Part shown: positions 1-64,000 of the stretch, piece after piece
Layout: each line of letters starts with the position of its first letter
Position numbering within the stretch: position 1 is the stretch's first letter
Assembly (NCBI GenBank): GCA_043815445.1
Contig: JBDRIY010000054.1
Coordinates: 527 to 64,526 of the forward strand
Origin: Candidatus Omnitrophota bacterium
Lineage (GTDB): Bacteria > Omnitrophota > Gorgyraeia > Duberdicusellales > 4484-171
Direction: 5' to 3'
Length of the DNA: 64,000 nt
Translations under genes and position numbers: made by a program
Notes under the pieces: model-generated
Seen by the model: the letters and a program-made list of their open reading frames with translations, nothing else
Told to the model about the DNA's origin: nothing
Database searches by the model: none

Positions 1-1021
1 AAACACATCTCTTTTCTAATGCTTTTAAAGCTTTGAGTACTTCCGCGGACTCTTTGTGCCCTTCTATATCTACAAAGAAATAATATTCCCAAGCTTTTCT
101 TTTAGAGGGCCGAGATTCTATCTTGGTAAGGTTAACACCACAGCCTTTAAAAGACGAAAGAACATGATAAAGCGCCCCTACTTTATCTTTTACTGCAAAC
201 AAAAGAGAAGTCTTATCATGCCCTGAAGCAGGGCTATCATTCTTAGCAATTATTAAAAATCTTGTATAGTTAGAAGCAGAATCCTCAATGGCTGGACTAA
301 GAATTTTTAAACCATAAAGATTAGCCAGAATTTTATTTCCTATACAGGCGCCCCCGAGATCTTTTTTAGCTTCTTGAGCGGCTTTGGCAGTTGAAAGAGT
401 AGGAACAAGCTCTACCCCCTTTAAAAAACGTGAAATCCATTTTCGGCATTGAGGAAATACTTGAGGGTGAGAATATACTCTTTTTATATCCTTTAAAGAT
501 GTACCTATTAGAACATGAGAAATACTTAAAGTTACTTCGGCGCATATGTTTAAAGGCGAAGAAAAAAACATATCTAAAGTATAGTTAACAACACCTTCTA
601 TAGAATTTTCTATCGGCACAACTCCATAATCAGCTTCACCTCTATCAACTTTATCAAATACATCGCTAATACTTTCAGCAGAAATATAATTAGGCTTTTT
701 ACCGAACTTTTTTATTGCCGCTAAATGAGTAAATGTTCCTTCAGGCCCTAAATAAGCTATAGCTAAGGTTGTCCTTTGCGATCGGCAAATAGATAAAATC
801 TCTCTAAAAACATCTTCTACATCCCAGGAACTAAAAGGCCCGTTATTAATCTTTTTAAGGCGCTTAAGCATGCTTGCTTCTCTTTCCGGAGAATATGTAG
901 AAATTTTATTGGCCTTCTTAACCTTACCAACCTTTATAACCTCTTGAGCTCTTTGGTTAAGAAGAGCCAAAATACCTTCGTCTATCTTATCAATCTTGCC
1001 TCTCAGCTTCTTCAACTCCAT
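1..1021 (-). CDS. pheA: bifunctional chorismate mutase / prephenate dehydratase, C-terminus cut by window edge
   Basis: Manual minus-strand translation: starts MELKKLRGKIDKIDEGILALLNQRAQE (chorismate mutase). Then TLAIAYLGPEGTFTHLAA (prephenate dehydratase) and an ACT-like C-terminal region. No stop before coordinate 1. Confidence 0.75.
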   Translation of the reverse strand, partial: MELKKLRGKIDKIDEGILALLNQRAQEVIKVGKVKKANKISTYSPEREASMLKRLKKINNGPFSSWDVEDVFREILSICRSQRTTLAIAYLGPEGTFTHLAAIKKFGKKPNYISAESISDVFDKVDRGEADYGVVPIENSIEGVVNYTLDMFFSSPLNICAEVTLSISHVLIGTSLKDIKRVYSHPQVFPQCRKWISRFLKGVELVPTLSTAKAAQEAKKDLGGACIGNKILANLYGLKILSPAIEDSASNYTRFLIIAKNDSPASGHDKTSLLFAVKDKVGALYHVLSSFKGCGVNLTKIESRPSKRKAWEYYFFVDIEGHKESAEVLKALKALEKRCV

Positions 1022-1051
1022 CTCCTTCTCCTCTAATCTCGATTCTAGATA

Positions 1052-1786
1052 CTAATCCCGAAACATTTCCCCTGCCTTCCTCAAAGAATCCAAATGCCCT
1101 ATATCAATCCATCTGCCTTCAAACGTCCATCCAAATACTTTGTCTTTTTCGGAAAGCCATTCTATATATTTACCTGAAGCATCCACACCCGCGTTAGCGT
1201 GAATAAATAGCTTTAATAAATTTAAAGACTGCTCAGGAAAAAAATACACACAAGACGCGGCTAAAGTTGATGGAGGATTTTTAGGCTTTTCTAAAAATTC
1301 AACTACTCTCTTTTTTTTGTTCAATTTAACTATCCCAAACCGCGCCGCTTTTTTCTTAGTTCGGACATCATAAAGCCCTAAAGATGAATGAGGCTTATTT
1401 TTTAAGGCGAATCGGACAAAATTTATTAAATTATCGTCAAAAAGATTATCCCCTCCTAAAACTAACCAATCCGTTTTTATATTTTTTATGGCAAATTTAA
1501 TATCTCCTACCGCGCCCCGCCTATCATCAGGGTTAGCTGAACCATCATTAATGATTTTTGCTTGAACCTTATATTTCTTTTTCCACTTTAAAAAACTTCC
1601 ATAAAATTTATCATTAACTACAATTCTAATCTCTTCTATAGGAAAATGCTTTTTTAAAACCTCTATTTTATCAATTAAATAATTAATCATGGGCTTTTTA
1701 TTCACCGGCAATAAAGGTTTAGCTATCCTTAAAGTCAAAGGATAAAGCCTTGTCCCATAACCAGCCGCTAAAATTACTACCTTCAT
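1052..1786 (-). CDS. sugar-phosphate nucleotidyltransferase (NTP_transferase family)
   Basis: N-terminus MKVVILAAGYGTRLYPLTLRIAKPLLPV matches the G-x-G-T-R nucleotidyltransferase signature. Confidence 0.6.
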   Translation of the reverse strand: MKVVILAAGYGTRLYPLTLRIAKPLLPVNKKPMINYLIDKIEVLKKHFPIEEIRIVVNDKFYGSFLKWKKKYKVQAKIINDGSANPDDRRGAVGDIKFAIKNIKTDWLVLGGDNLFDDNLINFVRFALKNKPHSSLGLYDVRTKKKAARFGIVKLNKKKRVVEFLEKPKNPPSTLAASCVYFFPEQSLNLLKLFIHANAGVDASGKYIEWLSEKDKVFGWTFEGRWIDIGHLDSLRKAGEMFRD

Positions 1787-1802
1787 GATATATATCCGCG
1801 TC

Positions 1803-3563
1803 TCAAATCATTAACGAATGATAAAGTTCTTCTTTCAAGAGCTTTTTTAATTCGTCATGCAAAACCTTTTCCACTTCTTTAGCGGTAGAAAGCTGCAAAA
1901 TATTTTCAACGATATTCTCAGTATCCTTAAAACTAATGTTATTTATCAACTCTTTTATTTTAGGAACATTAGGGGCGGGCATACTAAAGTTGTCTAACCC
2001 CATTCTCAAAAGTAAAAAGGCAAAAATAGGTTCTCCGGACATCTCTCCGCACATCCCTACAGAAATATCGTTACGATGAGCAGCGTCAACTATACCTTTT
2101 ATCAACTTTAAAACTGCTGGATGGCCGGGCTCATAAAGATAGGCAACTTTTTCATTGGTTCTATCCACGGCTAAAGAATACTGAATTAAATCATTGGTTC
2201 CGATACTAAAAAAATCGCTTTCTTTAGCCAAAGTATCCGCTGTCAAGGCGGCAGAAGGAACTTCAATCATCGTCCCCACAGGAATATTCTCATCAAAATC
2301 CACACCCTCTTTTTTTAACTCCGCCTTACACTCTTTTAAAAGTATTTTTGCTTCTCTAAGCTCTTCTATCCCCGAAATCATAGGAAACATCAATTTTACA
2401 TTTTTGCCGACAGATGACCTTAGAATGGCTCTTAACTGCGTTTTAAAAACTTCCGGCCGGGCCAAGCAAAATCTAATTGCCCTCCAACCTAAAAAAGGGC
2501 TAATTTCTTTGGGAACCTGAGGCTGAGAAAGAAACTTATCTCCTCCAATATCAATTGTTCTAAAAATTACTGAATGGCTCTTTATGCCTTTTGCTACTTT
2601 AGAATAAGCCTTATACTGCTCCTCTTCCGAAGGCAGCTCTTTTCTTCCTAAAAAAATATACTCTGTCCGATAAAGGCCTATTCCCTCTGCTCCATATTTC
2701 TTAACTAAAGGAATTTCTTCAGGAAGCTCTATATTCGCGGAAACCATTCTTTCTACCCCGTCAGTAGTACAAGCTCTAAGAGCTTTAGGCATATAGATTG
2801 CTTCTATTTCCTTGGTATATATTGTCGATTTTTTTCTATATTCTTTCAATATTTTATCGATAGGGTTAACCATAACTTTACCTGAGGAACCATCAACTAT
2901 AACCTTATCCCCGGTTTTTATATTTATGGTAGCAGTTTCAACCCCCACAACCGCGGGAATTCCTAAACTACGGGCGATGATCGCGGTATGAGAAGTTCTT
3001 CCTCCTACGTCGGTGATAAAACCTAAAATATTTTCCTTAGGAAGAGACGCGGTTTGAGAAGGAGCAAGGTCATGAGCGACAATAATCACTTTTTCTTTTA
3101 AACCGCTTAAGCTTATTGATTTTTCCTTAAGCATTGTCTTTAAAACCCTTCGGGAAATATCTTCAATATCTACCACCCTTTCTCTTAAATATTCATCATC
3201 AAGCTTAAGTAGAGTATCTACATATTTTTCAATACTTCTTGAAAAAGCGCATTCAACGTTTATCTTATCATTCTTAATTTGTTTGATAACATCTTCTATC
3301 AAAACTCTATCTTCTAAAACAAGAAAGTGGGCTTCAAATATTCTCGCGTGGTCAAAACCTATATCCTGAGAAACTTTCTTTTGAAGCTCTGAAATCTGGC
3401 GCCGAGTATCAATCAAGGCTTCTTCAAAGCGGTAAATCTCCCGAGAAATCTCATCATGAGCAATTTTGCGTTTTGGAACAGAAAGCTCATCCTTTCTCAG
3501 AAGTAAAACTCTTCCTATGCCAACTCCTCCGGAAACCGCGATACCTTTTAGTTTAATCATCAT
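1803..3563 (-). CDS. ptsI: phosphoenolpyruvate-protein phosphotransferase (PTS enzyme I)
   Basis: 586 aa. GGRTSHTAIIARSLGIPAVVG active-site His region and PEP-utilising C-terminal domain. Followed by HPr. Confidence 0.9.
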   Translation of the reverse strand: MMIKLKGIAVSGGVGIGRVLLLRKDELSVPKRKIAHDEISREIYRFEEALIDTRRQISELQKKVSQDIGFDHARIFEAHFLVLEDRVLIEDVIKQIKNDKINVECAFSRSIEKYVDTLLKLDDEYLRERVVDIEDISRRVLKTMLKEKSISLSGLKEKVIIVAHDLAPSQTASLPKENILGFITDVGGRTSHTAIIARSLGIPAVVGVETATINIKTGDKVIVDGSSGKVMVNPIDKILKEYRKKSTIYTKEIEAIYMPKALRACTTDGVERMVSANIELPEEIPLVKKYGAEGIGLYRTEYIFLGRKELPSEEEQYKAYSKVAKGIKSHSVIFRTIDIGGDKFLSQPQVPKEISPFLGWRAIRFCLARPEVFKTQLRAILRSSVGKNVKLMFPMISGIEELREAKILLKECKAELKKEGVDFDENIPVGTMIEVPSAALTADTLAKESDFFSIGTNDLIQYSLAVDRTNEKVAYLYEPGHPAVLKLIKGIVDAAHRNDISVGMCGEMSGEPIFAFLLLRMGLDNFSMPAPNVPKIKELINNISFKDTENIVENILQLSTAKEVEKVLHDELKKLLKEELYHSLMI

Positions 3564-3819
3564 TACTCTCTAGAAAATTCTTTAACTCACTCATAGCAAC
3601 GCTTGCGTCGCTGCCTTCTATAGATACTTTTACCGCCATACCGTTATTAATCCCTAAACTTAATATTGCTATTATTGATTTTCCGTCAACAATCTCCCCA
3701 TCTTTCTCCAGCCAGACAGAAGAATTAAATTTATTGGCCCGCTGAACAAAAATAGTAGCTGGCCGGGCATGCAGGCCATGTGCTTTATTGACAATTACTA
3801 GTTCTTCAATTCTTTCCAT
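3553..3819 (-). CDS. ptsH: phosphocarrier protein HPr
   Basis: 88 aa. GLHARPA His15 motif, and Ser46-region SIIAILSLG. Confidence 0.85.
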   Translation of the reverse strand: MERIEELVIVNKAHGLHARPATIFVQRANKFNSSVWLEKDGEIVDGKSIIAILSLGINNGMAVKVSIEGSDASVAMSELKNFLESNDD

Positions 3820-5060
3820 TTTCTTTTATTATAATAATTATAAATATTCATGATTTCTTTAGCTGTCTTTTTTGAATCATGACGTAAATAATTTTCCTTA
3901 CTTACAACATCAGCTTCAAAAACTTTTATGCCCATTGTTTTTAATCTTTCCCGGTCAAAAACAATAGGAAACGACTTCTCCTTGGCGTAATTAACAAGCA
4001 AACGATATTTAAGCCGGCCGGAACTCACTAAACAACTGTTAACAACTCTTTTTTTAGCATGTTTCATAATCATATTAAGATGATCAGAGGCTGTAAAACC
4101 ATCGGTTTCGCCATGCTGAGTCATAACATTACAAAGATACAATTTAATACTGTTATGCTGAGCAATAGTTTCGCTGATCTCTTCTATAAGAAGATTAGGG
4201 AGAATGCTGGTAAACAAGCTTCCCGGGCCGAAAATTATTATTTCCGCTTTTTTTATGGCCTCAATAACCTCCGGATTAGGTTGAACATCTTCGGGAAGCA
4301 AATATAGTTTTTTAATGAATTTTCCCTCATCAGGAATTTTATCTTCTCCTATCTTAGCTGTTCCATCGCTATATTCAGCCTTAAGCCTAACCTTATCCAA
4401 ACTTGAAGGCAAAACTCTTCCCCTTATAGCTAAAACTATGCTGGATTCTTCTACCGCGGCTTTAAAACTTCCGGTAACTTGAGTCATTGCCGTGATAAAA
4501 AGATTACCGAAACTATGGCCTTTGATTCCGTTGCCTTCTTTAAAGCGGTACTGGAATAAATCCCTCATCAGCTGAGGCGCCTCAGCTAAAGAAACAAGGC
4601 AATTCCTTATATCCCCCGGAGGTAAAATTCCAAACTCCTCTCGAATACGCCCTGAAGAACCCCCTTCATCAGCAACAGCAACTACCGCGGTTATATTGGC
4701 GGTATATTCTTTTAATCCTTCTAAAATTGTAGAAAGCCCTGTTCCTCCTCCGATAGCAACTACTCTCGGCCCCTTAGAAAGAAATCTTTTCTCATAAATT
4801 ACATCTATAAACCCTTTATTTTTACCGGGAAAAATAACTTCAGAAAAGCTTCTAGTAAGAGATTTTATTCCCGCTATAAACCCTACGAAAGAAAGAACAA
4901 ATATAAAAATATCAAATATCTTTAAAACTAAATAAGTATCATAAAAAAATCTTATGGCTGAGAAAACTACAAAAAAGAAACTTAGGGATAATAAGATAAC
5001 CCACCTTTTTATCTTTAATCCGGGATAAAACCATTTTATAACTTTTAGAATTTTTTTCAT
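3798..5060 (-). CDS. YvcK/CofD-family (UPF0052, gluconeogenesis factor) protein with N-terminal membrane segment
   Basis: VVAIGGGTGLSTILEGLK ... AVVAVADEGGSSGRIREEFGILPPGDIRNCLVSLAE signature. ~90 aa hydrophobic N-terminal extension. Confidence 0.75.
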   Translation of the reverse strand: MKKILKVIKWFYPGLKIKRWVILLSLSFFFVVFSAIRFFYDTYLVLKIFDIFIFVLSFVGFIAGIKSLTRSFSEVIFPGKNKGFIDVIYEKRFLSKGPRVVAIGGGTGLSTILEGLKEYTANITAVVAVADEGGSSGRIREEFGILPPGDIRNCLVSLAEAPQLMRDLFQYRFKEGNGIKGHSFGNLFITAMTQVTGSFKAAVEESSIVLAIRGRVLPSSLDKVRLKAEYSDGTAKIGEDKIPDEGKFIKKLYLLPEDVQPNPEVIEAIKKAEIIIFGPGSLFTSILPNLLIEEISETIAQHNSIKLYLCNVMTQHGETDGFTASDHLNMIMKHAKKRVVNSCLVSSGRLKYRLLVNYAKEKSFPIVFDRERLKTMGIKVFEADVVSKENYLRHDSKKTAKEIMNIYNYYNKRKWKELKN

Positions 5061-5596
5061 CGAACTGCCTGTTGCTGCTTATCCAATAAAGCTAAAACCT
5101 CTTCTTCATTTTTGGCGTTTTTTAATCTCTGAATAAGGTATTTATCACGCAGTATGCGCGCTAAAAGCGCTAACATCTTAAGGTGCAAACCTGCCTCTTT
5201 CTGATTAGAAAGGAGAAAAGCAACAATATTAACCGGTTCTTGATCTAAGGAATCAAAATCAAGCCCTTCCGGAGATATACCTAAACAAATTATGATATCT
5301 TTAACTGAGTCAATTCGGGCATGAGGAAAAGCTATGTGCTTACCGATAGCGGTAGAGCCCATATCTTCTCTTTGTAAAACGACTTTTAAAATTTCTTTTT
5401 TCTTTTCTTTAGCTATTTTCTTATTTTGAACAAGATGGTCGAGAATGGTAGAAATAACATTTTTTTTGCTCTTTGGCTTTAAACCTAAAATAACACTTTT
5501 TTTATCTAAATAATTTAAAACGTTTATATCCATACAATAAATTGTTGTTTGTAGTTTGTTGTTTGTGATTCGTGGTTTTTTCTCCTTCTTCCCCAA
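5057..5596 (-). CDS. PTS EIIA(Ntr)-like regulatory protein
   Basis: HIAFPHAR phospho-His motif of the fructose/mannitol-family EIIA fold. Linked to ptsI, ptsH and yvcK, as in ptsN loci. Confidence 0.6.
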   Translation of the reverse strand: MGKKEKKPRITNNKLQTTIYCMDINVLNYLDKKSVILGLKPKSKKNVISTILDHLVQNKKIAKEKKKEILKVVLQREDMGSTAIGKHIAFPHARIDSVKDIIICLGISPEGLDFDSLDQEPVNIVAFLLSNQKEAGLHLKMLALLARILRDKYLIQRLKNAKNEEEVLALLDKQQQAVR

Positions 5597-5640
5597 CTAA
5601 CTACAAGCTGCTAACTACAAACTACTATTTTGGAGCGGAG

Positions 5641-5717
5641 GAAGGGAATCGAACCCTCAACCTTCACGTTGGCAACGTGACGCTCTAGCCAATTGAGCTA
5701 CCCCCGCAAAGAAAAAT
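5641..5717 (-). tRNA. tRNA-Gly (anticodon GCC)
   Basis: Reverse complement folds as a cloverleaf. Acceptor stem GCGGGGG, D-arm GCTCAATTGGCTAGAGC, anticodon loop TTGCCAA, T-arm GAGGGTTCGATTCCCTT. Confidence 0.8.
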
Positions 5718-5856
5718 GCAAATCATTTCAAATTGCAAATTTAGCATTTAAAATTTTAAGAAGATTTTCCCGCTTCGCTGTCAATCCCGAAGAATTTCAT
5801 AGAAGATTTATTTCTCAAGCTATATGTTTTACTTTCAAAAAATACTGTTTCCTCTA

Positions 5857-5938
5857 TGCGGACGGGGAGAGTTGAACTCCCACCTCTTTCGAGATATGAT
5901 CCTAAGTCATACGCGTCTGCCAATTCCGCCACGTCCGC
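5857..5938 (-). tRNA. tRNA-Leu (anticodon TAG), long variable arm
   Basis: Reverse complement: acceptor stem GCGGACG, anticodon stem-loop TATGA-CTTAGGA-TCATA, variable hairpin TCTCGAAAGAGG, T-arm GGGAGTTCAACTCTCCC. Confidence 0.75.
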
Positions 5939-6031
5939 GCCTTACCCTAAATTATGAATCCTATATAAATATTTTTAAAAAACTATATCCAGCATCCAGT
6001 ATCGAGTATCTCGTATCGAGTATCGAAAAAA

Positions 6032-6104
6032 TGAGCCGCCCGAGGGTCGAACTCGGAACACCCGCCTTAAAAGGGCGATGCTCTACCAACTGAGCTAGCG
6101 GCCC
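6032..6104 (-). tRNA. tRNA-Lys (anticodon TTT)
   Basis: Reverse complement GGGCCGCTAGCTCAGTTGGTAGAGC..CTTTTAA..CCGAGTTCGACCCTCGG..GCGGCTCA gives a canonical cloverleaf. Confidence 0.8.
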
Positions 6105-6105
6105 A

Positions 6106-6666
6106 TTAAAATTCTTTTAATTCTTTTTCTTTTTCTTCTAAAATTTTATCTATTAGGCTAATATGTTTATCGGTAAGCTTCTGTAAATCTTCTTCGGAAT
6201 TAAAACGTTGGTCTTCAGCAATCTTTTTATCTTTTTCTAATCCTTTTATTTTATCTTTTCCATCTTTGCGAACTGTCCTAATTGATACTTTCCCTTCCTC
6301 AGTAATCTTTTTAACTATTTTTGCTAAATCACACCTTCTCTCTTCCGACAAAGGGGGCACTATTAATCTAATAATTTTTCCATCATTGATAGGAGTAATG
6401 CCTAATTCAGACTGCAATATAGCTTTTTCAATTTCCTTTAAAGACGTAGGGTCATAAGGGCTTATTACTATCATTCTTGCTTCAGGAATTCCTATTGTTG
6501 CCAGTTCTTTAAGCAAAGTAGGCGTTCCATAATAATTAACCCTAACACCCTCAATCATCTTCGGGTTAGCCCTACCCGAACGAAGTTCAGCCAGCTCCCT
6601 TTTAATAGCCTCGATAGTCTTCTTCATACTTTCTTCTATCTCTTTAAGAACAATTTTGCTAACCAT
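6106..6666 (-). CDS. frr: ribosome recycling factor
   Basis: Matches the RRF family throughout. The ORF-track N-terminal extension (MFRISIFGFRIYFGG) is translation of the upstream repeat element. Start is more likely at MVSKIV. Confidence 0.85.
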   Translation of the reverse strand: MVSKIVLKEIEESMKKTIEAIKRELAELRSGRANPKMIEGVRVNYYGTPTLLKELATIGIPEARMIVISPYDPTSLKEIEKAILQSELGITPINDGKIIRLIVPPLSEERRCDLAKIVKKITEEGKVSIRTVRKDGKDKIKGLEKDKKIAEDQRFNSEEDLQKLTDKHISLIDKILEEKEKELKEF

Positions 6667-6883
6667 AAATCCTCCAAAGTAAATCCGAAATCCGAATATC
6701 GAAATCCGAAACAAATTCGAATGACCAAAATCCTAATAACCGAAACAATATTCCCCGTTTTGCCTGTCCGCCGTGGCGGGAAAATTTGAACATTCGAATT
6801 TAGAATTTGTTTCGAATTTCGTGCTTCGTATTTCGAATTTATTCATTTTTCTGATTTCGTGCTTCGAATTTATTATTCTTTAG
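6667..6883. repeat. MITE-like intergenic repeat, copy 1. Inverted arms aaatccgaaacaaat / atttgtttcg(a/g)attt flank a ~75 bp core. This copy has a GC hairpin insert and an internal tandem duplication.
   Basis: ~130 bp align with 14884..15027. Confidence 0.6.
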
Positions 6884-7597
6884 TTATTTAATAACCGTTC
6901 CTATACTTCCCCCGCAAACTACTTTTTTCAAATTTCCTTCTTTCATAAAATTAAAAACTATAATAGGCAGTTTATTTTCCATACATAGGCTAATGGCTGT
7001 AGCATCCATTATTTTTAACTTTTTATTCATCACTTCCATATAGCTCATTTGTTTAAACATCTTAGCATTTTTATTTTTAAAAGGGTCGCAGGAGTAAACC
7101 CCATCCACTTTTGTGCCTTTAAGTAAGATATCAACCCCCACCTCAATACTTCTTAAGGCCGCGGCCGTATCTGTAGTAAAGTAAGGATTGCCTGTGCCGG
7201 CAACAAAAATTACCACTCTTTTTTTCTCCATATGCCGCACCGCCCGCCTACGAATATAAGGCTCAGCAATCCTCTGCATTCCAATAGCCGTCATAACCCT
7301 GCTGGGAACACCTTGATTTTCTAAAGCGTTCTGAAGAGCTAAACCGTTTATAACTGTCGCTAACATCCCCATATAATCAGCAACAGTTCTTTGCATCTGA
7401 AAATCTTTAGAACGAGAGGCTCCTCTAAAAATATTACCGCCGCCAACAACTAAAGCCATTTCAACACCCGGTTGAATAACCTCTTTAATTTGTTTTGCTA
7501 AATGAGCGCATACTGACGTGTCGATTCCATGAGAATGCTTGCCTAAAAAAGCTTCTCCGCTTAGTTTAAGAAGAACTCTTTTGTATCTGGCTTTCAT
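6884..7597 (-). CDS. pyrH: UMP kinase
   Basis: 237 aa. [11 protein letters not shown] and [10 protein letters not shown] amino-acid-kinase motifs. Confidence 0.9.
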
Positions 7598-7619
7598 GCT
7601 TCTCCCTTTTTAGAGCTTA

Positions 7620-8144
7620 TTAATGCTCTTCTCCCAAAGAAAAACGCGTGAATCTTCTTATCACGATATTTTCTCCGGTTTGAGACACTATCTCCCGCAA
7701 ACAATCTTCTACAGTATTTTTACTATCTTTTATAAAAGGCTGGTTCAAAAGACAATACTGTTTAACGTACTCATCAGGATTTTTTACACTATTTAAAACA
7801 TCCGCGGGAATATCCTCTTTCTTAATATACTCAGGATTAGCCGCGGCTATTTGCATAGCTACATCCTTAACGAACTTTTTAAATTTTTCTGTGCGGGCAA
7901 CAAAATCAGTCTCACAATTTATTTCTACTAATACGCCAAGATTACCTCCGAAATGAACATAAGACTCTACCAAGCCTTGGCTGGCTAATCTTGAGCCTTT
8001 TTTTTGAAGCATCTGAATTCCTTTATTTTTAAGTATTTTTAAGGCTTGGTTAAAATCGCCTTTTGTTTCGCTTAAAGCCTTTTTGCAGTCATTAATGCCT
8101 AAAGAAGTTACTTCTCTTAATTTCTTAATATCACTCAAACCCAT
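7620..8144 (-). CDS. tsf: translation elongation factor Ts (short form)
   Basis: LREVTSLGINDCKKALSETKGDFNQALKILKNKG UBA-like N-terminus plus EF-Ts core. Sits between rpsB and pyrH as usual. Confidence 0.8.
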   Translation of the reverse strand: MGLSDIKKLREVTSLGINDCKKALSETKGDFNQALKILKNKGIQMLQKKGSRLASQGLVESYVHFGGNLGVLVEINCETDFVARTEKFKKFVKDVAMQIAAANPEYIKKEDIPADVLNSVKNPDEYVKQYCLLNQPFIKDSKNTVEDCLREIVSQTGENIVIRRFTRFSLGEEH

Positions 8145-8215
8145 CTTATTCCTCCTCTCATATTGAAATTCCCATAAAGACTTATTAGGATTTAACTATT
8201 AAATATTGGAATTTA

Positions 8216-8986
8216 TTATTTATCATTTGGAGTTTCATTATTTTCTGAAATCTCCTTTTCATTTATTTTTTCATCTACTGTTTCTTCATCTGTTTTTTCT
8301 TCTATCGATAGGCCCTCATTAATAGCTTCTATAATAGAAGAAGTTATATATTTTACTGACTTTATAGAATCATCATTTCCCGGAATAGGGTAATTAATGA
8401 TATCCGGATTAGCGTCAGTATCAATCAAAGCTATAATAGGTATATCGAGTTTATTCAGCTCCCGAACGCAAGCAACTTCTTTTTTGGGGTCAACGAGATA
8501 AACACAGCTCGGAAGGCTATCTAAAGCAATGACTCCGCTATAGTTCTTCTCCATTCTTTCTATTTCTCGATTAAGCCGAACCACCTCTTTCCTGGGCCTC
8601 TTATCAAATTCACCCTTTTCTCTTTGATCCAAAAGGTTTATGTATCTGTTTACTCTGCTCCTTATGGTAGAAAAATTAGTGAGCAGGCCCCCGACCCACC
8701 TTTCTACTATATAAGGCATACCACAAGAAACCGCCAACTCTTTTATTTCGCCGCGAAGCTGTTTCTTGGTAGCGACGAAAAGAATTTTCTCTCCGGATTT
8801 TGCCTTTTCCTTAACAAAATCCTTAGCTTCCTGCAATTTTTGAGCTGTTTTTTCCAAATCAATAATATAAACATTCTTCTTCTTACCAAAGATAAACCTT
8901 TTCATTTTAGGATTCCAATGTTTGCTTAAATGCCCAAAGTGAACCCCATTTTCTAACAATTCTCTAATAACTTCAGGTAACGCCAT
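8216..8986 (-). CDS. rpsB: 30S ribosomal protein S2 with acidic C-terminal tail
   Basis: LLENGVHFGH ... VYIIDL ... ILFVATKKQ S2 motifs. Confidence 0.9.
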   Translation of the reverse strand: MALPEVIRELLENGVHFGHLSKHWNPKMKRFIFGKKKNVYIIDLEKTAQKLQEAKDFVKEKAKSGEKILFVATKKQLRGEIKELAVSCGMPYIVERWVGGLLTNFSTIRSRVNRYINLLDQREKGEFDKRPRKEVVRLNREIERMEKNYSGVIALDSLPSCVYLVDPKKEVACVRELNKLDIPIIALIDTDANPDIINYPIPGNDDSIKSVKYITSSIIEAINEGLSIEEKTDEETVDEKINEKEISENNETPNDK

Positions 8987-9077
8987 AGTCTTTATTCCTC
9001 CTTTCTAATTAATAAAGTATATCATATATCTTAATATTTTCAATGAGGCCATTAAAAGGCCTCTGTTTTCAGAGCTC

Positions 9078-10901
9078 TCAGGCATAAAATTGTAAATCAT
9101 GCAGCTTTTTATACATGCTATCCCCTGCTAAAAGTTGAGAATGTGTGCCTATTTCAATGATTGAACCTCTGTCCAAAACAACTATCTTATCAGCTTTCTG
9201 CACTGTAGAAAGCCTATGGGCGATAACAAAAGCGGTTTTACCCTTTAAAAGATTATGTAAAGCATCTTTTATCAACTGTTCTGACTCAGAGTCAAGCTGA
9301 CTGGTAGCTTCATCTAATATTAAAATAGGAGAATTTTTAAGGATTGCCCGAGCAATAGCAATCCTCTGCTTTTGCCCTCCTGAAAGCCGCAAACCCCTAT
9401 CTCCAATAACAGTAGCAAAGCCATTAGGCAATTCTTTGATAAACTCAAAAGCATGGGCTTTTTTGGCCGCCTCAATGATTTCTTCCTCACTAGCGTCTAT
9501 TTTTCCATAAGCAATGTTATCCTGAACAGTGGTATTAAAAAGAACCATTTCTTGGGAAACTATAGCTATGAGAGATCTTAAATCTTTTAAAGCGATATCT
9601 TTGATATTCATCCCATCAATAAGAATCAGTCCTTTTTGGGGGTCGTAAAACCGAACAAGTAAGCTTACTAAAGTTGATTTTCCCGCGCCTGAAGGGCCGA
9701 CCAAGGCGATTACTTCTCCCTTTTTTGCTTTAAAATTAATATCTTTTAACACAGAGTCTTCTTCTTTGGCGTACTTAAACCAAACTTTATTAAAATCTAT
9801 CTCTTGCTTAAATTCTTTTAAAGTTAAAGGGTTGCTTATATTCATTACCTTTGGTTTCTCTTCTAAAACATCGTAAATTCTATCTGAAGCAACCATAGCT
9901 TGCTGATTAATAGCATGTACATTAGATAATTTTTTAAGCGGCCGAATCATAGACAAAAGGAAAGCTAAAAAAATACCAAAAACGCCAAAAGATAAATTAC
10001 CTGAAATCACTTCTTTCCCTATGATCCATAGAATCACAACCGCCCCGGAAGCTCCGACAAACTCAGTAAAAGGAGATAAAACTAACATTCTTTTAGCAGT
10101 TTTTAAGGTAAACCGGTAATACTGATGATTAATATTGTTAAACCTGCCTAATTCATAATCCTCACGGCAAAAAGCCTTTACAATATAAGCGCCCTGAATA
10201 GTTTCGGCCATAAGTGAGTTCAAATCAGCCATTTTATTTTGCACCTGAAGAGCAAACTTTTTAATTCTTTTGCCCAGCCTAACCACCGGATACATTATCA
10301 AAGGAAAAATAACAAAAGCAATTAAAGGTAATTTCCAGGAAATTTTAAAACCTATATAAAAGGCTAAAAAAGCAAAAAAGGCCGTTTTCATTGATTCAAA
10401 GATAAGATCCTTTAAGGCATAAGAAATCGCGTTAGTGATGACAGCCACATCATTAGTTATCCTGGACATTAACTCTCCAGTTCTTTTTTTACCGTAAAAA
10501 TCCATAGATAATTCCTGAAACTTAGCGTAAAGCTTACTCCGGACGTCCTTCACAACCCCCTGGCCAACCATATTCACAAGATATTCCTGAAAAAAGATAG
10601 ATATTCCTTTAATAAGAAACAAAGCCGGCATAAAAATAAGCATAAATTTAAGAAATAGCAAAGGTTCTGTCGAATTCAACTTTTCAATTATTGAAGCTAG
10701 AAATTGAGGAAGTTCTCCGGGAATAATTATTTGTTTATTAGTAAGCACCCTGTCTGAAAGAGGCATAATCATCCCTAAGCTGGCGCCTTCAAAAATAGTA
10801 GACACCCCCATACAGAGAGCTGCTAAAAATAAAAATCCCCTATAAGGATAAACGAATTGAAGAAGTTTTAAATATTCTCTAATATACTTTTTCATAACCA
10901 A
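9078..10901 (-). CDS. ABC transporter permease/ATP-binding protein, MsbA-like lipid exporter
   Basis: 607 aa with six N-terminal TM helices. Walker A GPSGAGKST, signature LSGGQKQRIAIARA, Walker B ILILDEATS. Next to lpxB. Confidence 0.85.
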   Translation of the reverse strand: MVMKKYIREYLKLLQFVYPYRGFLFLAALCMGVSTIFEGASLGMIMPLSDRVLTNKQIIIPGELPQFLASIIEKLNSTEPLLFLKFMLIFMPALFLIKGISIFFQEYLVNMVGQGVVKDVRSKLYAKFQELSMDFYGKKRTGELMSRITNDVAVITNAISYALKDLIFESMKTAFFAFLAFYIGFKISWKLPLIAFVIFPLIMYPVVRLGKRIKKFALQVQNKMADLNSLMAETIQGAYIVKAFCREDYELGRFNNINHQYYRFTLKTAKRMLVLSPFTEFVGASGAVVILWIIGKEVISGNLSFGVFGIFLAFLLSMIRPLKKLSNVHAINQQAMVASDRIYDVLEEKPKVMNISNPLTLKEFKQEIDFNKVWFKYAKEEDSVLKDINFKAKKGEVIALVGPSGAGKSTLVSLLVRFYDPQKGLILIDGMNIKDIALKDLRSLIAIVSQEMVLFNTTVQDNIAYGKIDASEEEIIEAAKKAHAFEFIKELPNGFATVIGDRGLRLSGGQKQRIAIARAILKNSPILILDEATSQLDSESEQLIKDALHNLLKGKTAFVIAHRLSTVQKADKIVVLDRGSIIEIGTHSQLLAGDSMYKKLHDLQFYA

Positions 10902-10966
10902 ACCGCCATTATTTATGATTTAACTGGGTAGAATTTTACCACATCAATTGACTTTTCACAAGAGAT

Positions 10967-11896
10967 TTGATAAAATACGCGATAATGAGAGTAGGGGTAG
11001 TAGGAATAGGAAAATTAGGGAGCATTCATTTCCGTATCTATAAGGAAATAAAAGAGATAACGGAAATCTACCTTGCCGATACCTGTACGGAAAGGCTTTC
11101 CAGCCTTATTGGCGCGGCTGCCTGTTTCCAAGATTATAAACAGCTGAAAGGAAAAGTCGAACTGGTAAGTATTGCTGTCCCTACTTCGGCTCATTTTGAA
11201 GTTGCTAAGTTTTTCCTTGAAAACAAAATTCCTGTGCTGGTAGAAAAACCTCTTACTCAAAACACAAAAGAAGCTCAAAAATTAATAAATCTTGCTAAAA
11301 AGAATAAAACTCTTCTTTTTGTAGGCCACGTAGAAAGATATAACAGCGCTTATCTGGCTGTCCAAAAAATTATTAAAAATCCTTTATTTATAGAATGTCA
11401 CCGCTTAAGCCCTTATCCTCATCGGTCATTAGACGTAAGCGTTGCCCTGGATTTAATGATCCATGATTTGGATATAATTTTAGGCCTTTTAGGGGATAAA
11501 GTTACAAAAATTGACGCTAAGGGCGTCCGCGTGCTCTCTAAGACTGATGATATAATTAACGCCCGTATTACTTTTAAGAAAGGCTGTGTTGCCAACATAA
11601 CGTCTTCGCGCATTTCAGCAAAAACAGAACGAAAAATTAGAATATTTATGCGCAACTGTTATATTTCCTTAGATTTCGCCCAACAAAACGTAGAAATATA
11701 CAAAAAATTTAAAGGCGAAATTACCCGAAAACAGCTCTGTATAAATAAAGAAGAACCGCTAAAAAAAGAAATTGTTGATTTCGTAAATTTAGTACGTAAA
11801 GGCGTTTTTGATATAAGCTACGCCCAAAAAGCCAAAGAAGCTTTAAGCCTCGCTTTGAAAATCCATAAACTTGTAAATATGGATACACGCGGATAA
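10967..11896 (+). CDS. Gfo/Idh/MocA-family NAD(P)-dependent oxidoreductase
   Basis: MRVGVVGIGKLGSIH Rossmann N-terminus, then the EKP (VEKPL) motif. Confidence 0.75.
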   Translation: MIKYAIMRVGVVGIGKLGSIHFRIYKEIKEITEIYLADTCTERLSSLIGAAACFQDYKQLKGKVELVSIAVPTSAHFEVAKFFLENKIPVLVEKPLTQNTKEAQKLINLAKKNKTLLFVGHVERYNSAYLAVQKIIKNPLFIECHRLSPYPHRSLDVSVALDLMIHDLDIILGLLGDKVTKIDAKGVRVLSKTDDIINARITFKKGCVANITSSRISAKTERKIRIFMRNCYISLDFAQQNVEIYKKFKGEITRKQLCINKEEPLKKEIVDFVNLVRKGVFDISYAQKAKEALSLALKIHKLVNMDTRG

Positions 11897-11922
11897 CAGC
11901 GTGAAAATGCATAGAAATTTAT

Positions 11923-13051
11923 ATGAAAAATATTGTAATTGTAGCTGGAGATTCTTCGGGTGATTTATACGGAGCAAAATTAGCTGAGAATCTAACACAA
12001 AAATTCTCTAACCTTAAAATATTCTCCTTTGCCGGCCCCCACTTAGCCCGACACTCCTCCCAACAAATAAATCTTATCGAACATTCCGTATCAGGAATAG
12101 TTGAAGTGTTTTCTAATCTAAAAGAAATACTTAATATTTTTAAAGAAACTGAAAATCGGATACAAAAAATAAAACCCCGACTTAGTAATCCTTATTGATT
12201 TCCCCGATTTCAATTTAAGGCTGGCAAAAACTCTTAATAAAAAATTTCCTATTTTTTATTATATAAGCCCTCAGATATGGGCTTGGAGAAAAAAACGAAT
12301 AGAATCAATAAAACGCTACATAGAAAAAATGATTGTAATCTTTAAGTTTGAACAAGATTTTTACAAAAAAGAAGGAGTAGATGTTCTTTATTTCGGCCAT
12401 CCCTTACTTGAAATAATCAACAAGCCAGAAAACTCCTCCACCCGTCATCCTGAGGAGTGGAACAACGAAGGATCTCAAAAAAACATAATCTCTTTCCTCC
12501 CCGGCTCCAGAAAAAATGAAGTGAAAAAACACCTGCCTATAATGCAAAAAACAAAAGAAATCCTTGAAAAAGAGTTACCAGATTATCACTTTCAAGTGAT
12601 AAGGCCCAAAAATTTAGATGAGAATTTTTACCAAAGCTTGTCCTCAAATATGAATATAATTGAACACTCCTATCAAGCAATTCAAGATTCAAAGTTCATA
12701 ATCACCTCCTCGGGAACCGCGACCGTTGAAATTTCAATATTGGAAGTTCCTTATATTATAATCTACAAGATGAACCCGCTTACATGGCAAATTTTAAAAA
12801 GAATTGTAAATACTAATTTTGTGGGTATGGCTAATATTTTATCGGGGAAAAAAATAGTTGATGAACTCCTGCAAAGAGAAGCTTGCCCTAAGCAAATAGC
12901 AGCCTTAACTCTCAAATACTTAAAAGACAAAGATAAATACCGCGAGCTAAAAGAAGAGCTGAAGAAAATAAAAGACAAGCTTTTACCGGACGGCGCGACA
13001 GATAAATTAGCGAGCTACATAGGAAATTATCTACGTTTAATAAAATTATAA
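11923..13051 (+). pseudogene. lpxB: lipid-A-disaccharide synthase, disrupted by a +1 frameshift in a C4 run (12175..12178). Could also be a homopolymer sequencing error.
   Basis: ORF 11923..12198 has the LpxB N-terminus (IVIVAGDSSGDLYGAKL). ORF 12329..13051 has the C-terminal domain (SFLPGSRKNEV ... ITSSGTATVEI). The shifted frame reads NPDLVILIDFPDFNLRLAK ... YYISPQIWAWRKKR, the missing middle of LpxB. Deleting one C restores a single reading frame. Confidence 0.65.
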
Positions 13052-14883
13052 ATATTTAATATTGCCGCGGGGGTAATGCCGCTTATTTTTAGGGCTTGGG
13101 CTAGAGTTTTGGGCTTGAATTTTTCTAATTTTTCCTGAACTTCTCTGGATAAAGAAGGAACTTGGAAAAAATCTATTTTAGGTATTTTTATTTTATCAAT
13201 ATTTCGTAATTCTTTCAGCCAGGATTGTTCCCGGCGTAAAAATCCCTCATATTTCGCCAATATTTCTATTTCTCTTTGTATTTCTAAATCATCTATTTTT
13301 TCTTTTAAATATTTTTTTATATCTTTAAAGCTAACCTTAGGCCTTTTAAGGGCTTCAGAAATAAGAATTTTGCGGCCTTTAAAAATAATTCTTTGAGTTT
13401 TAACTTTCTTCATTTCTTCATCTAAGCGGTTCTTCTTATCTACGATTACCTCATAATCACTCTTATTTATTAATCCTAATTTATAGCCTATGCCAGCCAA
13501 CCTCATACTGGTATTACTTTCGCGCAAAGTTAGCCGAAACTCGCAGCGGGAAGTAAACATCCGGTAAGGCTCATCAACCCCTTTGGCAGTTAAGTCATCG
13601 ATTAAAACTCCAATATAAGCTTGGCTTCTTTCTAAGATAAAAGGACTTTTTTTCTTAACTCTTAAAGCCGCGTTTATTCCGGCTATCAATCCTTGAGCCG
13701 CGGCTTCTTCGTAACCGGTTGTCCCGTTAACTTGGCCGGCAAAATAAAGGCCGCTTATTTTTTTTGATTCTAAGCTTCGATCCAACTGACAAGGGTTAAT
13801 CAAACCATGCTCAATACCATAGCCGGGACGTAAAACTAAAGTTTTTTCCAGCCCCTCAATTGTCCGTATAAACTTTAATTGAACATTCAAAGGCAAAGAC
13901 GTTGATATTCCGTTAGGGTAAACTTCAATGCAGTTTAATCCCTGAGGCTCTATAAAAACCTGATGCCTGTCTCTTTGAGAGAATCTTATGACTTTATCCT
14001 CTAAAGAAGGGCAATAGCGGACTCCGGTAGAATGAATTTTTCCCGTATATAAAGGTGAGTATTTTAAATTATTTAGAATAACTTTGTGAGTCTTTTTATT
14101 AGTGTGAGTTATAAAACAGCTTAAACTTTTTTTATTTACCCCGTTAGAAATTTTATGGCCATCTAAAGATAACCTATTTCTATCGGGGTTTATCTTTTTA
14201 TTATGAAAAGAAAAAGGCACTACGTCTTTATCCGGCTTTTGCTCAATCATTTTCGAAAAATCAATTGTGCGTTTATCTAAACGGGCGCAAGTCCCGGTTT
14301 TAAAATGTTTAACTTCAAAACCTAAATTTTTTATATTGTCAAAAAGGCTATCACTGGATTCCTCATAAAGCCTGCCTCCGGGAAAACTATTTAAACCAAT
14401 ATGAATTTTGCTCTTAAGAAAAGTTCCGGCACAAATAACTATTGCCTTAGTTTCAAAAATTTCTCCAAAATTAGTTTGAACTCCGTAAACTTTCTTATTT
14501 TTTACTAATATTCTCTCTACTTTTGCCTGCAAAATTTCAATATTATCAGTGCTTTCAAGAAAACAACGGGCAACTTTTGGATAAGTATACATATCAACCT
14601 GAGCTCTTGTTGACCAGACAGCTTTACCTTTGCTTCTATTTAGAATTCTATAGCCCAGCGCGCTTTGATCAGTAATTCTAGCTATTAAACCGCCCAAAGC
14701 ATCAACTTCTCTAACTAAATGCCCTTTAGAAACTCCGCCCACGGCCGGATTACAAGACAATTTTCCAATCCCGTCAATATCAATAGTCAAAAGCAAAACA
14801 GAACAGCCCAATTTAGCCGCCGAATACGCCGCCTCAATCCCCGCATGTCCCGCGCCAATTACAACAATATCATACTTCTTCAT
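13027..14883 (-). CDS. mnmG: tRNA uridine-5-carboxymethylaminomethyl modification enzyme MnmG (GidA)
   Basis: 618 aa. FAD site YDIVVIGAGHAGIEAA, GidA family throughout. Confidence 0.9.
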   Translation of the reverse strand: MKKYDIVVIGAGHAGIEAAYSAAKLGCSVLLLTIDIDGIGKLSCNPAVGGVSKGHLVREVDALGGLIARITDQSALGYRILNRSKGKAVWSTRAQVDMYTYPKVARCFLESTDNIEILQAKVERILVKNKKVYGVQTNFGEIFETKAIVICAGTFLKSKIHIGLNSFPGGRLYEESSDSLFDNIKNLGFEVKHFKTGTCARLDKRTIDFSKMIEQKPDKDVVPFSFHNKKINPDRNRLSLDGHKISNGVNKKSLSCFITHTNKKTHKVILNNLKYSPLYTGKIHSTGVRYCPSLEDKVIRFSQRDRHQVFIEPQGLNCIEVYPNGISTSLPLNVQLKFIRTIEGLEKTLVLRPGYGIEHGLINPCQLDRSLESKKISGLYFAGQVNGTTGYEEAAAQGLIAGINAALRVKKKSPFILERSQAYIGVLIDDLTAKGVDEPYRMFTSRCEFRLTLRESNTSMRLAGIGYKLGLINKSDYEVIVDKKNRLDEEMKKVKTQRIIFKGRKILISEALKRPKVSFKDIKKYLKEKIDDLEIQREIEILAKYEGFLRREQSWLKELRNIDKIKIPKIDFFQVPSLSREVQEKLEKFKPKTLAQALKISGITPAAILNIYNFIKRR

Positions 14884-15027
14884 AACAAATAAAATCCGAA
14901 TATCGAAATCCGAAACAAATCCTAATGACCAAAATTCTAATGATCAAAACAATATTCTCTATTTTGAAAATTTGAACATTCGAATTTCGAATTTGTTTCG
15001 GATTTCGGATTTCGTGCTTCGGATTTA
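14884..15027. repeat. MITE-like intergenic repeat, copy 2 (same family as 6667..6883)
   Basis: Perfect 15-bp inverted arms aaatccgaaacaaat / atttgtttcggattt. High identity to copy 1. Confidence 0.6.
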
Positions 15028-15795
15028 CTACTTCTTAGTTTGTTTAGCAACAGAATCAATTGCCTTTTTTATTACTTCAGGGTCGCCTAGATAATAATGT
15101 TTGAGAGCTTTAAGATTTTCGTCAAGCTCATATACCAGGGGAATTCCCGTAGGAATATTAAAGCTGACGATATCTTCATCCGAAACATTATCGAGATATT
15201 TGACTAGGGCTCTTAAACTATTTCCATGAGCGGCAATGATAACTTTCTTGCCCTGCTTAAGGCTGGGCACAATAGTCTGCTGCCAGTAAGGAAGGAATCT
15301 ATCAACTGTATCTTTGAGACATTCAGCAAGAGGTAGTTCTTTTTCCCTTAACTCTTTATATCGGGGGTCATTTCCGGGGAAACGAGGATCGTCTTTAGTT
15401 AAAACTGGAGGCGGAATATCATAGCTCCTCCTCCAAGCCAAAACCTGCTCATCCCCATACTTTTGAACAGTTTCTACCTTATTTAAGCCCTGTAAGGCGC
15501 CATAATGCCTTTCATTAAGCCTCCATGAGCGATAAACCGGAATCCACATTAAATCCATATCTTCTAAAACTATCCAAAGAGTTGAAATTGCCCTTTTAAG
15601 AACCGAAGTATAAGCAATATCAAAGGTAAAACCCTGTTTTTTAAGGCTTTGGGCTCCGCTATGAGCCTCTTGGACACCTTTCTCAGACAACCCAACATCA
15701 GTCCAGCCGGTAAACCTATTTTCCAAATTCCAAGTACTCTCTCCGTGTCTCAATAAAACTAACTTAACCATTTTTTCTCCCTTTCCATTTAACAA
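15028..15795 (-). CDS. gpmA: 2,3-bisphosphoglycerate-dependent phosphoglycerate mutase
   Basis: [20 protein letters not shown] catalytic-His motif, 255 aa. Confidence 0.9.
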
Positions 15796-15836
15796 TTTAA
15801 AATGCTAATTGCTAATTTTTAATTTTGCATTAAGGT

Positions 15837-18800
15837 TTAGCACTTCGAGTATCCACAAGCATCACAAACCAAGCACCCTTCCTGATGCCGCAGGGCAAAC
15901 CCGCATTCTATACATACTCCCACAACGTTGTTTGAATTATTTTTATTAACCTTAATAGGGCTGGCATACTTGTGTCCACTGGGGTGCTCGCCGCCTACGA
16001 CTGCTCCTACCGGCGCTTCTTCTTGGACAAATGAAACTTTAACCTTCATCTCTTCTTTTTGGCCGGATGCTCTTTTTTCTAAAACTCTGGCAATGGCGTC
16101 AGCACAGGAAAAAATCTTTTTTCCCTTATCCCAAGAAGGAGAAGGGCACCTGATGCCTTTAAGCTGTTCAACAATAACTTTTACGTCAATGCCTCCTCTT
16201 AAAGCAAGAGAAACCAACCTTCCTACTGCTTCAAGCTGAGAAGCAGCACAACCGCCGGCTTTTCCCATTTGAGTAAAAACTTCAAAGAAATTTCCCTCTT
16301 CATCTTGATTAACCGTAATGTAAAGATTGCCGCAGCCAGTGTTAACTTTAGTAGTAGTCCCTAAAATTACTTCCGGCCTAGGCTTAGGGTAAGGCACAGT
16401 TAAGGAATAGCTTTCAATTTCTTTATTTTCCATACTTTTATCCCCTTCCTTTTTTTTATCTATTGTAAGAACTTGCACTTTTCGACTCCCATCCCTATAC
16501 ACTGTTATACCCTTACAATTAACCTTATAAGCAAGCAAATAAGCTTCTTTTATGTCTTCTACTTTAGCATCATTAGAAAAATTAATGGTTTTAGAAACAG
16601 CATTATCCGTATATTCCTGAAAAACTCCCTGCATTTTTATATGCCAAAATGCTGAAATGTCCATTGCTGTTCTAAAAATTCTTTTTACCTTGTCAGGTAC
16701 CTCTTTCATCCCCTGAATGCTTTCTCCTGAAGCTACCCTTTTCATCAGCTCTTTAGAGTAAAAACCTTGTTTTTTTGCTGTCCATTCAAAAGCAAGATCT
16801 GCTTCTAAAAGCTTTTCGCCGTCTAAAACATTACGAAAATAACATAAAGAAAAGTTAGGTTCAACTCCTGAAGAAGTTGGCCCGGCAATAATACTTATTG
16901 TTCCCGTAGGCGCAATCGTAGTCAAGGTCGCGTTACGCATCTTCATATTTTTTTTATGCCAAGTACTCCCTTCCCACGCCGGAAATACTCCTCTTTCTTT
17001 TGCTAATTCTAAAGAAGCGCCGCGCGCGATATCTTGAATAAAACTCATAACTTTTTTTGCTAAATTTATAGCTTCTTCGCTGTCATAAGGAATACCTAAG
17101 AATCCCAGCATTGTTGCCCAGCCCATAACTCCTAAGCCAATTTTACGAGTTTTCAAAGTACTAGTTTCAATTTGAGAAAGAGGAAACTTATTGCAATCAA
17201 TAACATTATCTAAGAACCTCACTGATTGAATAGTAACTCTCTTAAGCCTATCCCAATCTGTCTCAAACTTACCATTAATTTCTTTAATCATTTTTGATAA
17301 ATTTATAGACCCAAGATTACAACTTTCGTAAGGGAGCAAAATTTGTTCGCCGCATGGATTTGTTGACTCATATTTCCCTAACGCCGGCGTCGGATTATGC
17401 TTGTTCATCTTATCAATAAATATTATTCCCGGCTCTCCGTTTCTATGGGCGTAAACTGCTATAAGATCAAAGACTTCTTTAGCATCAAGCTCGCCAACAA
17501 CTTTATCTGAGCGGGGATCGCGTAACTCATATTTTTCTTCTCTTAAAACTTTCTCCATAAAATCATCAGTCAAAGCGATAGAAATATTAAAATTAGAAAT
17601 ATCGCCTTCTTTTTCTTTACACTTAATAAATTCTAAAATATCAGGATGATCCACACTTAATATTCCCATGTTCGCGCCGCGCCTCATTCCCCCTTGAACC
17701 ACAGCGTGCGTAGCAGCATCAAAAACTTTCATAAATGAAACTGGGCCTGAAGCTACTCCTCCGGTTGATTTAACAATACTATTTTTTGGGCGAAGGCGGG
17801 AAAAGCTAAAACCTGTTCCGCCGCCACTTTGATGAATTAAGGCGGTAGATTTAATAGCGTCAAAAATAGACTCCATGCTGTCAGCGACAGGGAGCACGAA
17901 ACAATTATGCACAGCCACTCCATTAGCTAAATAGCTATGGTCTTCTTCCACTTCTAAATTATACACATCTCCATCGAATGGCTTGCATTCTATTCTATCA
18001 ATTGGCCTCAATATTACATTTCCCGTCTTAATATATCGAGGAAATATTTTTCTTTCTCTGTATTTTCCTTTCTTTATCGCCTCTACTAATTGTTTACACT
18101 CGCTAGGGGCCGCACCAATTCTATATGCTTCTTCCGTTGCGCCTCTTGGCCTTCTATGAGTGATATTAAAATTATATCTGAGCCTTAATAGGACATTCCA
18201 TACATCATTTGCTAATTTTTCATTTGATAAGCTAACAAAAATTCTATCTTGTCTTTTCTCTTTTGAATAGCAACCATCTCCTCTAAATAACCCGACTAGC
18301 AAATTAAATTGTTTTTCTAATGGTAAAGTAATAACCCATGCGGGCAGCCTCTTTCCGTTGAAGCCTTTTCCAAATAATTTGTAGAACAACTCTGCTACTA
18401 TTATTGAACTAAATCTTATTTGAATTGTTTTTTGCTTCTCTGTGAATTCTTCCTTTGCTGTCAAATTAAATTTCTTCTTCATTGTCCTTCTAATTTCTTC
18501 ACAGAATTCTTTCTCTTTCAAATTAAATGTAAATCTTATCACGCTATATTTATCATATCTCTTGCTTAACGAACCGTCAGCTAACCACTGACCGATTAGT
18601 CTCAAGAAATCATTATCAATTCCTATCCTATTAGGTATATTTTTCCCTTCATTCGGTCTTCCTTTAGCTATTAAACAATCTCCTTTTTTTAAATAGATAT
18701 TATCCTTGAGATAATCTTCAATCTTTATCTCTTTTATGTCTTTTATTTCTCTATTTGTATTTACCACAACAAAATCGCCTTTTTCTAATTTTTTTACAGG

Positions 18801-19430
18801 TATCCATTTTGGTTCAAAGAATTGGCCGATAAACTCGCAATTTCTTTTATATTCCCCGGGTATTTTTAGACAATACTTTTTTATAAATCCATTACATTTT
18901 TTATTTTTCATTCTCTTACATACTAAATTTTCCTTTTTTACAGCGAGTATTGGGTGTTCTTCTGTAACACTCAAGCCAGGCCTCATAAGTCCCTGAATAT
19001 CTATAGCATAAAGCTTACCTCTATATTTTCTTTGATGCAACTCTAATACTTCTTTTGCTCTTCCCCGATCTGTTATTACTTTATCTCCTACTTCTATTTG
19101 GTCTATATTTTTATATCCAAGATTTGATAGAATCTTTTGCTCTTTTATAAAACAAGCAGATAACTGTCCTAGGTCTTTTCCGGCGTTCATTAGAGTAGGT
19201 GAGTTCGGCATAAACTCTAACTCTCTCATCATTTCAAAAAAATCTTTTTCTACTTTTTTTAAAGCCTCTTCATTAGCGCCGTATTTTTTTTCAATAGAAG
19301 CAATCGCGCCGGAAACTCTCTTTAAAAGTTCTTCTGGAGTTTCAATAACTTCTCCGGCGTTATTCTTTTTAAGATAACGTTTTTGTAAAACAATAAGAGC
19401 ATTAGACGAAAATTTTAACGAAGACTTCAT
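15837..19430 (-). CDS. nrdJ: class II (adenosylcobalamin-dependent) ribonucleotide reductase with an inserted intein and a Cys-rich zinc-ribbon tail
   Basis: The extein sequence SPTLMNAGKDLGQLSA|CFVLPVADSMESIFDAIKSTALIHQSGGGTGFSFSRLRP is split by a 417-aa insertion. The C-terminus is CIECGF...CLVCDACGYSKC. Confidence 0.9.
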   Translation of the reverse strand: MKSSLKFSSNALIVLQKRYLKKNNAGEVIETPEELLKRVSGAIASIEKKYGANEEALKKVEKDFFEMMRELEFMPNSPTLMNAGKDLGQLSACFIKEQKILSNLGYKNIDQIEVGDKVITDRGRAKEVLELHQRKYRGKLYAIDIQGLMRPGLSVTEEHPILAVKKENLVCKRMKNKKCNGFIKKYCLKIPGEYKRNCEFIGQFFEPKWIPVKKLEKGDFVVVNTNREIKDIKEIKIEDYLKDNIYLKKGDCLIAKGRPNEGKNIPNRIGIDNDFLRLIGQWLADGSLSKRYDKYSVIRFTFNLKEKEFCEEIRRTMKKKFNLTAKEEFTEKQKTIQIRFSSIIVAELFYKLFGKGFNGKRLPAWVITLPLEKQFNLLVGLFRGDGCYSKEKRQDRIFVSLSNEKLANDVWNVLLRLRYNFNITHRRPRGATEEAYRIGAAPSECKQLVEAIKKGKYRERKIFPRYIKTGNVILRPIDRIECKPFDGDVYNLEVEEDHSYLANGVAVHNCFVLPVADSMESIFDAIKSTALIHQSGGGTGFSFSRLRPKNSIVKSTGGVASGPVSFMKVFDAATHAVVQGGMRRGANMGILSVDHPDILEFIKCKEKEGDISNFNISIALTDDFMEKVLREEKYELRDPRSDKVVGELDAKEVFDLIAVYAHRNGEPGIIFIDKMNKHNPTPALGKYESTNPCGEQILLPYESCNLGSINLSKMIKEINGKFETDWDRLKRVTIQSVRFLDNVIDCNKFPLSQIETSTLKTRKIGLGVMGWATMLGFLGIPYDSEEAINLAKKVMSFIQDIARGASLELAKERGVFPAWEGSTWHKKNMKMRNATLTTIAPTGTISIIAGPTSSGVEPNFSLCYFRNVLDGEKLLEADLAFEWTAKKQGFYSKELMKRVASGESIQGMKEVPDKVKRIFRTAMDISAFWHIKMQGVFQEYTDNAVSKTINFSNDAKVEDIKEAYLLAYKVNCKGITVYRDGSRKVQVLTIDKKKEGDKSMENKEIESYSLTVPYPKPRPEVILGTTTKVNTGCGNLYITVNQDEEGNFFEVFTQMGKAGGCAASQLEAVGRLVSLALRGGIDVKVIVEQLKGIRCPSPSWDKGKKIFSCADAIARVLEKRASGQKEEMKVKVSFVQEEAPVGAVVGGEHPSGHKYASPIKVNKNNSNNVVGVCIECGFALRHQEGCLVCDACGYSKC
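17904..19154 (-). mobile_element. intein with LAGLIDADG homing-endonuclease domain inside nrdJ
   Basis: Begins with Cys right after LGQLSA. Ends VAVHN and is followed by extein Cys. Two LAGLIDADG-like motifs: LIGQWLADGS and LVGLFRGDGC. Confidence 0.8.
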
Positions 19431-19475
19431 ACCCCCCCTTTTTTTCCAATATTAAATAATATCTAATTTAATAAT

Positions 19476-19555
19476 CGTAGGGACCGGCCTTGCGTCGGCC
19501 CGAAACAAAATAATGAATTATTAAGCAACGGGCGGAGGCAAGCCCCGCCTCTACG
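19476..19555. repeat. GC-rich palindromic element, copy 1: cgtagggaccggccttgcgtcggcccg ... AT-rich palindrome aataatgaattatt ... cgggcggaggcaagccccgcctctacg
   Basis: The two ~27 bp GC arms are reverse complements of each other. A homologous element lies at 30433..30520. Confidence 0.55.
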
Positions 19556-19726
19556 TATTTTTTATACTACCCGTTCAGAGAAATGTCAAGGAAAAATACT
19601 ATATCTTGTAGTTCTTAATCATTAAAGATACAACATATTGTTAAAAAGTAAAAAGATCTAACTCACTGAATATCGGAAGATTTCAAATTGCTGAAAATTC
19701 AGCTTTGAGGAAATTGAAACTGAACT

Positions 19727-20719
19727 TTAGATAAAGCTTACTGTGTCTCTAATGATAAGTTCGGTATCCAAAACAATCTTTTGAGGAGATTTTGTTCTTT
19801 CTGTGATTTCTTTCAATATTTTTATGGCTTGATGAACCATTTCTTTTAAAGGCTGGCGGACAGTTGTGAGCATTAATTTATCATAAAGGCACTGAGGATT
19901 ATCATCAAATCCAATAACACTTAAATCTTTAGGTATATTTATTCCTTTTTCTTTAGCAAAATTTAAAACTTCAATCGCGACTTCATCGCTACAACAAAAT
20001 ACAGCTGTAGGCGCCTTTTCTAAAGAAAATAACTCTTCTAAAGCTGCTCTGGCCCGTTTACGGGAAAAATCAATAACTTTGACATAATCTTGAGAAACCT
20101 TTATCCCTTTTTTTTCTAAAACTGACTTATAGCCCTCAAGCCTTTCTTGAGAACACTGAACCCGTAAATCTCCGGCAAGATGAGCTATACGCTTATGGCC
20201 ATGATGGACTAAAAACTCTATAGCTTTAGAAGCGCCTTTAAAATTATCTATAGCTACTGAGCTAACATCATACTCTTTTGCTCTGTTGTTTATTACTACC
20301 AGAGGGATTTCTTCCTTTATCAATCTTTTAAGCTGATCTTCATTTCTTATAATATCAGCCATTAAAACCGCGTCAATGAGTGAAGTTTTAAAATCATCTT
20401 TATCCCAGAAAACATTAAGATGCAAGTCAATGTCTTGAGAACTTAAATCAGCAGCGACTTCACGCATTATTTCAATGGCATAATAAGAATAAAAAATATC
20501 CTCATAGCCGGGAATAATCAGGCCGAAGGTGCCAAGCTTTCCTCCGGCAAGGCGCCGGGCATAAAGAGAGGGCTGATAGCCAAGTTCTTTTATAACCTCT
20601 TCTATCTGTTTTTGGTTTTTTTCTTTTAACGAAGTTTTATTGAGAAATCGCGAAACTGTAGCAGTAGAAACTCCAGCTTTTCTTGCTACTTCTTTAATGG
20701 TGATTTTAGATGAAGACAC
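19727..20719 (-). CDS. LacI-family transcriptional regulator
   Basis: N-terminal HTH ITIKEVARKAGVSTATVSRFLN, then a periplasmic-binding-like sugar-binding domain. Confidence 0.85.
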   Translation of the reverse strand: MSSSKITIKEVARKAGVSTATVSRFLNKTSLKEKNQKQIEEVIKELGYQPSLYARRLAGGKLGTFGLIIPGYEDIFYSYYAIEIMREVAADLSSQDIDLHLNVFWDKDDFKTSLIDAVLMADIIRNEDQLKRLIKEEIPLVVINNRAKEYDVSSVAIDNFKGASKAIEFLVHHGHKRIAHLAGDLRVQCSQERLEGYKSVLEKKGIKVSQDYVKVIDFSRKRARAALEELFSLEKAPTAVFCCSDEVAIEVLNFAKEKGINIPKDLSVIGFDDNPQCLYDKLMLTTVRQPLKEMVHQAIKILKEITERTKSPQKIVLDTELIIRDTVSFI

Positions 20720-20847
20720 TAGCTTGCCCTATTACGTTTTGATGTTTTAATAAAAATAAAACGGTAAGAAAAATTACTACACGTCTAAAATATAACCCCT
20801 AAAAGCCTTATATCACGTATTACGTATCCAACATCCAGCATCCAGCA

Positions 20848-22053
20848 TCATTTACTTACGACTGTATCGCCTTCCTGAATAATCCATCCGCTAATAGTCT
20901 CTTTTATGTCCGCGGCAGATATTTCTTTTCTTGTTTCAATAACCTCTACTTCACCTATTTCTTCACCAGCGCGTGTAACCCTCAGTAAAACTCCCGGGCG
21001 TATGCCGGAATTTTCCCCTATATCCACAACAATGAATTTTTCTTCGGTGTTAATGGCGATAACCTCTCCCTGGACTCCCTGTAAACCTAAAGTGTCAGGC
21101 TTTACTACAATCGCCGGCAACTCAACCGATACTGAGTTATTAGGTGTCTCCCCTCTTGTAATCACTTGCTCCAACTGGCTCTGCAGCTGTTCAAAAGCTG
21201 AAGACTTTTCTTTTAAAATATTCTCTATATCTATAATCCTATTCTCAACCTCAATTTTTTTATCCCTAATCTCTTTATAGCTTTTCTGCAGATCCATTTT
21301 ATCTCTACTGGCTAATACAAGCTCTCTCTTGAGGCTCAAATTAGTGGTTTGCGCGCTCTTTAACTTTGACAGGACGCTATTCCTTTCTTCTCTTTCATTA
21401 ATTAAATCAATACTCATAATACGCATAGCTTTTTCTTTAAAAATTACATCTTCTTGAAGTTTCTGTTTATCCTTAGCTATCTGATCTATTTTAACGCTTA
21501 ATTCTTTATTATAATTCTGAAGCTCGGCTATTTTGGTTTTCGCGTCAAGAACTTCTGAATTCAAATCACTTAGGCTTGCCTCTAGCATCGCTTTCTTTTC
21601 AATAAAATCTATCCAATGTTCATCCGCGGCCTGCTGCTCTGGAAGCGGTTGTTGTGTTACAATGCTTATCTTACTTGTTGAGATTTTTTTAATTTTTTCC
21701 GTTAATTCCTCTTTTTGCCGTGAAGCCTCTTCCCATTTTTCCCGCCATTCTTCTCTTTCTTCTTGAAGATCAGCAAAGGCTTCCTGAACCGCGAGTATTT
21801 TCTTTTCCGCGCTGTCTAACTCTTCTTTTGCTCTATCGTATCTATCTGTCAAATTAGCATTATTTTTGATTAAAACCGCTTTTTCCTGTTTAACTTTTTT
21901 ATTATCTTCAAGCAAAGATTGCTTTTCGTCGTAAAAAGTAAAAGCAATAAAGCCTATTCCTAATATCACTACCAATAATATAATGGAAATTATTTTAGAC
22001 TTATCCATTACCCCCCCCTTATTTTTAGATATTTTTAAAAAAATAACTTTCAA
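20848..22053 (-). CDS. membrane-anchored coiled-coil protein
   Basis: One N-terminal TM helix, ~250 aa of heptad-rich E/K/Q sequence, and a small C-terminal beta-rich domain. Confidence 0.4.
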   Translation of the reverse strand: MKVIFLKISKNKGGVMDKSKIISIILLVVILGIGFIAFTFYDEKQSLLEDNKKVKQEKAVLIKNNANLTDRYDRAKEELDSAEKKILAVQEAFADLQEEREEWREKWEEASRQKEELTEKIKKISTSKISIVTQQPLPEQQAADEHWIDFIEKKAMLEASLSDLNSEVLDAKTKIAELQNYNKELSVKIDQIAKDKQKLQEDVIFKEKAMRIMSIDLINEREERNSVLSKLKSAQTTNLSLKRELVLASRDKMDLQKSYKEIRDKKIEVENRIIDIENILKEKSSAFEQLQSQLEQVITRGETPNNSVSVELPAIVVKPDTLGLQGVQGEVIAINTEEKFIVVDIGENSGIRPGVLLRVTRAGEEIGEVEVIETRKEISAADIKETISGWIIQEGDTVVSK

Positions 22054-22187
22054 CCTAATTATAACATCCGGCTTAACTCTGTAAAGTTCTTTTTAGGATT
22101 TCTTTTAGAAATTTCTAATTACAAAGATTGTTTTGCTAAAAGCAGAACTATGTAATTTATTCTTAATTTTTTAATCGGAAAACTCTC

Positions 22188-25142
22188 TCAAAACTTTTTA
22201 GAATAATAAAGTTTGACGATATGTTGGGTATCGAGAGTGGGAGAAGCAGTGCCAAAAGGAGTATAACTGGAAAGAGCAACATCAACCGAAGGAACAATAC
22301 CATATTGAATAGCGAATTCACTGTCTTCTTTTATCTTTAATTGAATTTCAGAAAAAAGAGTGTGATGAGATGATTTAATTGTCCGTGAATTATCCTGTAG
22401 TTCAGCAATATCATTAGCCCGGGAATAAACATACCTAAAATAAAAGCCTAACTTTTCAGAAAATAAATATCTCACATCAAACCCGATATGATTTATGTTG
22501 TCATCAACAAGCTGAGCCCAGCCATACTCGTTGCGGGTATAATCTAAACGTAACCTTAAATTATCTTGAGGCCTTAGATTTATTCCCAGTTTAAATATAT
22601 CAAAATCCGGATAAGGCGGGACATAAAAAGCGTTGGTGCTGCTTAAACCTGATGTTTCTTGACGAACTGTATGGTTGTATTCATTAAATGTAGTCATCCA
22701 TGTTGACCCAAATAAATCTCTGGGAAAATCGCCATAAGCTAAAGTACAGTCATTAGTGCGCTCCCAGATAAAATTCGTATCTAACCACTTAAAAAAATCA
22801 TATTGGAAACCTAAGGACATAGTTTTTAAGGTAGGGTCTTTATCCGCGTCCACTGAAGCATTTTTGTAAAAATCACCGCTATTGGGGTCAATAATAAAAG
22901 GATCTATCCCCTGATCAGTTTTTGGTAAATCCTGATAAATCCCTAAAAACTTTGTAGTTAATTTAGGCGTAGTTTTGTGTGTAAGCTCTAAACGGCTTAC
23001 ATTTTCAATATACTCTCCATCAGTATTATGAACATTTCTTATGTCAAATAAAGCGTCTAACTTATCCATAGGAAGATTTTTCGTCTCATATCTAAAACTA
23101 ATAACATCCCGTCCATAATCAATGCCATCACCAATCCTAAAATCCTTAACATCATTCCAGCTTATCGCCGGATCAGTAATGCTTGGCAAATGATTTTCAA
23201 AAGGCTGCTTAAAAGTAAGGTGCCGGGACCAAAACATATCATCTCTTGTTTCTCTAAAACTGGCTAAAGCAGTTTCAAAGCCTTGATCCATATGGGTAAA
23301 AGATAATTTTAATTTATAAAAAGGATTTTCTTGTTCTTTTTCTGTTGGTTCAAGAGCAAAGTAATTTTCCCCAAAGGCTTGTTTAGAAGAATTAACTAAA
23401 CTAAGATGAAAAGCATTTCCTCTTTTCTTAGTTTTATAATCAGCTGAAGCTTTGTCCTGTTCGCCTCTTGAAGCAGACACCTCGGTAAAAATCTGAGTAT
23501 TATCATCTAAACCTAAATTAAAATCAAAACCAAAAAAGTTATTATAAACATCTAAAGCCCTATCATTATATCCTAATTTAGAACCCTGTAAAAAACCTAA
23601 AGTTAAATTATCTAAATAAAAATATTTAAATCTGGAAACAGCCGCGAAAGTATCAAAACTTTCATAATTCTGCCAAAGTTCTTTAGGCGAAGCTGTAGTA
23701 AAGTCAAAAAGAGTTTTTTCCGAATCTAATTTAAAAGAAAGCCCTCTTAAGGAAGTTAACCTTTCACCTTTTGAATCACGGGTAAAAAAAGCCGAAGAAT
23801 CATCCCACCAGCCTTTTAAAAAATCCTGAGCAGCTCCGCCAGTATTAAAATGCCCTGGGCGCCAGTTAACCAGCCATTGAGATTCTTCCCAGTAAATATG
23901 GCGGTTGCTAAGATTTAAGGGATCATCGGAATTATAAGCTAAATTGTCTTTTGCTACCGGAAGAATTTTCAAAGTTAAATCGTCTTTATTATAACCAAAC
24001 CAAAATTCTCTTGCCGGCCAAAACTGCTGGTAAATTTCGGCCTCAGGAATATTAAAAGTATCAAAACTTCCATTACCCCAGACAATGCCTCTTTGACCGG
24101 AAGCAATAACCTTATTATCTTTTACTTTCATTTCAGGAGTAGAAAAAAAGTTCCCTAATTTTTCAGAATAAAAAGTTTCATTAACAGTACGGCCGGTATT
24201 AGACCAGTATTTTAAAACAATATTAGCTATATCGCCATTCTCACTAGTAACATTAATTACACTAGATTTACCAATAAAACTCCAGGGGCTGATATCAAAA
24301 TCACTGCCAAAGCCCCAGCCATTTTCAACCGGCTTTTCTATTTTAATCCGGAAACGGTCAAAAATATCTATATTAGATGTATTGTCTTTACGGTTATGAG
24401 CCGCGCCGGAAAGCATCCGCCAGTTTTTCTCATTCATATCCATATTAGACCTTTTCCAAACAAGCCCATCATCACTATCCACGCCAAAACTGGCATGAGC
24501 TGTACCGGAAATTTTTATTTTAGAATCTGCTTCAAGATCTTCTTCAATATATTCAGGATATATCGGCGTCCTCTCTCCCCCAGATCTTTTTTTAGTTATT
24601 GTTTCTGAAGATATTTTTGTTTTAGGCTGGATTACTTTTATTTCTTTTACTTGAGGCGCTCTGGCAAATTCTTTTGAAGAAAAAGCCTCTACAGTTTTCT
24701 TTTCAGGCTCAATCTTAGGCTGGACTGCCTTAGTTTCTCTTACCTTAAGAACCTTTGCCGGCTCTTCTGAAAAAAAATCTTGTTTTGATTTCTCTAAATC
24801 TTTTAAAGATACAGCCATTGCCGGCTTTGGGCTTAACTTTAGTTTTGTTTTTGTCTTGCTTAATAAAGTAAATGAATCCAAGCTATTCTTTACTTCCTTT
24901 TGGCGGGTTTGAGCTAAATACGCGCGGGCTTCTTGATTACAAGAATCAGCTAAAAGAACTTTTCTAAATTCTTCTTTAGCCTCTCGCGGACAATCCTTTT
25001 CTAAAAGAGCCCTGCCTCTTTCAATTAAATATTCACTTGCTGAGCTGCAAAACCCATTAATAGGCAAAAAAACTCCCAAAACTAAAACTAAAATAACCTT
25101 TTTCATCATAAAGATTTTAACAAAAGCCCTCAACAATTGCAA
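22188..25142 (-). CDS. large secreted / outer-membrane protein, probable C-terminal beta-barrel
   Basis: Signal-peptide-like N-terminus (MMKKVILVLVLGVFLPINGFCSSA). TPR-like start, aromatic-rich alternating C-terminal half, terminal Phe. Confidence 0.45.
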   Translation of the reverse strand: MQLLRAFVKIFMMKKVILVLVLGVFLPINGFCSSASEYLIERGRALLEKDCPREAKEEFRKVLLADSCNQEARAYLAQTRQKEVKNSLDSFTLLSKTKTKLKLSPKPAMAVSLKDLEKSKQDFFSEEPAKVLKVRETKAVQPKIEPEKKTVEAFSSKEFARAPQVKEIKVIQPKTKISSETITKKRSGGERTPIYPEYIEEDLEADSKIKISGTAHASFGVDSDDGLVWKRSNMDMNEKNWRMLSGAAHNRKDNTSNIDIFDRFRIKIEKPVENGWGFGSDFDISPWSFIGKSSVINVTSENGDIANIVLKYWSNTGRTVNETFYSEKLGNFFSTPEMKVKDNKVIASGQRGIVWGNGSFDTFNIPEAEIYQQFWPAREFWFGYNKDDLTLKILPVAKDNLAYNSDDPLNLSNRHIYWEESQWLVNWRPGHFNTGGAAQDFLKGWWDDSSAFFTRDSKGERLTSLRGLSFKLDSEKTLFDFTTASPKELWQNYESFDTFAAVSRFKYFYLDNLTLGFLQGSKLGYNDRALDVYNNFFGFDFNLGLDDNTQIFTEVSASRGEQDKASADYKTKKRGNAFHLSLVNSSKQAFGENYFALEPTEKEQENPFYKLKLSFTHMDQGFETALASFRETRDDMFWSRHLTFKQPFENHLPSITDPAISWNDVKDFRIGDGIDYGRDVISFRYETKNLPMDKLDALFDIRNVHNTDGEYIENVSRLELTHKTTPKLTTKFLGIYQDLPKTDQGIDPFIIDPNSGDFYKNASVDADKDPTLKTMSLGFQYDFFKWLDTNFIWERTNDCTLAYGDFPRDLFGSTWMTTFNEYNHTVRQETSGLSSTNAFYVPPYPDFDIFKLGINLRPQDNLRLRLDYTRNEYGWAQLVDDNINHIGFDVRYLFSEKLGFYFRYVYSRANDIAELQDNSRTIKSSHHTLFSEIQLKIKEDSEFAIQYGIVPSVDVALSSYTPFGTASPTLDTQHIVKLYYSKKF

Positions 25143-25258
25143 CCTCTTTTTTCTTCCCGCGAATACCGCAATAAATATTACGGGTTAGATCTAATGTGAG
25201 TCAATTCGGGTTAAAAGTATTTGTTTTTGGCTAAATCTTAGGTTATAATGCGGCTAAT

Positions 25259-26497
25259 ATGTTTATCAGCTCAATTATTCAGAAATTTATTCTTGGCTAT
25301 ATTTTACTTTTTCCCCTTCTGCCGGCATTGACTTCTGAAAGAATAAACTTGGCGGTTAATTTAATTTTTTTATGCTTAGGAACAGTTTATGTATTTATTT
25401 TACGCGAAAATATTAAAAAAAGCCTGCTAAATCCCATAATCATACTTTTTTTCTCAATTCTTATATTTTCAGCATTCTTCTCCCATGGTATAGCTGCTGG
25501 CTTAGAACAAGCCTATCGCTGGCTTCCTTTTCTCATTCTATTTTATATAGTAAAAGTTTCTAATGAAGATAAGAAAAAATGGCTGTTACGAATACTGCTT
25601 CTAAGCGCTTGCTTAGTTTCCCTTTACAGCCTGCGGGCTTTTTTTATTATATCAGGATATATTTCTTCCTATCTTCAACAACACAATATAAATTACTATT
25701 TTGCTCAAGAATTCTTAGCCCGAAAAAGAGCCTTTGCCCCTTTTATTACCCCTAACCTGCTGGCAGGATATCTAACAATGGTAATATTTATTGCCGTAGG
25801 AATATTTTTAAAAAATAAACATAAAACCGACAGGCTAATAGCGCTTAGTTGTTTAACCCTATCTTTACCTGTATTTTTCCTTACTAAATCTATCGGCGGA
25901 TGGCTTTCAATGCTTTCAGCTCTATGTTTCTTTCTGTTTTTTAATAAAAAAATAAACCCCGTTAGAGATAGCTCATTTTTAAATAAATATAAAATCTCTA
26001 ACGGGGTAAATAAAAAAGTTACTGTTTCTATTCTTATGGCTATTTTAATCCTAACTATAATCTTTATCGCAAGAGTTAAGGAGGCGCGGGAGATAACTGC
26101 TCCCTTATTTTCCTTGCAGCAAAGAATTTCCTATTGGGCTCAAACTATTGAAATAATTAAACAGCACCCTTTAATCGGAGTAGGCGCGGGAAACCTTTCA
26201 TTAAAAGGTTCTCTAAGCTCTCACAACTCCTACCTTCAAATCTGGGCTGAAACAGGAATAGCGGGGCTAATAGGCTGGCTGGCAATTGTTTTCATCTTTA
26301 TAAAAAGAAGTGTAGGAGTGCTTCAATATTCAAAAAGAAAGGCTTTTTGGGCCGGAACTTTTTGCGCGGGTTTATCGTTTCTATTCCACAACTTAATAGA
26401 TTTTTCCTTTTTTATTCCCCAAGCAGCCTTTTTATGGTGGATAGTTTTAGCTCTGGCAACGGCAAGCCCTACCCCTGCCAGCTCCGATAATCATTAA
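25259..26497 (+). CDS. O-antigen ligase / Wzy-like polymerase family membrane protein
   Basis: ~11 TM helices and an H-N-x-Y-L-Q-x-W-A-E-x-G Wzy_C-type periplasmic-loop motif (HNSYLQIWAETGIAG). Confidence 0.65.
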   Translation: MFISSIIQKFILGYILLFPLLPALTSERINLAVNLIFLCLGTVYVFILRENIKKSLLNPIIILFFSILIFSAFFSHGIAAGLEQAYRWLPFLILFYIVKVSNEDKKKWLLRILLLSACLVSLYSLRAFFIISGYISSYLQQHNINYYFAQEFLARKRAFAPFITPNLLAGYLTMVIFIAVGIFLKNKHKTDRLIALSCLTLSLPVFFLTKSIGGWLSMLSALCFFLFFNKKINPVRDSSFLNKYKISNGVNKKVTVSILMAILILTIIFIARVKEAREITAPLFSLQQRISYWAQTIEIIKQHPLIGVGAGNLSLKGSLSSHNSYLQIWAETGIAGLIGWLAIVFIFIKRSVGVLQYSKRKAFWAGTFCAGLSFLFHNLIDFSFFIPQAAFLWWIVLALATASPTPASSDNH

Positions 26498-27493
26498 TAT
26501 TGTTGCCAATAGAGAACTGCTTAACAAAATCCAAAATCCCGCGCTTATTCCATTTAATAAAAATACTCCGCTTAAAGGCCATAAAACAGCAATAAAATAT
26601 ATTCCTGCCAACATTTTCTTTTGAGAATATCCCTGGGATAAAAATTTTAAAATTATGTGATCATTACTCTTTCTCAAAGGAGAAACTTTTTTTAGGGCAC
26701 GTGCCGTAATAAGATAAAGTGTATCTATAATAGGTAAGCCTAAAACCAACACCGGAATCAGTAATGCCCAAGGGCTGCGTAAAACAGCATAATCTCCATA
26801 TATACTTAAAGCCGCGAATAAAAACCCTAAAAAATGACTCCCTGAATTTCCCATAAAAACCTTAGCTTTAGGCCTGCCCCGATGTTCTAATCGGGGTAGA
26901 TTAAAAAACATAAAAGCAAAAAGCGCTCCGCTTAAACCGGCAAAAACAAATGCTAAGAAACTGGCTGTTTTAAGAAATATTACCAGAAATGCTAAACTAA
27001 TAATCAAAGAAATTCCGCCGCAAGCGCCGTCAGCTACATCTAAATGATTAAAAGCGTTAGTAATTCCCGCTATCCATAAAAAAGAAACAATATAGTTTGC
27101 CCATCCCGGCAAAAAATAAATTTGAATTTTTTTGGCGAAAATAAGAAATAAAAAAATAAAGGCCAACTGAGCTGCTACTTTTGTTTTTAAAGAAAATTCC
27201 TTTAAATCATCTACAAACCCTATTGCTAATAGTATAAAAGAAAAAATAATTATCCAAAGAAACTGAAAAGGCAAAATAACTCCTCTAATAATAAAGGATA
27301 AATACAAGCACAAAATAAAGGCCAAAGAAAAACCTATTCCTCCAATATAAGGAACTCCTTTTTTTCTTATAAAAAGATTATGTTTTAAAGAAAACCTGCG
27401 CAAAAAACTAGTTAAAAACACAGCTAAAATAAAAGCGCAGGAAAAAATAAAAATAAGATTTAATATTCTACAGTTGAGCATAAATACCTTCAA
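26447..27493 (-). CDS. polyprenyl-phosphate N-acetylhexosamine-1-phosphate transferase (MraY/WecA family)
   Basis: DDxxE-type motif IGFVDDLKEF and NxxNxxDGxDG-like motif NAFNHLDVADGACGG. Multi-TM. Confidence 0.7.
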   Translation of the reverse strand: MKVFMLNCRILNLIFIFSCAFILAVFLTSFLRRFSLKHNLFIRKKGVPYIGGIGFSLAFILCLYLSFIIRGVILPFQFLWIIIFSFILLAIGFVDDLKEFSLKTKVAAQLAFIFLFLIFAKKIQIYFLPGWANYIVSFLWIAGITNAFNHLDVADGACGGISLIISLAFLVIFLKTASFLAFVFAGLSGALFAFMFFNLPRLEHRGRPKAKVFMGNSGSHFLGFLFAALSIYGDYAVLRSPWALLIPVLVLGLPIIDTLYLITARALKKVSPLRKSNDHIILKFLSQGYSQKKMLAGIYFIAVLWPLSGVFLLNGISAGFWILLSSSLLATILMIIGAGRGRACRCQS

Positions 27494-28592
27494 TCTCCTT
27501 AATCATTCTTTTCTCAGACCAATAGCTCAAATTAATTCTATTACGGTTAACTTCTATTACCCTACTCCAATCTTCAGAGCTTTTCAATATCTGCCAACAT
27601 TTTTCTTTAACTATCTTTGAATCACCCGGCTGGACAATAAACCCCTGCTGTTTATCTTTTACTAAATCTCTCAAGCCTTCTGTATCAGAAACTACAATCG
27701 GAACCCCGGAGCTAACTGCTTCAATTAAAGATATCGGCAAACCCTCCCATAAAGAAGTAAGCACAAAAACCGACGCTTTTTTAAATAATTCCTCAATATT
27801 ATCAACCCAGCCTTCAAGCCGCACTTTATTGCTAAGCCCCAGCAATCTTATTCTTTTTTCAATCTTTTTTTTAAAAGGCCCGGCGCCGGCTATTATAAAA
27901 TTAAGCTTAGGATTTTCTTTTAAAAGCATTTTGGCCGCGCCTAAAAAATAAAAAAGGCCTTTTTGAGGCTTTAAGGCTGAAATAGTTAAAATTGTATTTT
28001 TGGGCTTTAGCTTCTTTCTTTCTTTATAAACATTTTCAAACTTATCTATATCTATTCCATAATGAATAAGAGAAAATTTTTCAGCCTTAGCTATTTTATT
28101 TTTAACTCCCTTTTGTAAATCAGAATTTGAAACAACAATGATTTTTTTGGTAATTTTCGCGGTAATTTTTTCCAAAACAAGATATAAATAATAACCTGCC
28201 GAATTCATAAACCCATGAAAAGGCCAGCCATGAACAGTATAAACAATATTTTTAACCCCGGCAAAATAAGCCGCCCACCTTCCTAAAATAGAAGCCTTAG
28301 GCGAATGAGTATGCACGATATAAAATTTGTTTTTCCTAATATAAAAGTACAATTTCAAAAAAGCAATAAAATCATATACCGGATTAATATTTCTCACCAG
28401 TTGAGGAATTAACCTTACTTGAAAGAAGGAAGATTTTAAAAATTTTTCTTGGAGATAACCTTGTTTCCCCGCGAATAAACACACTAGATATTGGCTGTTA
28501 TCTAAACCATTTACAATTGAAAGCAGCTGTTTCTGCGCCCCTCCTAATTCCAAATGAGTAATAATAAAAAGTATTTTCTTCTTTTTTATCAT
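27468..28592 (-). CDS. GT4-family glycosyltransferase
   Basis: C-terminal EGLPISLIEAVSSGVPIVVSDTEGL (E-x7-E) motif. Confidence 0.8.
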   Translation of the reverse strand: MIKKKKILFIITHLELGGAQKQLLSIVNGLDNSQYLVCLFAGKQGYLQEKFLKSSFFQVRLIPQLVRNINPVYDFIAFLKLYFYIRKNKFYIVHTHSPKASILGRWAAYFAGVKNIVYTVHGWPFHGFMNSAGYYLYLVLEKITAKITKKIIVVSNSDLQKGVKNKIAKAEKFSLIHYGIDIDKFENVYKERKKLKPKNTILTISALKPQKGLFYFLGAAKMLLKENPKLNFIIAGAGPFKKKIEKRIRLLGLSNKVRLEGWVDNIEELFKKASVFVLTSLWEGLPISLIEAVSSGVPIVVSDTEGLRDLVKDKQQGFIVQPGDSKIVKEKCWQILKSSEDWSRVIEVNRNRINLSYWSEKRMIKEIEGIYAQL

Positions 28593-28608
28593 CCGCGAAA
28601 AATATCTT

Positions 28609-30375
28609 TCAGGCGCTGGCGCTATTATGCGACAGTGCCTCTATTTGCCCGGCAAATAACTCTGAAAATTCCCGAACTTCCGCTATGAGCTTTCGGGGAG
28701 CGCCGGCAAGAATATTATTTGGGCTTTTTAAAAAATAAACTGAATCACAGGCCATTATTGTTGATAATCTATGAGAAACAACTATTACAATATCTATAGG
28801 CAAGCTCCGTATATTGCTCATTATTTTTTCCTCGCTGTAAGAATCCATAGAAGACATTGCTTCGTCCAAAATTAAAATTTTAGGTTTATTTATTAAAGCT
28901 CTGGCAATAGCAATTTTTTGCTTTTGGCCTTCAGAAAGTTTACAAGCATTTTCACCGATAACTGTCTCATACCCTTGAGGTAAACTCTTAACAAACTCAT
29001 CTACGCCGGCTAAAGCCGCGGTTTCAACTACTTCATTTCTTGAAGCGTTTTTTTTAGCGTACTTAATATTATTCTCTATACTATCATTCCATAAAAACGG
29101 CTCTTGTAGGGCTACGCTGATTTGCTGTTTTAAAAAAACCTTATCTAATTCTTCTATATTGCGCCCCTGAATAAGCACCTTGCCTTTGCCCGGTTTATAT
29201 ATGCCTAAGATTAAATTTAAAATTGTAGTCTTACCGCACCCGGAAAGTCCGGCTAAAGAAATAACTCCTTTTTCTAAATTAAATTCTATATCCCTTAAAA
29301 CATCTTCCCCTTCACAATAACCAAAACGGACTTTTTTAAACTCTATTCGAGGATTATCAAATATTATTCTTACCTTTGGTTTACCTATTTCAGGCGCCAG
29401 CGAATTTTCTTGCAAAACTTCATTTAAACGGTTGCAGGAAACAAGCCCCATCACTACTCTTTGAAAAAAGAAAGCAACACTGTTTTGTAAGCCAATTAAC
29501 TGGCCTAAATAAATCATTATTGCCGCTAAAGTTCCGGCTGTCATCTGCTCTTTTATCACTAAATAACCGCCGAAAAGAGTAATTAAACCTATAATTATCC
29601 GTTCACAGCTTCCTCCGGCAAAACTGCCAAAAACCTCCAGCCGAACATTTCTTAACCTTATTTTTATCCGGGCAATCAACGCCTTTAAATAACTCCTTGT
29701 TTCCGCTTTTTCTTTTCCCAAGGCTTTGACTAAATGAATATGAGAAAACACCTCTTCCATACGCTTAAAAATATCCTGAGAATTAGTCAATAATTCTTCT
29801 AATATTTTACGCATCCTAAAAGTAACATAATGAACCGGCAAATACATAATCGGCGCCAGAACAAGAGCAAAAAGCGCCATTTGCCAATTAAGATAAAAGA
29901 TAATTGCCAGAATAAAAAGCATTCTGGGAAAAATTTTAATAATTTCCTCGGGAATAGAAACAACCAAATCCACGACTCTATCTATATCATAGTTAACCCT
30001 AAACATATGCTCGCCGGTTGACCTATTTTGAAAAAAATTAAGAGGAAGGTTTTGCAAATGGCTGAATACTTTTTTATTTAAATCAAAATTTACTCTTAGA
30101 TTAACGCTTCTTTTAAACAAAGCTGACACCGCGTTAACAAGGCCGTTAATAATAAATAACCCTGTACCGATTGCCCCAAAAATAATAAAACTCTTTAACT
30201 CCTTGCCTATTATCCCCTTATCTACCGCCAACTTGCTAAGATAAGGCAGAGCTACCCCCAGCAAAACACTTACCCCGCTTAAAAAAAGTATAATAATTCC
30301 TTTTTTACGGTAAGGCAGGAGATATTTTAAGAATTTGAGGAATAACCTGAATTCTTGTTTGTTTATTTTTTTCAT
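28609..30375 (-). CDS. ABC exporter (fused permease + ATPase), candidate peptide exporter
   Basis: Six TM helices, Walker A GLSGCGKTT, LSEGQKQKIAIARAL, ILILDEA. Immediately downstream of the PqqD/HprK/rSAM operon. Confidence 0.8.
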   Translation of the reverse strand: MKKINKQEFRLFLKFLKYLLPYRKKGIIILFLSGVSVLLGVALPYLSKLAVDKGIIGKELKSFIIFGAIGTGLFIINGLVNAVSALFKRSVNLRVNFDLNKKVFSHLQNLPLNFFQNRSTGEHMFRVNYDIDRVVDLVVSIPEEIIKIFPRMLFILAIIFYLNWQMALFALVLAPIMYLPVHYVTFRMRKILEELLTNSQDIFKRMEEVFSHIHLVKALGKEKAETRSYLKALIARIKIRLRNVRLEVFGSFAGGSCERIIIGLITLFGGYLVIKEQMTAGTLAAIMIYLGQLIGLQNSVAFFFQRVVMGLVSCNRLNEVLQENSLAPEIGKPKVRIIFDNPRIEFKKVRFGYCEGEDVLRDIEFNLEKGVISLAGLSGCGKTTILNLILGIYKPGKGKVLIQGRNIEELDKVFLKQQISVALQEPFLWNDSIENNIKYAKKNASRNEVVETAALAGVDEFVKSLPQGYETVIGENACKLSEGQKQKIAIARALINKPKILILDEAMSSMDSYSEEKIMSNIRSLPIDIVIVVSHRLSTIMACDSVYFLKSPNNILAGAPRKLIAEVREFSELFAGQIEALSHNSASA

Positions 30376-30432
30376 TATTAATCACGGGATGGAATAAACG
30401 TTTGTCCGTTACAATTATCAAAATATTTTGAT

Positions 30433-30520
30433 CCGTAGGGGCGGGCCTTGCGTCCGCCCGTTATTGAATGATTGATATTATTTGACAATCATTTCGGGCG
30501 CAGGCAAGCAGCGCCCCTAC
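30433..30520. repeat. GC-rich palindromic element, copy 2: cgtaggggcgggccttgcgtccgcccg ... AT-rich nested palindrome ... cgggcgcaggcaagcagcgcccctacg
   Basis: Same architecture and arm sequence as 19476..19555. Confidence 0.55.
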
Positions 30521-30531
30521 GTATTTTTAAT

Positions 30532-30813
30532 TTATTTAATCGCCTTTATTTCTTTTAGGTCTTTGAGGAATTTTTTCATTTCTTTTTCAGCTTCTTCTTC
30601 AGTAGTATCAAACTTTTCTAAAACTATTTTTTTGATTGCGGCAAGGCTTTTTTTGCCATCAATTAGCTTCCAAACCTCTGACGCTACCTTATTCAAGGTA
30701 TAAATACAATTTATCTCATCCGAGGTTTTATAAATAGGCATTAAAATAGTTTCATCATCAATTACCCTTGTAACCATATCCGGATTTTTGCGTAAAACTC
30801 CCGCTTTTGCCAT
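30532..30813 (-). CDS. PqqD-family protein (RiPP recognition element-like peptide chaperone)
   Basis: 93 aa. ETILMPIYKTSDEINCIYTLNKVASEVWKLIDGKKSLAAIKKIVLEKFDTTEEEAEKEMKKFLKDLKEIKAI fits the PqqD pattern (LN..a..IW.l.DG...l.eI...l...y ... FL..L). Confidence 0.75.
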   Translation of the reverse strand: MAKAGVLRKNPDMVTRVIDDETILMPIYKTSDEINCIYTLNKVASEVWKLIDGKKSLAAIKKIVLEKFDTTEEEAEKEMKKFLKDLKEIKAIK

Positions 30814-30888
30814 AATTCTACCCTCCTTTTCTAAGCTATCTCTTTGTCATTATCCGGCTTGACCGGATAATCCAGAACCTTTCAATCC

Positions 30889-31857
30889 CTATACTCTCCT
30901 AACAAAATCAATCACTTTTTTATCATTCACAAACCCCATACTATAACAAGGCACCGCGCTGATTAAATCCTGGCAAAAAGATACAATATTTTCTAAACAC
31001 TGCTTATCCCAAAAAGTAGGAAAAAGCGCGGGATATAGTTTGTTAAAGGCTTCCTTTTTAGAAATTTTCTCCACAATATTTTTTTTGGCGTGGCGAATAA
31101 AGAATAATTTTTTCAAAGGCGCTGAATCTATTCGCGAAGTAAGGTAATCGTTAAAATCACCATGCCAGGGAGAACCGTGAATGGAAAAGCCTTTTCTATC
31201 CTTACGCACAATAATACGATCATCATTCAAAACCATTGCCTTTGTATGTTTATGCCAAATTCGGGCTGTAGTGCTTTTCCCAGCTCCGGATTCACCGGCA
31301 AAAACCAAGCCTTGCCCGTTTAAATCCTTTATCCCAATAGCATGGGTAAAAATCCCTTCCCGCCTTTGAGCAAAATAATTTATTAACAATACCTGTAAAA
31401 AATCATAGATAATATCTCCGGTGCTCCAAACAAATCCTTTGTTTTTTTTAAATAACTCCCGATCTTCTTCTCCAAACATATCTTTTTCTTTTTTAGGCAG
31501 AATAAAAGCTTCTATTTTATCAAAACTTTTGTTTACAAACATTATCTGCTTTTTATCTTCAAGAGGGCTTTTATAAATATAACTATCACCTTTTTTAAGC
31601 AAACGCCAGTTTTCGCTTCCATCCTGAAAATGATAAGTAACAAACAGAGGTTTTGCCTTAAAAACTTGAGGTAATTTATCCACTATTTCTATATCAATTA
31701 AGATATCAGTTTTTTTCTTTCCCTGATAAAAAAAATTATCAAACCTTTCTTCTATTTGAAGCTCTTTCTCTATCTTTGTGAATTGCTTAAGAGGAAACCG
31801 GCTTTGCATTTGAATAACTACGTCCGCAATTTTTAATTTAATTGTTGCTTTTTTCAT
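30889..31857 (-). CDS. HPr kinase/phosphorylase-related P-loop kinase (HprK C-terminal-domain-like)
   Basis: GLVFAGESGAGKSTTARIW aligns to the HprK Walker A (GvLitGdSGvGKSetAL). Size and context resemble the HprK-like kinases found in peptide-modification clusters. Confidence 0.65.
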   Translation of the reverse strand: MKKATIKLKIADVVIQMQSRFPLKQFTKIEKELQIEERFDNFFYQGKKKTDILIDIEIVDKLPQVFKAKPLFVTYHFQDGSENWRLLKKGDSYIYKSPLEDKKQIMFVNKSFDKIEAFILPKKEKDMFGEEDRELFKKNKGFVWSTGDIIYDFLQVLLINYFAQRREGIFTHAIGIKDLNGQGLVFAGESGAGKSTTARIWHKHTKAMVLNDDRIIVRKDRKGFSIHGSPWHGDFNDYLTSRIDSAPLKKLFFIRHAKKNIVEKISKKEAFNKLYPALFPTFWDKQCLENIVSFCQDLISAVPCYSMGFVNDKKVIDFVRRV

Positions 31858-31907
31858 TTAATCTCCTAATTTTTTTAATAACGGCCGCAAAATATTGCGG
31901 CTCTACA

Positions 31908-33074
31908 CTATATGAATTCTTTAATACGCTTTTGCGCTGTTTTTGCCAACTCACAAAAATATTCTACTTCCTTATGCATATCTCCTGTCTCAAGATAAGC
32001 TTTGCCCGGGCACAATAAACAAAAATCAATCATATCACAGTTATAACACTTAGAATCCGTCTTGATCTTTACTCCGGCTATATTTTGAAATACAGAAAAC
32101 ATTTTTCTTATATCTTCCGGCTCTGCCTTTAATAAATCTATCCCTGGCTCGCGAATACAAGAACACATAAACATCTTCCCGTAAGGATCAATATTAACCC
32201 CGTCTAAACTGCCTGCCGCGCACCTAAAAAGCCTTTTATCACTAATAGTATTTTTCGTCATTCCTACGCCACTTTCATCATTCCCATATTTTTTGTCATT
32301 CCCGCGTTCCCTTTTGTCATTGCCCGGCTTGACCGGGCAATCCAGAAACATATTAATTCCGCCTTCGTCTTCTTCCACGCTTTGGACTTCAAACAACTTA
32401 TCTAATTCTACAATCTGTTCAGGCTTAAGCCGCAGACTGCACGGCGTGGTATCGCCGTCTAACCCCGCCTGCAATAATAAACCAGGCCTGAATTCCAAAC
32501 CTCTACTCTCCAAAAATTCTTTTATTTTCGGCAATTCTTCTAAATTCTGCTGAGTTGCCATAGTCTTTACTTTTAAGGGCAGATTTCTTTTTAAAATCAT
32601 ATCTAAACCTGCCATTGCCTTTTTATATGAACCTTTAACCCTAGTTATATTTTCATAAGTATTCTTGGTTACACCGTTAATAGTTATTTCAATGGCAAAA
32701 GGAGGCCTTTTTGCTAAATAGTCCGCGGCTTGTTCCGTTAAAGAATATCCTGTAGTAAATATAGTTATCAAAAAACCTTTATCTTTAGCATACTCATATA
32801 TTTCTAAAAAATCGTTTCTTTCTAAAGGGTCTCCGCCGGTAAAACAAAGCCAGATAACACCTAATTTATATATTTTATCAATGATAAGCTTAATCTGTTC
32901 AGTATTTAACTCTTTTTTAATATAAGAAGGCTTATTGTAACAATCACAATAACAATGCCCACAATGCAGGCCGCACTTAAAAGTAAGCTCAAACTGACAA
33001 ACATTCTGCTTACTAATCCGCCAGTTTTTTTTATGAGTATTTAAACTAAAATCCTTATATTGAATTGTCTTCAC
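31908..33074 (-). CDS. radical SAM / SPASM-domain peptide-modifying enzyme (paralog B)
   Basis: CGLHCGHCYC (CxxxCxxC), GGDPL, C-terminal Cys-rich SPASM block (CAAGS...CSCI...CYNC...CLLCPG). Contains a low-complexity insertion. Confidence 0.85.
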   Translation of the reverse strand: MKTIQYKDFSLNTHKKNWRISKQNVCQFELTFKCGLHCGHCYCDCYNKPSYIKKELNTEQIKLIIDKIYKLGVIWLCFTGGDPLERNDFLEIYEYAKDKGFLITIFTTGYSLTEQAADYLAKRPPFAIEITINGVTKNTYENITRVKGSYKKAMAGLDMILKRNLPLKVKTMATQQNLEELPKIKEFLESRGLEFRPGLLLQAGLDGDTTPCSLRLKPEQIVELDKLFEVQSVEEDEGGINMFLDCPVKPGNDKRERGNDKKYGNDESGVGMTKNTISDKRLFRCAAGSLDGVNIDPYGKMFMCSCIREPGIDLLKAEPEDIRKMFSVFQNIAGVKIKTDSKCYNCDMIDFCLLCPGKAYLETGDMHKEVEYFCELAKTAQKRIKEFI

Positions 33075-33075
33075 T

Positions 33076-34179
33076 TTAAACCTTTAATGATAGTGACTCT
33101 GCTTTACGTTTACTTTCCGAATCACAACTTGTAAAATCTTTATTATTAAGCCAAGCCTTAGCAGGGCACCACTTGCAATAATCTTCTAATTCACACTCCG
33201 AACATTGATAATTGTCATCAGGCTTTATATCTTTTACCGCCTTTTTCATCTTATCCCAGGCGCTTCTTAAACCCATTTTCAATATATTATATTTTAAATA
33301 ATCAATCATCAAACACATTTTTAATTCACCAAAAGGCGTAATAGCCGCCTGAGCCTGCCCCACCCCGCATTTAAAAAGACTATTCACGCTGCAAGCCGCA
33401 GGCTGCAGGCTACAGGCTTCTCCCCTTTCTCTTCCCTCTCTCTTGCTCCCTTCCTCATTGCTAACTGCTAATTGATAATTGCTAATTGATAATTCCCCCT
33501 TCTCCGTTCCCCCTTCATCCTTCGTTAACACCCCTCTATACTCAAACGGCTCCCTTGAACCGTCTAATCGCGGCAGAAGCATATCATCTAAACGGTGCAA
33601 CGCGCCTAATGAAGCGGCAAAATCTTGTATCTTTTTTATTTCCTTTTCATTTTCTTTTAAAACACAAGTTTTAAATCCCAAGCTAACCTCATTTTTACGT
33701 AAAAGTTCTATTGCCTTAAATACTTTATCCCTTGAACCGTTTGCTCCGCTAATAAGCTCAAACGCTTTTTTACTCATCCCGGGAATTGTAATATCCACTT
33801 TATTCGGACGCAGGCTCCCGAGTTGAGCCGCGATTTTCGCGTTAATCAAAGAACCATTGGTATAAATAATAATCTCGAAACCGGATTTCTTAGCATAACT
33901 AAGAATTTTTATTATATCCTTCCTCATAAAGGGCTCGCCTCCAGTAAACCCTAAATAAAAACAGCCTAAGTCTTTCAATTGGTCTAAAATAATACATATC
34001 TCTTTTGTCTTAAGCTCTTTTTTCTTATTTTTGTAACTCTGCGGAACATAACAATGCCGGCATTTAAAATTACACTCATAAGTCAACTCAAACATCACCC
34101 GTAAAGGAAAAAGTTTCTCGCGCGCCTGTTTATGCAATTTCGCGTAAAATTCCTGATTAATGTCGGTTTTTATCGCCAT
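33076..34179 (-). CDS. radical SAM / SPASM-domain peptide-modifying enzyme (paralog A)
   Basis: CNFKCRHCY, GGEPF, SPASM Cys block (CGVGQ...CLMI...CSEC...CKWCPA). Ends 2 nt before the paralog B start. Low-complexity insertion at the equivalent position. Confidence 0.85.
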   Translation of the reverse strand: MAIKTDINQEFYAKLHKQAREKLFPLRVMFELTYECNFKCRHCYVPQSYKNKKKELKTKEICIILDQLKDLGCFYLGFTGGEPFMRKDIIKILSYAKKSGFEIIIYTNGSLINAKIAAQLGSLRPNKVDITIPGMSKKAFELISGANGSRDKVFKAIELLRKNEVSLGFKTCVLKENEKEIKKIQDFAASLGALHRLDDMLLPRLDGSREPFEYRGVLTKDEGGTEKGELSISNYQLAVSNEEGSKREGRERGEACSLQPAACSVNSLFKCGVGQAQAAITPFGELKMCLMIDYLKYNILKMGLRSAWDKMKKAVKDIKPDDNYQCSECELEDYCKWCPAKAWLNNKDFTSCDSESKRKAESLSLKV

Positions 34180-34308
34180 TATTTTCCTAAATCATTTACG
34201 TCTGAAGCGATTATCTAAAATTAGCTTCCCTGCCCTAAAAATTCATACAACAGAACCACAAAGAATAAGTTTTAAAAAATGGCGCAATCAAGCATTTTAT
34301 GCCTATTG

Positions 34309-35358
34309 CTAATTTTTTGCCCCAATAGCCAGCGCCCAATAAAAATACGCTTCCGGAATAACAGCCTGAAGCCTCTCAAGAATTTTATATTCCTTCGGAA
34401 ATGTCATTCCCTGAGTTAAGGATAAATCTATATTTTTTATAAGCCGCGGGTTTTCTTTATTTTTAAACATACTCGCCATATATACAATTTTAGCATAAGC
34501 AATTTTTATATCTTGTTTGTTTACCTTTTTCCCTAAATGATTGGTAACTTTAGCCAGGCCATCATCAATAAGCGCAATCTCCGAAAATGAATTATCAGCG
34601 CCTTTAAGTAATGCTTGTGAATATTTAAACGCGATATCTATAACATCATTGAGAACCTCATCCATAGAATAAGCTGTCCCGCGAAAATCATTCTCTTGTT
34701 GTACAGTATTCAGAAAACTCTGCTTCATGTCGTTGATGTCGCTTGCGATATTAAAAAGCTCATTTAAATCAATAATTTGCTTTACGCACTCCATTGACCG
34801 TTTTTCATTTAAAGGAATACCTATAGTCTTAGGCGAAATTGCTGTCATTTTATCGCCTAATAAGCCTTCCGGAGTTGGGATACTGACAACTGCATTTGAA
34901 TTGAAGAATACCAGCGGAAATTTTGATATGTTTTTCTCAACTAGTTTCTTATATGGATACTTTGTAAAAACAACGTCTAAAAGTATATACTGCTGTTCTT
35001 TTGAGAAATGTGATGTAAACTGAAATTTATAATGCGCTTTTGGTATCTTACTGCCGCGAATATTCTCTTTTACGATATTGAACCACTGTGATGTTGATAT
35101 CATCTTGACAAGCGCGCCTTTCAACCCTGCCCGCTCTTCCAGCGGCAAAAGAATATCAATATCTATAGATAGCCGGGCTGGCGGAAAAATATGTAAAAGG
35201 ATAGATGTCCCGCCCTTAAATACCAGCTTCGAATAAACGCCAAGTAATTCATCCAATAAATTAAAGGCATAAACTGTCTTTTCGAAAATTCCACGGTCGC
35301 TAAACCCAAGCTCTTTTCTTAAAGATTCCAACTGATTAATATCTATCTGTTTCTTCAT
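34309..35358 (-). CDS. nucleotidyltransferase AbiEii/AbiGii-family toxin (type IV TA / abortive infection)
   Basis: FKGGTSILLHIFPPARLSIDIDILL (GGT ... R.S.DID motifs). Confidence 0.75.
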   Translation of the reverse strand: MKKQIDINQLESLRKELGFSDRGIFEKTVYAFNLLDELLGVYSKLVFKGGTSILLHIFPPARLSIDIDILLPLEERAGLKGALVKMISTSQWFNIVKENIRGSKIPKAHYKFQFTSHFSKEQQYILLDVVFTKYPYKKLVEKNISKFPLVFFNSNAVVSIPTPEGLLGDKMTAISPKTIGIPLNEKRSMECVKQIIDLNELFNIASDINDMKQSFLNTVQQENDFRGTAYSMDEVLNDVIDIAFKYSQALLKGADNSFSEIALIDDGLAKVTNHLGKKVNKQDIKIAYAKIVYMASMFKNKENPRLIKNIDLSLTQGMTFPKEYKILERLQAVIPEAYFYWALAIGAKN

Positions 35359-35382
35359 AAAAACTACTTTTCTCTTGGTTAT

Positions 35383-36114
35383 CTATGGCAGTAAATTATA
35401 CTTATTGCCATAGATACCATTGTTAAGTCCAAGTTTATCAATGAGTTGTGAAATTAGCTTTCGGAGGTTTCTCCGTCTAACAGCATAATCAAAAACCGCA
35501 GCAAAATTTATCCTGTAAAGATCGTAAATAAATCCCCATAGCTCCCAATAATCAGCTTCCGGCATTATTCTGTATTTATCTTTAATAACATAAAGATCTA
35601 CCATCATCTTTTCAAGATCCGGCTTATGCCCATTTCTTGGTGACCGGTTAATAAGGGAACGCGCAATAATTGGATTTTTTGTAATGTCAAATCCCGCGGG
35701 AGAATCCTTACTTTTAGTTTCCACGAACACATAGCGGTAAAACTGAGATATTCTATCAGTTACAGGATGAACGCCGTCATATTCAACCTCTACAAAAGTG
35801 ATGTGGTGTGTTTGCTGATGATGATAATAAGGCTGAAAATATAATGTATTCCAAATAAGAAAATCAAGATCAGGAAATTCCTTTTTGATAAGCTGACGAA
35901 TTTTAATAACACGGTTATTTTTCGGACAAATAAATTCCTTTGAAACAGAAGTATATAGACCGCGCCCAGCAGAAAAAACAATTTTTTCGTCTTTAAACGA
36001 CTGTAGATAATTAAGTAACGTCTGCCTTCCAAGCCTCGTATCCTTAACAATCTGCGCTAAAGAAAAATAACGATGATTTCTTATGTATTCTCTAATTAAT
36101 TCTTTTTTATCCAA
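35383..36114 (-). CDS. AbiEi-like antitoxin / transcriptional regulator paired with AbiEii
   Basis: Co-oriented with and immediately upstream of the AbiEii gene. Winged-helix-like N-terminus IREYIRNHRYFSLAQIVKDTRLGRQTLLNYL. Confidence 0.5.
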   Translation of the reverse strand: MDKKELIREYIRNHRYFSLAQIVKDTRLGRQTLLNYLQSFKDEKIVFSAGRGLYTSVSKEFICPKNNRVIKIRQLIKKEFPDLDFLIWNTLYFQPYYHHQQTHHITFVEVEYDGVHPVTDRISQFYRYVFVETKSKDSPAGFDITKNPIIARSLINRSPRNGHKPDLEKMMVDLYVIKDKYRIMPEADYWELWGFIYDLYRINFAAVFDYAVRRRNLRKLISQLIDKLGLNNGIYGNKYNLLP

Positions 36115-36315
36115 AGCTCACCTCGATTTTGATAATTCAAGCTTCTTTGCTCTACACTGGCTATTATAACATTGGGAATTTGAAAAATGAAGAGGCTATT
36201 ACAATGGCCCCCGAAGCCTGCCCTGATTATTATATCGGGATTCCACAAGGATAATGCTAAAGGATAAACAGATATATTTACGGCAAATAACTGGGTCCTC
36301 TTTCCTCTGGTTTGC

Positions 36316-36434
36316 TTGATTAATATCAGTTTTTATCGCCATTGCCTTCCTAAATCATTCGCGCCTGAAGCGATTATCTAAAATTAGCTTCCCTACCTTA
36401 AGAATGTCTACCACAGAGTCACAAAGACACAAAG
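36316..36434. repeat. duplicated copy of the upstream region + first 8 codons of rSAM paralog A (original at 34154..34272)
   Basis: ~110 nt near-identical. Includes atggcgataaaaactgatattaat (MAIKTDIN), with no downstream continuation. Confidence 0.6.
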
Positions 36435-36460
36435 TAGAAACAAACCCCTGTATCTGTCCG

Positions 36461-36895
36461 TTATAGAACCATTCTCTTTACGCCGTTTTTCATTAAATCA
36501 GTATTAAAATTCAAAATTAACCCTATGCTTAATCCTGTTAATTTTAAATAGGTTAGCAATTGCGCTTGATGAACAGGTAAAATATTTTCTACACATTTCA
36601 TTTCAACTATCACTATATTTTCTACAATTAAATCAATCCTGTATTTTTCCGCTAACTTTATGTTTTTGTAAACGATAGGGATCTCTTTTTGCCTTAGATA
36701 CTTAACTTTATTTAATTCAAATTCCTTACATAAACATTCCTCATAGATAGATTCTAATAATCCATGGCCTAAGTGTTTATGAACTTCTATAGCACATTTT
36801 ATTATTTTTTCCGATATTCTATTCCTTAACTCTAATTTATCCATTGTATTCCTCTGTGCCTCCGTGACTCTGTGGTTTAAAGTTTTCATACCCAC
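36461..36895 (-). CDS. GxxExxY-family protein (PD-(D/E)XK-like)
   Basis: HGLLESIYEECL (G-x-x-E-x-x-Y) motif. 144 aa. Confidence 0.65.
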   Translation of the reverse strand: MGMKTLNHRVTEAQRNTMDKLELRNRISEKIIKCAIEVHKHLGHGLLESIYEECLCKEFELNKVKYLRQKEIPIVYKNIKLAEKYRIDLIVENIVIVEMKCVENILPVHQAQLLTYLKLTGLSIGLILNFNTDLMKNGVKRMVL

Positions 36896-36922
36896 TTATG
36901 TATTTTCGCGTAAAATTCCTGA

Positions 36923-38068
36923 TTAATGCCGGTTTTCATCGCCATTTTTCTGTTTATTTTCTAACTCTTCATTTAACGCCCGCGCTAATTCGCAATAATA
37001 AGGAACTGGGGCTTCTTCATCGCCTGTTTCTAAATAGGCTCTGGCCGGGCAGTGATAACAAAGCGCGCGTAACTTACAATCCCTGCATTTTGAGTCAGTT
37101 TTAAATTTCTCGCTTAATAATTTAGGAAATGCTTTATAAAACCCTTCCGCGAACGATACTTTCTTTAAATCCACGCTAAACTTATCAGAAAAAGCGCAAA
37201 ACTTAAGCCGGCCATAAGGATTAATAAAAAACTGGCTCATCCAGGCATTACAGCGGTAAAGAAATTGCCTGTCTCTCTCTAAATCAGGAAAATCATTGTC
37301 TAATCCTTTTTGATACTGCTTCCAAATATCAGAATCCTGCTTTTTCGCCTCTATCAATTCTTGGGCAGAAAGCCTATACTGACAAGGAGTTTTATCTCCA
37401 TTAAACCGGGGGTATATCATTGGATCATATTTAAAATAGTATTTATTCTTTGCCGGTTTTCCCAGAAGTTCTTCAGTAAATTCTTTTATCTTACCGACTT
37501 CATTTTTATTCTGCTTAAGACAATTTGTTTTTAGTATTAAGGGGAGTTTTTTCTTTGCTAATAATTTAACAGTTCTCATCACCTTAGAAAAAGAGCCCTG
37601 AACCTGAGTAATCGCTTCATAAGTTCTTTGGGTTATGCCATTTAAGGTAATTTCTATAGAACAAGGCGGGGATTTAACCAGATAAGAAATGATTTCTTTT
37701 GTAAATTTTTGGCCATTGGTAAAAACAGTTATAATAAATCCTTTTTCTTTAGCATAAGCGTATATCTCTAAAAAATCCTTTCTGATTAAAGGGTCTCCGC
37801 CGGTAAGAGCCAGCCAAAGGCATCCTTGCTTGTGAATTTCATCAAGAATTGTCTTCCATTGCTTTGCGGTTAATTCTTCACCCCTATTTTCGCTCCCTTT
37901 GCAGTAGCAGTGGCCGCAGTTCAAATTGCAGCGATAGGTAAGCTCAATATGCGCGCTCCAAGGATAATGTTCTTTCTTGTTTTGCAGTTTATTATAAAAA
38001 CGGCCGGAGTTTTGAACTTTCATATAAAAAGTTTTTCCTTTATAGACAAACTTAATCTGCGCGCCCAA
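36923..38068 (-). CDS. radical SAM / SPASM-domain peptide-modifying enzyme (paralog C), directly downstream of precursor peptide 1
   Basis: CNLNCGHCYC, GGDPL, SPASM Cys block (CNAW...CAFS...CRDC...CYHCPA). No low-complexity insertion. Confidence 0.85.
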   Translation of the reverse strand: MGAQIKFVYKGKTFYMKVQNSGRFYNKLQNKKEHYPWSAHIELTYRCNLNCGHCYCKGSENRGEELTAKQWKTILDEIHKQGCLWLALTGGDPLIRKDFLEIYAYAKEKGFIITVFTNGQKFTKEIISYLVKSPPCSIEITLNGITQRTYEAITQVQGSFSKVMRTVKLLAKKKLPLILKTNCLKQNKNEVGKIKEFTEELLGKPAKNKYYFKYDPMIYPRFNGDKTPCQYRLSAQELIEAKKQDSDIWKQYQKGLDNDFPDLERDRQFLYRCNAWMSQFFINPYGRLKFCAFSDKFSVDLKKVSFAEGFYKAFPKLLSEKFKTDSKCRDCKLRALCYHCPARAYLETGDEEAPVPYYCELARALNEELENKQKNGDENRH

Positions 38069-38116
38069 GAGATTTTACTATTTTCTACTTTAATCGCCCC
38101 TATTTTTAAAAAGAGT

Positions 38117-38326
38117 TTAAGAATTAGCGGATGTCAGCGACCAGTTATTACTGTTCCCTCTATGGCCCTTCCCACTGTAACATATATCGGCCCGTAGAGG
38201 CCAGTTAGTCTCACCCCTAAGCGGGTAGATTTTACCAAGATCCCAACAATCGCACATTAGCACCGCCTGTTCCGCATTAAGTTTTACCCGTGTAATTTCC
38301 GGCTTAAATTTTGGTTTTCTAAGCAT
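38117..38326 (-). CDS. candidate RiPP precursor peptide 1 (69 aa from Met17 of the ORF-track entry)
   Basis: MLRKPKFKPEITRVKLNAEQAVLMCDCWD leader shared with two other peptides. Core has 1 further Cys and ends ...TSANS. AGGAGG lies 7 nt upstream of the ATG. Confidence 0.6.
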   Translation of the reverse strand: MLRKPKFKPEITRVKLNAEQAVLMCDCWDLGKIYPLRGETNWPLRADICYSGKGHRGNSNNWSLTSANS

Positions 38327-38366
38327 TCCCGTGACCTCCTTTCGTTTTTTATTTTTTATAATAAAA

Positions 38367-39965
38367 CTACTCAATTATAAATATCTGAATTGCTTCAAGG
38401 CCGTTAGGGTAATAAATCGTTTTGATTGGGACTTTATGAGAATATTCTTTTTTAAAAGAAACATATTTATAAATAAACAAATCACCCCAATAATCCTGAG
38501 AATGAGATTCCGGCGCCCAAAGAACATAAATTCTTTTTTTTTGTTCTTTTTCGCCTTGAACTAAACGAAAATCATAATATTTATCTATTTTGCCTTTTTC
38601 CCAAAGGTAATAATTAAGGTAAAAATCCGTTGTCATTCTGCTATCTTGAATTATAACATAATCTTTAATGTTATCCAATTGGCTTAAATATTCCCCGGCC
38701 TCTTGACAGCCATAACTATTATGCCGGCACTGGCCTAAATCCAGAGGCGCGGCGTAACAAAACTTTGTCCATTGCACTGCCTCCGTAATTATTAAACTAA
38801 AGCAAAATGTACCCGTAATAATCAAAATGAACGCTTTTGTAAAGCCTTGTTTTTGCAAGCCATAGTTAAATATCTGCGCAATGAACTTAGCAATTAAAAT
38901 TATTATCGGCGGCAAAATAATAAGAGCGTATCTTGGCTGAAAAAAATTCACTCCGCCTAAAACTCCTATCAACCCTAAAATCAGCCAGGTTAAAAGAATT
39001 TTATCCGCTGTTTTCCTTTGAAAAAAAGAAGTAATACAAGAGGTGAATAAAAGAAAAAATGCTATTGGGTGAGCTAATAATGGCGCTTTCAAAGCCTTGC
39101 CGTAAAGCAAAGATGAGCTTTTAAAGTTAAAAAACAACTCTTTAAAGGTAAATAACGTATTATTTTTAATATTTACCCAAATATTAGCAAATAAATTACC
39201 TTTAAAAATGTTTTCCTGATACGCGCGGTAGAAACTTTGCCCGAATTCATCTCCCCTTATCATACTTTTATAGATAAAAGGCAAGCTGAATAAACCCGCG
39301 ATTAATAATAAAATAACAGTTATCTTGGAATTTAAAAGATATCTCGCATCTTTTTTAGCCCATATTAACGATATAAAAAATATAGGGGCAAAAAGGGCCG
39401 CGGACTCATAACTTACTAAAGATTTTTGCATAAAAAAACAAGATAATATAAACCATAGCCCAATCCCTATTTTTTCTTTATTCTCAATTGCTTTAAAAGC
39501 CTTGAACAAACTTAAAAAAATTAAACAGCCGAAAAAAGGAACCCAAATTACCCTGCCCATAATCCGGCTATGAATTAAATGCCAGGGAAGAAAACATAGC
39601 AAAAGTGAAGATATTAGAGCTGTTTTACGGCCATACATACACTTTGCTAATATATACAGCAATACAACTGTCCCCGCCCCTATGATTATCGGCTCAAAGC
39701 GGCAATGAATCATAAAATTGTTTAGGGTAAATACTTCCGGCGAAGATATACGTGAAATCAAAAAAAAACGCAGAGAATAGGGGATAAAAAAAATTATAGG
39801 TATACCTATGATTTCTTTAATTAATTCCGGCCAGATCAGTAAAATCCTTGCCCAATTAGCTTCATCATGATTTACGGGCAACATCTTTATATTATAAAAT
39901 CTTATAATAAACGCGCCGATGAAAATAACAATAATTAATAAAATATCCGGCAGTAATCGCTTCAT
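38367..39965 (-). CDS. GT-C-fold membrane glycosyltransferase (PMT/ArnT-like), paralog 1, 40 nt upstream of peptide 1
   Basis: Multi-TM. First-loop acidic motif NHDEANWAR. PMT_2-like block LLCFLPWHLIHSRIMGRVIWVPFF. ~150 aa C-terminal soluble domain. Start set at MKRLLPDILL by homology to the paralog (ORF-track start 40010). Confidence 0.55.
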   Translation of the reverse strand: MKRLLPDILLIIVIFIGAFIIRFYNIKMLPVNHDEANWARILLIWPELIKEIIGIPIIFFIPYSLRFFLISRISSPEVFTLNNFMIHCRFEPIIIGAGTVVLLYILAKCMYGRKTALISSLLLCFLPWHLIHSRIMGRVIWVPFFGCLIFLSLFKAFKAIENKEKIGIGLWFILSCFFMQKSLVSYESAALFAPIFFISLIWAKKDARYLLNSKITVILLLIAGLFSLPFIYKSMIRGDEFGQSFYRAYQENIFKGNLFANIWVNIKNNTLFTFKELFFNFKSSSLLYGKALKAPLLAHPIAFFLLFTSCITSFFQRKTADKILLTWLILGLIGVLGGVNFFQPRYALIILPPIIILIAKFIAQIFNYGLQKQGFTKAFILIITGTFCFSLIITEAVQWTKFCYAAPLDLGQCRHNSYGCQEAGEYLSQLDNIKDYVIIQDSRMTTDFYLNYYLWEKGKIDKYYDFRLVQGEKEQKKRIYVLWAPESHSQDYWGDLFIYKYVSFKKEYSHKVPIKTIYYPNGLEAIQIFIIE

Positions 39966-40140
39966 TTTTTTATGAAACTTTAACTTTCCCATTTTTCGCG
40001 CAGTCCTCAAAGGGTGCTACATTCTTCAATTATCCAAAATTATAAATTCCTGTTTTTACATAATGGCAGCTATAGGGAAAAATGCCTGTGGACGCCTGTC
40101 AACCGATAAACTATAATTAATGTAGATTACAAAGATTAAA

Positions 40141-41547
40141 CTATTCAATGCTATTCTTATTTCTTCTAAACTTAACTCCGCGAATAATCTTATCTGCCTC
40201 TTTATTAAATAACTTTATTTTTCCTGCTTTTTTGTAACATTTCATAAGAGCAAGGCTAACGCGATTATCATTCAAATTCATTTCTTTTGCTTTTATCAAT
40301 GCTTCTATAGCTTTTTTATAATGCCTTAAAGCCTCATAACAAAGGCCTAAAATTAGATAGGCTTTGCCCCCTTTGTAATTTAATTTGAAAACCCTTCTTA
40401 TATTTTTAATAGCTTCCTTATGTTTATGTAACTTCAAATATGCCTCACCAAGTTTTAAATAAGCTAAAATTTTATTCCCATCATCACAAGCGCTCTTTAA
40501 TTCATTTTTATATATTCTTATGGCTTTTCTTTCATCGCCTTTATCTCTTTTAATCGAATTATTCCTTTTTATTAAGACTGCTTTCTTAAATAATGATTCA
40601 CAATAACCGCAGGTATCGCATTTTAAATTACAATTAAGCATTTTCTTAAAAAAATAATTTTTAACCAGAATATCATAATCTATATATTCAAAATAAGAAA
40701 GGCCCGGACAGTCCAGTATTTCCAAAAGATTACCTCTAAAATGTTTACTAATATAAGCCTTGAGGCATAATTCAATTCTCTTTGTAGAAAAAACTCTCGT
40801 TGATAACTTATAATGATTTACAAATTTATCATAACAATCTAATGCGTCTGGCGGTATAAAAGGTACACGGAATACTTTTAAGGAGTTTTTTAAATATACT
40901 TCAATGCAAAATTTATCAGGAAAAACACCTTCTATGATTTTTCCTCGAGATTTTTCTCTATGTGATAAATAATTATAATGATTAACCCTATAAGGACAGT
41001 TGCCCAAACAACCCTCATTAAGCATTACTCGTATTTGAAGGCCGGTTCTCTTCTTTATCTCTTTTATTAAATTAATACTACGATTTATATCCCTATCAAT
41101 GGTTAATACATCTACGCCTAAATCTTTAAGATATAAGGCATGCTCAACGGTTTTCATATAACAGTTAACGGACGACTCTATTATTATACCGCTAATTTCC
41201 TTTTTGATTTTACTAATATAAATAGGGTTCGTAACTACCACAGAGCTAAGCCCTTTATCTCTCAATCTTTTTACATAATCCAATATATTATTAAAAAAAG
41301 TTCCGCTTAATCCAATAACGCCTTCACAGGTCGCGTTTAATAAAAGCTGTGGCCTGATATTTAAAGTATTACATTTTCTTATAATTTTCGGAATCTGTCT
41401 TGTATATGACTTTGGCTCCTGTTGATCCCTTCCAGAACCCAAATATAGCTGCGGTATAGGAAAATAAAAAGCTTCTATATTATCCTTATATGCGCCAATA
41501 AGGTCTAACATTTTAATATCATAGTTATATCCTATAGAGAATTTCAT
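40141..41547 (-). CDS. peptidase-U32-family protein (collagenase-like TIM barrel, Cys cluster) with C-terminal TPR repeats
   Basis: IEAFYFPIPQLYLGSGR ... VVVTNPIYI ... SVNCYM ... IRVMLNEGCLGNCPYRVNHYNYLS follows the U32 block order. CDTCGYCE, then TPR-like helices. Confidence 0.55.
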   Translation of the reverse strand: MKFSIGYNYDIKMLDLIGAYKDNIEAFYFPIPQLYLGSGRDQQEPKSYTRQIPKIIRKCNTLNIRPQLLLNATCEGVIGLSGTFFNNILDYVKRLRDKGLSSVVVTNPIYISKIKKEISGIIIESSVNCYMKTVEHALYLKDLGVDVLTIDRDINRSINLIKEIKKRTGLQIRVMLNEGCLGNCPYRVNHYNYLSHREKSRGKIIEGVFPDKFCIEVYLKNSLKVFRVPFIPPDALDCYDKFVNHYKLSTRVFSTKRIELCLKAYISKHFRGNLLEILDCPGLSYFEYIDYDILVKNYFFKKMLNCNLKCDTCGYCESLFKKAVLIKRNNSIKRDKGDERKAIRIYKNELKSACDDGNKILAYLKLGEAYLKLHKHKEAIKNIRRVFKLNYKGGKAYLILGLCYEALRHYKKAIEALIKAKEMNLNDNRVSLALMKCYKKAGKIKLFNKEADKIIRGVKFRRNKNSIE

Positions 41548-41565
41548 TATCTTAAAATTAATAAA

Positions 41566-41790
41566 TTATGAATTTGAACATCTAGCAGTGCAGTTCTCTT
41601 GGGTAGGTCCAGGCACAGATCTGCAGTATCCGCTTCCCTTTGACGTACAAATCTTCTCCATCCCATCGACAGTACGGAGAGCACCGCCGTCAAGCCAGCC
41701 ATCATCGTAACAGTCACAACTTAATACTGCTTGTTCAATATTAAGTTTTACTTTTGTTATTTCCAGCTTAAATTTTAGTTTTTTAGGCAT
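41566..41790 (-). CDS. candidate RiPP precursor peptide 2
   Basis: MPKKLKFKLEITKVKLNIEQAVLSCDCYD leader. Core has 4 further Cys and ends CSNS. AGGAGGTG RBS. Confidence 0.6.
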   Translation of the reverse strand: MPKKLKFKLEITKVKLNIEQAVLSCDCYDDGWLDGGALRTVDGMEKICTSKGSGYCRSVPGPTQENCTARCSNS

Positions 41791-42048
41791 TTCTCACCTC
41801 CTTGTAATAGAATCACACTACTTTGTTAAAGACTCAAAACATATCCCTTTAAACCTTAAATTCTATAAAACTCAAAATGAATTCCCTTGAGGTAAATATG
41901 ATTTAAAATTTAGATCTAAGCTTAATTTTGCTAAAAAACTTGTTGATGAAATATAACATAAGGTGTCAGCTTTTCTTATCAGCACAATTAGATTAGATAT
42001 TCTAAATCCTAAAAAAATAAATCTCCAAATCGATAAATACAAAAGAGT

Positions 42049-42255
42049 TTAAGATGTGTGACAAGATGAATCGCACTGCGTCCTCCTCGTCATCGTACGA
42101 GTAGCCGGATCGCACACCATTAAATTTGGCAGTCTCGCACGATGTGAACTTCCCTCCCTGCCACTCCATTGGTAACAACCGCAATATAACACTGCCTGCT
42201 CCACTTTGAGTTTTATCTGTATAATTTCCGGCTTAAATTTTAGCTTTCTAAACAC
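42049..42255 (-). CDS. candidate RiPP precursor peptide 3
   Basis: MFRKLKFKPEIIQIKLKVEQAVLYCGCYQW leader. Core has 3 further Cys and ends SCHTS. GGGAGGT RBS. Confidence 0.6.
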   Translation of the reverse strand: MFRKLKFKPEIIQIKLKVEQAVLYCGCYQWSGREGSSHRARLPNLMVCDPATRTMTRRTQCDSSCHTS

Positions 42256-42289
42256 TTCTTACCTCCCTTTTTAAACCTCTACTATTTAT

Positions 42290-43894
42290 TTATCTAAGTA
42301 TAAATATCTGAATTGCCTCAAGCCTATTGGGGTAATAAATAGTTTTGATTGGCCTTTCATCTGGATATTCTTTTTTAAAAAAATTAAACTGCCGAGCAAA
42401 TAAACCGCCCCAATAATCCTGATGATGAGATTCCGGGGCCCAAAGAACATAAATTCTTTTTTTTTGTTCTTTTTCGCCTTGAACTAAACGAAAATAATAA
42501 TATTTATCTATTTTTCCTTTTTCCCAAAGGTAATAATTAAGGTAAAAATCCGTTGTCATTCTGCTATCTTGAATTATAACATAATCTTTAATATCATCCA
42601 ACTGGCTTAAATACTCCGCGGCCTGTTGACAGCCATAACTGTTATGCCGGCACTGATTTAAATCCAAAGACGCGGCATAACAAAATCTTGTCCATTGCGT
42701 CATCTCAGTAACGATTAAACTAAAACAAAGCGCGCCCGCGGTAATCAGGATAAACGCTCTCCTAATTCCTTGTTTTTGGAAACTATAACTAAACATTTGA
42801 GAAATAAATTTAGCGACAATAATTACCATCGGCGGTAAAATAATAAGGACGTATCTTGGTTGGAAAAAACTCACTCCGCTTAGAACTCCCGCAAACCCTA
42901 AAATCAGCCAAATTAAAAGAAGCTTATCCGCTGTTTTCCTTTGGAAAAAAGAAATAATACAAGATACAGTTAGAAGAAAAAATACTATCGGGTGCGCCAG
43001 TAAAGGAGCTTTTAATGCCCGGCCGTAAAGCAAAGATGAACTTTTAAAGTTAAAGAATAAATCTTTGAAGGCAAAGGCAGTATTATTTGTAATATTTGCC
43101 CAAATGTTAGCGAATAGGTTGCTTGTAAAGATATTCACCTGATACCCGCGGTAAAAGTCTCTCCAAAATTTATCTCCTATTGTTATAATTTTATAAATAA
43201 AAGGCAGGATAAATAAAGAAACAATTAGCAATAATGCAATGCCTGTTTTGGGGCTTAAAAAGCTTTTTCTTTCTCCCATAATCCAAAATAATGACACAAA
43301 AAGTATCGGAATAAAAATAATCGCGGATTCATAGCTTGTCAAAGACCCTTGCAGAGAAAAACAAGATAGCAAAAACCATAATCCGGCCCATATTTTTTCT
43401 TTATTCTTGATTGCCTGCAAGGCTTTAAATAAACTTAAAAAAATCAAACAGCCAAAAAAGGGAATCCAGATCACCCTGCCCATAGTCCTGCTATGAATTA
43501 AATGCCAAGGAAGAAAGCATAATAAAAGTGAAGATATAAGGGCTGTTGGACGGCCATACATATATCTTGCCAATATATATAACAATACAACTGTGGCCGC
43601 CCCTATGATTATTGGTTCAAAACGGCAATGGACTATAAAGTTATTTAGGGTAAATGTTTCCGGCACAGATACGCGCAGAGCTAAAAAAACCCGTAAAAAA
43701 TAAGGTAGAAAGGGAAAGGAAATTACAGGAATACCTATAATTTCCTTAATAAATTCCGGCCTTTTCAGCAAAAACCTTGCCCAATTCGCTTCATCATGAT
43801 TTATAGGTAGTATTTCTATATTGTAAAATCTTATAATAAACGCGCCGATAAAAATACTAGTAATTAATAAAATATCCGGCAGCGATCGCTTCAT
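42290..43894 (-). CDS. GT-C-fold membrane glycosyltransferase (PMT/ArnT-like), paralog 2, 34 nt upstream of peptide 3
   Basis: ~75-80% identical to paralog 1 by eye. Same NHDEANWAR and PWHLIHSR blocks. Confidence 0.55.
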   Translation of the reverse strand: MKRSLPDILLITSIFIGAFIIRFYNIEILPINHDEANWARFLLKRPEFIKEIIGIPVISFPFLPYFLRVFLALRVSVPETFTLNNFIVHCRFEPIIIGAATVVLLYILARYMYGRPTALISSLLLCFLPWHLIHSRTMGRVIWIPFFGCLIFLSLFKALQAIKNKEKIWAGLWFLLSCFSLQGSLTSYESAIIFIPILFVSLFWIMGERKSFLSPKTGIALLLIVSLFILPFIYKIITIGDKFWRDFYRGYQVNIFTSNLFANIWANITNNTAFAFKDLFFNFKSSSLLYGRALKAPLLAHPIVFFLLTVSCIISFFQRKTADKLLLIWLILGFAGVLSGVSFFQPRYVLIILPPMVIIVAKFISQMFSYSFQKQGIRRAFILITAGALCFSLIVTEMTQWTRFCYAASLDLNQCRHNSYGCQQAAEYLSQLDDIKDYVIIQDSRMTTDFYLNYYLWEKGKIDKYYYFRLVQGEKEQKKRIYVLWAPESHHQDYWGGLFARQFNFFKKEYPDERPIKTIYYPNRLEAIQIFILR

Positions 43895-43984
43895 TTTGAA
43901 AAGTTTTTCTCTTTTTTGCTAGTTAAAACACGTTAGGTATATATCCTGGACTTTTTCATTGACCTTATTTACATTCTTATGATA

Positions 43985-44158
43985 TAATCTCTTTATGCCA
44001 AATATATTATGGACTGTTTCTTCAAAGTTTGGTAAATCTATTAGGTTAACTTCGAAAGTTTGGTTTGAAAAAATTCTTTTAGAGCATCCTGAATTCTCTA
44101 TTTTACCTGAATATTCAGATGAATTACGAAAAACCAGGGAAGTAAAATGGCGCAAATA
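43985..44158 (+). CDS. small ORF (57 aa), possible toxin partner of the DUF2283-like gene
   Basis: Found by hand, not in the ORF track. MPNILWTVSSKFGKSIRLTSKVWFEKILLEHPEF... Overlaps the downstream ATG by 11 nt (AAATGGCGCAAATAA). Confidence 0.3.
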
Positions 44159-44362
44159 AATATTGTAAAAAGAACTAAGCTGAATTATGACTCGGAAAGC
44201 GATGTGCTTTATATTAATTTTGATCAGCCTCAATCTGCTGATGACAGCGATATCACTGACGAAGGAGTAATTATTCGCCTCAGGGAAAATAAAATTGTCG
44301 GGCTGACTATTCTTAATGCCGCTAAGGCGCTGGTAAGTCATCCTAAACATAAACACTCCTAA
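44147..44362 (+). CDS. DUF2283-like small protein (putative antitoxin-type partner)
   Basis: 71 aa. KLNYDSESDVLYINFDQP...EGVIIRLRENKIVGLTILNA matches the DUF2283 pattern (Y D xxx D xLYI). Confidence 0.5.
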   Translation: MAQINIVKRTKLNYDSESDVLYINFDQPQSADDSDITDEGVIIRLRENKIVGLTILNAAKALVSHPKHKHS

Positions 44363-45843
44363 CTCGCGCTAAACCGGGGATATAAAATTCTCAACTTTTC
44401 CTCTATAATCATCATTTTCTTCTCAATTTTATACAACCCCCTATCTCTTCCATTTTTCTTCTGCCGCAGTCTTTTTGTTTTCAAAAATCCTTTTTTAAAT
44501 TCCTGATATCTATCGCTTATATATTGAATAAGCTCAAATTTGTTTTTAAGATATGGCAAAACCTTGAAAAGCCGCGATAGAACTTCTAGATTACTATAGC
44601 CTGTTCTAATAGCATCCTTATAAAAACCAGCGGCATCATCATATTTTTCTTCATACTCAAAGACGTGGCCTAAAAAATAATAGCTTTGCGCTTGTAAAGG
44701 TTCCAAAGCGCAGTATCGCAGTAACAATTTCTTGGCCTTATTAAAATTTTTTAAATTAAACTCTGTTTTTGCCAGTCCAAACATACTTTCTTTTTGGGCC
44801 TTACTAAATAAACTATCTTTTGTTAAATTTAAAGGTAAAGAAAAATATTTTTTTGCTTTTTTGAAATCTTTTCTTTCTAAAGCAATATTACCTACGCCCC
44901 ATAGTGAGGCTGGATTTTTAGGGTCAACCCGCAATATTTTCAAGAATTCCTTTTCAGCAAGGATAAACTTTCTTAAGGATAAATAAAGCGGGCCGTAATT
45001 ATTATCTTCCGCCCTATAACCGGAATTTATTTCTACTGCTTTACGATAATACTCTTTCTTTCCTGTGGAATAAAAAAGGTTAAAATATTCAGCGGCCTTA
45101 GTATTAATCGAATATCTTTTTTTAAACTTCTCGGGAAAAAAATAATAAGCGATTTCATCCCCTAAATGTTTATATTTCATTGGGGTATAACCGCCATTTA
45201 CTGAATAAGCAATGGTAGTAACTACAGGCCGCCGGACTTTGTCTTTAAGGATATTTACCAATTCCTGAGGTAGAATCCAAGGCCGCCTTTTGCCTATTTT
45301 TATGGTATTATTCGCGTTTAAAAGGCTGTCCACAACTAAAAAATCCGTATCGATGTCCAATAGAATAGGCTGTTCTAAGAATGGTAATTTATCCAACACA
45401 CAAACAATAAACTTTCTTCCTAAAATTTCAGCTGACGCCCAACCGTCTTTTACTATGAGAGATTTTTTATTCTCTTTTTTTATGAAATTTTTGAGGCTAT
45501 TCTTAACAATTTTTAAGGACATTTTAAATTCCTTTAATTCGCCGGGGATAACCCAATAAAAATTCTTAACAATACCTTCTTGAATTGCTGGATAAATATA
45601 ATTTCCGATATTAGTTTGCTTATCAAAGTTTTTTTCATAACGTGTAAAAGCAAGGCTGTATTCTAAATTTCTTTTTAACTCCCGCAAACTTTTTGCCTGG
45701 CTAAATACCTCTTTTATTGGTTTTGCTGGACAAAAACCAAAGTCCATATGAGCGTCAATGTGCACTAAATCAAGGTTTTTAACCCCTCTTTTCCGCCATA
45801 CCGCTAATGCTTGATCGTGATCTTCAATAATATTAATATCCAC
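44359..45843 (-). CDS. protein with arginase/deacetylase-fold-like N-domain (LVHIDAHMDFG) and C-terminal TPR repeats
   Basis: D-A-H-x-D metal-site-like motif. TPR-like helices in the last 200 aa. Confidence 0.35.
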   Translation of the reverse strand: MDINIIEDHDQALAVWRKRGVKNLDLVHIDAHMDFGFCPAKPIKEVFSQAKSLRELKRNLEYSLAFTRYEKNFDKQTNIGNYIYPAIQEGIVKNFYWVIPGELKEFKMSLKIVKNSLKNFIKKENKKSLIVKDGWASAEILGRKFIVCVLDKLPFLEQPILLDIDTDFLVVDSLLNANNTIKIGKRRPWILPQELVNILKDKVRRPVVTTIAYSVNGGYTPMKYKHLGDEIAYYFFPEKFKKRYSINTKAAEYFNLFYSTGKKEYYRKAVEINSGYRAEDNNYGPLYLSLRKFILAEKEFLKILRVDPKNPASLWGVGNIALERKDFKKAKKYFSLPLNLTKDSLFSKAQKESMFGLAKTEFNLKNFNKAKKLLLRYCALEPLQAQSYYFLGHVFEYEEKYDDAAGFYKDAIRTGYSNLEVLSRLFKVLPYLKNKFELIQYISDRYQEFKKGFLKTKRLRQKKNGRDRGLYKIEKKMMIIEEKLRILYPRFSAS

Positions 45844-45992
45844 AATGTTTTAAACTATCTTTACGTAATTGTTCTGAAAATCAATCCATAACTATCTTTA
45901 CTGCAATAAGCTAACTTTTCCTTTTTATTCTTTCAAAAAATTCATTATAATTAATCTTTTTAAAACTATCAATGTTGCTGTTTGGGCTTACA

Positions 45993-46661
45993 TTATATAT
46001 ACTTTTTTTTATTCCGATAAATATTAAAAACATTCACTCCCTTTTTAGGAATAATAAGCGCCTTTTCCTTAGGAAGAATGACTTGTCTGCCGTTTACATT
46101 TACCTTACGAACAAGACAAACCCATGAATCTACGCGGCCAACCCCGTAAGACATATAAGATATTTTACCTTCATAAAAATGAGTTTTCTTTTGCGTTGGA
46201 TGACAAATGCCAAAATCATATCCTAATAAATAAATTTCATCGCGCTCCTCCTTCATTGCTATGGAAAGCGCGAAAATTCCAACATTAGTTACTTGCCTGT
46301 AATACACTTTATCCTTTTGCTTTCTCTTAGAATAAGTGTAAGCATAAAGCTTTACTTTTGCCAAAAATGGATATTTCTTTACTGTTTTTTGTTCAAAATG
46401 CCCTTGAACGCTATGCAGGCTCACGCCCTGTCTGCTTAATTCCTGCATATAATTAATATTATTCTTAAGAAAAAACCAATCAGTCCATATTTGCCGTTTA
46501 GGTAAGTAGGGCATAGCGCGAACAGCATAATTCAGAGACCATATTTCTTCATTTTCTATTTTCTTCCATAAATCCTTCTTTAACCCTTCAGTCACACTAT
46601 AACCTCCCCCGATTAATATCACTCGTCTTCGTTTACTTTTGCTTTTATTTCTATTTTCCAT
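45993..46661 (-). CDS. hypothetical protein
   Basis: Coherent ORF with a basic N-terminus. No confident family. Confidence 0.3.
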   Translation of the reverse strand: MENRNKSKSKRRRVILIGGGYSVTEGLKKDLWKKIENEEIWSLNYAVRAMPYLPKRQIWTDWFFLKNNINYMQELSRQGVSLHSVQGHFEQKTVKKYPFLAKVKLYAYTYSKRKQKDKVYYRQVTNVGIFALSIAMKEERDEIYLLGYDFGICHPTQKKTHFYEGKISYMSYGVGRVDSWVCLVRKVNVNGRQVILPKEKALIIPKKGVNVFNIYRNKKKYI

Positions 46662-46706
46662 TGCATTTTTCTGCTATGCAGATCCAATAAGTTATGAAAA
46701 GTTTAC

Positions 46707-48292
46707 TCAGTGTATAAAAAATTTATATATTTTAGCTCCTGAACTAACTAAAGGAGCAATTATGCTAATAAACCGGTTAATAAGCCTTGTCTTAACGCTC
46801 TCAAAACTAATTATTTTTTTATTTTTTATAATACCCATAACCTTACCTAAAAACATTTCCTCAGGGACAAGCTGAGCCGCTGATATAGAATTATCTCCAC
46901 GAATATAAAACAACTGTTTATTGCCTTGTTTACTTTTTTTACCAGGCGGTGGCAAACCTTTTGATTATCTTCCTGATATAAAATAATATCTCCTATTTTC
47001 AAACTTTCAGGCAAAATCTTTTTAATTATAAGCTTTTGACCTTGTTTTATGAACGGCCACATACTAAAGCCAGATGTTTCGAAAAAGGATAAATCATTGT
47101 CTAAATCTTTTTCTTTAGCTTTAAACGCTTTAACATTGGCTGTGAACGAGCTTATTACTTTAAAAAACATATAAAATAGGCGGCTTTTATAGAAAAAGTT
47201 AGCTTTTCGGCTATAAGCGTTAAGGCCGTAATAATTAGCAAATTGTTCCTGAGGAATGTTTAAAATATAATTTGCCGGCTCTTTAAACGTATCGTATAAC
47301 AAAAAATGCGATTTAAGATAAAGTTTTTTACGTTGAGTTTGCGCGTCCGGTAAAAAAGTGTATTTTTCTATAAAATTTTGAATTAATTTCTTTTTATATT
47401 TAGAAACATTCAATTCTTTCATCAAACGCTGATAAAAATTCAGGCCGCTAAGAAATTCTACCTGATAAAGAATAAAAAATAAAGCTGAGCAAAGCTCATA
47501 TTTCTTGCTGACATTTAGACAGTATTCCCAATCAAAAGTTTTTTCATACTTATTCAATAATAACGCGGCATCATAAACGTTTTTTAAGGATAATACCTTA
47601 CCAAATCTTCGCGCGTGCAAGGCTAAGCTAAAAAGAGTATCTTCCGGCGAAAGTAGTTTTATCGCCCTGCCTTCTCTATTAACTTCTCGAACCCTGTCCC
47701 AAATTTCCGGCAATATCGCCCTGCCTTTTCGCTTAAAATCAATACCCCAGTGAAGTTCAGTAACACATAATTTATTTTCTTTTTTAAAAACAAAAGTAAT
47801 ATGGCACTGATCTTGTTTCCAATATTCTTCAGTAAAACCGCCTAACTGTTTCTTATACCCTGCATCATATAATATTGACGCCCCCTTTTCAACATCCCCC
47901 TCTTTAACCAAAAAATCTATATCCGTCATCAGCCGCAAAGGCATCCGGATATATATATCCTCAAGCAATGCCGCGCCTTTAAGAGGTAAAAGCATAACTT
48001 CTGCCTGCTCAAAAGCAGTTAATATCCGCAAAAACTCCTGCCGGATACCTTGACAACGAACCAAAGCGCAATAATGGTTATTTTTCAAAAACTCTATTAA
48101 ATCCAAAGGCAACAACGAGCTAAAATCCTTAACTAAAGAATAAACAAAAGGCGTTAATTCATGATAATTAATAAACTCTTTAAATCTTTCCCAATTGATA
48201 GATTGAGAGTTCAATAATGTTTCAATATTATCTTCTTCTACACCAACTAATTTTCTGACAACAGCTTTAATAAACTCTATTTCAGGAATCAT
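46707..48292 (-). pseudogene. PF14907-type nucleotidyltransferase fused to an S24/S26-like peptidase domain, split by a frameshift in an A7/T7 run (~46932..46938)
   Basis: N-terminus LLPLKGAALLEDIYIRMPLRLMTDIDFLV (NTP_transf_5-like). The C-terminus of the 481-aa ORF has GFSMWPF ... IGDIILY ... CHRLVKKV. The overlapping 82-aa ORF continues YIRGDNSISAAQLVPEEMFLGKV (signal-peptidase boxes D and E). Confidence 0.5.
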
Positions 48293-48322
48293 TTTTTAAT
48301 AATAGTTAAGAACAAAATAATT

Positions 48323-48589
48323 TTAGAAAGTATCTTCATGCTTTGCTATAGTAAGAATAAAAGCGCTATCGCCCATACGCCGATAAACACATCTATAATT
48401 CATAGTTATACTGAATTCCCAGTGGTCTATAGTTCCTTTTATGGGTTTGTGCCTAAGGGAAGGATGACGGGGATTCTTCATAAGAGTATCAAGGCACCAA
48501 TAGAACTTTTCTCTTATTTGCTTTGATAACCCCTTCTTGTTTTTAAGCTTCTTTTTTAAAGGGCCGGGGATATAAATTTCTCTGATCAT
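48323..48589 (-). CDS. RelE/ParE-family toxin
   Basis: 88 aa. ...NPRHPSLRHKPIKGTIDHWEFSITMNYRCVYRRMGDSAFILTIAKHEDTF matches the RelE/ParE fold pattern. Confidence 0.6.
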   Translation of the reverse strand: MIREIYIPGPLKKKLKNKKGLSKQIREKFYWCLDTLMKNPRHPSLRHKPIKGTIDHWEFSITMNYRCVYRRMGDSAFILTIAKHEDTF

Positions 48590-48882
48590 CCTTCAATGTC
48601 TTTTTTCAAATCCTCAACTGATTTATAGGTTGAAAAATCTCCCTTTTTAAAGGCCTCTTCCGACTCTTTAATTTCTTTTTGACATTCCGGACTGAAAAAA
48701 TATCTCTGGTCCTTGTTAACAAAAACTAAAGGTGTTACCACTATCTGGCCATTCCGGACAGCAAGCTTTACAAAATCTCCGTCTTTAATTCCCAAAAGTT
48801 TCCGGATTTCTCTGGGAATGGTAAAATGTCCATTTCTTGCAATTTCTCTCACTATTTGCTTCATCTTCTCTTTCACCTCCAC
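48586..48882 (-). CDS. AbrB/MazE/SpoVT-family antitoxin
   Basis: HFTIPREIRKLLGIKDGDFVKLAVRNGQIVVTP swapped-hairpin motif. 4-nt overlap with the toxin gene. Confidence 0.6.
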   Translation of the reverse strand: MEVKEKMKQIVREIARNGHFTIPREIRKLLGIKDGDFVKLAVRNGQIVVTPLVFVNKDQRYFFSPECQKEIKESEEAFKKGDFSTYKSVEDLKKDIEG

Positions 48883-48933
48883 TTAATATATAACATAAAT
48901 TTAGAAATATGTCAATGTGTAATTTACATAATC

Positions 48934-50457
48934 TCAATTCAATAAACTCTGCTTCAAAAATTGTTTTCTTATATACTTATATATTATTGCCCCATCAATA
49001 TTCTTAACTAATTTAAGTTTAAAGTTTTTATCTAAATATTCCTTAATAGATTGGGAATTTTCGTCTATTTTTCCGCTTCTTGCCCAGTCGCAATAAATAA
49101 CCCATAAGCTCTTAAATTTAAGCTTATTTATCTTATTGAACGATATTTGATATCCGCCCTCCCGCATCGGCCTTTGCCAACTGCCGTCAAGAAATCGCGG
49201 GTCAAAAAAGTAATAAAAACTCAGCTTTTTTTTCATATAAAACCCTGCTGAAGGCATAATTGATTCATTGGTAAAAGCAATTATATCCCGCTCTCCTGTA
49301 TTCTCATCTAAAAACCGCGCTATAGGCTTAATCGGCTTTTTTATGTAAGCGCCGGTATGATGTTCCAACGGCACAAACATCTTATCGGTAAAATACATAA
49401 AATTAGTTGTAAAAAGTAGTGAAATCAATACCCCTGTCAAGATTCTCCTTATTAGCGCTCCTTTCAAAGAAACTATCCCTAAAGATAAAATAATATAGAA
49501 ATAAGGGCTGAAAATGATGAAACCCCTGTCTAAATAAATAGAAAAAAAAATCTTAGAAAAAAGAAAAGCCGCGGCAATAGGAATAAAAAATAAAAATAAA
49601 CAAAACAAAAAGTTTTTTCGTAATTCTTTTTTTTTGTAAATAGCGCTAAGGACGGATAAAAAAAGTGTTCCGGCTATTAAATTTCCAACAAAATATAAGG
49701 CTGGAAAACCATTATATCCGGTTATAAAATTTTCCAGAGTAATCAGCAAAGACTTCCACTGAGGCTCGGGAATCCAAAACCCTCTCCAAATATAATAAAA
49801 TTTATCTAAAAATCGGCTTAAATAAAAACAAAATCCGAAAATAATAGTTAAAAAACAAACTATTTCCTTAAAGCGTAGTCGCGCTCTTCTAATAAATATT
49901 AAATATAAGCATTGAGATAAGAATAAAAATATATAAAAATAATTAGTATAAAGTCCAGCTATAGACGCTAGTATAAAATATATCCATAACCTAAGTTTAT
50001 CTTCCCGCATCGCCTTATAAAATAACCAGCTTGAAAGCAGGCCTAAGAATAAAACCATACTGTAATCACGAGCCTCCTGGGCGTACCAGATATGAAAAGG
50101 AGACAAGCCCATAAAAATTCCGGCGATAAAGCCTGTCTTTCTATTAAATAGGGCCTTCCCTAAAACATAAACTAAAATAACTGAAAAAAAACTAAACATT
50201 ACGGAAGGAAAACGTAAACTGAATTCTGAAATACTAAACAGTTTTACCCAAAAATGCAGAAATATCCAGTAAAGCGGAGCATTCCAAGCATACCATGGAA
50301 AACGAGCATAATCGATTGTGCCCAGCTCATCATACCACAAATCATGATAACCCAAATGATACAAGCGTAGAAAAAAGAAAAAACCAAAAATAAGGCTAAT
50401 CCCTATAATCTGTTTCTTCGCGCTTATACTTTCAAAAATCCTTTTAAAATAAGCCAT
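48934..50457 (-). CDS. GT-C-fold membrane glycosyltransferase (PMT/ArnT-like, third member)
   Basis: LWYDELGT acidic loop motif, ~12 TM helices, C-terminal soluble domain. Confidence 0.6.
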   Translation of the reverse strand: MAYFKRIFESISAKKQIIGISLIFGFFFFLRLYHLGYHDLWYDELGTIDYARFPWYAWNAPLYWIFLHFWVKLFSISEFSLRFPSVMFSFFSVILVYVLGKALFNRKTGFIAGIFMGLSPFHIWYAQEARDYSMVLFLGLLSSWLFYKAMREDKLRLWIYFILASIAGLYTNYFYIFLFLSQCLYLIFIRRARLRFKEIVCFLTIIFGFCFYLSRFLDKFYYIWRGFWIPEPQWKSLLITLENFITGYNGFPALYFVGNLIAGTLFLSVLSAIYKKKELRKNFLFCLFLFFIPIAAAFLFSKIFFSIYLDRGFIIFSPYFYIILSLGIVSLKGALIRRILTGVLISLLFTTNFMYFTDKMFVPLEHHTGAYIKKPIKPIARFLDENTGERDIIAFTNESIMPSAGFYMKKKLSFYYFFDPRFLDGSWQRPMREGGYQISFNKINKLKFKSLWVIYCDWARSGKIDENSQSIKEYLDKNFKLKLVKNIDGAIIYKYIRKQFLKQSLLN

Positions 50458-51584
50458 TACTCATTATTCTCCAACAAAGAAATAATCTTATTTTTATACT
50501 CAGAAAATGATAATGCCTGAGGGATAAAAAGTTCTTTTAAGCTGCTCTTTTCTGAATACTCAAAATTAGAAACTACCTCTATAATTTTGGACATATCTAA
50601 TTTATTACCTCTTTGAAAAATTCGCCGGACTTCAACCAACCCTCCTTTAAAAGTAAAAAACGTTTGCTTTCCAAAAGCTAAGGCCTCAGCTACGGCAATG
50701 CCAAAAGGCTCTGGACGCCTGAAAGGAAAAACACAAATATCAGCCGCGCAAATAACTTTACTGATATCATTTATATAGCCAAGAAAAAAAATATTTCTTA
50801 AGCCTTCTTTCTTGATCAATTTTTTAATTTTTCTTTTATACTTTCGGCTTTTCAAACTATTAACTGTTATATCTCCGGCAATTACTAAGGCTAAATTTTG
50901 AGATTTTTTCAAAACATCTTTTACAACTCTTATAAACTCATACTGGCCTTTTGAAGGATGGATACGGGAAATCAAAGCAATAACTTTTGCTCCAACAGGA
51001 ATATTCAGCTCTTTTTTCGCGATATCAGAATCGTATATTGTATAATTAGCCTTATCCAAAGGCTCATAAATCACTTTTACTTTATTCCTAATATTTAATT
51101 CTTCTTTTATAGCCTCTGACTGACAAATAACGGTATCGGAAAGTTTCTCAACGCACCAGCCCCGAATTCTATTTAACGGCCTATAAGGAAAAAATTCTCT
51201 GATAAACCATATATTTTTTCTGCCGGTAAGTTTAGCCACCGCGGCCGGAAAACTTAATAAAAGGCTGTTAGAACAAACTATGTTTATTTTTTTAAAAATA
51301 ACAAAAAAAGAAAAATAAAAGACATTTACAATCAAAAGAAAAGTAAGACTAAAATAATAAAACGGCGATAAGGAAAACTTTAAAATTGCTAAGGGAAATA
51401 TCTTTATACTTACCTCGGGATAAACCTCTCTTACCTCTTTCTCCAGCGGCCCGGGGTTGGGTAAAACTACAATAACTTCAAATTTATCTTTAACTACTTT
51501 AACAAAATTAACCAAGCCCCTTTCCGCTCCATAAATAAAAAAGCCTGAACTAAAAATAATTATCTTCTTTTTCATGTTAAACAT
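50457..51584 (-). CDS. GT4-family glycosyltransferase
   Basis: EPFGIAVAEALAFGKQ (E-x7-E). Confidence 0.75.
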   Translation of the reverse strand: MFNMKKKIIIFSSGFFIYGAERGLVNFVKVVKDKFEVIVVLPNPGPLEKEVREVYPEVSIKIFPLAILKFSLSPFYYFSLTFLLIVNVFYFSFFVIFKKINIVCSNSLLLSFPAAVAKLTGRKNIWFIREFFPYRPLNRIRGWCVEKLSDTVICQSEAIKEELNIRNKVKVIYEPLDKANYTIYDSDIAKKELNIPVGAKVIALISRIHPSKGQYEFIRVVKDVLKKSQNLALVIAGDITVNSLKSRKYKRKIKKLIKKEGLRNIFFLGYINDISKVICAADICVFPFRRPEPFGIAVAEALAFGKQTFFTFKGGLVEVRRIFQRGNKLDMSKIIEVVSNFEYSEKSSLKELFIPQALSFSEYKNKIISLLENNE

Positions 51585-51636
51585 CTAAATAATAGACTAT
51601 CTCGTAATGCTATCGTTTGTTTCGGGCTTTCTTTCT

Positions 51637-51738
51637 TTGTCATTTCGAACGAGCAAAGCGAAGTGAGAAATCTTTATAATTAATGGGCCGCATAGAAAGA
51701 TTTCTCGTCACTTTGTTCCTCGAAATGACATTGTATAA
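51637..51738. repeat. long imperfect palindrome: ~40-bp arms (tgtcatttcga ... gagaaatcttt) around a 16-nt loop
   Basis: Arms are reverse complements except for the middle section. Begins with the tttgtcatt word seen in other elements. Confidence 0.45.
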
Positions 51739-51752
51739 GGCTTAAAATAACA

Positions 51753-52562
51753 CTAGTGGCATAATCCATAAACTAACCGTGGTAAATCATAACATAATAC
51801 CGGGAAAATCTTTAAAGCATATTTGATAAAACCTTCATTTTTAGCTATAGAATAAAATCTATTACACCAGCAAAGATATTGCCGTAACTTTTTGCTGGTT
51901 TTAGAACTATTGCCTTTATGCCAACAGGAAATCCGCGGCATAAATAAAGCTTTATAGCCTCTTTTCTGAGCCCGCCAGGCTAAATCAACATCTTCAACTA
52001 AAAAGAAAAACCTCTGATCAAAATACCCGGTTTTCTCTTTTAACTCCTCAAGCATTTCTCTGTTATAAAAAGCTGCTGCTGAGCAGGCTCCAAAAACATA
52101 CTCAGGCTTACTAAATTTTAAACAATCTTTCTTATTCTTACCAATATCAAAGAACCTCCTGGCCCAAGAAAGGCGCAAGCCGCAAGAATAAATTGTTTTC
52201 TTATCATAATTAAAAATCTTCGGCTGTCCTATTCCTATGTCTAAAGACGCTTTGCCGATTTCCTCTACCGCCTTCAATAAAAAATCTCTCTCCAAAACCA
52301 CATCACAATCTAAAGTCAAAATCCAATCCCCTTTGCTTGCCTCTATCCCCTGATTTCTTCCCCTACAAGCGCCAAGATTTTCTTTGTTCTTAATTAAGAT
52401 AACCTTAGGGTATTTTCCGATTAAATCCGGCGTACCATCACCAGAAGCATTATCTACAACAACTACCTCAAAATTCCGATACCCCTCTTGGCTAAATACC
52501 GAATCCAAACAAGGCTTTATGAACTCTCTGCTATTATGAGTTAAAATTACTACTGAAATCAT
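51753..52562 (-). CDS. GT2-family glycosyltransferase
   Basis: MISVVILTHNSREFIKPCLDSV ... VVVVDNASGDGT. Confidence 0.75.
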   Translation of the reverse strand: MISVVILTHNSREFIKPCLDSVFSQEGYRNFEVVVVDNASGDGTPDLIGKYPKVILIKNKENLGACRGRNQGIEASKGDWILTLDCDVVLERDFLLKAVEEIGKASLDIGIGQPKIFNYDKKTIYSCGLRLSWARRFFDIGKNKKDCLKFSKPEYVFGACSAAAFYNREMLEELKEKTGYFDQRFFFLVEDVDLAWRAQKRGYKALFMPRISCWHKGNSSKTSKKLRQYLCWCNRFYSIAKNEGFIKYALKIFPVLCYDLPRLVYGLCH

Positions 52563-52840
52563 TTTTTAAATAATATTATTGCTATATAGTCCAATCTCTA
52601 AGCAAATTATTTAGTATACTTCTATTTTGTCTATTTATAATAAACAATTATACTCTGCTTTAAACTACCATCAACCTTTTTAAACTATTTGTCAAAATAA
52701 TAACGTAAAACAAAGTGCGCAAGCCAAACACCTACGAGGCGCGGATAAAAAACTTACCCTAACCGCCTCGTAGGCGGCGAAGCGGAAAATAAACACCTTG
52801 ACAAGAAAAATAACAGTTGTATACTCATTTTAGTGAGTAA

Positions 52841-53434
52841 ATGCTTGTTTTAATGAGTGGTAATATAATGACTACGAAATATCTTATTTCCAGCAACTGT
52901 CAAAAAATTTTAAAATACCTCCTTTTAAACTCCGGTAAATCTTGTTATGAACGGGAAATTGCCAGAGGATCCGGGGTTAGCTACGGATCTGCAAACCGCC
53001 TTTTAAACGACTTGTATAAAAAAAGAATTGTTGAAAGAAAAATAGAAGGAAAAATGAATTATTATACAGTAGCCTCATCAAACCCTTATCTTCAAGAATT
53101 TAAAATTCTAATCAATTTATTGCTTCTAGAGCCTTTGATTGAAAAACTTAAACCGTATACCCGTAAAATAGTACTTTTTGGCAGCTGTACCACTGGTGAG
53201 AATACACAAGAAAGTGATATAGACCTTTTTATCTTAACTACCGGAGAAGATATAGTTCGTTCGATAATCAGCAAATATTCTTATTCTCCCAAAATTGCTA
53301 ACAAGAAAATACAGGCTATAATAGAATCACCTGCTGATATGGCAAAAACAGCTAAAGAAAGCAAAGTATTTATAGAGCAAGTAAAAAAAGGGAAAATCCT
53401 TTGGGAAAGTGAAATCAATGAAGATTACCTTTAA
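52841..53434 (+). CDS. minimal nucleotidyltransferase (MNT) with N-terminal winged helix, antitoxin-type partner of HEPN
   Basis: LFGSCTTGENTQESDIDLFIL (GS-x9-11-DxD). Confidence 0.6.
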   Translation: MLVLMSGNIMTTKYLISSNCQKILKYLLLNSGKSCYEREIARGSGVSYGSANRLLNDLYKKRIVERKIEGKMNYYTVASSNPYLQEFKILINLLLLEPLIEKLKPYTRKIVLFGSCTTGENTQESDIDLFILTTGEDIVRSIISKYSYSPKIANKKIQAIIESPADMAKTAKESKVFIEQVKKGKILWESEINEDYL

Positions 53435-53900
53435 AGACTGTTTGGCCCGAAAAAGAATTTTTATTTTTGAAGCGGCAAAACATTTAACTGATCTTGAGAT
53501 TAAAGATGCCGAAGACGATTTACAATCAGCAAAACAAGAGTTTGCTAACTCCGGTTTTAAATGGGCAACCATAAAAGGCTACTACGCGATGTTTCACACT
53601 GCAAGGGCTCTTCTTTATTCCAAAGGATATAGAGAACGCGGCCATTACTGTCTTTATTTAGCAACAAAAGAACTTTTCGTGAAAGACGGCGCCCTTGAAA
53701 ATAATTTAGCCGAAGCCTTCCAACAATCTATGATTTTGCGTGAAGACGCTGACTATAAACGAAACTTCTCAAAAAAGAATGCCTCAGCCGTAATTAAAAA
53801 CGCGAAAAAGCTCCTTAAAGCGGCAAAAGCTATTTTAAAAATAAATAATAAAAAGAAACAGACATTAAAAAAGAAAAAAATCTCTCCTTCCAATCAGTAG
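53409..53900 (+). CDS. HEPN-domain protein (toxin-type partner of MNT)
   Basis: Helical. FHTARALLYSKGYRERGHY R-x-H-type region. 26-nt overlap with the MNT gene. Confidence 0.5.
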   Translation: MKSMKITFKDCLARKRIFIFEAAKHLTDLEIKDAEDDLQSAKQEFANSGFKWATIKGYYAMFHTARALLYSKGYRERGHYCLYLATKELFVKDGALENNLAEAFQQSMILREDADYKRNFSKKNASAVIKNAKKLLKAAKAILKINNKKKQTLKKKKISPSNQ

Positions 53901-53925
53901 ATAAATCCTTATAAACTCTCTACTA

Positions 53926-55281
53926 TTATGCGTTAAAATTATTATCGAGAACAATTCTTATCCTCTCTAATTCACCACTGCTTAAATCTGGTGTTTGGAC
54001 AACACACTTATAATTACCGTCATAACTCTGCCAATCTTCTGAGATGAGCTCTCCTCTATTCTTTAAATATTCAAAATATTCTGTTCCCGGAAAAGGAGTA
54101 GCAAGAGAAAATTGTGATGAATCCGGTTGAACGTCTCTAATAAACTTAACTGTCCTGCGAATAGTTTGTTTTGTTTCTCCGGGTAAGCCTAAACAAAAGG
54201 TCAAATGAACCTTTATGCCAAACTGTTTAGTAAGCCTAATCGCTTGATAAGCTTTATCTAAATCCATATCTTTCCCGCAAGAATTCAATATATTCTGGTC
54301 CCCTGATTCTATTCCATATTTAACCGCGTACAGCCCGGCGCCGGACATAACTTTTAACAAAGATTTATCCATAAGGTCAACTCTGGCCATAATTGCCCAA
54401 GGTATCTTAATTTTTCTTTTTACTATCTCATTACAAATATTTAAAACATAATCTTTATTAATATTAAATACATCATCATCAAAGTATACTGCTTTAAATT
54501 TAAAATTATTAAGTAAATATTCCATTTCATCCACAACATCTACGGGATTTCTCTTTCTATATTTACGTTCTTTATAGATTGTTTGAGGCCAAAGACAAAA
54601 ATTGCATTGGAAGGGGCACCCCCGGCTGGCGCAGATTTGAACATTTGGCACAGGCAAGCCGGCAAAACCATCATTATATTTATAGATATTCATATCCTCT
54701 CTTTCCGGCCAAGGCAAACTGTCAAGGTTATCAATGGCCGGCTGCGAAAAATTGATTTTAATCTCGCCGTCTTCTCGATAAGCTAAGCCTGATACGGATT
54801 TTAAATTTATCTTCTTTTCTAAACAATTTATTAGATTCAATAAAATATATTCATATTCTCCCAATAGTATATACTTAATAATGCTATATTCTCTTAAGAT
54901 TTTTTCGGGAAATACACTGGCTTGAGGCCCGCTTAAGGCTATTTGACAGTCAGGCAAGATATCCCTAATTTTGTGAATAATTCTTAAATCATTCTTAAAC
55001 GACGGGCATGAAGTTTCCACAAGAATAAATTCCGGATTAAAACAGTAAATTTTTTTAAAAAAATTCTCCTCGCTAACGCCTTCGGCAATAGCGTCAAATA
55101 ATTTAACTGATTTCCCTTCTCTTTTCAAAACAGCCGCGGCATAAGCAAGAAAAAAGGGGAAAGGAACATAATGAATACGCCCGTCTTTTTCAGGTAAGGA
55201 GGTAAACGGCCAGCGTGAACCCGCCCTTACTCCCAAACGCTGTTCTTCTCTCCATGGAAGGTTTAATAAAAGTGCCCGCAT
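53926..55281 (-). CDS. B12-binding radical SAM enzyme (class B)
   Basis: N-terminal cobalamin-binding-like domain. ASRGCPFQCNFCLWP (CxxxCxxC). Confidence 0.8.
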   Translation of the reverse strand: MRALLLNLPWREEQRLGVRAGSRWPFTSLPEKDGRIHYVPFPFFLAYAAAVLKREGKSVKLFDAIAEGVSEENFFKKIYCFNPEFILVETSCPSFKNDLRIIHKIRDILPDCQIALSGPQASVFPEKILREYSIIKYILLGEYEYILLNLINCLEKKINLKSVSGLAYREDGEIKINFSQPAIDNLDSLPWPEREDMNIYKYNDGFAGLPVPNVQICASRGCPFQCNFCLWPQTIYKERKYRKRNPVDVVDEMEYLLNNFKFKAVYFDDDVFNINKDYVLNICNEIVKRKIKIPWAIMARVDLMDKSLLKVMSGAGLYAVKYGIESGDQNILNSCGKDMDLDKAYQAIRLTKQFGIKVHLTFCLGLPGETKQTIRRTVKFIRDVQPDSSQFSLATPFPGTEYFEYLKNRGELISEDWQSYDGNYKCVVQTPDLSSGELERIRIVLDNNFNA

Positions 55282-55282
55282 T

Positions 55283-55930
55283 TTATTTCTTAAAATCTAA
55301 ATGCCTTTCGATTTCTTCAAAAAAAACTTTTATTTGATGAATACTTTGATTTATATCTCTCAAATCACAATTCATCTGCTCAAGAATTTGACTTAATTCC
55401 TTCTTCTGATTTTGAGAGCTTCTACCAAGACTAATAAAACCATTCCTTAAAACCTCTTCGGTTTCTTTTGCCTGACTCTGAAAACTTCGGTTGAGGTTGA
55501 TAAAACCGTTCCTTAAGGTTTCTCTGATTTCTTCTGCCTGACTCCCAAGGCTGCCTAAGGCTTTTTTGGTTTCTTCTACCTGATCCTGAGAGCTTTGCTT
55601 GAGGTTGATAAAACCATTCCTTAAGGTTTCTCTGATTTCTTTAATGTTTTGAAAAAACATTTTATCAAAATCATGCATAAAAAAATTCTTAAAATCACAA
55701 AGTATCTGGCCAATATTTCCAAACATCCTAATTGCACAAGCCAATAATAATCCACCCAGTAGTATTGAAATACCCTTTATTAACGAATAAACATCGCCAA
55801 ACTTAAAAATAAAAAAATAAACGGCTATAGAAAACGCTGAAATCGCGGCTATCCACGAAAAAGCTAATAAAATAATGGTTACCGGCATTTTATCTGTCTT
55901 CATTATCACACCTCTCTTTTTTTTATTCAC
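55283..55930 (-). CDS. membrane-anchored tandem-repeat protein (three ~33 aa repeats EIRETLRNGFINL..S.Q.Q)
   Basis: N-terminal TM helix then repeats. Repeat unit homologous to those in 60301..60714. Confidence 0.45.
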   Translation of the reverse strand: MNKKKRGVIMKTDKMPVTIILLAFSWIAAISAFSIAVYFFIFKFGDVYSLIKGISILLGGLLLACAIRMFGNIGQILCDFKNFFMHDFDKMFFQNIKEIRETLRNGFINLKQSSQDQVEETKKALGSLGSQAEEIRETLRNGFINLNRSFQSQAKETEEVLRNGFISLGRSSQNQKKELSQILEQMNCDLRDINQSIHQIKVFFEEIERHLDFKK

Positions 55931-57206
55931 CCATATTTTCCGCGGAAGACTGAATCATCCGGATTGCCTCAGGATGATCAAAGGCTAAACTATTTAGCCA
56001 TTTTTTAAAATCAAAAGATAGTTTTCTTAAAAATATATTGTTAAGATTAGAATGGTTGACCTTGTAAAACCGGCTCCAATCATAACGCGATTCTGTTAAA
56101 TCTAATAATTTATCCAAAAAAATATTATCTGTTATTGAATAAACTGAAAATAATAAGTGCCTGTATAATATTTTTTTGAATTTACGGCTCACAAATTTTT
56201 CCCGAATAATTTTCCCTAAAACTAAATTTAAAGCAAAAAAATTCTGTAAAAACATATTGGCTTTGGGCATCAAGGTAACAATTTCTTTTTTCTCAAGGCT
56301 GAAACGATAAAACAAAGATAAATCTATTAAAGAAAACCAAAAAGATGAGATAGAATAATTTGGTTTTTGAATTTTTTGATAAGTGAAGTATTCTAAATCC
56401 TTTAAGGAATTATGCAGGCCTAATAAAAAATCTAAATAAAGTAACTGATGTTGATTGGAAATGATATCTTCATGTATATAGCGGTTTGCTAAACCAACAT
56501 TCTCTCTTAACTTACGAGAAAACCCTTTGGGGCTGGAATAACACCCCTTTTTTTGATGAAAAGCTAAATTCCACTTCCAATAATTATTTAAAACCGAACA
56601 AACATTATCGCGTTTTAAATGCTTGACCGTTGCCTTAGGCTCATAAACTAAACTATACCCTTTTTTCTTAAGACGCTCGCAAATATCAACATCCTCATAG
56701 TTATCCCTAAAATTTTCACTATAAACCCCAACCTCTGTTAAAGCTTGACGGCGAAAAACTGTATTAGAGCCAAATAAAAAAGGAGGAGCTGACTCTCCTT
56801 CTGCCCAATATTGTTTCATATGCACTGCGCGCCATAAATCAAATGTTGTAGAAAGATTCTTTTCTAAAAGCTTTCCTCCTGTTCCTGCTATATCTGAAGA
56901 AGTAAATCTTTTCATCAGCGTCTCCAGCCAGCCGGGCTCAGGGGCGCAATCAGCGTCTAAAGAAGCGATGTATTTAGAATCTATATTTTTTACTGCTGTA
57001 TTTCTGGCAACAGCTAAACCTCTATTATGCTTATGCCTTATAAGCTTTATCGGGTAAGGTGAAACCTTTTCAACTGTCCTGTCACTTGAATTATCATCTA
57101 CGATAACAACCTCATCAGGCTTAAGAGTTTGACTAAATACTCCTTTAAGAGTATCTTCTATATAGCTTTCAGCGTTAAAACAGGGGATATACAGACTGAT
57201 TTTCAT
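55923..57206 (-). CDS. GT2-family glycosyltransferase with C-terminal extension
   Basis: MKISLYIPCFNAESYIEDTL ... VVIVDDNSSDRT ... DADC. Confidence 0.7.
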   Translation of the reverse strand: MKISLYIPCFNAESYIEDTLKGVFSQTLKPDEVVIVDDNSSDRTVEKVSPYPIKLIRHKHNRGLAVARNTAVKNIDSKYIASLDADCAPEPGWLETLMKRFTSSDIAGTGGKLLEKNLSTTFDLWRAVHMKQYWAEGESAPPFLFGSNTVFRRQALTEVGVYSENFRDNYEDVDICERLKKKGYSLVYEPKATVKHLKRDNVCSVLNNYWKWNLAFHQKKGCYSSPKGFSRKLRENVGLANRYIHEDIISNQHQLLYLDFLLGLHNSLKDLEYFTYQKIQKPNYSISSFWFSLIDLSLFYRFSLEKKEIVTLMPKANMFLQNFFALNLVLGKIIREKFVSRKFKKILYRHLLFSVYSITDNIFLDKLLDLTESRYDWSRFYKVNHSNLNNIFLRKLSFDFKKWLNSLAFDHPEAIRMIQSSAENMGE

Positions 57207-58438
57207 TTCAATTTAGCTATTTCCTTATTCAACCTTTTCTTTAATAAGCTAATTTCTTCAAGAGATTTCTCAATTTGACCTTTATTGTTTATATTTCTAA
57301 CACTCATTTTTCTTTGAACATTTTTAAATATCCTATTAAAAATATTTCTAAACGAACCTCGGTAAGAATTATAAAACTTGCACCTTAATTTTAATTGCAC
57401 AGTTCTTTTTCTTAAATACCGTGTAAGTTTATCAATTAACTTTTGAGCGGAAATATTTTTTATTTTTCTGAATAAATTAAGAAAATACTTCTCTTCTCTA
57501 TTTTGGCCAAACACACCGTCATAACAACTCATCATACAGCTGCGGCACCCTTCATCAACTATTAACTCTCTTATGCCGCTATGTTCTCTTGAATACCATA
57601 ATTCAAAAAAGCTATTTTTCCCCACATTACCAATCTGTTTCTTCTTATCTATAATAGCCCAGCAGGGAAAAATATCACCGCAGGCGTTTATAGGGCAAGA
57701 AGTCCAAAGAGCGTTACAGCCATTTCGAAAAGCTATTTTTTTACCGCTTAGGTAAAAAGGAATAGCTCTAAGATAATTTGTGGGGTTGGTGGAAATTTTA
57801 TATTTTTTACTTAATTCAATAACTTTTTCAAATATTGCCTCTACTTTTTTTATCTGTTTCTTATTTATAAAAAAACTGCTCTTTAAAGATTCATTATCCA
57901 TAAAAATTACGCTAAAAGGTTGAAATCTTATAGTGCTTGCCCCGTATTTTTTTGCTAATTCTACAATATAAGGCATAGAGTTGTAATTATGTTTTGATAC
58001 CATAACCGCTATGGTAGATTCAACCCCATATTTCCTTAAATTTTCTAAAGCCTTAACTGCTCTTTTAAAGGTTCCTTGCCCTCTTAAATAATTATGAATT
58101 TCTTCAGGCCCCTCTAAAGAAACATTAACCACATTAACCCCTGACGCGGCAAGCTTACCAGCGGCTTTTTCATCTAATAAATAACCGTTAGAAGTAAGGC
58201 AGGCATTCATCCGGTTATCTTTTGCCGCCGTAATAAGCTCAAATATGTCCTCTCTTAATAAAGGCTCCCCGCCGCTGAATACTATAGTTTCCGCGCCGAT
58301 TAAAGAAGCTTCCTCAATAACCTGCTTCCATTGAAAAGTATCCAGTTCCTCCATAAGATTAACCGGAATATCACACATCTTACATTTTAAATTACAACGG
58401 TTAGTTATTGATATAATAACTTCTTTTAGCCTAAGCAT
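57203..58438 (-). CDS. radical SAM / SPASM-domain enzyme
   Basis: CNLKCKMC, GGEPLL, C-terminal CNALWTSCPINACGDIFPCW. Confidence 0.8.
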   Translation of the reverse strand: MLRLKEVIISITNRCNLKCKMCDIPVNLMEELDTFQWKQVIEEASLIGAETIVFSGGEPLLREDIFELITAAKDNRMNACLTSNGYLLDEKAAGKLAASGVNVVNVSLEGPEEIHNYLRGQGTFKRAVKALENLRKYGVESTIAVMVSKHNYNSMPYIVELAKKYGASTIRFQPFSVIFMDNESLKSSFFINKKQIKKVEAIFEKVIELSKKYKISTNPTNYLRAIPFYLSGKKIAFRNGCNALWTSCPINACGDIFPCWAIIDKKKQIGNVGKNSFFELWYSREHSGIRELIVDEGCRSCMMSCYDGVFGQNREEKYFLNLFRKIKNISAQKLIDKLTRYLRKRTVQLKLRCKFYNSYRGSFRNIFNRIFKNVQRKMSVRNINNKGQIEKSLEEISLLKKRLNKEIAKLK

Positions 58439-59570
58439 CCTTGTAACCCTTTACCTTATCTTCATATCTCTCTAATATCTTCAAAGCCTGTTTTAAAAAT
58501 TCACCTTTATCTTTATTGTTTTTTACACTGTCTATAAAATTATCTATTATCTCGGGCAAAGAATCAGACTCGGGATGAGCCCAGCAAGTTTGTAGGCAGG
58601 GCTTAGGGCAAGACTTCATTAGTTTTCTGGCCTTAAACGCTTCTTCCGTGTTTAAACAACTTTTCATATCCATTTCTTTTATATTACCGAAGCTGGCCCC
58701 GCAGCTTCTCATTTCAGCGTCAGGGCCTACATTTATAAAGGCAAAAGGGTTACACTTCCAATCCTTTTTAGTCAAGTTTCCTCTAAAATATTTAATCCAA
58801 AGATAAGGATTATGCAAAAAAGCTACCAGCCCATTCTTTCTTTTATAAGCAATGATTTTATCAATTTGTTTCTCTAAAAATTTTAACCCCTCTTCCTTTA
58901 TCCAAAAAGGCGCGCTGGAAGAGGTATTTTGCATATCAGCCTGAGCTACGATTACCGGATGATAAACAAGACACTCTACCCCTAAATCTCTAACCAAATA
59001 AATAATATCAGATAGCTCATCCATGTTTTCCTTCATTATTGTCGTCCAAACTGATATTTGAGGCCCAGACTTTATCTTTTGTTTTACCTCTACAAGATTT
59101 TTGATGGCCTTTACAGCTTTTTTAAAACTTCCTTTTTCTCTTATAAAATCATGGGTATCCTCTTTTGCTCCATCTAAAGAAATAGCGATATTTCCTAATC
59201 CCGACGAAATAATCTTAAAAGCTAATTCTTCATTTATTAACGCTCCGTTAGAAACCGCCTCAGTTTCTATCCCTTTGATGACAGAAGAATTTATTATTTC
59301 AAAAATATCTTTCCGCAAAAAAGGCTCTCCTCCAGTAATAACTACTGTGCGATTACGCGGCCACAGAGCAATCTGCTCAAAAGCTCTTTCCAATACCTCT
59401 TTAGACAATTCATAACCCTTTAAAGTTTTAACAACCATACACATTCGGCAATTATAAGTGCAGTTATGGCTTAAGCTAATATACACCCATCGAGGCTGAA
59501 CCAGCGGCTGTTCCAAAACCTCGGAAAAATGATAAGCCAAATTAACCTCAAATTCCTTAAGATAATTCAT
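58431..59570 (-). CDS. radical SAM / SPASM-domain enzyme
   Basis: CTYNCRMC, GGEPFL, C-terminal CGASFG ... CPKPCLQTCW. Confidence 0.8.
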   Translation of the reverse strand: MNYLKEFEVNLAYHFSEVLEQPLVQPRWVYISLSHNCTYNCRMCMVVKTLKGYELSKEVLERAFEQIALWPRNRTVVITGGEPFLRKDIFEIINSSVIKGIETEAVSNGALINEELAFKIISSGLGNIAISLDGAKEDTHDFIREKGSFKKAVKAIKNLVEVKQKIKSGPQISVWTTIMKENMDELSDIIYLVRDLGVECLVYHPVIVAQADMQNTSSSAPFWIKEEGLKFLEKQIDKIIAYKRKNGLVAFLHNPYLWIKYFRGNLTKKDWKCNPFAFINVGPDAEMRSCGASFGNIKEMDMKSCLNTEEAFKARKLMKSCPKPCLQTCWAHPESDSLPEIIDNFIDSVKNNKDKGEFLKQALKILERYEDKVKGYKDA

Positions 59571-60272
59571 TTATTTCCTTGCCAAAAAGGTAATTGCTGG
59601 GCTACCTTTATGATTTTCTTTCCGGATTACTTCAATCTTTTTAAAGCCTACATTTCTTACCATTGTAAGCATATCATCCTCTAACATCCGAAACGAGTTC
59701 TGATGCAAACCAGAAAGGCAATTTTGAAGGTCTTCTTTTACATGCTTGCCTCGATAAACACAGCCTTGATAATCCATCTCTATTATGGGGCCGTGAGGGT
59801 CATCTCTAACAGCGTAATGCGTCCAGACAAATAAATTATCAGTAAGCTGAGCAACGCGGGAAAGAACAGAAACGGGATTCTCCAAATGGTAAAGAATACC
59901 TGAGGCAAAACATAAGCCAAACGGTCCGGATAAAACCGGCAATATATCATTTAAATCTCCTAATAAAAATTTGCACTTATCTAAAGATAAAGCATTCTTT
60001 ACGATTAAACACTTTAAGAAATTTTCTATTCTTCCTTCAATGGCAATAACCTCTTTTGCTCCTAAAGCTTGAAGCATAGAAGAATGTGACCCCTCTAAAC
60101 AGCCTAATTCTAAAACCCGAAAACCTTTCAAACTTATTCTTTTAGCTAATTCATTAATTCGAGATTCAGGATCAAGGTTTAAATGCCCGCCTTCAATAGC
60201 TAATTGTTCTAAACGCAGCTTACAAAACCAATCTTTATAAATTTGAAAACCATACAATTCCCTTATATCCAT
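59571..60272 (-). CDS. class I SAM-dependent methyltransferase
   Basis: VLELGCLEGSHS (motif I). Confidence 0.55.
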   Translation of the reverse strand: MDIRELYGFQIYKDWFCKLRLEQLAIEGGHLNLDPESRINELAKRISLKGFRVLELGCLEGSHSSMLQALGAKEVIAIEGRIENFLKCLIVKNALSLDKCKFLLGDLNDILPVLSGPFGLCFASGILYHLENPVSVLSRVAQLTDNLFVWTHYAVRDDPHGPIIEMDYQGCVYRGKHVKEDLQNCLSGLHQNSFRMLEDDMLTMVRNVGFKKIEVIRKENHKGSPAITFLARK

Positions 60273-60300
60273 TGTTCTCTCCTACTCCTGCACTCCAAGT

Positions 60301-60714
60301 TTATTTTATGCTTTTAGAGCTTTGATCGGAAATCTTAACTATCTTCTGCGTTTGACTAATATAAGTCTGAGTATTCTTATCTATTATATCTGACAAAATC
60401 GCTAAATCTCTGCTTAAGTTTCTGGCGACTTTCTCTAAAATCTTGAATTGAACCTCCATAGATTCTCTTAATTCTTTTGTGTGTACCCTTAAAAGATGAA
60501 TTATCTGCTTTTCTATCCTGTCACTACAAGAATTAATAGTAATATTTAACTGCTCAAATTGAACATCGAGACATTCCCTTAATTCCTTCGTATGCGCCCC
60601 TGCAAGGTGAATTATCTGATCTTCCAACCTATTATTACAAGAATTAATATTACTGTTTAATGCCTCAAATTGAACCTCAATGCATTTTTCTAATTCTCTC
60701 TGCGCTCTACCCAT
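60301..60714 (-). CDS. small tandem-repeat protein (three ~38 aa repeats ELREC(L/M)DVQFEQLN.TINSC...QIIHL..HTK)
   Basis: Repeats visible by eye. Paralogous to the 55283..55930 repeats. Confidence 0.45.
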   Translation of the reverse strand: MGRAQRELEKCIEVQFEALNSNINSCNNRLEDQIIHLAGAHTKELRECLDVQFEQLNITINSCSDRIEKQIIHLLRVHTKELRESMEVQFKILEKVARNLSRDLAILSDIIDKNTQTYISQTQKIVKISDQSSKSIK

Positions 60715-60716
60715 TT

Positions 60717-62129
60717 TTAACTCTCCTTTAATCTAATTAAATTATTAAAAGGTATCTTAACTTTATCACCCAAAGATTCCCTAATAAATTCTAACTTCTC
60801 TAACCTTGCTTGAAAATAATTTTTTTCACCCTCAATTAACCAGCCATTGGTTCTGTTTCTGTTTAAAATAAAGATTCCAAAAGTCTTCCTTTCCCGATAA
60901 AGAAGAGAAGAAGGCATTAACACTAAAGAATGGAGATAAACTGTATCTATAAATTCAAGATTTCTTTTTAGAAAATTCACTGTTAAATTAATATCTTCCC
61001 ATGTTTCTTCGGGGAACCCAACGATTATATTAATACTTGAAGAAATCCCCGCTTTTTTTGTATTTTGAATTACTTCTTCGGCTAAGATAGTAGAAAAATT
61101 CTTTCTCATTAATTTTAAAATCTTAGGGCTGGCGCTCTCCAAGCCATAACTTACCGATGAAAAACCAGCTTTTTTCATTTTTTTTAAAAATTCAAAATTC
61201 ATTCCTTCTCTAATCATTGCCTGGCCGCTCCAGGTAAACTTTGTATTTTTCTCTATAATTAAATCAACTAACTTACATAAATTTTTCATATCGCCGTTAA
61301 CAAGAGAGTCATTAAAAAAGAAATATTCAGCTTGATGGTTATTCTTTAACTGATAATCTATCTCCGCGTAAATATTGGCAGCCTCTCTTCTTCTATATTT
61401 TCCCCATAATATTGATTCCTCGCAAAAAGAACAACAATTAATACACCCCCTGCTGGTAGAAATAGGCACCCCAGTTTCATCATATAACCGTAAATCAAAA
61501 TCCTTAAAATCAGCAAAAGGCAAAGAATCAAGATTATCAACAAGATCTTGCTTGCCGCAATTTATAATTTTACCATTACTGTCCTTATATATAAATCCCG
61601 GGCAATAGCCAATGCGGCCTTTATTATCTTTAATAGTATTTACTAAATTATTAAAAACTACTTCTCCTTCCTGAAGGCATACAGCATCAACATTATGATT
61701 TTGTAAAAATTCAATGGCAAAATTTTCCCTAAAACAACTTATCCCCCCAGCTACTGTCTTTACTGCCGGAGATTTCTCCTTAATTCTGGAAGCAATTTCC
61801 CCGCTAAACCACCGGGAAGTGTCATAAATAGTAAACCCTGCTATTTGGATATCTTTTTCTAAAACTTCATCTATCAGTTGATTAATATAATAATCATATT
61901 CTTTTATAAATCTTAATACCGAATCTCTATCATACCAATCTATATCCTCATTCTCTGCTCCAGAGGAAGATGATTTCTTTTTAAATTCAGAATACCTTTG
62001 CAATTTGACATTAAAATCATAACACAAAACGCTATGACCTTCTTTTTTTAAACATGCCGACAACAAAGCTATGCTATAGGGCGGTGTCATTACGCTCCAA
62101 AAAGGGCATTGAATTAAAGCTATATTCAT
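60717..62129 (-). CDS. B12-binding radical SAM enzyme (class B)
   Basis: N-terminal B12-binding-like domain. TSRGCINCCSFCEE. Confidence 0.8.
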   Translation of the reverse strand: MNIALIQCPFWSVMTPPYSIALLSACLKKEGHSVLCYDFNVKLQRYSEFKKKSSSSGAENEDIDWYDRDSVLRFIKEYDYYINQLIDEVLEKDIQIAGFTIYDTSRWFSGEIASRIKEKSPAVKTVAGGISCFRENFAIEFLQNHNVDAVCLQEGEVVFNNLVNTIKDNKGRIGYCPGFIYKDSNGKIINCGKQDLVDNLDSLPFADFKDFDLRLYDETGVPISTSRGCINCCSFCEESILWGKYRRREAANIYAEIDYQLKNNHQAEYFFFNDSLVNGDMKNLCKLVDLIIEKNTKFTWSGQAMIREGMNFEFLKKMKKAGFSSVSYGLESASPKILKLMRKNFSTILAEEVIQNTKKAGISSSINIIVGFPEETWEDINLTVNFLKRNLEFIDTVYLHSLVLMPSSLLYRERKTFGIFILNRNRTNGWLIEGEKNYFQARLEKLEFIRESLGDKVKIPFNNLIRLKES

Positions 62130-62144
62130 TTTTAATTTTGCTTT

Positions 62145-64000
62145 TTAGCTAACCAGCTTATAGTTTACATACCAAGCTTGGAACATCAAGTAAGTTCTTA
62201 TTTTTTTTCTATTGTCTCTCTTACCTGACAGGTGCTCATTAAATAAATAGTTGACATAATCATAGTTAAAAATATTTTGTTTAATTATAAAATTCTTATT
62301 AAAAAATTCTTCCACAATTCCAAAGAATTTTTTATCTCTAAGCCAATCAGAAAAAGGAATAGGAAAGCCTTTTTTTGGCCGAGATAAGATTTGTTTCGGT
62401 AGAATTCCGGCCATAGCTTCCTTTAATAGCTTTTTTTGATATATAAATTCAGGCCTAAGGCTTAAAGTAAATTCAACCAATTGATGATCTAAGTAAGGCA
62501 CCCTCACTTCTAAAGAAGAAAACATACCGGCTCTATCAGATTTAACCAGTAAATCATCACAAAGATAAGTGGAGATATCTAAATGCTGAATAATTCGGCT
62601 GCAAGAACTGGATTCTAAATCTCTAAAGCTCTTAGCAAAATCATCAACAGTCTCACAACCTATACTTCTATTAAAAAGACACTCCTTCTCACTGCTTGAA
62701 AATGCCCCCATCCATAAAAGATGCCTTAAAATAAGGTCTTGAATATTCGCTCCTCTAATGAACTGTTTTAATTTAAAATCTATGCTGAAATATTTATCAG
62801 AAGCTGGCAATAAATCTATTAAGCGTTTGCTTATTTTTTGAAACATCTGAGGAAATTTATTGAATAATTTTATGTACTTGTGGGCAATGTAAGTTGGATA
62901 TCCCATAAATAATTCATCCGCGCCTTCTCCGGATAAAGCAACCTTTATGTGTTTACGGGAAAATTTAGAAAGAAAGTAGGTAGGAAATATGGACATATCA
63001 GCGAATGGTTCATCTAAAAGGCTTGTTACTTCATGAAAACTACCTATAAAGTCATCTATAGTAAAAGTATACGCGTAATGGCTGGTTCCCAGGTATTTTG
63101 CCGCAAGAAAAGCATATCTTGACTCATCAAATGTTTTTTCTTTAAAGCCTATAGAAAAAGTAGAGAGACGCTGGGCGCGCGATTTCTTTGCTAATACCGC
63201 TAAACTGATAGAATCTATTCCTCCGCTTAAAAATACCCCTAAAGGAACGTCACTTATAAGATGCTCTTTTACTGAATTGTAAAGAAGGTTCTTCAGCTCT
63301 TCTTTTGCCTCATAAAAAGATATTTTATTATTAACAGCGCATTCGCCTAAATTCCAATAACGTTGAACTTCAACATTATTGTCTTTACAGAAAATATAAT
63401 GAGCCGGCTTAAGTTTATGGATATTTTTAAAAATAGAATAAGGACAGGGAACATACTCTAAAGAAAAATATAAGTCTAAAGCCTTACTGTCTAATTTTTT
63501 CTCTATAAAAGGCAGCTTTAGTAAAGCTTTTAGCTCTGAAGAAAAGGCGAATATTCCATCTTTATTATAATAATATAAAGGTTTAATCCCAAATCTATCC
63601 CTTGCTATAAAAAGGCGCTTCTTAACCTTATCCCATAAAGCAAAAGCAAACATTCCTTTTATATATTTAAGACAGTTTGGGCCGTACTCTTCATAAAGAT
63701 GAACTAATACTTCAGAATCAGTATCAGTGTAAAAAATATGACCTTTCTTTATTAAGTTATCTTTTAACAGATAAAAATTATACAGCTCTCCATTGCATAC
63801 TACTGCTAAACTTTTATCTTCATTAAATATCGTCTGGGAACCCATTTTTAAACCTATAATACTCAGCCTTCTTATACCCAACGAAATGTTTTCATCAAGA
63901 TGCTTCCCTTTTTCGTCAGGACCGCGATGGTATAAAATACCAAGCATATCATCTATAAACCTGTTTCTTTTCTCTAAACTTAATCCTTTTATCCCGCAAA
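62145..64000 (-). CDS. asparagine synthase (glutamine-hydrolysing) family amidotransferase, N-terminus beyond window end
   Basis: Reading frame is open to the window edge (..CGIKGLSLEKRNRFIDDMLGILYHRGPDEKG). Class-II glutaminase Cys-Gly-Ile and HRGPD motifs. SGGIDSS PP-loop. Confidence 0.85.
   Translation of the reverse strand, partial: CGIKGLSLEKRNRFIDDMLGILYHRGPDEKGKHLDENISLGIRRLSIIGLKMGSQTIFNEDKSLAVVCNGELYNFYLLKDNLIKKGHIFYTDTDSEVLVHLYEEYGPNCLKYIKGMFAFALWDKVKKRLFIARDRFGIKPLYYYNKDGIFAFSSELKALLKLPFIEKKLDSKALDLYFSLEYVPCPYSIFKNIHKLKPAHYIFCKDNNVEVQRYWNLGECAVNNKISFYEAKEELKNLLYNSVKEHLISDVPLGVFLSGGIDSISLAVLAKKSRAQRLSTFSIGFKEKTFDESRYAFLAAKYLGTSHYAYTFTIDDFIGSFHEVTSLLDEPFADMSIFPTYFLSKFSRKHIKVALSGEGADELFMGYPTYIAHKYIKLFNKFPQMFQKISKRLIDLLPASDKYFSIDFKLKQFIRGANIQDLILRHLLWMGAFSSSEKECLFNRSIGCETVDDFAKSFRDLESSSCSRIIQHLDISTYLCDDLLVKSDRAGMFSSLEVRVPYLDHQLVEFTLSLRPEFIYQKKLLKEAMAGILPKQILSRPKKGFPIPFSDWLRDKKFFGIVEEFFNKNFIIKQNIFNYDYVNYLFNEHLSGKRDNRKKIRTYLMFQAWYVNYKLVS

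Follow-up and report, generated by a model that had tools for sequence, protein, structure and literature searches.

Do three short open reading frames in a 64,000-nucleotide stretch of Candidatus Omnitrophota DNA (the window) encode RiPP precursors, as a first-pass annotation of the sequence had proposed, and which enzymes would then act on them? The reading frames were found where that annotation had placed them, all on the minus strand:

38117..38326, minus strand: precursor peptide 1, 69 aa, with a leader of residues ~1 to 24, C25-x-C27-W28, one extra Cys, and the end ...TSANS (open reading frame, Shine-Dalgarno site, family profile)
41566..41790, minus strand: precursor peptide 2, 74 aa, with four extra Cys and the end ...CSNS (open reading frame, Shine-Dalgarno site)
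42049..42255, minus strand: precursor peptide 3, 68 aa, with a GTG start, three extra Cys, and the end ...CHTS (open reading frame, Shine-Dalgarno site)

The Shine-Dalgarno sites that had been claimed are present in each case, as (A/G)GGAGGT located 6 to 8 nt 5′ of the ATG, ATG, and GTG starts, and the counts of extra Cys (1, 4, and 3) and the C-terminal Ser of all three peptides agree with the earlier description. The shared N-terminus is likewise borne out: 19 positions are invariant among the three peptides, 16 of them within residues 1 to 27 (M1, K4, K6, F7, K8, E10, I11, K15, L16, E19, Q20, A21, V22, L23, C25, and C27). A six-frame motif scan of the window recovers exactly three copies, namely these reading frames. 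In the public record, peptide 1 is apparently without annotation, judging by locus tags, and peptide 2 is probably the "hypothetical protein" ABIH08_03815, a top match (E = 3e-31) of the same 74-aa length.

The similarity of the three N-termini is far beyond chance, since a locus-derived relative matches the window leaders in tblastn at 1e-10 to 6e-7 and a family profile retrieves 868 cluster representatives (643 at E ≤ 1e-10), nearly all of them belonging to Candidatus Omnitrophota. We found neither a Pfam or NCBIfam model nor any literature for this precursor family, which is large, undescribed, and typical of Candidatus Omnitrophota; lengths range from 38 to 115 aa among the best 150 of the 868 representatives. 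The family leader reads K-F-K-P-E-I-T-R-V-K-L-N-P-E-Q-A-V-L-x-C-x-C. Every one of 159 sampled members has E-Q-A and the first Cys, and V, L, and the second Cys are found in 158 to 159 of them; 152 end in Ser and 6 in Thr. The first-pass annotation had called the remainder of the peptides unalignable, which is true of the three in the window; across the family, cores that otherwise resist alignment share a loose Cys scaffold (C-x-C-(Y/F/W), ~21 aa, Cys, ~13 aa, Cys, ~19 aa, Ser-COOH), and in 100 of the 159 members the extra Cys number exactly two, with their spacing constrained.

The predicted combination of fixed leaders and varying cores holds both across the 159 sampled members and relative to the divergence of neighboring genes. 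Cores are at shuffled-sequence identity (15 to 21%, versus 13 to 18% in shuffled cores) despite 77 to 85% identity in the leader and 45 to 75% identity in the adjacent radical SAM enzyme. In the window itself, a unit consisting of a GT-C glycosyltransferase gene and a leader is duplicated (79% DNA identity over 1,733 bp), and the homology stops exactly past the C-x-C codons (near window position 38245), with 38% identity beyond that point.

The precursors are genomically locked to a fixed set of enzymes: among 60 species-representative loci, modification enzymes adjoin the homologues, with radical SAM genes in 41 loci (modal count, three), a PqqD-type recognition element (RRE) in 39, an HprK/ScmC-like protein in 30, an ABC exporter in 29, and a peptide-arginase domain and an SpI-like peptidase in 20 each. 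The canonical order is NTP_transf_5, an archaeal-type signal-peptidase-like protease (SpI), peptide-arginase/TPR, PqqD, precursor, three radical SAM/SPASM enzymes, an HprK/PEPCK-fold kinase-like protein, and the ABC exporter; in many loci the genes from PqqD onward share one direction, and arginase-TPR, SpI, and NTP_transf_5 lie upstream of them. A cluster contains one to three precursor genes, and a genome can carry as many as nine dispersed copies. U32 Fe-S-type proteins, GT-C glycosyltransferases, and B12-rSAMs are frequent extras, and GT-C genes recur across related clusters, one of them fused to SpI. The window holds all of the canonical genes plus U32 and GT-C extras, but rearranged and split by insertions:

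28609..30375, minus strand: MsbA/HlyB-type ABC exporter (Pfam ABC_membrane and ABC_tran; NCBIfam), the last gene of the canonical cluster
30532..30813, minus strand: PqqD-family RiPP recognition element, 93 aa (NCBIfam ScmD, PqqD, and lasso PqqD, about 1e-7)
30889..31857, minus strand: ScmC-like protein with an HprK/PEPCK-type P-loop kinase fold, a candidate peptide Ser kinase (NCBIfam ScmC, 7e-8; HprK_rel_B, 5e-7)
31908..33074, minus strand: radical SAM/SPASM enzyme C (full SPASM signature)
33076..34179, minus strand: radical SAM/SPASM enzyme B (full SPASM signature)
34309..36895, minus strand: insertion of three genes that interrupts the cluster (AbiEii toxin, DUF6577, and GxxExxY/PDDEXK_3)
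36923..38068, minus strand: radical SAM/SPASM enzyme A (Pfam Radical_SAM, 6e-23; CX3CX2C and full SPASM Cys signature)
38367..40010, minus strand: GT-C/PMT_2-like membrane glycosyltransferase, paralogue a (PMT_2, 6e-5; Agl23/STT3-like), true start likely about 39965
40141..41547, minus strand: U32-family TIM-barrel protein with conserved Cys clusters and a C-terminal TPR fusion (Pfam U32, 9.6e-5; PDB 5d88, 6.7e-6)
42290..43894, minus strand: GT-C/PMT_2-like paralogue b (PMT_2, 2.4e-6, above the Pfam cut-off)
44359..45843, minus strand: peptide-arginase-like (UPF0489/FlmR_OhkR_N) domain with TPR repeats (NCBIfam pept_arginase, 7e-13; Pfam UPF0489, 5e-9)
46722..48292, minus strand: NTP_transf_5 and SpI region (PF14907, 5.6e-40; sigpep_I_arch, 1e-8; from frames and DNA)

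Enzyme A lies directly downstream of peptide 1, the same place as the first radical SAM gene (rSAM_A) in canonical loci; the best NCBIfam matches of the radical SAM/SPASM enzymes include MftC, PqqE, and AhbD/NirJ, and no characterized maturase matched any of the three above a curated cut-off. The GT-C paralogues, 75% identical in amino acids, sit directly upstream of peptides 1 (a) and 3 (b). The window PqqD is 7 kb from the nearest precursor and shows 70 to 77% identity (tblastn) to precursor-adjacent PqqD genes in other loci. In the ScmC-like protein, for which both NCBIfam matches are below cut-off, GxSGxGKS and NDDR are invariant; its AF2 model (pLDDT, 87.5) retrieves PEPCK (1e-7) and HPr kinase 1knx (6e-5) in Foldseek, PEPCK being the best structural match at a TM of about 0.4, and by sequence the profile match to HPr kinase is weak (E = 0.12). 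The arginase domain aligns with the solved peptide arginase 8brp over the HxDxHxD and DIDxD metal-site motifs. The SpI domain is frameshifted in the window; the SpI profile matches SEC11A at 8e-8, with the Ser, His, and GD boxes conserved. For the U32 protein, the AF2 model (pLDDT, 88.5) has 5d88 as its top Foldseek match (E = 1.3e-8); C59, C180, and C184 are invariant and CX3CX2CX2C is nearly so, a pattern unlike the CX6CX15CX3/4C of characterized U32 Fe-S proteins (PMC6747719). Homologues of this protein carry the name U32 peptidase in their sources. The AbiEii, DUF6577, and GxxExxY/PDDEXK_3 genes were not detected in related loci by the cluster-gene queries, which excluded these three, and they are outside the RiPP system.

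With leaders fixed, cores variable, and modification enzymes adjoining the homologues, the proposal of RiPP precursors is supported, and we regard it as highly probable that the three reading frames are precursor peptides of a Candidatus Omnitrophota RiPP family with the pathway outlined below. That the leader region lies within a duplicated DNA segment might instead suggest chance, noncoding reading frames from a repeated element, for which the odds are negligible: over 62 distinct genes, nucleotide identity is 0.81, 0.85, and 0.45 at codon positions 1, 2, and 3, and invariant residues use many, mixed synonymous codons, such that the leader is under protein-level selection and the codon analysis rejects this alternative; the conserved Shine-Dalgarno sites and the 868 protein clusters also count against it. 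Given these codon patterns, ribosome-binding sites, and starts, the three reading frames are real, translated genes. They could still be small secreted proteins that are rich in Cys and left unmodified (class II bacteriocins, disulfide-rich toxins, or surface peptides), with the N-terminus as an ABC export signal, as might be expected of short, Cys-containing, hypervariable peptides adjoining an ABC exporter. This is very unlikely: a signal peptide or anchor, which the first-pass annotation had named as the rival reading of the N-terminus, was not found in the window peptides, whose charge (net +4 over residues 1 to 24) and hydropathy (maximum 10-residue Kyte-Doolittle mean of 0.8 to 1.3, with no uncharged run of >11 residues within the first 30 aa) argue against it. 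A double-glycine motif is also absent, the ABC protein has no C39 peptidase domain (its alignment begins at about position 127 of HlyB-type models), and this reading would leave unexplained why an RRE and at least seven enzyme families are so tightly associated with the peptides.

Two further alternatives accept modification but narrow its extent. In peptide-derived redox cofactor pathways (cf. PqqA/PQQ and MftA/mycofactocin), C-x-C-(Y/F/W) alone would be converted and the tail would be an irrelevant scaffold; PqqD together with radical SAM/SPASM enzymes is a hallmark of such pathways, and the strictly invariant core-side residues are limited to C-x-C plus the aromatic residue. We consider this quite unlikely, since cofactor precursors usually come as one copy and keep their reactive end conserved, in contrast to the multiple and dispersed copies here, the tail retains its Cys scaffold and C-terminal Ser, and the exporter, leader peptidase, kinase-like protein, arginase, and glycosyltransferases suggest a secreted, decorated peptide. 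It is likewise quite unlikely that the products are only linear phosphorylated peptides of the linear polyphosphorylated peptide (LPP) type, with the adjacent radical SAM enzymes acting elsewhere, for instance on a glycan or a cofactor that belongs to the polysaccharide locus around them. The five core functions of LPPs all occur here (PMC13381572) and glycosyltransferases and additional radical SAM genes abound around the window cluster, but three SPASM-type enzymes directly adjoin the precursor, co-directionally, in most loci, whatever the surrounding genes; the pairing of SPASM enzymes with PqqD is typical of peptide maturases; the core Cys are conserved at constrained spacing; and the LPP leader motif is absent.

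As RiPP precursors, the family most likely yields a new type of modified, secreted peptide, the chemistry of which (Cys cross-links, C-terminal Ser phosphorylation, and Arg-to-Orn conversion) we infer. The basic leader would be bound by the discrete PqqD-type protein, which would present the peptide to the enzymes. The three radical SAM/SPASM enzymes would cross-link C-x-C-(Y/F/W) and the one to four further Cys, most likely as thioethers, giving a constrained scaffold with free loops; C-x-C is a plausible recognition or first cross-link site. The arginase-TPR enzyme would convert core Arg to ornithine, as peptide arginases do (PMC12703449). The ScmC-like protein may phosphorylate a Ser, the best candidate being the near-invariant one at the C-terminus, and the NTP_transf_5 enzyme may then decorate the phosphate: in lasso peptides, the C-terminal Ser is a substrate of HprK-type kinases, and the phosphate receives a hexose from an NTP-transferase (PMC6993621). 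The link to a Ser kinase is not strict, since at least one locus (L025, a 20-kb stretch with a cluster running past its end) has a Ser-ending precursor and no ScmC-like gene in range. Where present, U32 Fe-S-type proteins could add a redox modification, possibly O2-independent hydroxylation, as catalyzed by the 4Fe-4S U32 proteins UbiU/UbiV (PMC6747719). The cytoplasmic SpI-like peptidase would cut off the leader near residue 24, the ABC transporter would export the product, and GT-C glycosyltransferases may attach sugars to it at the membrane in this lineage. The diversity of cores, the presence of several genes in a cluster, and the dispersed orphan copies suggest that one enzyme set may make a combinatorial library of products.

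The closest published system is that of the LPPs of Bacillota (Popov et al. 2026, PMC13381572), with the related paeninodin/pseudomycoidin lasso tailoring set (PMC6993621). LPP maturation employs an SpI-like peptidase, an RRE, a kinase similar to HprK, an NTP-transferase, and a pump resembling MsbA (PMC13381572), five functions common to both systems; LPP precursors are also short, with a conserved N-terminal leader and a highly variable C-terminal part, number one to three per cluster, and sit within glycosyltransferase-rich loci. In both systems and the lasso cases, the phosphorylation site is likely a hydroxyl amino acid (the C-terminal Ser in lasso peptides). However, the LPP leader (YxxPxVLxHQxIxFETxxS) differs from that of the Omnitrophota family, the phosphorylated Ser of LPPs is core residue 3 and not the C-terminus, and the Omnitrophota kinase-like protein falls in Pfam ScmC, not in a recognized HprK family. 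Omnitrophota clusters also have three radical SAM/SPASM enzymes as core members, such that their product is unlikely to be linear, and peptide arginase-TPR, U32, B12-rSAMs, and GT-C as frequent extras, and their hosts are Omnitrophota, whereas LPPs and paeninodins are reported as Bacillota-restricted.

The SynChlorMet (Scm) cassette of NCBIfam/TIGRFAMs, which we take to comprise ScmC, the PqqD-like ScmD, and the radical SAM/SPASM proteins ScmE and ScmF, has the same four protein types side by side. Scm models are the sole ScmC/ScmD-type matches of the window proteins, homologues of which carry Pfam PF27840 (ScmC), but scores are far under the curated cut-offs (32 versus 125 bits, 31 versus 100, and 65 to 90 versus 400) and Omnitrophota clusters have three radical SAM enzymes to the two of Scm. 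No published description of the Scm cassette or its precursor was found. Sactipeptide and ranthipeptide clusters similarly place SPASM maturases beside Cys-containing leader/core precursors and an ABC exporter; in Omnitrophota, by contrast, PqqD stands alone as the RRE instead of forming an N-terminal domain of the radical SAM enzyme, each cluster has three paralogous radical SAM enzymes, thioether chemistry is putative, the precursor is dissimilar to known families, and the radical SAM matches stay below the cut-off for every sacti- or ranthipeptide maturase model. Prochlorosins, in which one ProcM enzyme serves many dispersed, hypervariable precursors, may offer an analogy in evolutionary logic only: a highly conserved leader, core turnover far faster than that of the leader, and genomes with several precursors, some of them dispersed orphans. 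Their lanthionine synthetase enzymology and Nif11/NHLP leader family are entirely unlike the Omnitrophota set.

The window copy of the cluster looks partly degenerate, given its frameshifted SpI, toxin-antitoxin-like insertions, remote PqqD, and three leaders that all lack the Pro found in 154 of the 159 sampled members. The surrounding region is rich in glycosyltransferases and contains further radical SAM genes.

Three short open reading frames in the window encode peptides with a common leader that ends in C-x-C:

38117..38326, minus strand: peptide 1, 69 aa, ATG start
41566..41790, minus strand: peptide 2, 74 aa, ATG start
42049..42255, minus strand: peptide 3, 68 aa, GTG start

The first-pass annotation had read these as RiPP precursors or polymorphic bacteriocins, and its description of the genes is borne out: all three lie on the minus strand where it placed them, the strong Shine-Dalgarno sites it reported correspond to (A/G)GGAGGT located 6 to 8 nt 5′ of each start, every peptide ends in Ser, and N-terminal conservation amounts to 19 invariant columns in the three-peptide alignment, 16 of them in the first 27 residues, up to E-Q-A-V-L-x-C-x-C. 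The further claim that the remainder is unalignable is correct for the window peptides, which cannot be aligned meaningfully after C-x-C, but does not extend to the family as a whole, in which cores follow a loose skeleton (C-x-C, ~21 aa, Cys3, ~13 aa, Cys4, ~19 aa, Ser-COOH). The leader motif occurs exactly three times in the window (six-frame motif scan), and Pfam and NCBIfam scans of the peptides return no match at E ≤ 0.1. Peptide 2, the only one found as a deposited protein, is probably P0001 (ABIH08_03815, a “hypothetical protein” of 74 aa). The public record seems to lack annotations for peptides 1 and 3, and its locus-tag numbers have no gap into which peptide 1 would fit.

A profile of the three peptides retrieves 26 short proteins from metagenome bins of Candidatus Omnitrophota, and an exhaustive profile search matches 868 representatives of 50%-identity clusters (643 at E ≤ 1e-10), which range from 38 to 115 aa among the best 150 listed of the 868. 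The family, almost all of it from this poorly understood, uncultivated phylum, comprises at least 868 sequence clusters, whose members are annotated as “hypothetical” or not called. The leader consensus drawn from 159 sampled members reads M-[PSA]-[RK]-K-P-K-F-K-P-[EV]-I-T-R-[VI]-K-L-N-P-E-Q-A-V-L-x-C-x-C-[YFW], with E-Q-A and the first Cys invariant (159/159) and V, L, and the second Cys each retained in at least 158. Almost all members terminate in Ser (152), the others in Thr (6) or Ala (1). Exactly two further Cys occur in 100 of the 159, and in 43 of these 100 the position Cys3+5 is K or R; G, S, T, A, and Y are abundant in cores, and Arg is found in 144 of the 159. The window lineage has a divergent leader, because conserved Pro residues are replaced: the Pro of N-P-E-Q, present in 154 of 159 family members, is Ala, Ile, or Val in all three window leaders, Pro5 is replaced in peptides 2 and 3, and Pro9 is replaced in peptide 2.

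38243..38326, minus strand: leader region of peptide 1, N-P-E-Q Pro replaced
41707..41790, minus strand: leader region of peptide 2, N-P-E-Q Pro replaced
42172..42255, minus strand: leader region of peptide 3, N-P-E-Q Pro replaced

Among 62 distinct genes, invariant residues are encoded by mixed synonymous codons, and nucleotide identity is 0.81, 0.85, and 0.45 at codon positions 1, 2, and 3; selection therefore targets the encoded protein, as opposed to any element of the DNA or RNA. The peptides are translated, with a conserved leader and a hypervariable core. The strongly basic N terminus has no hydrophobic stretch (no h-region follows a short charged n-region) and is therefore not a signal peptide or an anchor, so that the RiPP reading survives the objection that the conserved region might be a Sec/Tat-type export signal. 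No relatives were found on viral contigs.

That leaders stay fixed while cores vary, as first proposed for the window, holds in the 159 sampled members and when set against the divergence of the adjacent radical SAM (rSAM) enzymes: across genomes in which these enzymes are 45 to 75% identical, leaders are 77 to 85% identical and cores only 15 to 21%, versus 13 to 18% for shuffled cores. The same boundary is visible in the window, where two GT-C paralogs (75% amino acid identity), each directly upstream of a precursor, belong to duplicated DNA (GT-C plus leader, 79% identity over 1,733 bp) whose similarity stops exactly past the C-x-C codons and is 38% thereafter. A diversity-generating retroelement is rejected as the origin of this variation: the annotated ORFs include no reverse transcriptase, and the cores, instead of differing at A positions, vary in length and cannot be aligned.

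We sampled genomic context from five homolog look-ups and 60 loci from species-representative genomes, nearly all of which are Omnitrophota (a few carry other automated labels) and many of which are truncated. A recurrent, codirectional order (e.g., in loci L034, L038, and L052) runs NTP_transf_5, SpI-like peptidase (an archaeal-type signal-peptidase-like protease), peptide-arginase/TPR, PqqD (the RiPP recognition element, RRE), precursor, rSAM_A, rSAM_B, ScmC-like candidate kinase, rSAM_C, ABC exporter, and NTP_transf_5. Modification genes accompany the homologs as the RiPP reading would have it, in this canonical order, with rSAM genes in 41 of the 60 loci (modal number, 3) and PqqD in 39, followed by the ScmC-like gene (30), the ABC exporter (29), the arginase domain and the SpI-like peptidase (20 each), NTP_transf_5 (14), a U32 pair (9), and a B12-rSAM (8). 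Many clusters contain two or three precursors. The precursors are locked to this enzyme set, and the initial interpretation of the peptides as RiPP precursors stands on a conserved leader, a variable core, and co-localized recognition-element and maturase genes across genomes. One locus (L025) has no ScmC-like gene within 20 kb, and a strict correlation between the C-terminal Ser and the kinase gene is not established across the loci, many of whose contigs are truncated.

The window contains every cluster component, all on the minus strand, but in scattered positions, with genes of toxin-antitoxin or defence-like character within and around the cluster:

28609..30375, minus strand: ABC exporter
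30532..30813, minus strand: PqqD
30889..31857, minus strand: ScmC-like protein
31908..33074, minus strand: rSAM_C
33076..34179, minus strand: rSAM_B
34309..36895, minus strand: inserted genes AbiEii, DUF6577, and GxxExxY/PDDEXK_3, toxin-antitoxin or defence-like
36923..38068, minus strand: rSAM_A
38367..40010, minus strand: GT-C a
40141..41547, minus strand: U32-TPR
42290..43894, minus strand: GT-C b
44147..44362, plus strand: DUF2283 gene, toxin-antitoxin or defence-like
44359..45843, minus strand: arginase-TPR
46722..48292, minus strand: NTP_transf_5 fused to SpI-like domain
52841..53900, plus strand: nucleotidyltransferase/HEPN pair, toxin-antitoxin or defence-like

More GT-C, GT1, and GT2 genes lie beyond the NTP_transf_5/SpI fusion, in which the SpI-like domain (46722..47092, behind NTP_transf_5) is broken into two reading frames at an A7 run (~46933-46939). 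This frameshift is either an assembly error or a sign of decay into a pseudogene, and the window's own copy of the cluster may be partly degenerate. A promoter and terminator scan of the 36.8- to 46-kb region yields counts at shuffle expectation.

All three rSAM proteins carry CX3CX2C and a complete seven-Cys SPASM signature, and none matches a curated maturase family above cut-off. The ScmC-like protein has invariant GxSGxGKS and NDDR motifs; in sequence it resembles HprK only weakly, scoring under the NCBIfam cut-offs, with weak, P-loop-centered HprK matches in single-sequence and profile searches of the PDB, and its AF2 model (pLDDT 87.5) matches PEPCK (1e-7) and HprK/P (1knx, 6e-5; 1ko7, 3e-4), such that its predicted fold would fall in the PEPCK/HPr-kinase superfamily. 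Sequence matches of PqqD in the PDB are marginal (TbiB1 and one PqqD-family entry). The SpI-like proteins, whose profile matches SEC11A at 8e-8, conserve a Ser box (G-F-S-M-W-P), a His box (C-H-R-L), and R-G-D-x-S; they have no hydrophobic N-terminal anchor and are fused to NTP_transf_5 in both orders in several loci and, in one fusion (L034, 6217..8274), are N-terminal to a GT-C protein, and in L052 (6213..8282) SpI adjoins a GT-C gene. The missing anchor and the fusion pattern suggest a cytoplasmic catalytic domain. GT-C genes recur in related clusters (L012, L034, L042, and L052). The arginase-like domain can be aligned with a peptide arginase of solved structure, 8brp, over the motifs that bind metal.

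The U32-TPR protein combines a U32 TIM barrel with TPR and matches PDB entry 5d88 both by sequence (6.7e-6) and by fold (E = 1.3e-8, target TM 0.72, model pLDDT 88.5). Its C59, C180, and C184 are invariant and a CX3CX2CX2C motif is near-invariant, an arrangement unlike the U32 Fe-S motif described in PMC6747719. Many other clusters have two adjacent U32-family genes (~346 and ~290 aa; L001, 11537..13446; also L016, L020, L027, L032, L039, L043, and L046) in contrast to the single fusion of the window, a pairing that recalls the UbiU-UbiV heterodimer (PMC6747719).

Drawing on precedents, we infer a pathway in which PqqD would bind the leader and the three rSAM/SPASM enzymes would cross-link the Cys scaffold. 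The arginase would turn Arg into ornithine (precedent, PMC12703449), and the ScmC-like kinase would phosphorylate a Ser, for which the C-terminal Ser is the candidate because it is the only near-invariant Ser and because of the parallel with paeninodin and pseudomycoidin, where the Ser at the C terminus is phosphorylated by a kinase of HprK type and the phosphate receives a hexose from a nucleotidyltransferase (PMC6993621). The SpI-like peptidase would then cleave off the leader, as LppS does in linear polyphosphorylated peptides (LPPs; PMC13381572), and the ABC pump would export the product. In addition, U32 proteins may carry out O2-independent hydroxylation (by analogy with UbiU/UbiV, PMC6747719), and GT-C enzymes may glycosylate the exported peptide. 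The predicted signatures are rSAM-dependent −2-Da steps, +80 Da at the C-terminal Ser, and Arg-to-Orn conversion.

Among published systems, the nearest is that of the LPPs of Bacillota (PMC13381572), which has five gene functions in common with the Omnitrophota clusters, the kinase being a candidate match. Both combine a leader/variable-tail precursor design with a glycosyltransferase-rich setting and a SpI-like (archaeal-type signal peptidase I) leader peptidase (20 of 60 loci; frameshifted in the window), and the resemblance extends, by function, to a discrete RRE, an NTP-transferase (PF14907 in the window, a candidate counterpart of LppN), and an MsbA-like exporter; the HprK-like kinase of LPPs has a candidate counterpart in the ScmC-like protein, whose predicted fold lies in the PEPCK/HprK superfamily and includes P-loop and DD motifs, at weak sequence similarity to HprK. 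However, the LPP leader motif YxxPxVLxHQxIxFETxxS (with RRE-binding [Y/W]xxP) is absent from Omnitrophota leaders, which offer only an F-x-P-x-I resemblance; LPPs are linear and have no cyclizing or cross-linking primary enzyme, whereas the Omnitrophota clusters have three core rSAM/SPASM enzymes; and LPPs are reported as restricted to Bacillota (PMC13381572). Because leader motif, core enzymes, and phylum all differ, the family does not belong to the LPPs. The closest database concept, the SynChlorMet (Scm) cassette, is matched by window proteins at scores far below every NCBIfam equivalog cut-off (ScmC, 32.1 versus 125 bits; ScmD, 31.4 versus 100; ScmE/ScmF, ≤90.7 versus 400), and we found nothing on this cassette in the literature.

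Likeness to sactipeptides and ranthipeptides lies in rSAM maturases with the SPASM auxiliary-cluster signature; membership cannot be claimed, as the rSAM proteins match the curated families (AlbA, SkfB, StsB, PapB, CefB, SCIFF, and others) far below cut-off and the precursors match none at E ≤ 0.1. A lasso origin of the paeninodin type is rejected because, going by those neighbors of precursors that were identified in the window and related loci, there is neither an Asn-synthetase-like macrolactam cyclase nor a B2 cysteine protease; the sole Asn synthase gene (62145..63947) lies 20 kb away and encodes a complete AsnB that includes a GATase domain. The FlmR/OhkR precursors are likewise unrelated: substrates of FlmA/OhkA-type arginases carry a C-terminal DD(I/V)LF motif (PMC12703449), as opposed to Ser-rich C termini ending in Ser.

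Judged by sequence, the precursors form a large, hitherto undescribed RiPP family typical of the phylum, accompanied by an unusual composite of maturation enzymes and predicted to be RRE dependent and rSAM modified, with LPP-type tailoring in addition. The leader strings are absent from the searchable literature, in which Omnitrophota RiPPs or precursors surface only in generic BGC surveys and nothing was found that combines U32 with RiPPs. More tentatively, and with some doubt on our part, the family could be a chemically new, Omnitrophota-specific RiPP class in which one enzyme set (three rSAM/SPASM enzymes, ScmC-type kinase, peptide arginase-TPR, SpI-like leader peptidase, and NTP-transferase) converts hypervariable cores, a library in the manner of prochlorosins, into peptides that contain ornithine, multiple cross-links, and a phospho(glyco)sylated C-terminal Ser. 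If so, some lineages would have the first case of a U32 Fe-S enzyme that modifies a peptide (by anaerobic hydroxylation), plus membrane GT-C glycosylation. The clusters also point to two enzyme types with no known earlier link to RiPPs, namely U32 Fe-S proteins and GT-C transferases that adjoin the leader peptidase or are fused to it. The family joins the recently described LPP/paeninodin tailoring toolkit, reported as confined to Bacillota, to predicted multienzyme radical SAM chemistry; it provides the orphan ScmC/Scm-like cassette with a candidate substrate; and its fixed leader, tolerant enzymes, and naturally hypervariable cores would appeal to peptide engineering.

Omnitrophota are ultra-small and probably host dependent or predatory; as such, a diversifying repertoire of secreted peptides could serve interaction with hosts or prey or competition between strains, and may help to explain how these nano-sized bacteria interact with other cells.

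A CC-type subfamily has C-C in place of C-x-C (leader ...NPEQAVLSC-C), with ...KLNPEQAVLSC common to both types. Its cores are shorter (~35 aa), are Cys-rich, and end in Ser-Ser, and up to nine dispersed copies occur in one genome (STF1_137: L059-L063, L066, and L069-L071), with further loci at L065 and L068, L058, and L067; copies often have no maturase genes within 10 kb.

Elsewhere in the window, a second radical-SAM-rich block (53926..63947) encodes two B12-binding rSAMs, one rSAM/SPASM, one rSAM, a methyltransferase, a GT2, and an AsnB-type asparagine synthase, as well as a 137-aa protein (60301..60714) that has no Pfam match; no precursor was identified for this block. Two large ORFs (22188..25142, 984 aa, and 20848..22053, 401 aa) also have no Pfam match, and an intein carrying a LAGLIDADG homing-endonuclease domain interrupts a ribonucleotide reductase gene (15837..19430).

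Follow-up and report, generated by a model that had tools for sequence, protein, structure and literature searches.

In the 64,000-nucleotide stretch of Candidatus Omnitrophota DNA analysed here (hereafter the window), a unit composed of a GT-C membrane glycosyltransferase gene, a spacer and a precursor peptide gene was duplicated, after which the peptide core was fully turned over. The two glycosyltransferases, GT-C1 (38367..39965, 532 aa) and GT-C2 (42290..43894, 534 aa, GT-C-fold and PMT_2/ArnT-like), are encoded on the minus strand, as are the window genes placed by coordinates below, the Asn synthase aside, and are full-length paralogs with 401 of 534 residues identical (75%). Each copy of the unit takes in the GT-C gene, the spacer and 27 codons of the leader that follows, GT-C1 with peptide 1 at 38245..39968 and GT-C2 with peptide 3 at 42174..43897; by blastn the two are 79% identical over 1733 columns; the similarity starts 3 nt ahead of the GT-C ATG and ends, past the spacer, at codon 27 of the leader, and a 14-nt match follows the stop codons of both peptides. 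The cores themselves are unrelated, with 58% nucleotide matches vs 60% in shuffled sequence. On this point the first-pass annotation of the window is borne out, as it is for the distance from GT-C stop to peptide start (40 nt for GT-C1 and peptide 1, 34 nt for GT-C2 and peptide 3) and for a paralog identity of ~75-80% (protein 75%, DNA 79%). The strings that it quoted as shared flanking DNA, including a 24-mer with exactly two occurrences vs 0 expected, are in fact coding sequence, from the 3' ends of the two GT-C genes (...PIKTIYYPN.LEAIQIFI); what is shared outside them is the spacer, the 27 leader codons and the 14-nt match past the stops.

The duplication is not recent, contrary to what had been proposed: GT-C1 and GT-C2 are separated by dS = 0.73 and dN = 0.15 (dN/dS = 0.20), and purifying selection acts on both copies. 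Only a patch of ~140 nt in the C-terminal domain (38533..38669, paired with 42456-42592) looks recently homogenised, probably by gene conversion: identity there is 97-100% in 60-nt windows, local dS is 0.05, and a perfect run of 77 nt compares with a permutation maximum of 58. In a search of 5.8 billion proteins the two were mutual closest relatives, the next match being 58% identical, and they are lineage-specific paralogs within a small ArnT/PMT-like subclade of the GT-C glycosyltransferases. Divergence of the periplasmic loops, which had been put forward as worth checking, was not seen: segments predicted to be periplasmic are 79% identical between the paralogs, vs 71% for transmembrane and 69% for cytoplasmic segments. 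As the periplasm-facing segments are the best conserved, there is no sign of peptide-specific adaptation, and the sequences give no support to a specialisation of either paralog for 'its' peptide.

Peptide 1 (38117..38326, 69 aa) has the leader MLRKPKFKPEITRVKLNAEQAVL, a core starting MCDCW and the C-terminal end ...TSANS, while peptide 3 (42049..42255, 68 aa, GTG start) has the leader MFRKLKFKPEIIQIKLKVEQAVL, a core starting YCGCY and the end ...CHTS; each is preceded by a strong, GGAGGT-type ribosome-binding site. Peptide 2 (41566..41790, 74 aa; P0044, annotated 'hypothetical protein') belongs to the same leader family, ends in ...CSNS and is net acidic by count from the sequence. It has no adjacent GT-C, so that the proposed pairing of every precursor with its own GT-C holds for peptides 1 and 3 only. 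Homologues of these peptides gave 508 hits, mostly in Omnitrophota, and none of the Pfam and NCBIfam models matches the family. Eight aligned peptides have M1, K4, E10, L16, E19, Q20, A21, L23, C25 and C27 in common and diverge afterwards. The C-terminal residue is Ser or Thr in all 57 distinct complete peptides (53 Ser, 4 Thr), and a second leader type ends in Ser too.

The usual cluster around such a peptide contains PqqD, three radical-SAM enzymes, an HprK-like protein, an ABC exporter and an arginase-like protein, and in most of the longer loci among 61 species-representative peptide loci the order is PqqD, peptide, rSAM/SPASM, rSAM, HprK-like, rSAM, ABC. Judged by sequence, this is a large and apparently undescribed family of radical-SAM-modified peptides (RiPPs), found chiefly in Omnitrophota, and the window has the make-up of a RiPP cluster, with short precursors of fixed leader and variable core and with PqqD, rSAM/SPASM and exporter synteny. 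A GT-C gene was present within 10 kb at just one of the 61 loci, and that copy is fragmented, split over three frames. The GT-C is accordingly a rare accessory of these peptide clusters, an optional tailoring module and not a core enzyme. The C-terminal Ser/Thr is present with or without a GT-C, a family-wide trait, and the Ser-rich tail tracks with the putative HprK-like kinase of the core set and not with the GT-C. Ser-rich tails are thus indeed present, but the earlier suggestion that Ser/Thr-rich tails are the GT-C acceptors is weakened.

In the window the maturation and export module occupies 26447..34179 and comprises a WecA-like phosphoglycosyltransferase (26447-27493), a GT4 (27468-28592), the ABC exporter (28609-30375), PqqD (about 30556-30813), an HprK/ScmC-like P-loop protein (30889-31857) and two radical SAM enzymes (31908-33074 and 33076-34179). 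The P-loop protein matches ScmC at E 7e-8 and 32 bits (cutoff 125), HprK_rel_B at 29 bits (cutoff 200) and Pfam Hpr_kinase_C at E 0.009. A radical SAM/SPASM maturase (36923..38068, 381 aa) lies directly downstream of peptide 1, and at the majority of the 61 loci of the family its homologue comes after the peptide. Between the two cassettes sits a U32-like protein with TPR (40141..41547, 468 aa; Peptidase_U32 22.2 bits, borderline), with homologues in the clusters of L004, L026 and L034. Upstream of GT-C2 are a peptide-arginase-like protein with TPR (44359..45843; PF12640, FlmR/OhkR N-terminal), a regular cluster member, and an NTP_transf_5 nucleotidyltransferase (46847..48292; PF14907, 137.9 bits) whose C-terminus carries a signal-peptidase-I/S24-like domain (residues 406-463 match sigpep_I_arch). 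The tail of the latter is apparently frameshifted and carried on in the ORF 46707-46955; the break in frame is visible in the translation, and tblastn places the S24 part at 46722-46940. GT-C3 (48934..50457; PMT_2 55 bits) is a second, distinct PMT_2-type GT-C; in L001, L007, L021 and L087 its homologues neighbour NTP_transf_5 or lie in its vicinity. GT-C3 adjoins a GT4 (50457-51584) and a GT2 (51753-52562) that together span 50457..52562. The first-pass annotation was right about this neighbourhood, but its view that these genes could supply a lipid-linked donor fares less well: the GT2 is of a generic kind that best matches exopolysaccharide/chondroitin-type enzymes and is not recognisable as a polyprenyl-phosphate-sugar synthase, and no dedicated synthase of this sort (ArnC/GtrB/Dpm1 type) was recognised. 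No lasso cyclase or B2 protease was seen in the window cluster or in homologous loci; an Asn synthase (62145-63947) was rejected as lasso cyclase, having a full glutamine amidotransferase domain and lying ~18 kb from the peptides. Toxin-antitoxin and other insertions make the island a mosaic.

The assignment of GT-C1 and GT-C2 to the GT-C fold, with its catalytic acidic loop, stands. The AF2 model of GT-C2 (pLDDT 89.5, pTM 0.90) has 11 long hydrophobic helices; its top Foldseek hits were STT3, AglB, ArnT and PMT (probability 1.0), and the best 31 matches in the PDB were all GT-C enzymes (STT3, AglB, ArnT, Pmt, ALG, PglB, AftA, Emb; probability 0.99-1.0). The query-normalised TM-score is about 0.5 for the best-aligned structures, with an identity to solved structures of only about 10%. 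GT-C2 matches Pfam PMT_2 (PF13231) at 28.3 bits (cutoff 26.1), and GT-C1, despite its 75% identity to GT-C2, falls slightly under the cutoff at 23.8 bits. Both are named 'glycosyltransferase family 39 protein' by NCBI. By domain content they are not protein O-mannosyltransferases proper (GT39, PMT): PMT (PF02366), MIR and PMT_4TMC gave no match at E <= 0.01, and Pmt structures align with the GT-C2 model over ~250 columns only (TM-score 0.32-0.34). Among 38 members of the GT-C family E35 is invariant and D34 conserved in at least 90%. A profile of the family matches ArnT (5EZM) at E 4.8e-5, pairing the stretch 'nhDEakwa' with ArnT 'GPDEGRYA' so that the DE falls on PDE. Predicted topology gives GT-C2 11 transmembrane helices, an inside N-terminus and a C-terminal outer domain (residues 408-534); the DE motif lies in the first outer loop, TM1-TM2, opposite the K/R-rich loops, in agreement with the positive-inside rule. 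W130, H131, S135, R136 and R347 are further conserved outer-loop residues, and this set, together with the acidic pair, would be the pattern expected of a working GT-C active site. The GT-C fold and the intact acidic loop are established, and the catalytic side is predicted to lie outside.

In a neighbour-joining tree of the family, the subclade of the window GT-Cs (clade A) is distinct from more distant members (clade B). All 13 clade A genes with readable context (the two of the window, those of L001, L004, L007, L008, L009, L087, L088, L089 and L090, and both of L091) lie among peptide or cluster genes. For six of the 13 a peptide gene is directly downstream on the same strand at less than 160 nt, the gaps outside the window being 40 nt in L001, about 20 in L009, 101 in L088 and 157 in L091; the co-occurrence expected elsewhere by the first-pass annotation is thus found in these four related metagenomic loci. 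L091 again has the layout GT-C / peptide / peptide / GT-C, and its two GT-C copies are just 47% identical. Genes abut or overlap in L007 (rSAM stop 9983, GT-C 9986-11575, ABC start 11568), and start and stop codons overlap or abut among NTP_transf_5, GT-C and PqqD in L087 and among NTP_transf_5, GT-C and an rSAM-ScmC fusion in L084. The GT-C often adjoins the ABC exporter (L001, L007, L016). CYTH (triphosphate-tunnel) proteins occur in some loci. Clade B genes belong to operons of housekeeping or otherwise unrelated function (L082, L085, L017, L083/L086), so that an envelope substrate is likely the ancestral state; from gene context, clade A appears to have been recruited into RiPP clusters as an optional module.

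Akin to ArnT (GT83) and the PMT_2/GT39-like bacterial GT-Cs, the window enzymes have the GT-C fold, a multi-helix membrane domain and a C-terminal outer domain, and share with ArnT the acidic D-E pair of the first outer loop aligned with 'PDE'. They differ in having 11 predicted helices, whereas ArnT has 13, in their distance from solved structures and lack of PMT or MIR domain hits, and in lying in a peptide-maturation operon, not in a lipid A or protein-mannosylation setting. Membrane glycosyltransferases of the GT39 type are known from natural-product clusters, namely Ama4 (arabimalamides) and the primycin arabinosyltransferase, a situation that the authors call rare; these membrane GT-Cs are thought to take a polyprenyl-phosphate sugar and are proposed to decorate the product (PMC13110770). 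The products there are non-ribosomal peptides or polyketides of actinomycetes, whereas the candidate substrate here is a ribosomal, radical-SAM-modified peptide of a Gram-negative-type candidate phylum. The mannosyltransferases of ramoplanin (Ram29) and A40926 (Dbv20) are similar cases. A full-text literature search (RiPP with GT-C, precursor peptide, glycosyltransferase) found no report of a GT-C enzyme in a RiPP pathway. Glycocin-type glycosyltransferases (SunS family, GT2) likewise adjoin their precursor gene, but they are soluble, have the GT-A fold and work in the cytoplasm with nucleotide sugars, unlike GT-C-fold membrane enzymes with a catalytic side predicted to face outward. The SynChlorMet (Scm) cassette of NCBIfam/TIGRFAMs, of which no mention turned up in the papers searched, has the same components as the window: a P-loop protein of ScmC type, PqqD and radical SAM/SPASM enzymes in pairs; all matches are far under the equivalog cutoffs (for example ScmE 90.7 vs 400, ScmC 32 vs 125). 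Finally, the phosphorylated and phosphoglycosylated lasso peptides paeninodin and pseudomycoidin derive from precursors ending in Ser, and their systems include an HprK-like kinase, a leader-binding protein of PqqD type, an ABC exporter and an 'uncharacterised nucleotidyltransferase' that in some cases forms one protein with the leader protease; the Ser phosphate of pseudomycoidin receives hexoses (PMC6993621; PMC8498205). The C-terminal Ser/Thr of all 57 peptides and the fusion of NTP_transf_5 to a peptidase-like domain recall these systems, the nucleotidyltransferases being likened by description. The window cluster differs in having three radical SAM/SPASM enzymes instead of a lasso cyclase and B2 protease, and its kinase match is weak (ScmC and HprK_rel_B far under cutoffs); phosphorylation here is putative.

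We tentatively favour, at a little under an even chance, the reading that the GT-C tailors the peptide after export, at the outer side of the inner membrane. In its favour are the co-duplication of the paralogs with a peptide gene, the purifying selection, the fold and acidic motif, the clade A gene context with its codon overlaps, the frequent closeness to the ABC exporter and the GT39-type precedent in natural-product clusters. PqqD would bind the precursor via the conserved leader, and modification would take place in the cytoplasm, where candidate steps are radical-SAM cross-links at Cys residues and possibly Arg-to-ornithine conversion, and where the HprK-like protein would probably phosphorylate the invariant C-terminal Ser. 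The leader would be cut off and the peptide sent out through the ABC transporter, and the GT-C would then glycosylate it on the outer face with a sugar from a polyprenyl-phosphate carrier, donor supply or extension possibly coming from the nearby glycan genes (WecA-like, GT4, GT2, Wzy_C and the second GT-C type). Several points count against tailoring: the active site is predicted to face outward while known maturation steps are cytoplasmic; the leader would probably be gone before the GT-C stage, and a hypervariable core would be what is left as recognition surface; and the scarcity of GT-C at peptide loci, the operon settings of clade B, the conservation of the outward segments and the lack of a recognised dedicated donor synthase weigh in the same direction. 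ArnT decorates lipid A phosphates. By analogy, these could be the first ribosomal peptides finished outside the cytoplasm by a GT-C with a lipid-linked sugar, the acceptor being the phosphate of the phosphorylated C-terminal Ser and not a Ser/Thr hydroxyl, a more specific version that we regard as doubtful.

Self-protection, in which an ArnT-like GT-C alters the producer's envelope, perhaps at lipid A phosphates or at some other surface glycolipid, against its own exported peptide and travels like a bacteriocin immunity gene, is unlikely in our estimation. It would suit the predicted outward-facing topology and the envelope or housekeeping settings of clade B, ArnT, a lipid A-modifying resistance enzyme, is the sole solved structure matched at the sequence level, and the close gene-by-gene pairing and co-duplication with the peptide gene recall bacteriocin/immunity cassettes. 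Immunity would be needed by every producer, however, and ~98% of family loci have no GT-C; a general envelope modification would not call for a separate paralog for each peptide; not all cores are cationic, as acidic peptide 2 illustrates; and we know of no GT-C-fold immunity protein.

Less probable again is mere adjacency, in which the GT-Cs belong to envelope glycan loci (Wzy_C, GT9, GT4, WecA-like) where peptide clusters tend to insert, the peptide gene having been carried along in the duplication. Glycan genes do border on the clusters of the window, L004, L016, L052 and L084, the island is mosaic, and most clusters do without a GT-C; yet the uniform clade A context, the six downstream peptide genes, purifying selection on both copies and start/stop overlaps with radical SAM, NTP_transf_5, PqqD or ABC genes, not glycan genes, all argue against it. 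We give very little credence to a non-transferase role, as export, flipping or docking partner of the ABC transporter or as receptor for the mature peptide. The frequent neighbourhood of the exporter would fit, as would the best NCBIfam match (TIGR03663, 'flippase activity-associated protein Agl23'), but at 35.8 bits that match is weak and far under cutoff, and the conservation of D34, E35 and the outer-loop residues is of the kind that would be expected of a working GT-C active site.

RiPP-tailoring glycosyltransferases known to us are soluble and nucleotide-sugar-using. If the GT-C does act on the exported peptide, it would add a second, extracytoplasmic stage to RiPP biosynthesis and a new enzyme class for peptide engineering. 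If the acceptor is a phosphate, the C-terminal Ser, the HprK-like protein, NTP_transf_5 (often abutting the GT-C) and the CYTH proteins would form one phosphoglycosylation pathway; a protective role of the GT-C for the producer would, on the other hand, amount to a new kind of bacteriocin immunity. The peptide family, with its fixed leader, hypervariable Cys-containing core and C-terminal Ser/Thr, offers a testable handle on the secondary metabolism of an uncultured phylum.

The window comes from a 70,660-bp contig in a Candidatus Omnitrophota MAG, for which NCBI records a protein identical to GT-C2 (below). All genes of interest lie on the minus strand. Read 5' to 3' along that strand, they begin with a GT2 (51753–52562) and a GT4 gene (50457–51584), followed by GT-C3, a PMT_2-type membrane glycosyltransferase (48934–50457), an inserted MazE-like antitoxin gene (48586–48882), NTP_transf_5 with a C-terminal signal-peptidase-I/S24-like domain (46847–48292), an MptE-like protein (45993–46661) and a peptide-arginase-like TPR protein (44359–45843; PF12640, FlmR/OhkR N-terminal). 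Beyond a small DUF2283 pair on the plus strand (43995–44362) come the paralogous PMT_2/ArnT-like glycosyltransferases and the precursor peptides, in the order GT-C2 (42290–43894), peptide 3 (42049–42255), peptide 2 (41566–41790), a U32-like TPR protein of borderline Pfam score (40141–41547), GT-C1 (38367–39965) and peptide 1 (38117–38326). The remainder comprises a radical SAM (rSAM)/SPASM enzyme (36923–38068), inserted genes for a GxxExxY (PD-(D/E)XK) protein and an AbiEii/DUF6577 pair (34309–36895), two further rSAM enzymes (33076–34179 and 31908–33074), an HprK/ScmC-like protein (30889–31857), PqqD (about 30556–30813), an ABC exporter (28609–30375), a GT4 (27468–28592), a WecA-like phosphoglycosyltransferase (26447–27493) and, on the plus strand, a divergent Wzy_C gene (25259–26497).

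Small genes of mobile or toxin-antitoxin type break up this cluster at 34309–36895, 43995–44362 (plus strand) and 48323–48882; a 145-aa minus-strand ORF at 43919–44356, which overlaps the DUF2283 pair, is probably not a gene. The NTP_transf_5 frame (46700–48292, minus strand) breaks near 46955 and the S24-like domain resumes in an ORF at 46707–46955, the cause being a frameshift (pseudogene) or a fault in the assembly; an intact fusion is found in the related metagenomic locus L001 (3706–5544). Further upstream, the block at 53926–63947 contains genes for four rSAM enzymes (two B12-binding, and one of the other two carrying a SPASM domain), a GT2, a methyltransferase and an asparagine synthase. 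No family peptide was seen in it, and it may represent a glycan or metabolite cluster of its own. Promoter and terminator scans of 36000–46500 were uninformative on operon structure, since counts were no higher than in shuffled sequence (50 versus 42.6 and 5 versus 7.8, respectively).

Peptides 1–3 have a leader in common, M.(K/R)K.KFKPEI..(I/V)KL..EQAVL, followed by xCxC. A profile search returned 508 homologues, none functionally named (nearly all of the few that carry any name read 'hypothetical protein'), and the peptides matched no Pfam or NCBIfam model; literature searches on Omnitrophota RiPPs with rSAM enzymes, SynChlorMet and RiPPs with HprK and rSAM found nothing on the family. Scanning one genome per species, we located 61 peptide loci, mostly in Omnitrophota; the patterns used to recognise peptides were strict, which makes the peptide counts lower bounds. 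Synteny across the family loci (by tblastn) is highly regular: often an S24/signal-peptidase-like protein, then an arginase-like TPR protein, PqqD and the peptide(s), followed by rSAM/SPASM, rSAM, HprK/ScmC-like protein, rSAM, ABC exporter and sometimes NTP_transf_5. Peptides with a second type of leader, M..K.W..PKLI.L.R...E..L..CK... (in another form ...W..PKLIVL...E..L..CK...; L007, 8279–8750; L084, 7443–7799; L089, 3025–3204, minus strand), have the same enzyme set and GT-C association and also end in Ser, so that one machinery may serve two leader families. Two TPR-fused enzymes, U32-like and peptide-arginase-like, recur across the clusters, and conversion of Arg to ornithine is conceivable because peptides 1 and 3 are Arg-rich. 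The MAG STF1_137 carries at least 12 family peptides with an SCC-type core start on several contigs (L071–L075, L078, L081), with few or no cluster enzymes detected within 10 kb (two weak matches, at L078 only), a set resembling a dispersed library of precursors.

GT-C1 and GT-C2 align end to end, with 401 of 534 residues identical, and belong to a DNA repeat (38245–39968 and 42174–43897, 79% identical) that begins 3 nt ahead of the GT-C ATG, spans the gene and a spacer of 40 nt (GT-C1) or 34 nt (GT-C2), and ends at codon 27 of the peptide leader. A GGAGGT-type ribosome-binding site is present at each peptide gene. Past the repeat, similarity between the peptide cores does not exceed that of shuffled sequence (58% versus 60%), in agreement with the first-pass annotation, which had called them unrelated. 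The 14-nt string TCTTAAACTCTTTT, which spans the last Ser codon, the stop codon and the bases beyond, is common to both copies. Judged from the extension of the repeat into the leader and from this string at the peptide end, the original duplication probably took in the GT-C gene and the entire peptide gene, the core having later been replaced or having fully diverged. The strings once quoted as flanking DNA are real and occur exactly twice, but they sit in coding 3' ends.

The duplication had been called recent, which the divergence of the two genes contradicts (dS = 0.73, dN = 0.15, dN/dS = 0.20). It is lineage-specific, since GT-C1 and GT-C2 are mutual nearest relatives in a search of 5.8 billion proteins, the next match being only 58% identical. 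A patch of about 140 nt in the C-terminal outer domain (38533–38669 and 42456–42592) is 97–100% identical against 79% for the rest, with a 77-nt perfect run exceeding the permutation maximum of 58 and a local dS of 0.05; these values point to probable gene conversion between the two copies. The idea that the outer loops diverged between the paralogs found no support: predicted outer segments are 79% identical, compared to 71% for transmembrane and 69% for cytoplasmic segments, and the most divergent stretch, residues 183–242, corresponds to TM6, a cytoplasmic loop and TM7. With the outer segments the best conserved, the dN/dS comparison suggested in the first-pass annotation gave no sign of peptide-specific adaptation. 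Pairing of each peptide with its own GT-C holds for peptides 1 and 3 but not for peptide 2, which has no GT-C partner, and describes gene order rather than proven specificity. With these two corrections, to the age and to the pairing, the original observation is real.

Against the PMT_2 model of Pfam (cutoff 26.1 bits), GT-C2 scored 28.3, GT-C1 23.8 and GT-C3 55 bits. An AlphaFold2 model of GT-C2 built from 38 family members (pLDDT 89.5) matched only GT-C enzymes in a Foldseek search of the PDB (STT3, AglB, ArnT, Pmt4, ALG12 and PglB; probability 1.0, TM-score about 0.5), and ArnT was the sole match of the family profile among the sequences of solved structures (E 4.8e-5), the family motif NHDEA.W aligning with GPDEGRYA of ArnT. 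The catalytic acidic loop is thus present: E35 is invariant, as are W130, H131 and S135, and D34, R136 and R347 are nearly so. Model helices and the positive-inside rule predict an inside N-terminus and 11 transmembrane segments, placing the DE loop and a C-terminal domain with conserved Cys (408–534) outside. In fold and acidic loop, the window proteins agree with what defines the GT-C superfamily. As opposed to protein O-mannosyltransferases proper, to which PMT and MIR domains belong, they have neither domain among their Pfam matches.

The tie between GT-C and peptide genes is rare from the peptide side and strong from the GT-C side. A family GT-C lies within 10 kb at only 1 of the 61 peptide loci (L052), where it is split across three reading frames and has no C-terminal end (7657–8949), either as a decaying gene or through poor assembly; L021 has the GT-C3 type only. 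Conversely, a neighbour-joining tree of 41 database GT-C homologues and the locus-derived sequences resolved two clades, and members of clade A (P0001–P0019, including the window pair) reside in a RiPP setting wherever the context is readable (13/13). Direct pairing with peptide homologues recurs in L001 (ABC, GT-C, 40 nt, peptide, rSAM, CYTH, PqqD, ScmC-like, three rSAM), L009 (GT-C, about 20 nt, peptide), L088 (peptide, GT-C, 101 nt, peptide, rSAM) and L091 (1–3260: GT-C, 157 nt, two peptides, 200 nt, GT-C). The bracketing GT-C paralogs of L091, a second and independent case, are only 47% identical to each other, so the interleaving of several GT-C genes with several peptide genes arose more than once. 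Other clade A arrangements are L004 (GT-C, S24-like, CYTH, arginase-like, PqqD, peptides, U32-like, rSAM, peptide), L007 (peptides, rSAM, GT-C and ABC, with abutting or overlapping codons), L087 (PMT_2, S24-like, NTP_transf_5, GT-C, PqqD, peptide, rSAMs, ABC), L089 (GT-C with a convergent peptide at 70 nt), L090 (GT-C, 8 nt, arginase-like) and L008, where NTP_transf_5 and S24-like genes adjoin the GT-C, rSAM-like genes lie several kb off and no peptide gene was found. The more distant clade B members occupy RiPP settings (L084, L016, L015, L014), housekeeping settings (L082, L085, L017) or an ATP-grasp/lysine-aminomutase-like operon (L083/L086); L016 has the full enzyme set and a GT-C, with no peptide within the stretch examined. 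An envelope GT-C was likely recruited into peptide clusters.

Regardless of core, distinct complete peptides end in Ser (53/57) or Thr (4/57). Together with the HprK/ScmC-like protein, NTP_transf_5 and, in L001, L004 and L077, CYTH (triphosphate-tunnel) proteins, which fit phosphate-based chemistry, this suggests phosphorylation-based C-terminal chemistry akin to that of the phosphorylated or phosphoglycosylated lasso peptides paeninodin and pseudomycoidin, which are parallel in the C-terminal Ser, the HprK-like protein, PqqD, a nucleotidyltransferase fused to a peptidase-like domain and the ABC exporter. Because the kinase matches are weak, peptide phosphorylation is something we infer. No C-terminal motif specific to GT-C loci was found, SS, NS and TS endings occurring with and without GT-C. 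As oligosaccharyltransferases were the top fold matches of the GT-C2 model, N-x-S/T sequons were also sought by eye, and were inconsistent (one each in peptides 1 and 2, none in peptide 3).

Nearby GT2 and GT4 genes had been put forward as suppliers of a lipid-linked donor, a role that stays generic: the GT2 (51753–52562) is not recognisable as a polyprenyl-phosphate-sugar synthase, its best matches being of EpsD/chondroitin/heparosan type and its Dpm-synthase match weak. GT9 (heptosyltransferase-family) and Wzy_C (O-antigen-ligase/PglL-like) genes often border the GT-C clusters (L004, L016, L052, L084 and the window). In Pseudomonas, a Wzy_C-type enzyme (TfpO/PilO) attaches glycan to the Ser at the C-terminus of pilin, and by analogy the GT9 and Wzy_C products could be alternative enzymes for the C-terminal Ser.

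The data show the fold and motif of the GT-C proteins, their predicted topology, the purifying selection on them, the duplication and the linkage; the remainder of the mechanism we infer. With an active site predicted on the outer side, GT-C could act on a peptide only after ABC export, and the frequent adjacency of GT-C and ABC genes fits this order. The S24-like peptidase lacks a membrane anchor at its N-terminus, and two loci encode it as a fusion with the cytoplasmic NTP_transf_5, so the leader is probably cut off before export; GT-C would then have to recognise another feature, and across the cores only the CxC at the N-terminus and the Ser at the C-terminus are constant.

Tailoring of the exported peptide by GT-C at the outer face is the best reading of these data, held tentatively and at somewhat less than an even chance. 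ArnT-like self-protection of the producer would account for the cassette-like pairing of GT-C and peptide, yet it leaves unexplained why about 98% of clusters have no GT-C gene, and we regard it as unlikely. Plain adjacency to envelope-glycan genes is less probable still, being hard to reconcile with the 13/13 clade A contexts and with overlapping codons, and a non-catalytic membrane role of a GT-C-fold protein appears the most improbable of the four. Outer-face glycosylation of the peptides, as proposed in the first-pass annotation, is plausible and unrefuted, in a less specific form than claimed.

The glycosyltransferases known from RiPP pathways, SunS for example, are soluble and of GT2 type. 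No paper emerged from a full-text literature search that combined RiPP with GT-C, precursor peptide and glycosyltransferase, and GT39-type membrane enzymes, put forward for a handful of products of non-ribosomal or polyketide origin, have been called rare (PMC13110770). What is new here is a known enzyme superfamily, GT-C, in a new biosynthetic setting, hosted by a peptide family that itself seems to be undescribed.

What the first reader, a model, noticed from the sequence alone, without database searches (positions are those of the whole stretch)
40141..41547. U32-family enzyme with TPR repeats directly downstream of precursor peptides 3 and 2
U32 proteins (RlhA, TrhP, UbiU/UbiV) are Fe-S-dependent, O2-independent hydroxylases of RNA or quinone substrates. 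This one is fused to C-terminal TPR repeats and begins 18 nt after peptide 2. This raises the possibility of a U32-type hydroxylase acting on a peptide.
Basis: partly seen in the sequence, partly recalled or inferred. Interest (0 to 1): 0.55.

Follow-up and report, generated by a model that had tools for sequence, protein, structure and literature searches.

The report
Peptide-cluster U32-like iron-sulfur enzyme with TPR
This gene encodes a divergent member of the "U32" iron-sulfur enzyme family fused to a protein-docking (TPR) domain, and it and its relatives sit again and again inside gene clusters that modify small ribosomal peptides, so it is probably the first U32-type enzyme that works on a peptide rather than on RNA or a quinone; its chemistry is untested.

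Summary
ORF 40141..41547 (-) encodes a 468-aa protein, a U32-like TIM barrel (aa 1-330) followed by three TPR repeats. It starts 18 nt after a 74-aa precursor-peptide gene. The window comes from a Candidatus Omnitrophota MAG.

The protein belongs to a small, divergent U32-like clade. It is not TrhP, RlhA, UbiU or UbiV, because it matches no NCBIfam U32 model. Its cysteine pattern differs from the canonical one: C74...C180-x3-C184-x29-C214, plus an extra C306-x3-C310-x2-C313-x2-C316.

About 15 of 19 TPR-fused homolog loci lie beside radical-SAM/PqqD peptide-maturation genes, and often beside the same leader family (KPKFKPEITRVKLNPEQAVLxCxC). TPR-less relatives sit next to radical-SAM genes in Margulisbacteria, Gracilibacteria and Nanohaloarchaeota.

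Within the leader family the gene is accessory, present in only 2 of 26 loci.

Best reading: an optional RiPP tailoring enzyme that performs O2-independent Fe-S oxidation of the peptide, most likely hydroxylation of an aromatic side chain. The pathway membership is well supported by comparative genomics. The chemistry is inferred only. No paper in the library links U32 enzymes to RiPPs.

The parts
40558..41547 (-). U32-like (beta/alpha)8 barrel, aa 1-330 of the 468-aa protein
   Evidence: Pfam PF01136 is marginal. hhalign to E. coli U32s gives 94.4% probability. The AF2 model has pLDDT 90.2. The best PDB fold match is 5d88, a U32 protein. The domain has 1357 cluster representatives at E<=1e-3 among 1.84e9.
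40906..41010 (-). Cys/His motif C180-x3-C184...H190...H196...C214, the presumed Fe-S ligands at the end of barrel strand 7. C74 (nt 41326-41328) is the candidate fourth ligand.
   Evidence: Conservation across 106 diverse clade members: C180 100%, C184 99%, H190 95%, H196 87%, C214 97%, C74 84%. C180 and C184 align with UbiU C169 and C176, and C214 with the last canonical Cys.
40600..40632 (-). Clade-specific C306-x3-C310-x2-C313-x2-C316 motif after the barrel; a second metal or Fe-S site (inferred)
   Evidence: 97-99% conserved across 106 clade members. Absent from UbiU, UbiV, RlhA and TrhP in the alignment.
40141..40542 (-). C-terminal TPR domain (aa 336-468): three TPR motifs plus a capping helix, including the stop codon
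   Evidence: Pfam TPR_1/2/8. PDB hits to consensus TPR proteins and MamA. Helices 336-467 in the AF2 model.
41566..41790 (-). Precursor peptide 2 (74 aa), ending 18 nt upstream of the enzyme and in the same frame
42049..42255 (-). Precursor peptide 3 (68 aa)
38117..38326 (-). Precursor peptide 1 (69 aa counted from MLRKPKF...)
36923..38068 (-). Radical SAM/SPASM maturase, a core enzyme of the peptide family
   Evidence: Pfam Radical_SAM and SPASM. Orthologs are present in 20 of 26 leader loci.
38367..40010 (-). PMT_2-like (GT-C) membrane protein, paralog a, directly downstream of the U32-TPR gene
42290..43894 (-). PMT_2-like (GT-C) membrane protein, paralog b, upstream of peptides 3 and 2
44359..45843 (-). 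Peptide-arginase-like (UPF0489/FlmR_OhkR_N) domain fused to TPRs; a second TPR-fused accessory enzyme
   Evidence: Pfam PF12640 and TPR. NCBIfam NF052474 scores 48.6 bits, below the cut-off of 350. Orthologs lie beside the leader family in 6 of 26 loci.
46847..48292 (-). NTP_transf_5 protein, a frequent core neighbour of the peptide family
   Evidence: present in 13 of 26 leader loci.
30532..34179 (-). Remaining core genes: PqqD (30532-30813), conserved 322-aa protein of unknown function (30889-31857), and two radical SAM genes (31908-33074, 33076-34179)
28609..30375 (-). ABC transporter (fused membrane and ATPase domains), the probable exporter and cluster boundary

Best explanation
The 468-aa protein is an optional (accessory) tailoring enzyme of a large, uncharacterised radical-SAM/PqqD-dependent RiPP family of Omnitrophota. 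Members of that family have the leader KPKFKPEITRVKLNPEQAVL, then CxC followed by an aromatic residue, then a hypervariable core ending in Ser or Thr.

Its N-terminal U32-type TIM barrel carries one Fe-S cluster at the mouth of the barrel (C180, C184, C214, perhaps C74) and a second four-Cys metal site (C306-C316). It carries out an O2-independent two-electron oxidation of a side chain in the core peptide. The most likely reaction is C-H hydroxylation (+16 Da) of an electron-rich aromatic residue (Trp, Tyr or His). This would parallel the ring hydroxylations attributed to UbiU/V, TrhP and RlhA, possibly with prephenate as the oxygen donor.

The C-terminal TPR domain recruits the enzyme to the precursor or to the maturation complex.

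Shown: gene anatomy, fold, conserved residues, and recurrent co-location with precursor and maturase genes. Inferred: that the peptides are the substrate, that the Cys residues bind Fe-S, the type of reaction, and the role of the TPR.
For: (1) Fold and family. hhalign to E. coli U32s gives 94.4% probability, and Foldseek's top hit is 5d88, a U32 protein. Catalytic-face motifs are shared with canonical U32s: R40, N71 (= LNT), K247..R251 (= KIEGR), and C180/C184 (= UbiU C169/C176).

(2) Cys conservation. Seven to eight Cys are conserved at 84-100% across 106 clade members.

(3) Context in the window. The gene starts 18 nt after peptide 2, inside a run of precursor genes, a rSAM/SPASM gene, an arginase-TPR gene, PqqD and an ABC exporter.

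(4) Context elsewhere, TPR-fused homologs. They are operonic with rSAM/SPASM, PqqD, YcaO-TPR, arginase-TPR and NTP_transf_5 genes in L003/L015, L004, L012/L143, L013, L014/L141, L018, L019, L020, L023, L024, L127, L130 and L142. That is about 15 of 19 distinct loci. Same-family leaders are adjacent in the window, L003, L014/L141, L127 and L130.

(5) Context elsewhere, TPR-less relatives. Margulisbacteria have three B12-rSAM genes, a rSAM/SPASM gene and two 53-aa peptides. Gracilibacteria have 5-10 rSAM genes within 10 kb. All nine Nanohaloarchaeota loci have two rSAM genes, HxsD and a precursor ending in CWxWSWCWCWSWGWGW. These aromatic-rich cores fit a ring-oxidising enzyme.

(6) Other U32s. 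Separate, bona fide PF01136 U32 paralogs also occur in the sister clusters.

(7) Shared TPR module. In L004 a YcaO-TPR and the U32-TPR share a TPR module that is 71% identical over 112 aa, as expected for a common docking module.

(8) Known U32 chemistry. It is O2-independent hydroxylation of aromatic rings, with prephenate as the O donor (10.1101/587956; PMC10990095; PMC11574389).
Against: - No U32 enzyme has yet been shown to hydroxylate in vitro (PMC10990095, PMC11574389), so the chemistry is an analogy with an incompletely understood family.
- The canonical CX6CX15CX3/4C motif is not conserved. Here it is CX3C-x29-C, and the third canonical Cys is missing.
- Only 2 of 26 leader-family loci of at least 6 kb carry the gene, so most peptides of the family mature without it.
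- Three homolog loci (L001/L002, L016, L017) show no peptide-maturation genes within 8-10 kb.
- The TPR domain is only 34-51% identical among loci whose leaders are nearly identical. This is little better than expected from catalytic-domain divergence.
- A more distant subclade (23-28% identity, Desulfobacterota) sits next to LuxR/CofD or AIR-synthase-like genes, not next to peptides.
- I could not read model coordinates, so the spatial clustering of the Cys residues is unverified.
Confidence: 0.5

Rival explanations
1. It is an Fe-S redox or scaffolding partner of the neighbouring radical-SAM maturases. It could act as an electron conduit, or as an oxidase that completes a radical-SAM-initiated reaction such as a cross-link or dehydrogenation. 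It does not install oxygen itself.
For: In most loci the gene is directly adjacent to, and often overlaps, a radical-SAM gene: L013, L019, L012/L143, L014/L141, L020, L142 and the Gracilibacteria arrays. Two conserved Cys motifs could form an electron-transfer chain. The TPR suggests protein-protein docking, and it is not leader-specific by conservation.
Against: The substrate-face residues shared with catalytic U32s are conserved (R40, N71, S126, K247, R251), which suggests an active site rather than a mere wire. In this window its immediate neighbours are peptide genes and PMT_2 genes, not a rSAM gene.
Confidence: 0.2
2. It is a peptidase, as the historical family name 'U32 peptidase/collagenase' suggests. 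It would remove the leader or trim the peptide, with the TPR holding the substrate.
For: No obvious leader protease is encoded in the core cluster. The family was first defined by a reported collagenase (MEROPS U32; established knowledge). The review PMC11574389 still allows for putative peptidases within U32.
Against: A leader protease should be near-universal in the family, but the gene is present in only 2 of 26 leader loci. Seven to eight conserved Cys in Fe-S-like spacing point to redox chemistry. All genetically characterised U32s are hydroxylation factors (10.1101/587956, PMC6599085, PMC10990095).
Confidence: 0.1
3. The substrate is not the peptide. The enzyme would modify RNA, a quinone or cofactor, or the lipid-linked sugar used by the flanking PMT_2-like glycosyltransferases, and its position beside the precursors is incidental.
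For: Homologs L001/L002, L016 and L017 lie among housekeeping genes. The distant subclade is not peptide-linked. In the window the gene is flanked by two GT-C-like genes, and PMT_2 genes were seen only in U32-TPR loci (window, L004, L018, L141) and in none of 24 leader loci that lack it.
Against: Co-location with rSAM/PqqD/precursor genes recurs in about 15 of 19 TPR-fused loci and in four other phyla. There is no match to any TrhP, RlhA, UbiU or UbiV model.
Confidence: 0.15

Closest known systems
UbiU/UbiV, TrhP (YegQ) and RlhA (YdcP): the Fe-S 'U32 oxidases' of E. coli
   Same: They share the (beta/alpha)8 U32 barrel. The first two Cys ligand positions after strand 7 are shared (C180/C184 = UbiU C169/C176). 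So are a later Cys, the KxxxR (KIEGR) motif and the LN(T/A) motif. Like them, it comes from an anaerobic organism.
   Different: Sequence similarity is too low for any NCBIfam U32 model, and Pfam is at threshold. Spacing is CX3C instead of CX6C, and the third canonical Cys is lacking. There is an extra Cx3Cx2Cx2C motif and a C-terminal TPR domain. The genomic partners are precursor peptides and radical-SAM maturases, not RNA or quinone pathway genes.
Mk0906 of Methanopyrus kandleri (PDB 5d88), the only solved U32 structure
   Same: It is the best structural match (Foldseek E 2e-9, TM 0.72 on the target) and a sequence relative of the same broad clade.
   Different: Mk0906 lacks the Cys motif: 'GAITFRDP' aligns with 'NEGCLKDCP'. 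It has no TPR domain, and its function is unknown.
Leader-dependent RiPP tailoring enzymes with fused recognition domains, for example RRE/PqqD-fused maturases and the characterised peptide arginases OspR/FlmR/OhkR
   Same: It is an accessory enzyme encoded beside hypervariable precursors that share a conserved leader. It co-occurs with an arginase-like enzyme and with YcaO enzymes.
   Different: The fused module is a TPR, not an RRE. The paper that characterises FlmR and OhkR does not mention TPR (PMC12703449). No U32 enzyme is described in RiPP biosynthesis in the searched literature.
HXS (HxsA-D) radical-SAM maturation system, an antiphage system in bacteria (PMC13128918)
   Same: TPR-less relatives of this protein are invariably next to HxsD-like genes and two rSAM genes in Nanohaloarchaeota.
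   Different: More than 99.8% of bacterial HXS systems have four components, and the paper mentions no U32. The archaeal precursor has Trp-x repeats instead of His-x-Ser repeats. The window's cluster has no HxsD.

Membership tests
Peptidase_U32 superfamily (Pfam PF01136 / IPR001539) | Match to the family HMM above the curated cut-off | tested here: inconclusive
   22.2 bits against a gathering score of 22.4, covering aa 87-174 only. Many homologs carry a precomputed PF01136 hit.
Peptidase_U32 superfamily (Pfam PF01136 / IPR001539) | U32-type (beta/alpha)8 barrel fold | tested here: met
   AF2 model with pLDDT 90.2. Best PDB match is 5d88, E 2e-9, TM 0.72 on the target. hhalign to UbiU/UbiV/RlhA/TrhP gives probability 94.4%.
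Fe-S 'U32 oxidases' | Four conserved Cys in the pattern CX6CX15CX3/4C (UbiU C169/C176/C193/C232; UbiV C39/C180/C193/C197) | tested here: not met
   The pattern here is C180-x3-C184-x29-C214. The third canonical Cys is absent, and C74 (84% conserved) is a possible substitute. Three of the four canonical positions are occupied, so a variant site is plausible but unproven.
Fe-S 'U32 oxidases' | Binds a [4Fe-4S] cluster; activity depends on prephenate | not testable with these tools
   Needs protein chemistry (UV-vis, EPR, Fe/S analysis) and aro-pathway genetics or 18O-shikimate labelling.
TrhP / RlhA / UbiU / UbiV equivalogs | Score above the curated cut-off of the NCBIfam equivalog model | tested here: not met
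   No hit at E<=0.1 for aa 1-330. The controls pass: E. coli TrhP 875 bits (cut-off 534), UbiU 560 (440), UbiV 363 (275).
RiPP tailoring enzyme (generic) | Encoded beside precursor peptides and maturases, with the association conserved across genomes | tested here: met
   Window. About 15 of 19 TPR-fused loci. TPR-less relatives in four other phyla.
RiPP tailoring enzyme (generic) | Recognises the leader and modifies the core peptide | not testable with these tools
TPR conservation gives no leader-specific signal. Co-expression with mass spectrometry and binding assays are needed.
Radical SAM superfamily (considered because of C306-x3-C310-x2-C313) | CX3CX2C after strand 1 of the barrel and a match to PF04055 | tested here: not met
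   No PF04055 hit for this protein. The motif lies after the barrel, at aa 306-316, and a fourth Cys (C316) is equally conserved.
TPR repeat proteins | Tandem 34-residue helix-turn-helix repeats | tested here: met
   TPR_1, TPR_2 and TPR_8 above cut-off. PDB consensus-TPR and MamA hits. Seven helices at 336-467.

The most novel reading that the evidence does not exclude
This clade is the first family of peptide-modifying U32 enzymes. They would be O2-independent, Fe-S-dependent and possibly prephenate-dependent hydroxylases (or oxidative cross-linkers) of Trp, Tyr or His side chains, working alongside radical-SAM maturases in anaerobic, mostly uncultured lineages (Omnitrophota, CPR, DPANN). 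In Omnitrophota they would be recruited through a swappable TPR module that is shared with YcaO and arginase tailoring enzymes.
Probability: 0.33. Interest if true: 0.8.

Novelty: new variant of a known kind. Interest (0 to 1): 0.62.

Why it matters
U32 proteins are a very large family whose chemistry, oxygen insertion without O2, is only beginning to be understood. It is known only for RNA bases and quinone rings, and no in vitro assay exists. A U32 enzyme with a small, genetically encoded and easily expressed peptide substrate would give the field a tractable assay. It would also show how strict anaerobes hydroxylate or oxidise peptide side chains, which in known RiPP pathways is done by O2-dependent enzymes. 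In addition, it flags a large unexplored RiPP family (at least 220 precursor genes in metagenomes) and a TPR-based recruitment module for tailoring enzymes.

Tried and rejected
- Spatial clustering of the conserved Cys: I could not check it, because model coordinates are not exposed.
- TPR co-variation with the leader: there is no clear signal. TPR identity is 40% for same-leader pairs and 32% for other pairs, while catalytic-domain identity is 64% and 58%.
- TPR of the window's arginase-TPR against the TPR of the U32-TPR: no similarity, unlike the YcaO-TPR/U32-TPR pair in L004.
- Promoter and terminator scan of 36800-46800: nothing above the shuffled expectation.
- PADLOC: no known defence system, only generic rSAM similarity to viperins.
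- NCBIfam and Pfam on the three precursors: no family.
- Radical SAM reading of the C-terminal CX3CX2C: rejected (no PF04055 hit, wrong position).
- Identity with Mk0906: rejected. It is a Cys-less, more distant relative.
- Literature: four searches for U32 together with RiPP or precursor-peptide terms found nothing relevant.
Full report
**1. What is there**

The minus-strand ORF 40141..41547 (ATG start, 468 aa) is real. An identical protein is deposited as a hypothetical protein of a Candidatus Omnitrophota MAG.

Its start codon lies 18 nt after the TAA of a 74-aa ORF, 41566..41790. The two ORFs are in the same reading frame, separated only by that stop and six codons.

Two further small ORFs share the N-terminal leader K(P/L)KFK(P/L)EIxxxKLxxEQAVLxCxC. 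They are 42049..42255 and 38117..38326, the latter counted from MLRKPKF.

**2. Domain assignment**

- Pfam finds clear TPR repeats (aa ~336-445). Its match to Peptidase_U32 is only at threshold: 22.2 bits against a cut-off of 22.4, over aa 87-174.
- A 43-sequence family alignment (A1) aligns to E. coli UbiU, UbiV, RlhA and TrhP with hhalign probability 94.4%, E 8.8e-8, over query 25-176.
- The sequence also matches PDB 5d88 at E 6.7e-6.
- The AlphaFold2 model is confident (pLDDT 90.2, pTM 0.87). It shows eight strands alternating with helices up to about residue 250, then a helical extension, then seven TPR helices at 336-467.
- Its best solved-structure match is the U32 protein Mk0906 (5d88; Foldseek E 2e-9, TM 0.72 on the target).

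The protein is therefore a U32-type barrel fused to three TPR motifs plus a capping helix.

**3. Which U32?**

The catalytic domain alone matches no NCBIfam U32 model at E<=0.1. In the same run, E. coli TrhP, UbiU and UbiV scored above their curated cut-offs. It is therefore not a member of the tRNA, rRNA or quinone hydroxylase subfamilies.

An exhaustive search of 1.84 billion cluster representatives with aa 1-330 found only 1357 proteins at E<=1e-3, 789 at <=1e-10 and 56 at <=1e-30. This is a small, separate clade.

Mk0906 is a more distant, Cys-less relative of the clade.

**4. Cysteines**

Conservation in 106 diverse clade members (A3):

| Residue | Conservation |
|---|---|
| C180 | 100% |
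| C184 | 99% |
| C214 | 97% |
| C74 | 84% |
| H190 | 95% |
| H196 | 87% |
| C306, C310, C313, C316 | 97-99% |

C59 and C129 are conserved only in the close subclade.

In a mixed alignment with canonical U32s:
- C180 and C184 fall on UbiU C169 and C176, with spacing CX3C instead of CX6C.
- C214 falls on the last canonical Cys.
- The third canonical Cys has no counterpart.
- The canonical KIEGR, LNT and upstream Arg positions are kept as K247..R251, N71 and R40.

The ligand assignments for UbiU and UbiV and the general CX6CX15CX3/4C motif come from Pelosi et al. (10.1101/587956).

So a variant Fe-S site is plausible: three canonical positions plus C74, which sits just after strand 3. A second four-Cys site is specific to the clade. 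That site is not a radical-SAM motif, because there is no PF04055 hit and it lies after the barrel. I could not measure distances in the model.

**5. Genomic context in the window**

The genes on the minus strand, in order:

| Coordinates | Gene |
|---|---|
| 46847-48292 | NTP_transf_5 |
| 45993-46661 | 222-aa MptE-like protein |
| 44359-45843 | arginase-like + TPR |
| 43919-44356 | 145-aa ORF |
| 42290-43894 | PMT_2-like b |
| 42049-42255 | peptide 3 |
| 41566-41790 | peptide 2 |
| 40141-41547 | U32-TPR |
| 38367-40010 | PMT_2-like a |
| 38117-38326 | peptide 1 |
| 36923-38068 | rSAM/SPASM |
| 36461-36895 | PDDEXK_3 |
| 34309-36114 | DUF6577/AbiEii pair |
| 31908-34179 | two rSAM genes |
| 30889-31857 | conserved 322-aa protein |
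| 30532-30813 | PqqD |
| 28609-30375 | ABC transporter |

**6. Is the association conserved?**

*Starting from the enzyme.* Contexts were obtained for 19 distinct TPR-fused loci. About 15 carry rSAM/SPASM, PqqD, YcaO-TPR, arginase-TPR or NTP_transf_5 genes, usually in the same operon and often overlapping the U32-TPR gene. Examples:
- L013: PqqD, rSAM/SPASM, U32-TPR.
- L019: rSAM/SPASM, U32-TPR, PqqD.
- L012/L143: rSAM-ScmC, U32-TPR, rSAM/SPASM, PqqD, two YcaO-TPR genes.
- L003/L130: arginase-TPR, PqqD, peptide, rSAM/SPASM, U32-TPR, then several rSAM genes and other U32 genes.
- L141: five same-family peptides.

Three loci show none of these genes (L001/L002, L016, L017), and L021 is ambiguous.

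*TPR-less relatives.*
- Margulisbacteria: next to three B12-rSAM genes, a rSAM/SPASM gene and two 53-aa peptides.
- Gracilibacteria (read with genetic code 25): inside arrays of 5-10 rSAM genes.
- Bathyarchaeia and Dehalococcoidales: next to B12-rSAM genes.
- Nanohaloarchaeota, all nine loci: between two rSAM genes and an HxsD-like gene, with a ~100-aa precursor ending in ...NHCWNWSWCWCWSWGWGW....
- A more distant Desulfobacterota subclade (23-28% identity) is not peptide-linked.

*Starting from the leader.* At least 220 metagenomic stretches encode the leader. Of these, 78 loci and 96 distinct peptides were retrieved. In the 26 loci of at least 6 kb, the counts are:

| Gene | Loci out of 26 |
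|---|---|
| rSAM/SPASM | 20 |
| PqqD | 14 |
| second rSAM | 14 |
| 322-aa protein | 14 |
| NTP_transf_5 | 13 |
| third rSAM | 10 |
| arginase-TPR | 6 |
| U32-TPR | 2 |
| other U32 | about 4 |

The U32-TPR is therefore an optional tailoring gene of this family, not part of its core.

**7. The TPR domain**

In L004 the YcaO-TPR and the U32-TPR share a C-terminal TPR module that is 71% identical over 112 aa, although their catalytic domains are unrelated. This argues for a common docking function.

In the window, the TPRs of the arginase-like protein and the U32 protein are not similar.

Across loci with nearly identical leaders, the TPR is only 34-51% identical, while the catalytic domain is 57-71% identical. 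Direct leader binding is therefore not demonstrated. The paper that characterises the peptide arginases FlmR and OhkR does not mention TPR (PMC12703449).

**8. Mechanism proposed**

Genetically characterised U32 proteins are required for O2-independent hydroxylation of aromatic or heteroaromatic rings: UbiU/V act on ubiquinone precursors, TrhP on U34 of tRNA, and RlhA on C2501 of 23S rRNA. Prephenate is the oxygen donor, and the Fe-S clusters are essential. No in vitro activity has yet been shown (10.1101/587956; PMC6599085; PMC10990095; PMC11574389).

By analogy, three observations suggest an O2-independent oxidation, most probably hydroxylation, of an aromatic side chain of the precursor:
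- the conserved barrel-face residues;
- the position immediately after the CxC motif, which is Tyr or Trp in six of the seven aligned precursors and mostly Tyr, Trp or Phe across the wider family;
- the Trp-repeat cores next to the archaeal relatives.

Pathway membership is well supported. I put the probability that the enzyme acts in the peptide pathway at about 0.8. The specific reaction is inferred, at about 0.35 for hydroxylation.

The rivals are a redox partner of the rSAM enzymes, a peptidase, and a non-peptide substrate. They are listed with the tests that would separate them.

**9. Novelty**

No paper in the searched library connects U32 enzymes with RiPPs or precursor peptides. The bacterial HXS paper does not mention U32.

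The finding is a new variant of a known kind: a known enzyme superfamily with a new substrate class, a new Cys architecture and a new fusion partner. The evidence is comparative and structural-predictive only.

Noticed in passing
window 41548-41568 (minus strand): Peptide 2 and the U32-TPR ORF are in the same reading frame, separated by a single TAA plus six codons (…CSNS*FINFKIMKFS…). No good Shine-Dalgarno sequence precedes the enzyme's ATG, whereas both peptide genes have GGAGG. This may be a 1-in-3 coincidence, or it may reflect coupled or read-through expression.
   Followed up: partly
window 38117-38326, 41566-41790, 42049-42255; loci L063-L140: The leader KPKFKPEITRVKLNPEQAVLxCxC[YWF] defines a large uncharacterised RiPP family. 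There are at least 220 metagenomic hits and 96 distinct peptides, with a hypervariable core that almost always ends in Ser or Thr. The conserved gene set is PqqD, rSAM/SPASM, rSAM, a 322-aa protein, rSAM and NTP_transf_5. No Pfam or NCBIfam model matches the peptides.
   Followed up: partly
window 38367-40010 and 42290-43894; L004 3244-4836; L018 7002-8498; L141 4323-5954: PMT_2-like (GT-C fold) membrane proteins, duplicated in the window with near-identical C-termini, occur in four U32-TPR loci. They occur in none of the 24 leader-family loci without U32-TPR. This may mean the two accessory functions are linked, for example hydroxylation followed by glycosylation.
   Followed up: partly
L004 5277-7223 (-) and 8001-9413 (+): A YcaO-TPR and the U32-TPR of the same cluster share a C-terminal TPR module that is 71% identical over 112 aa and nearly identical over the last ~75 aa. 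This suggests module exchange or gene conversion between unrelated tailoring enzymes.
   Followed up: yes
L010 7598-7909 (-) and homologs in L025-L030: Nanohaloarchaeota Hxs-like loci (two rSAM genes, HxsD and a U32-like gene) encode ~100-aa precursors with a hydrophobic segment and a C-terminal Trp-x repeat (…NHCWNWSWCWCWSWGWGW…). This replaces the His-x-Ser repeats of the bacterial HXS antiphage effector.
   Followed up: partly
L003 10458-12220 and 15057-17395; L004 9783-11688; L141 15386-17315 and 20517-21605: Sister clusters carry additional, bona fide PF01136 U32 genes (74-106 bits). Each is paired with a conserved 240-300-aa protein without a Pfam family, one of which has a faint 4Fe-4S ferredoxin signal. 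The pairing is reminiscent of the UbiU-UbiV heterodimer.
   Followed up: partly
window 34309-36895 (minus strand): An AbiEii-like nucleotidyltransferase toxin, a DUF6577 partner and a PDDEXK_3 nuclease gene are inserted between the rSAM/SPASM gene and the remaining core maturase genes. They split the peptide cluster.
   Followed up: no
L038 9011-11980; L035-L041: Gracilibacteria (genetic code 25) carry one to three tandem TPR-less copies of the U32-like gene inside arrays of up to ten radical-SAM genes.
   Followed up: partly
window 15837-19430 (minus strand): The ribonucleotide reductase large subunit is interrupted by an intein with a LAGLIDADG homing-endonuclease domain.
   Followed up: no
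window 53926-63947 (minus strand): A second block contains two B12-binding rSAM genes, a rSAM/SPASM gene, another rSAM gene, a GT2, a methyltransferase and an asparagine synthase. The leader HMM found no precursor there, and its purpose is unknown.
   Followed up: no
window 30889-31857 (minus strand): The conserved 322-aa core protein of the peptide family has no Pfam, PADLOC or significant PDB match. Its only hits are faint and non-significant, to HPr-kinase-like P-loop regions (E 0.6).
   Followed up: partly
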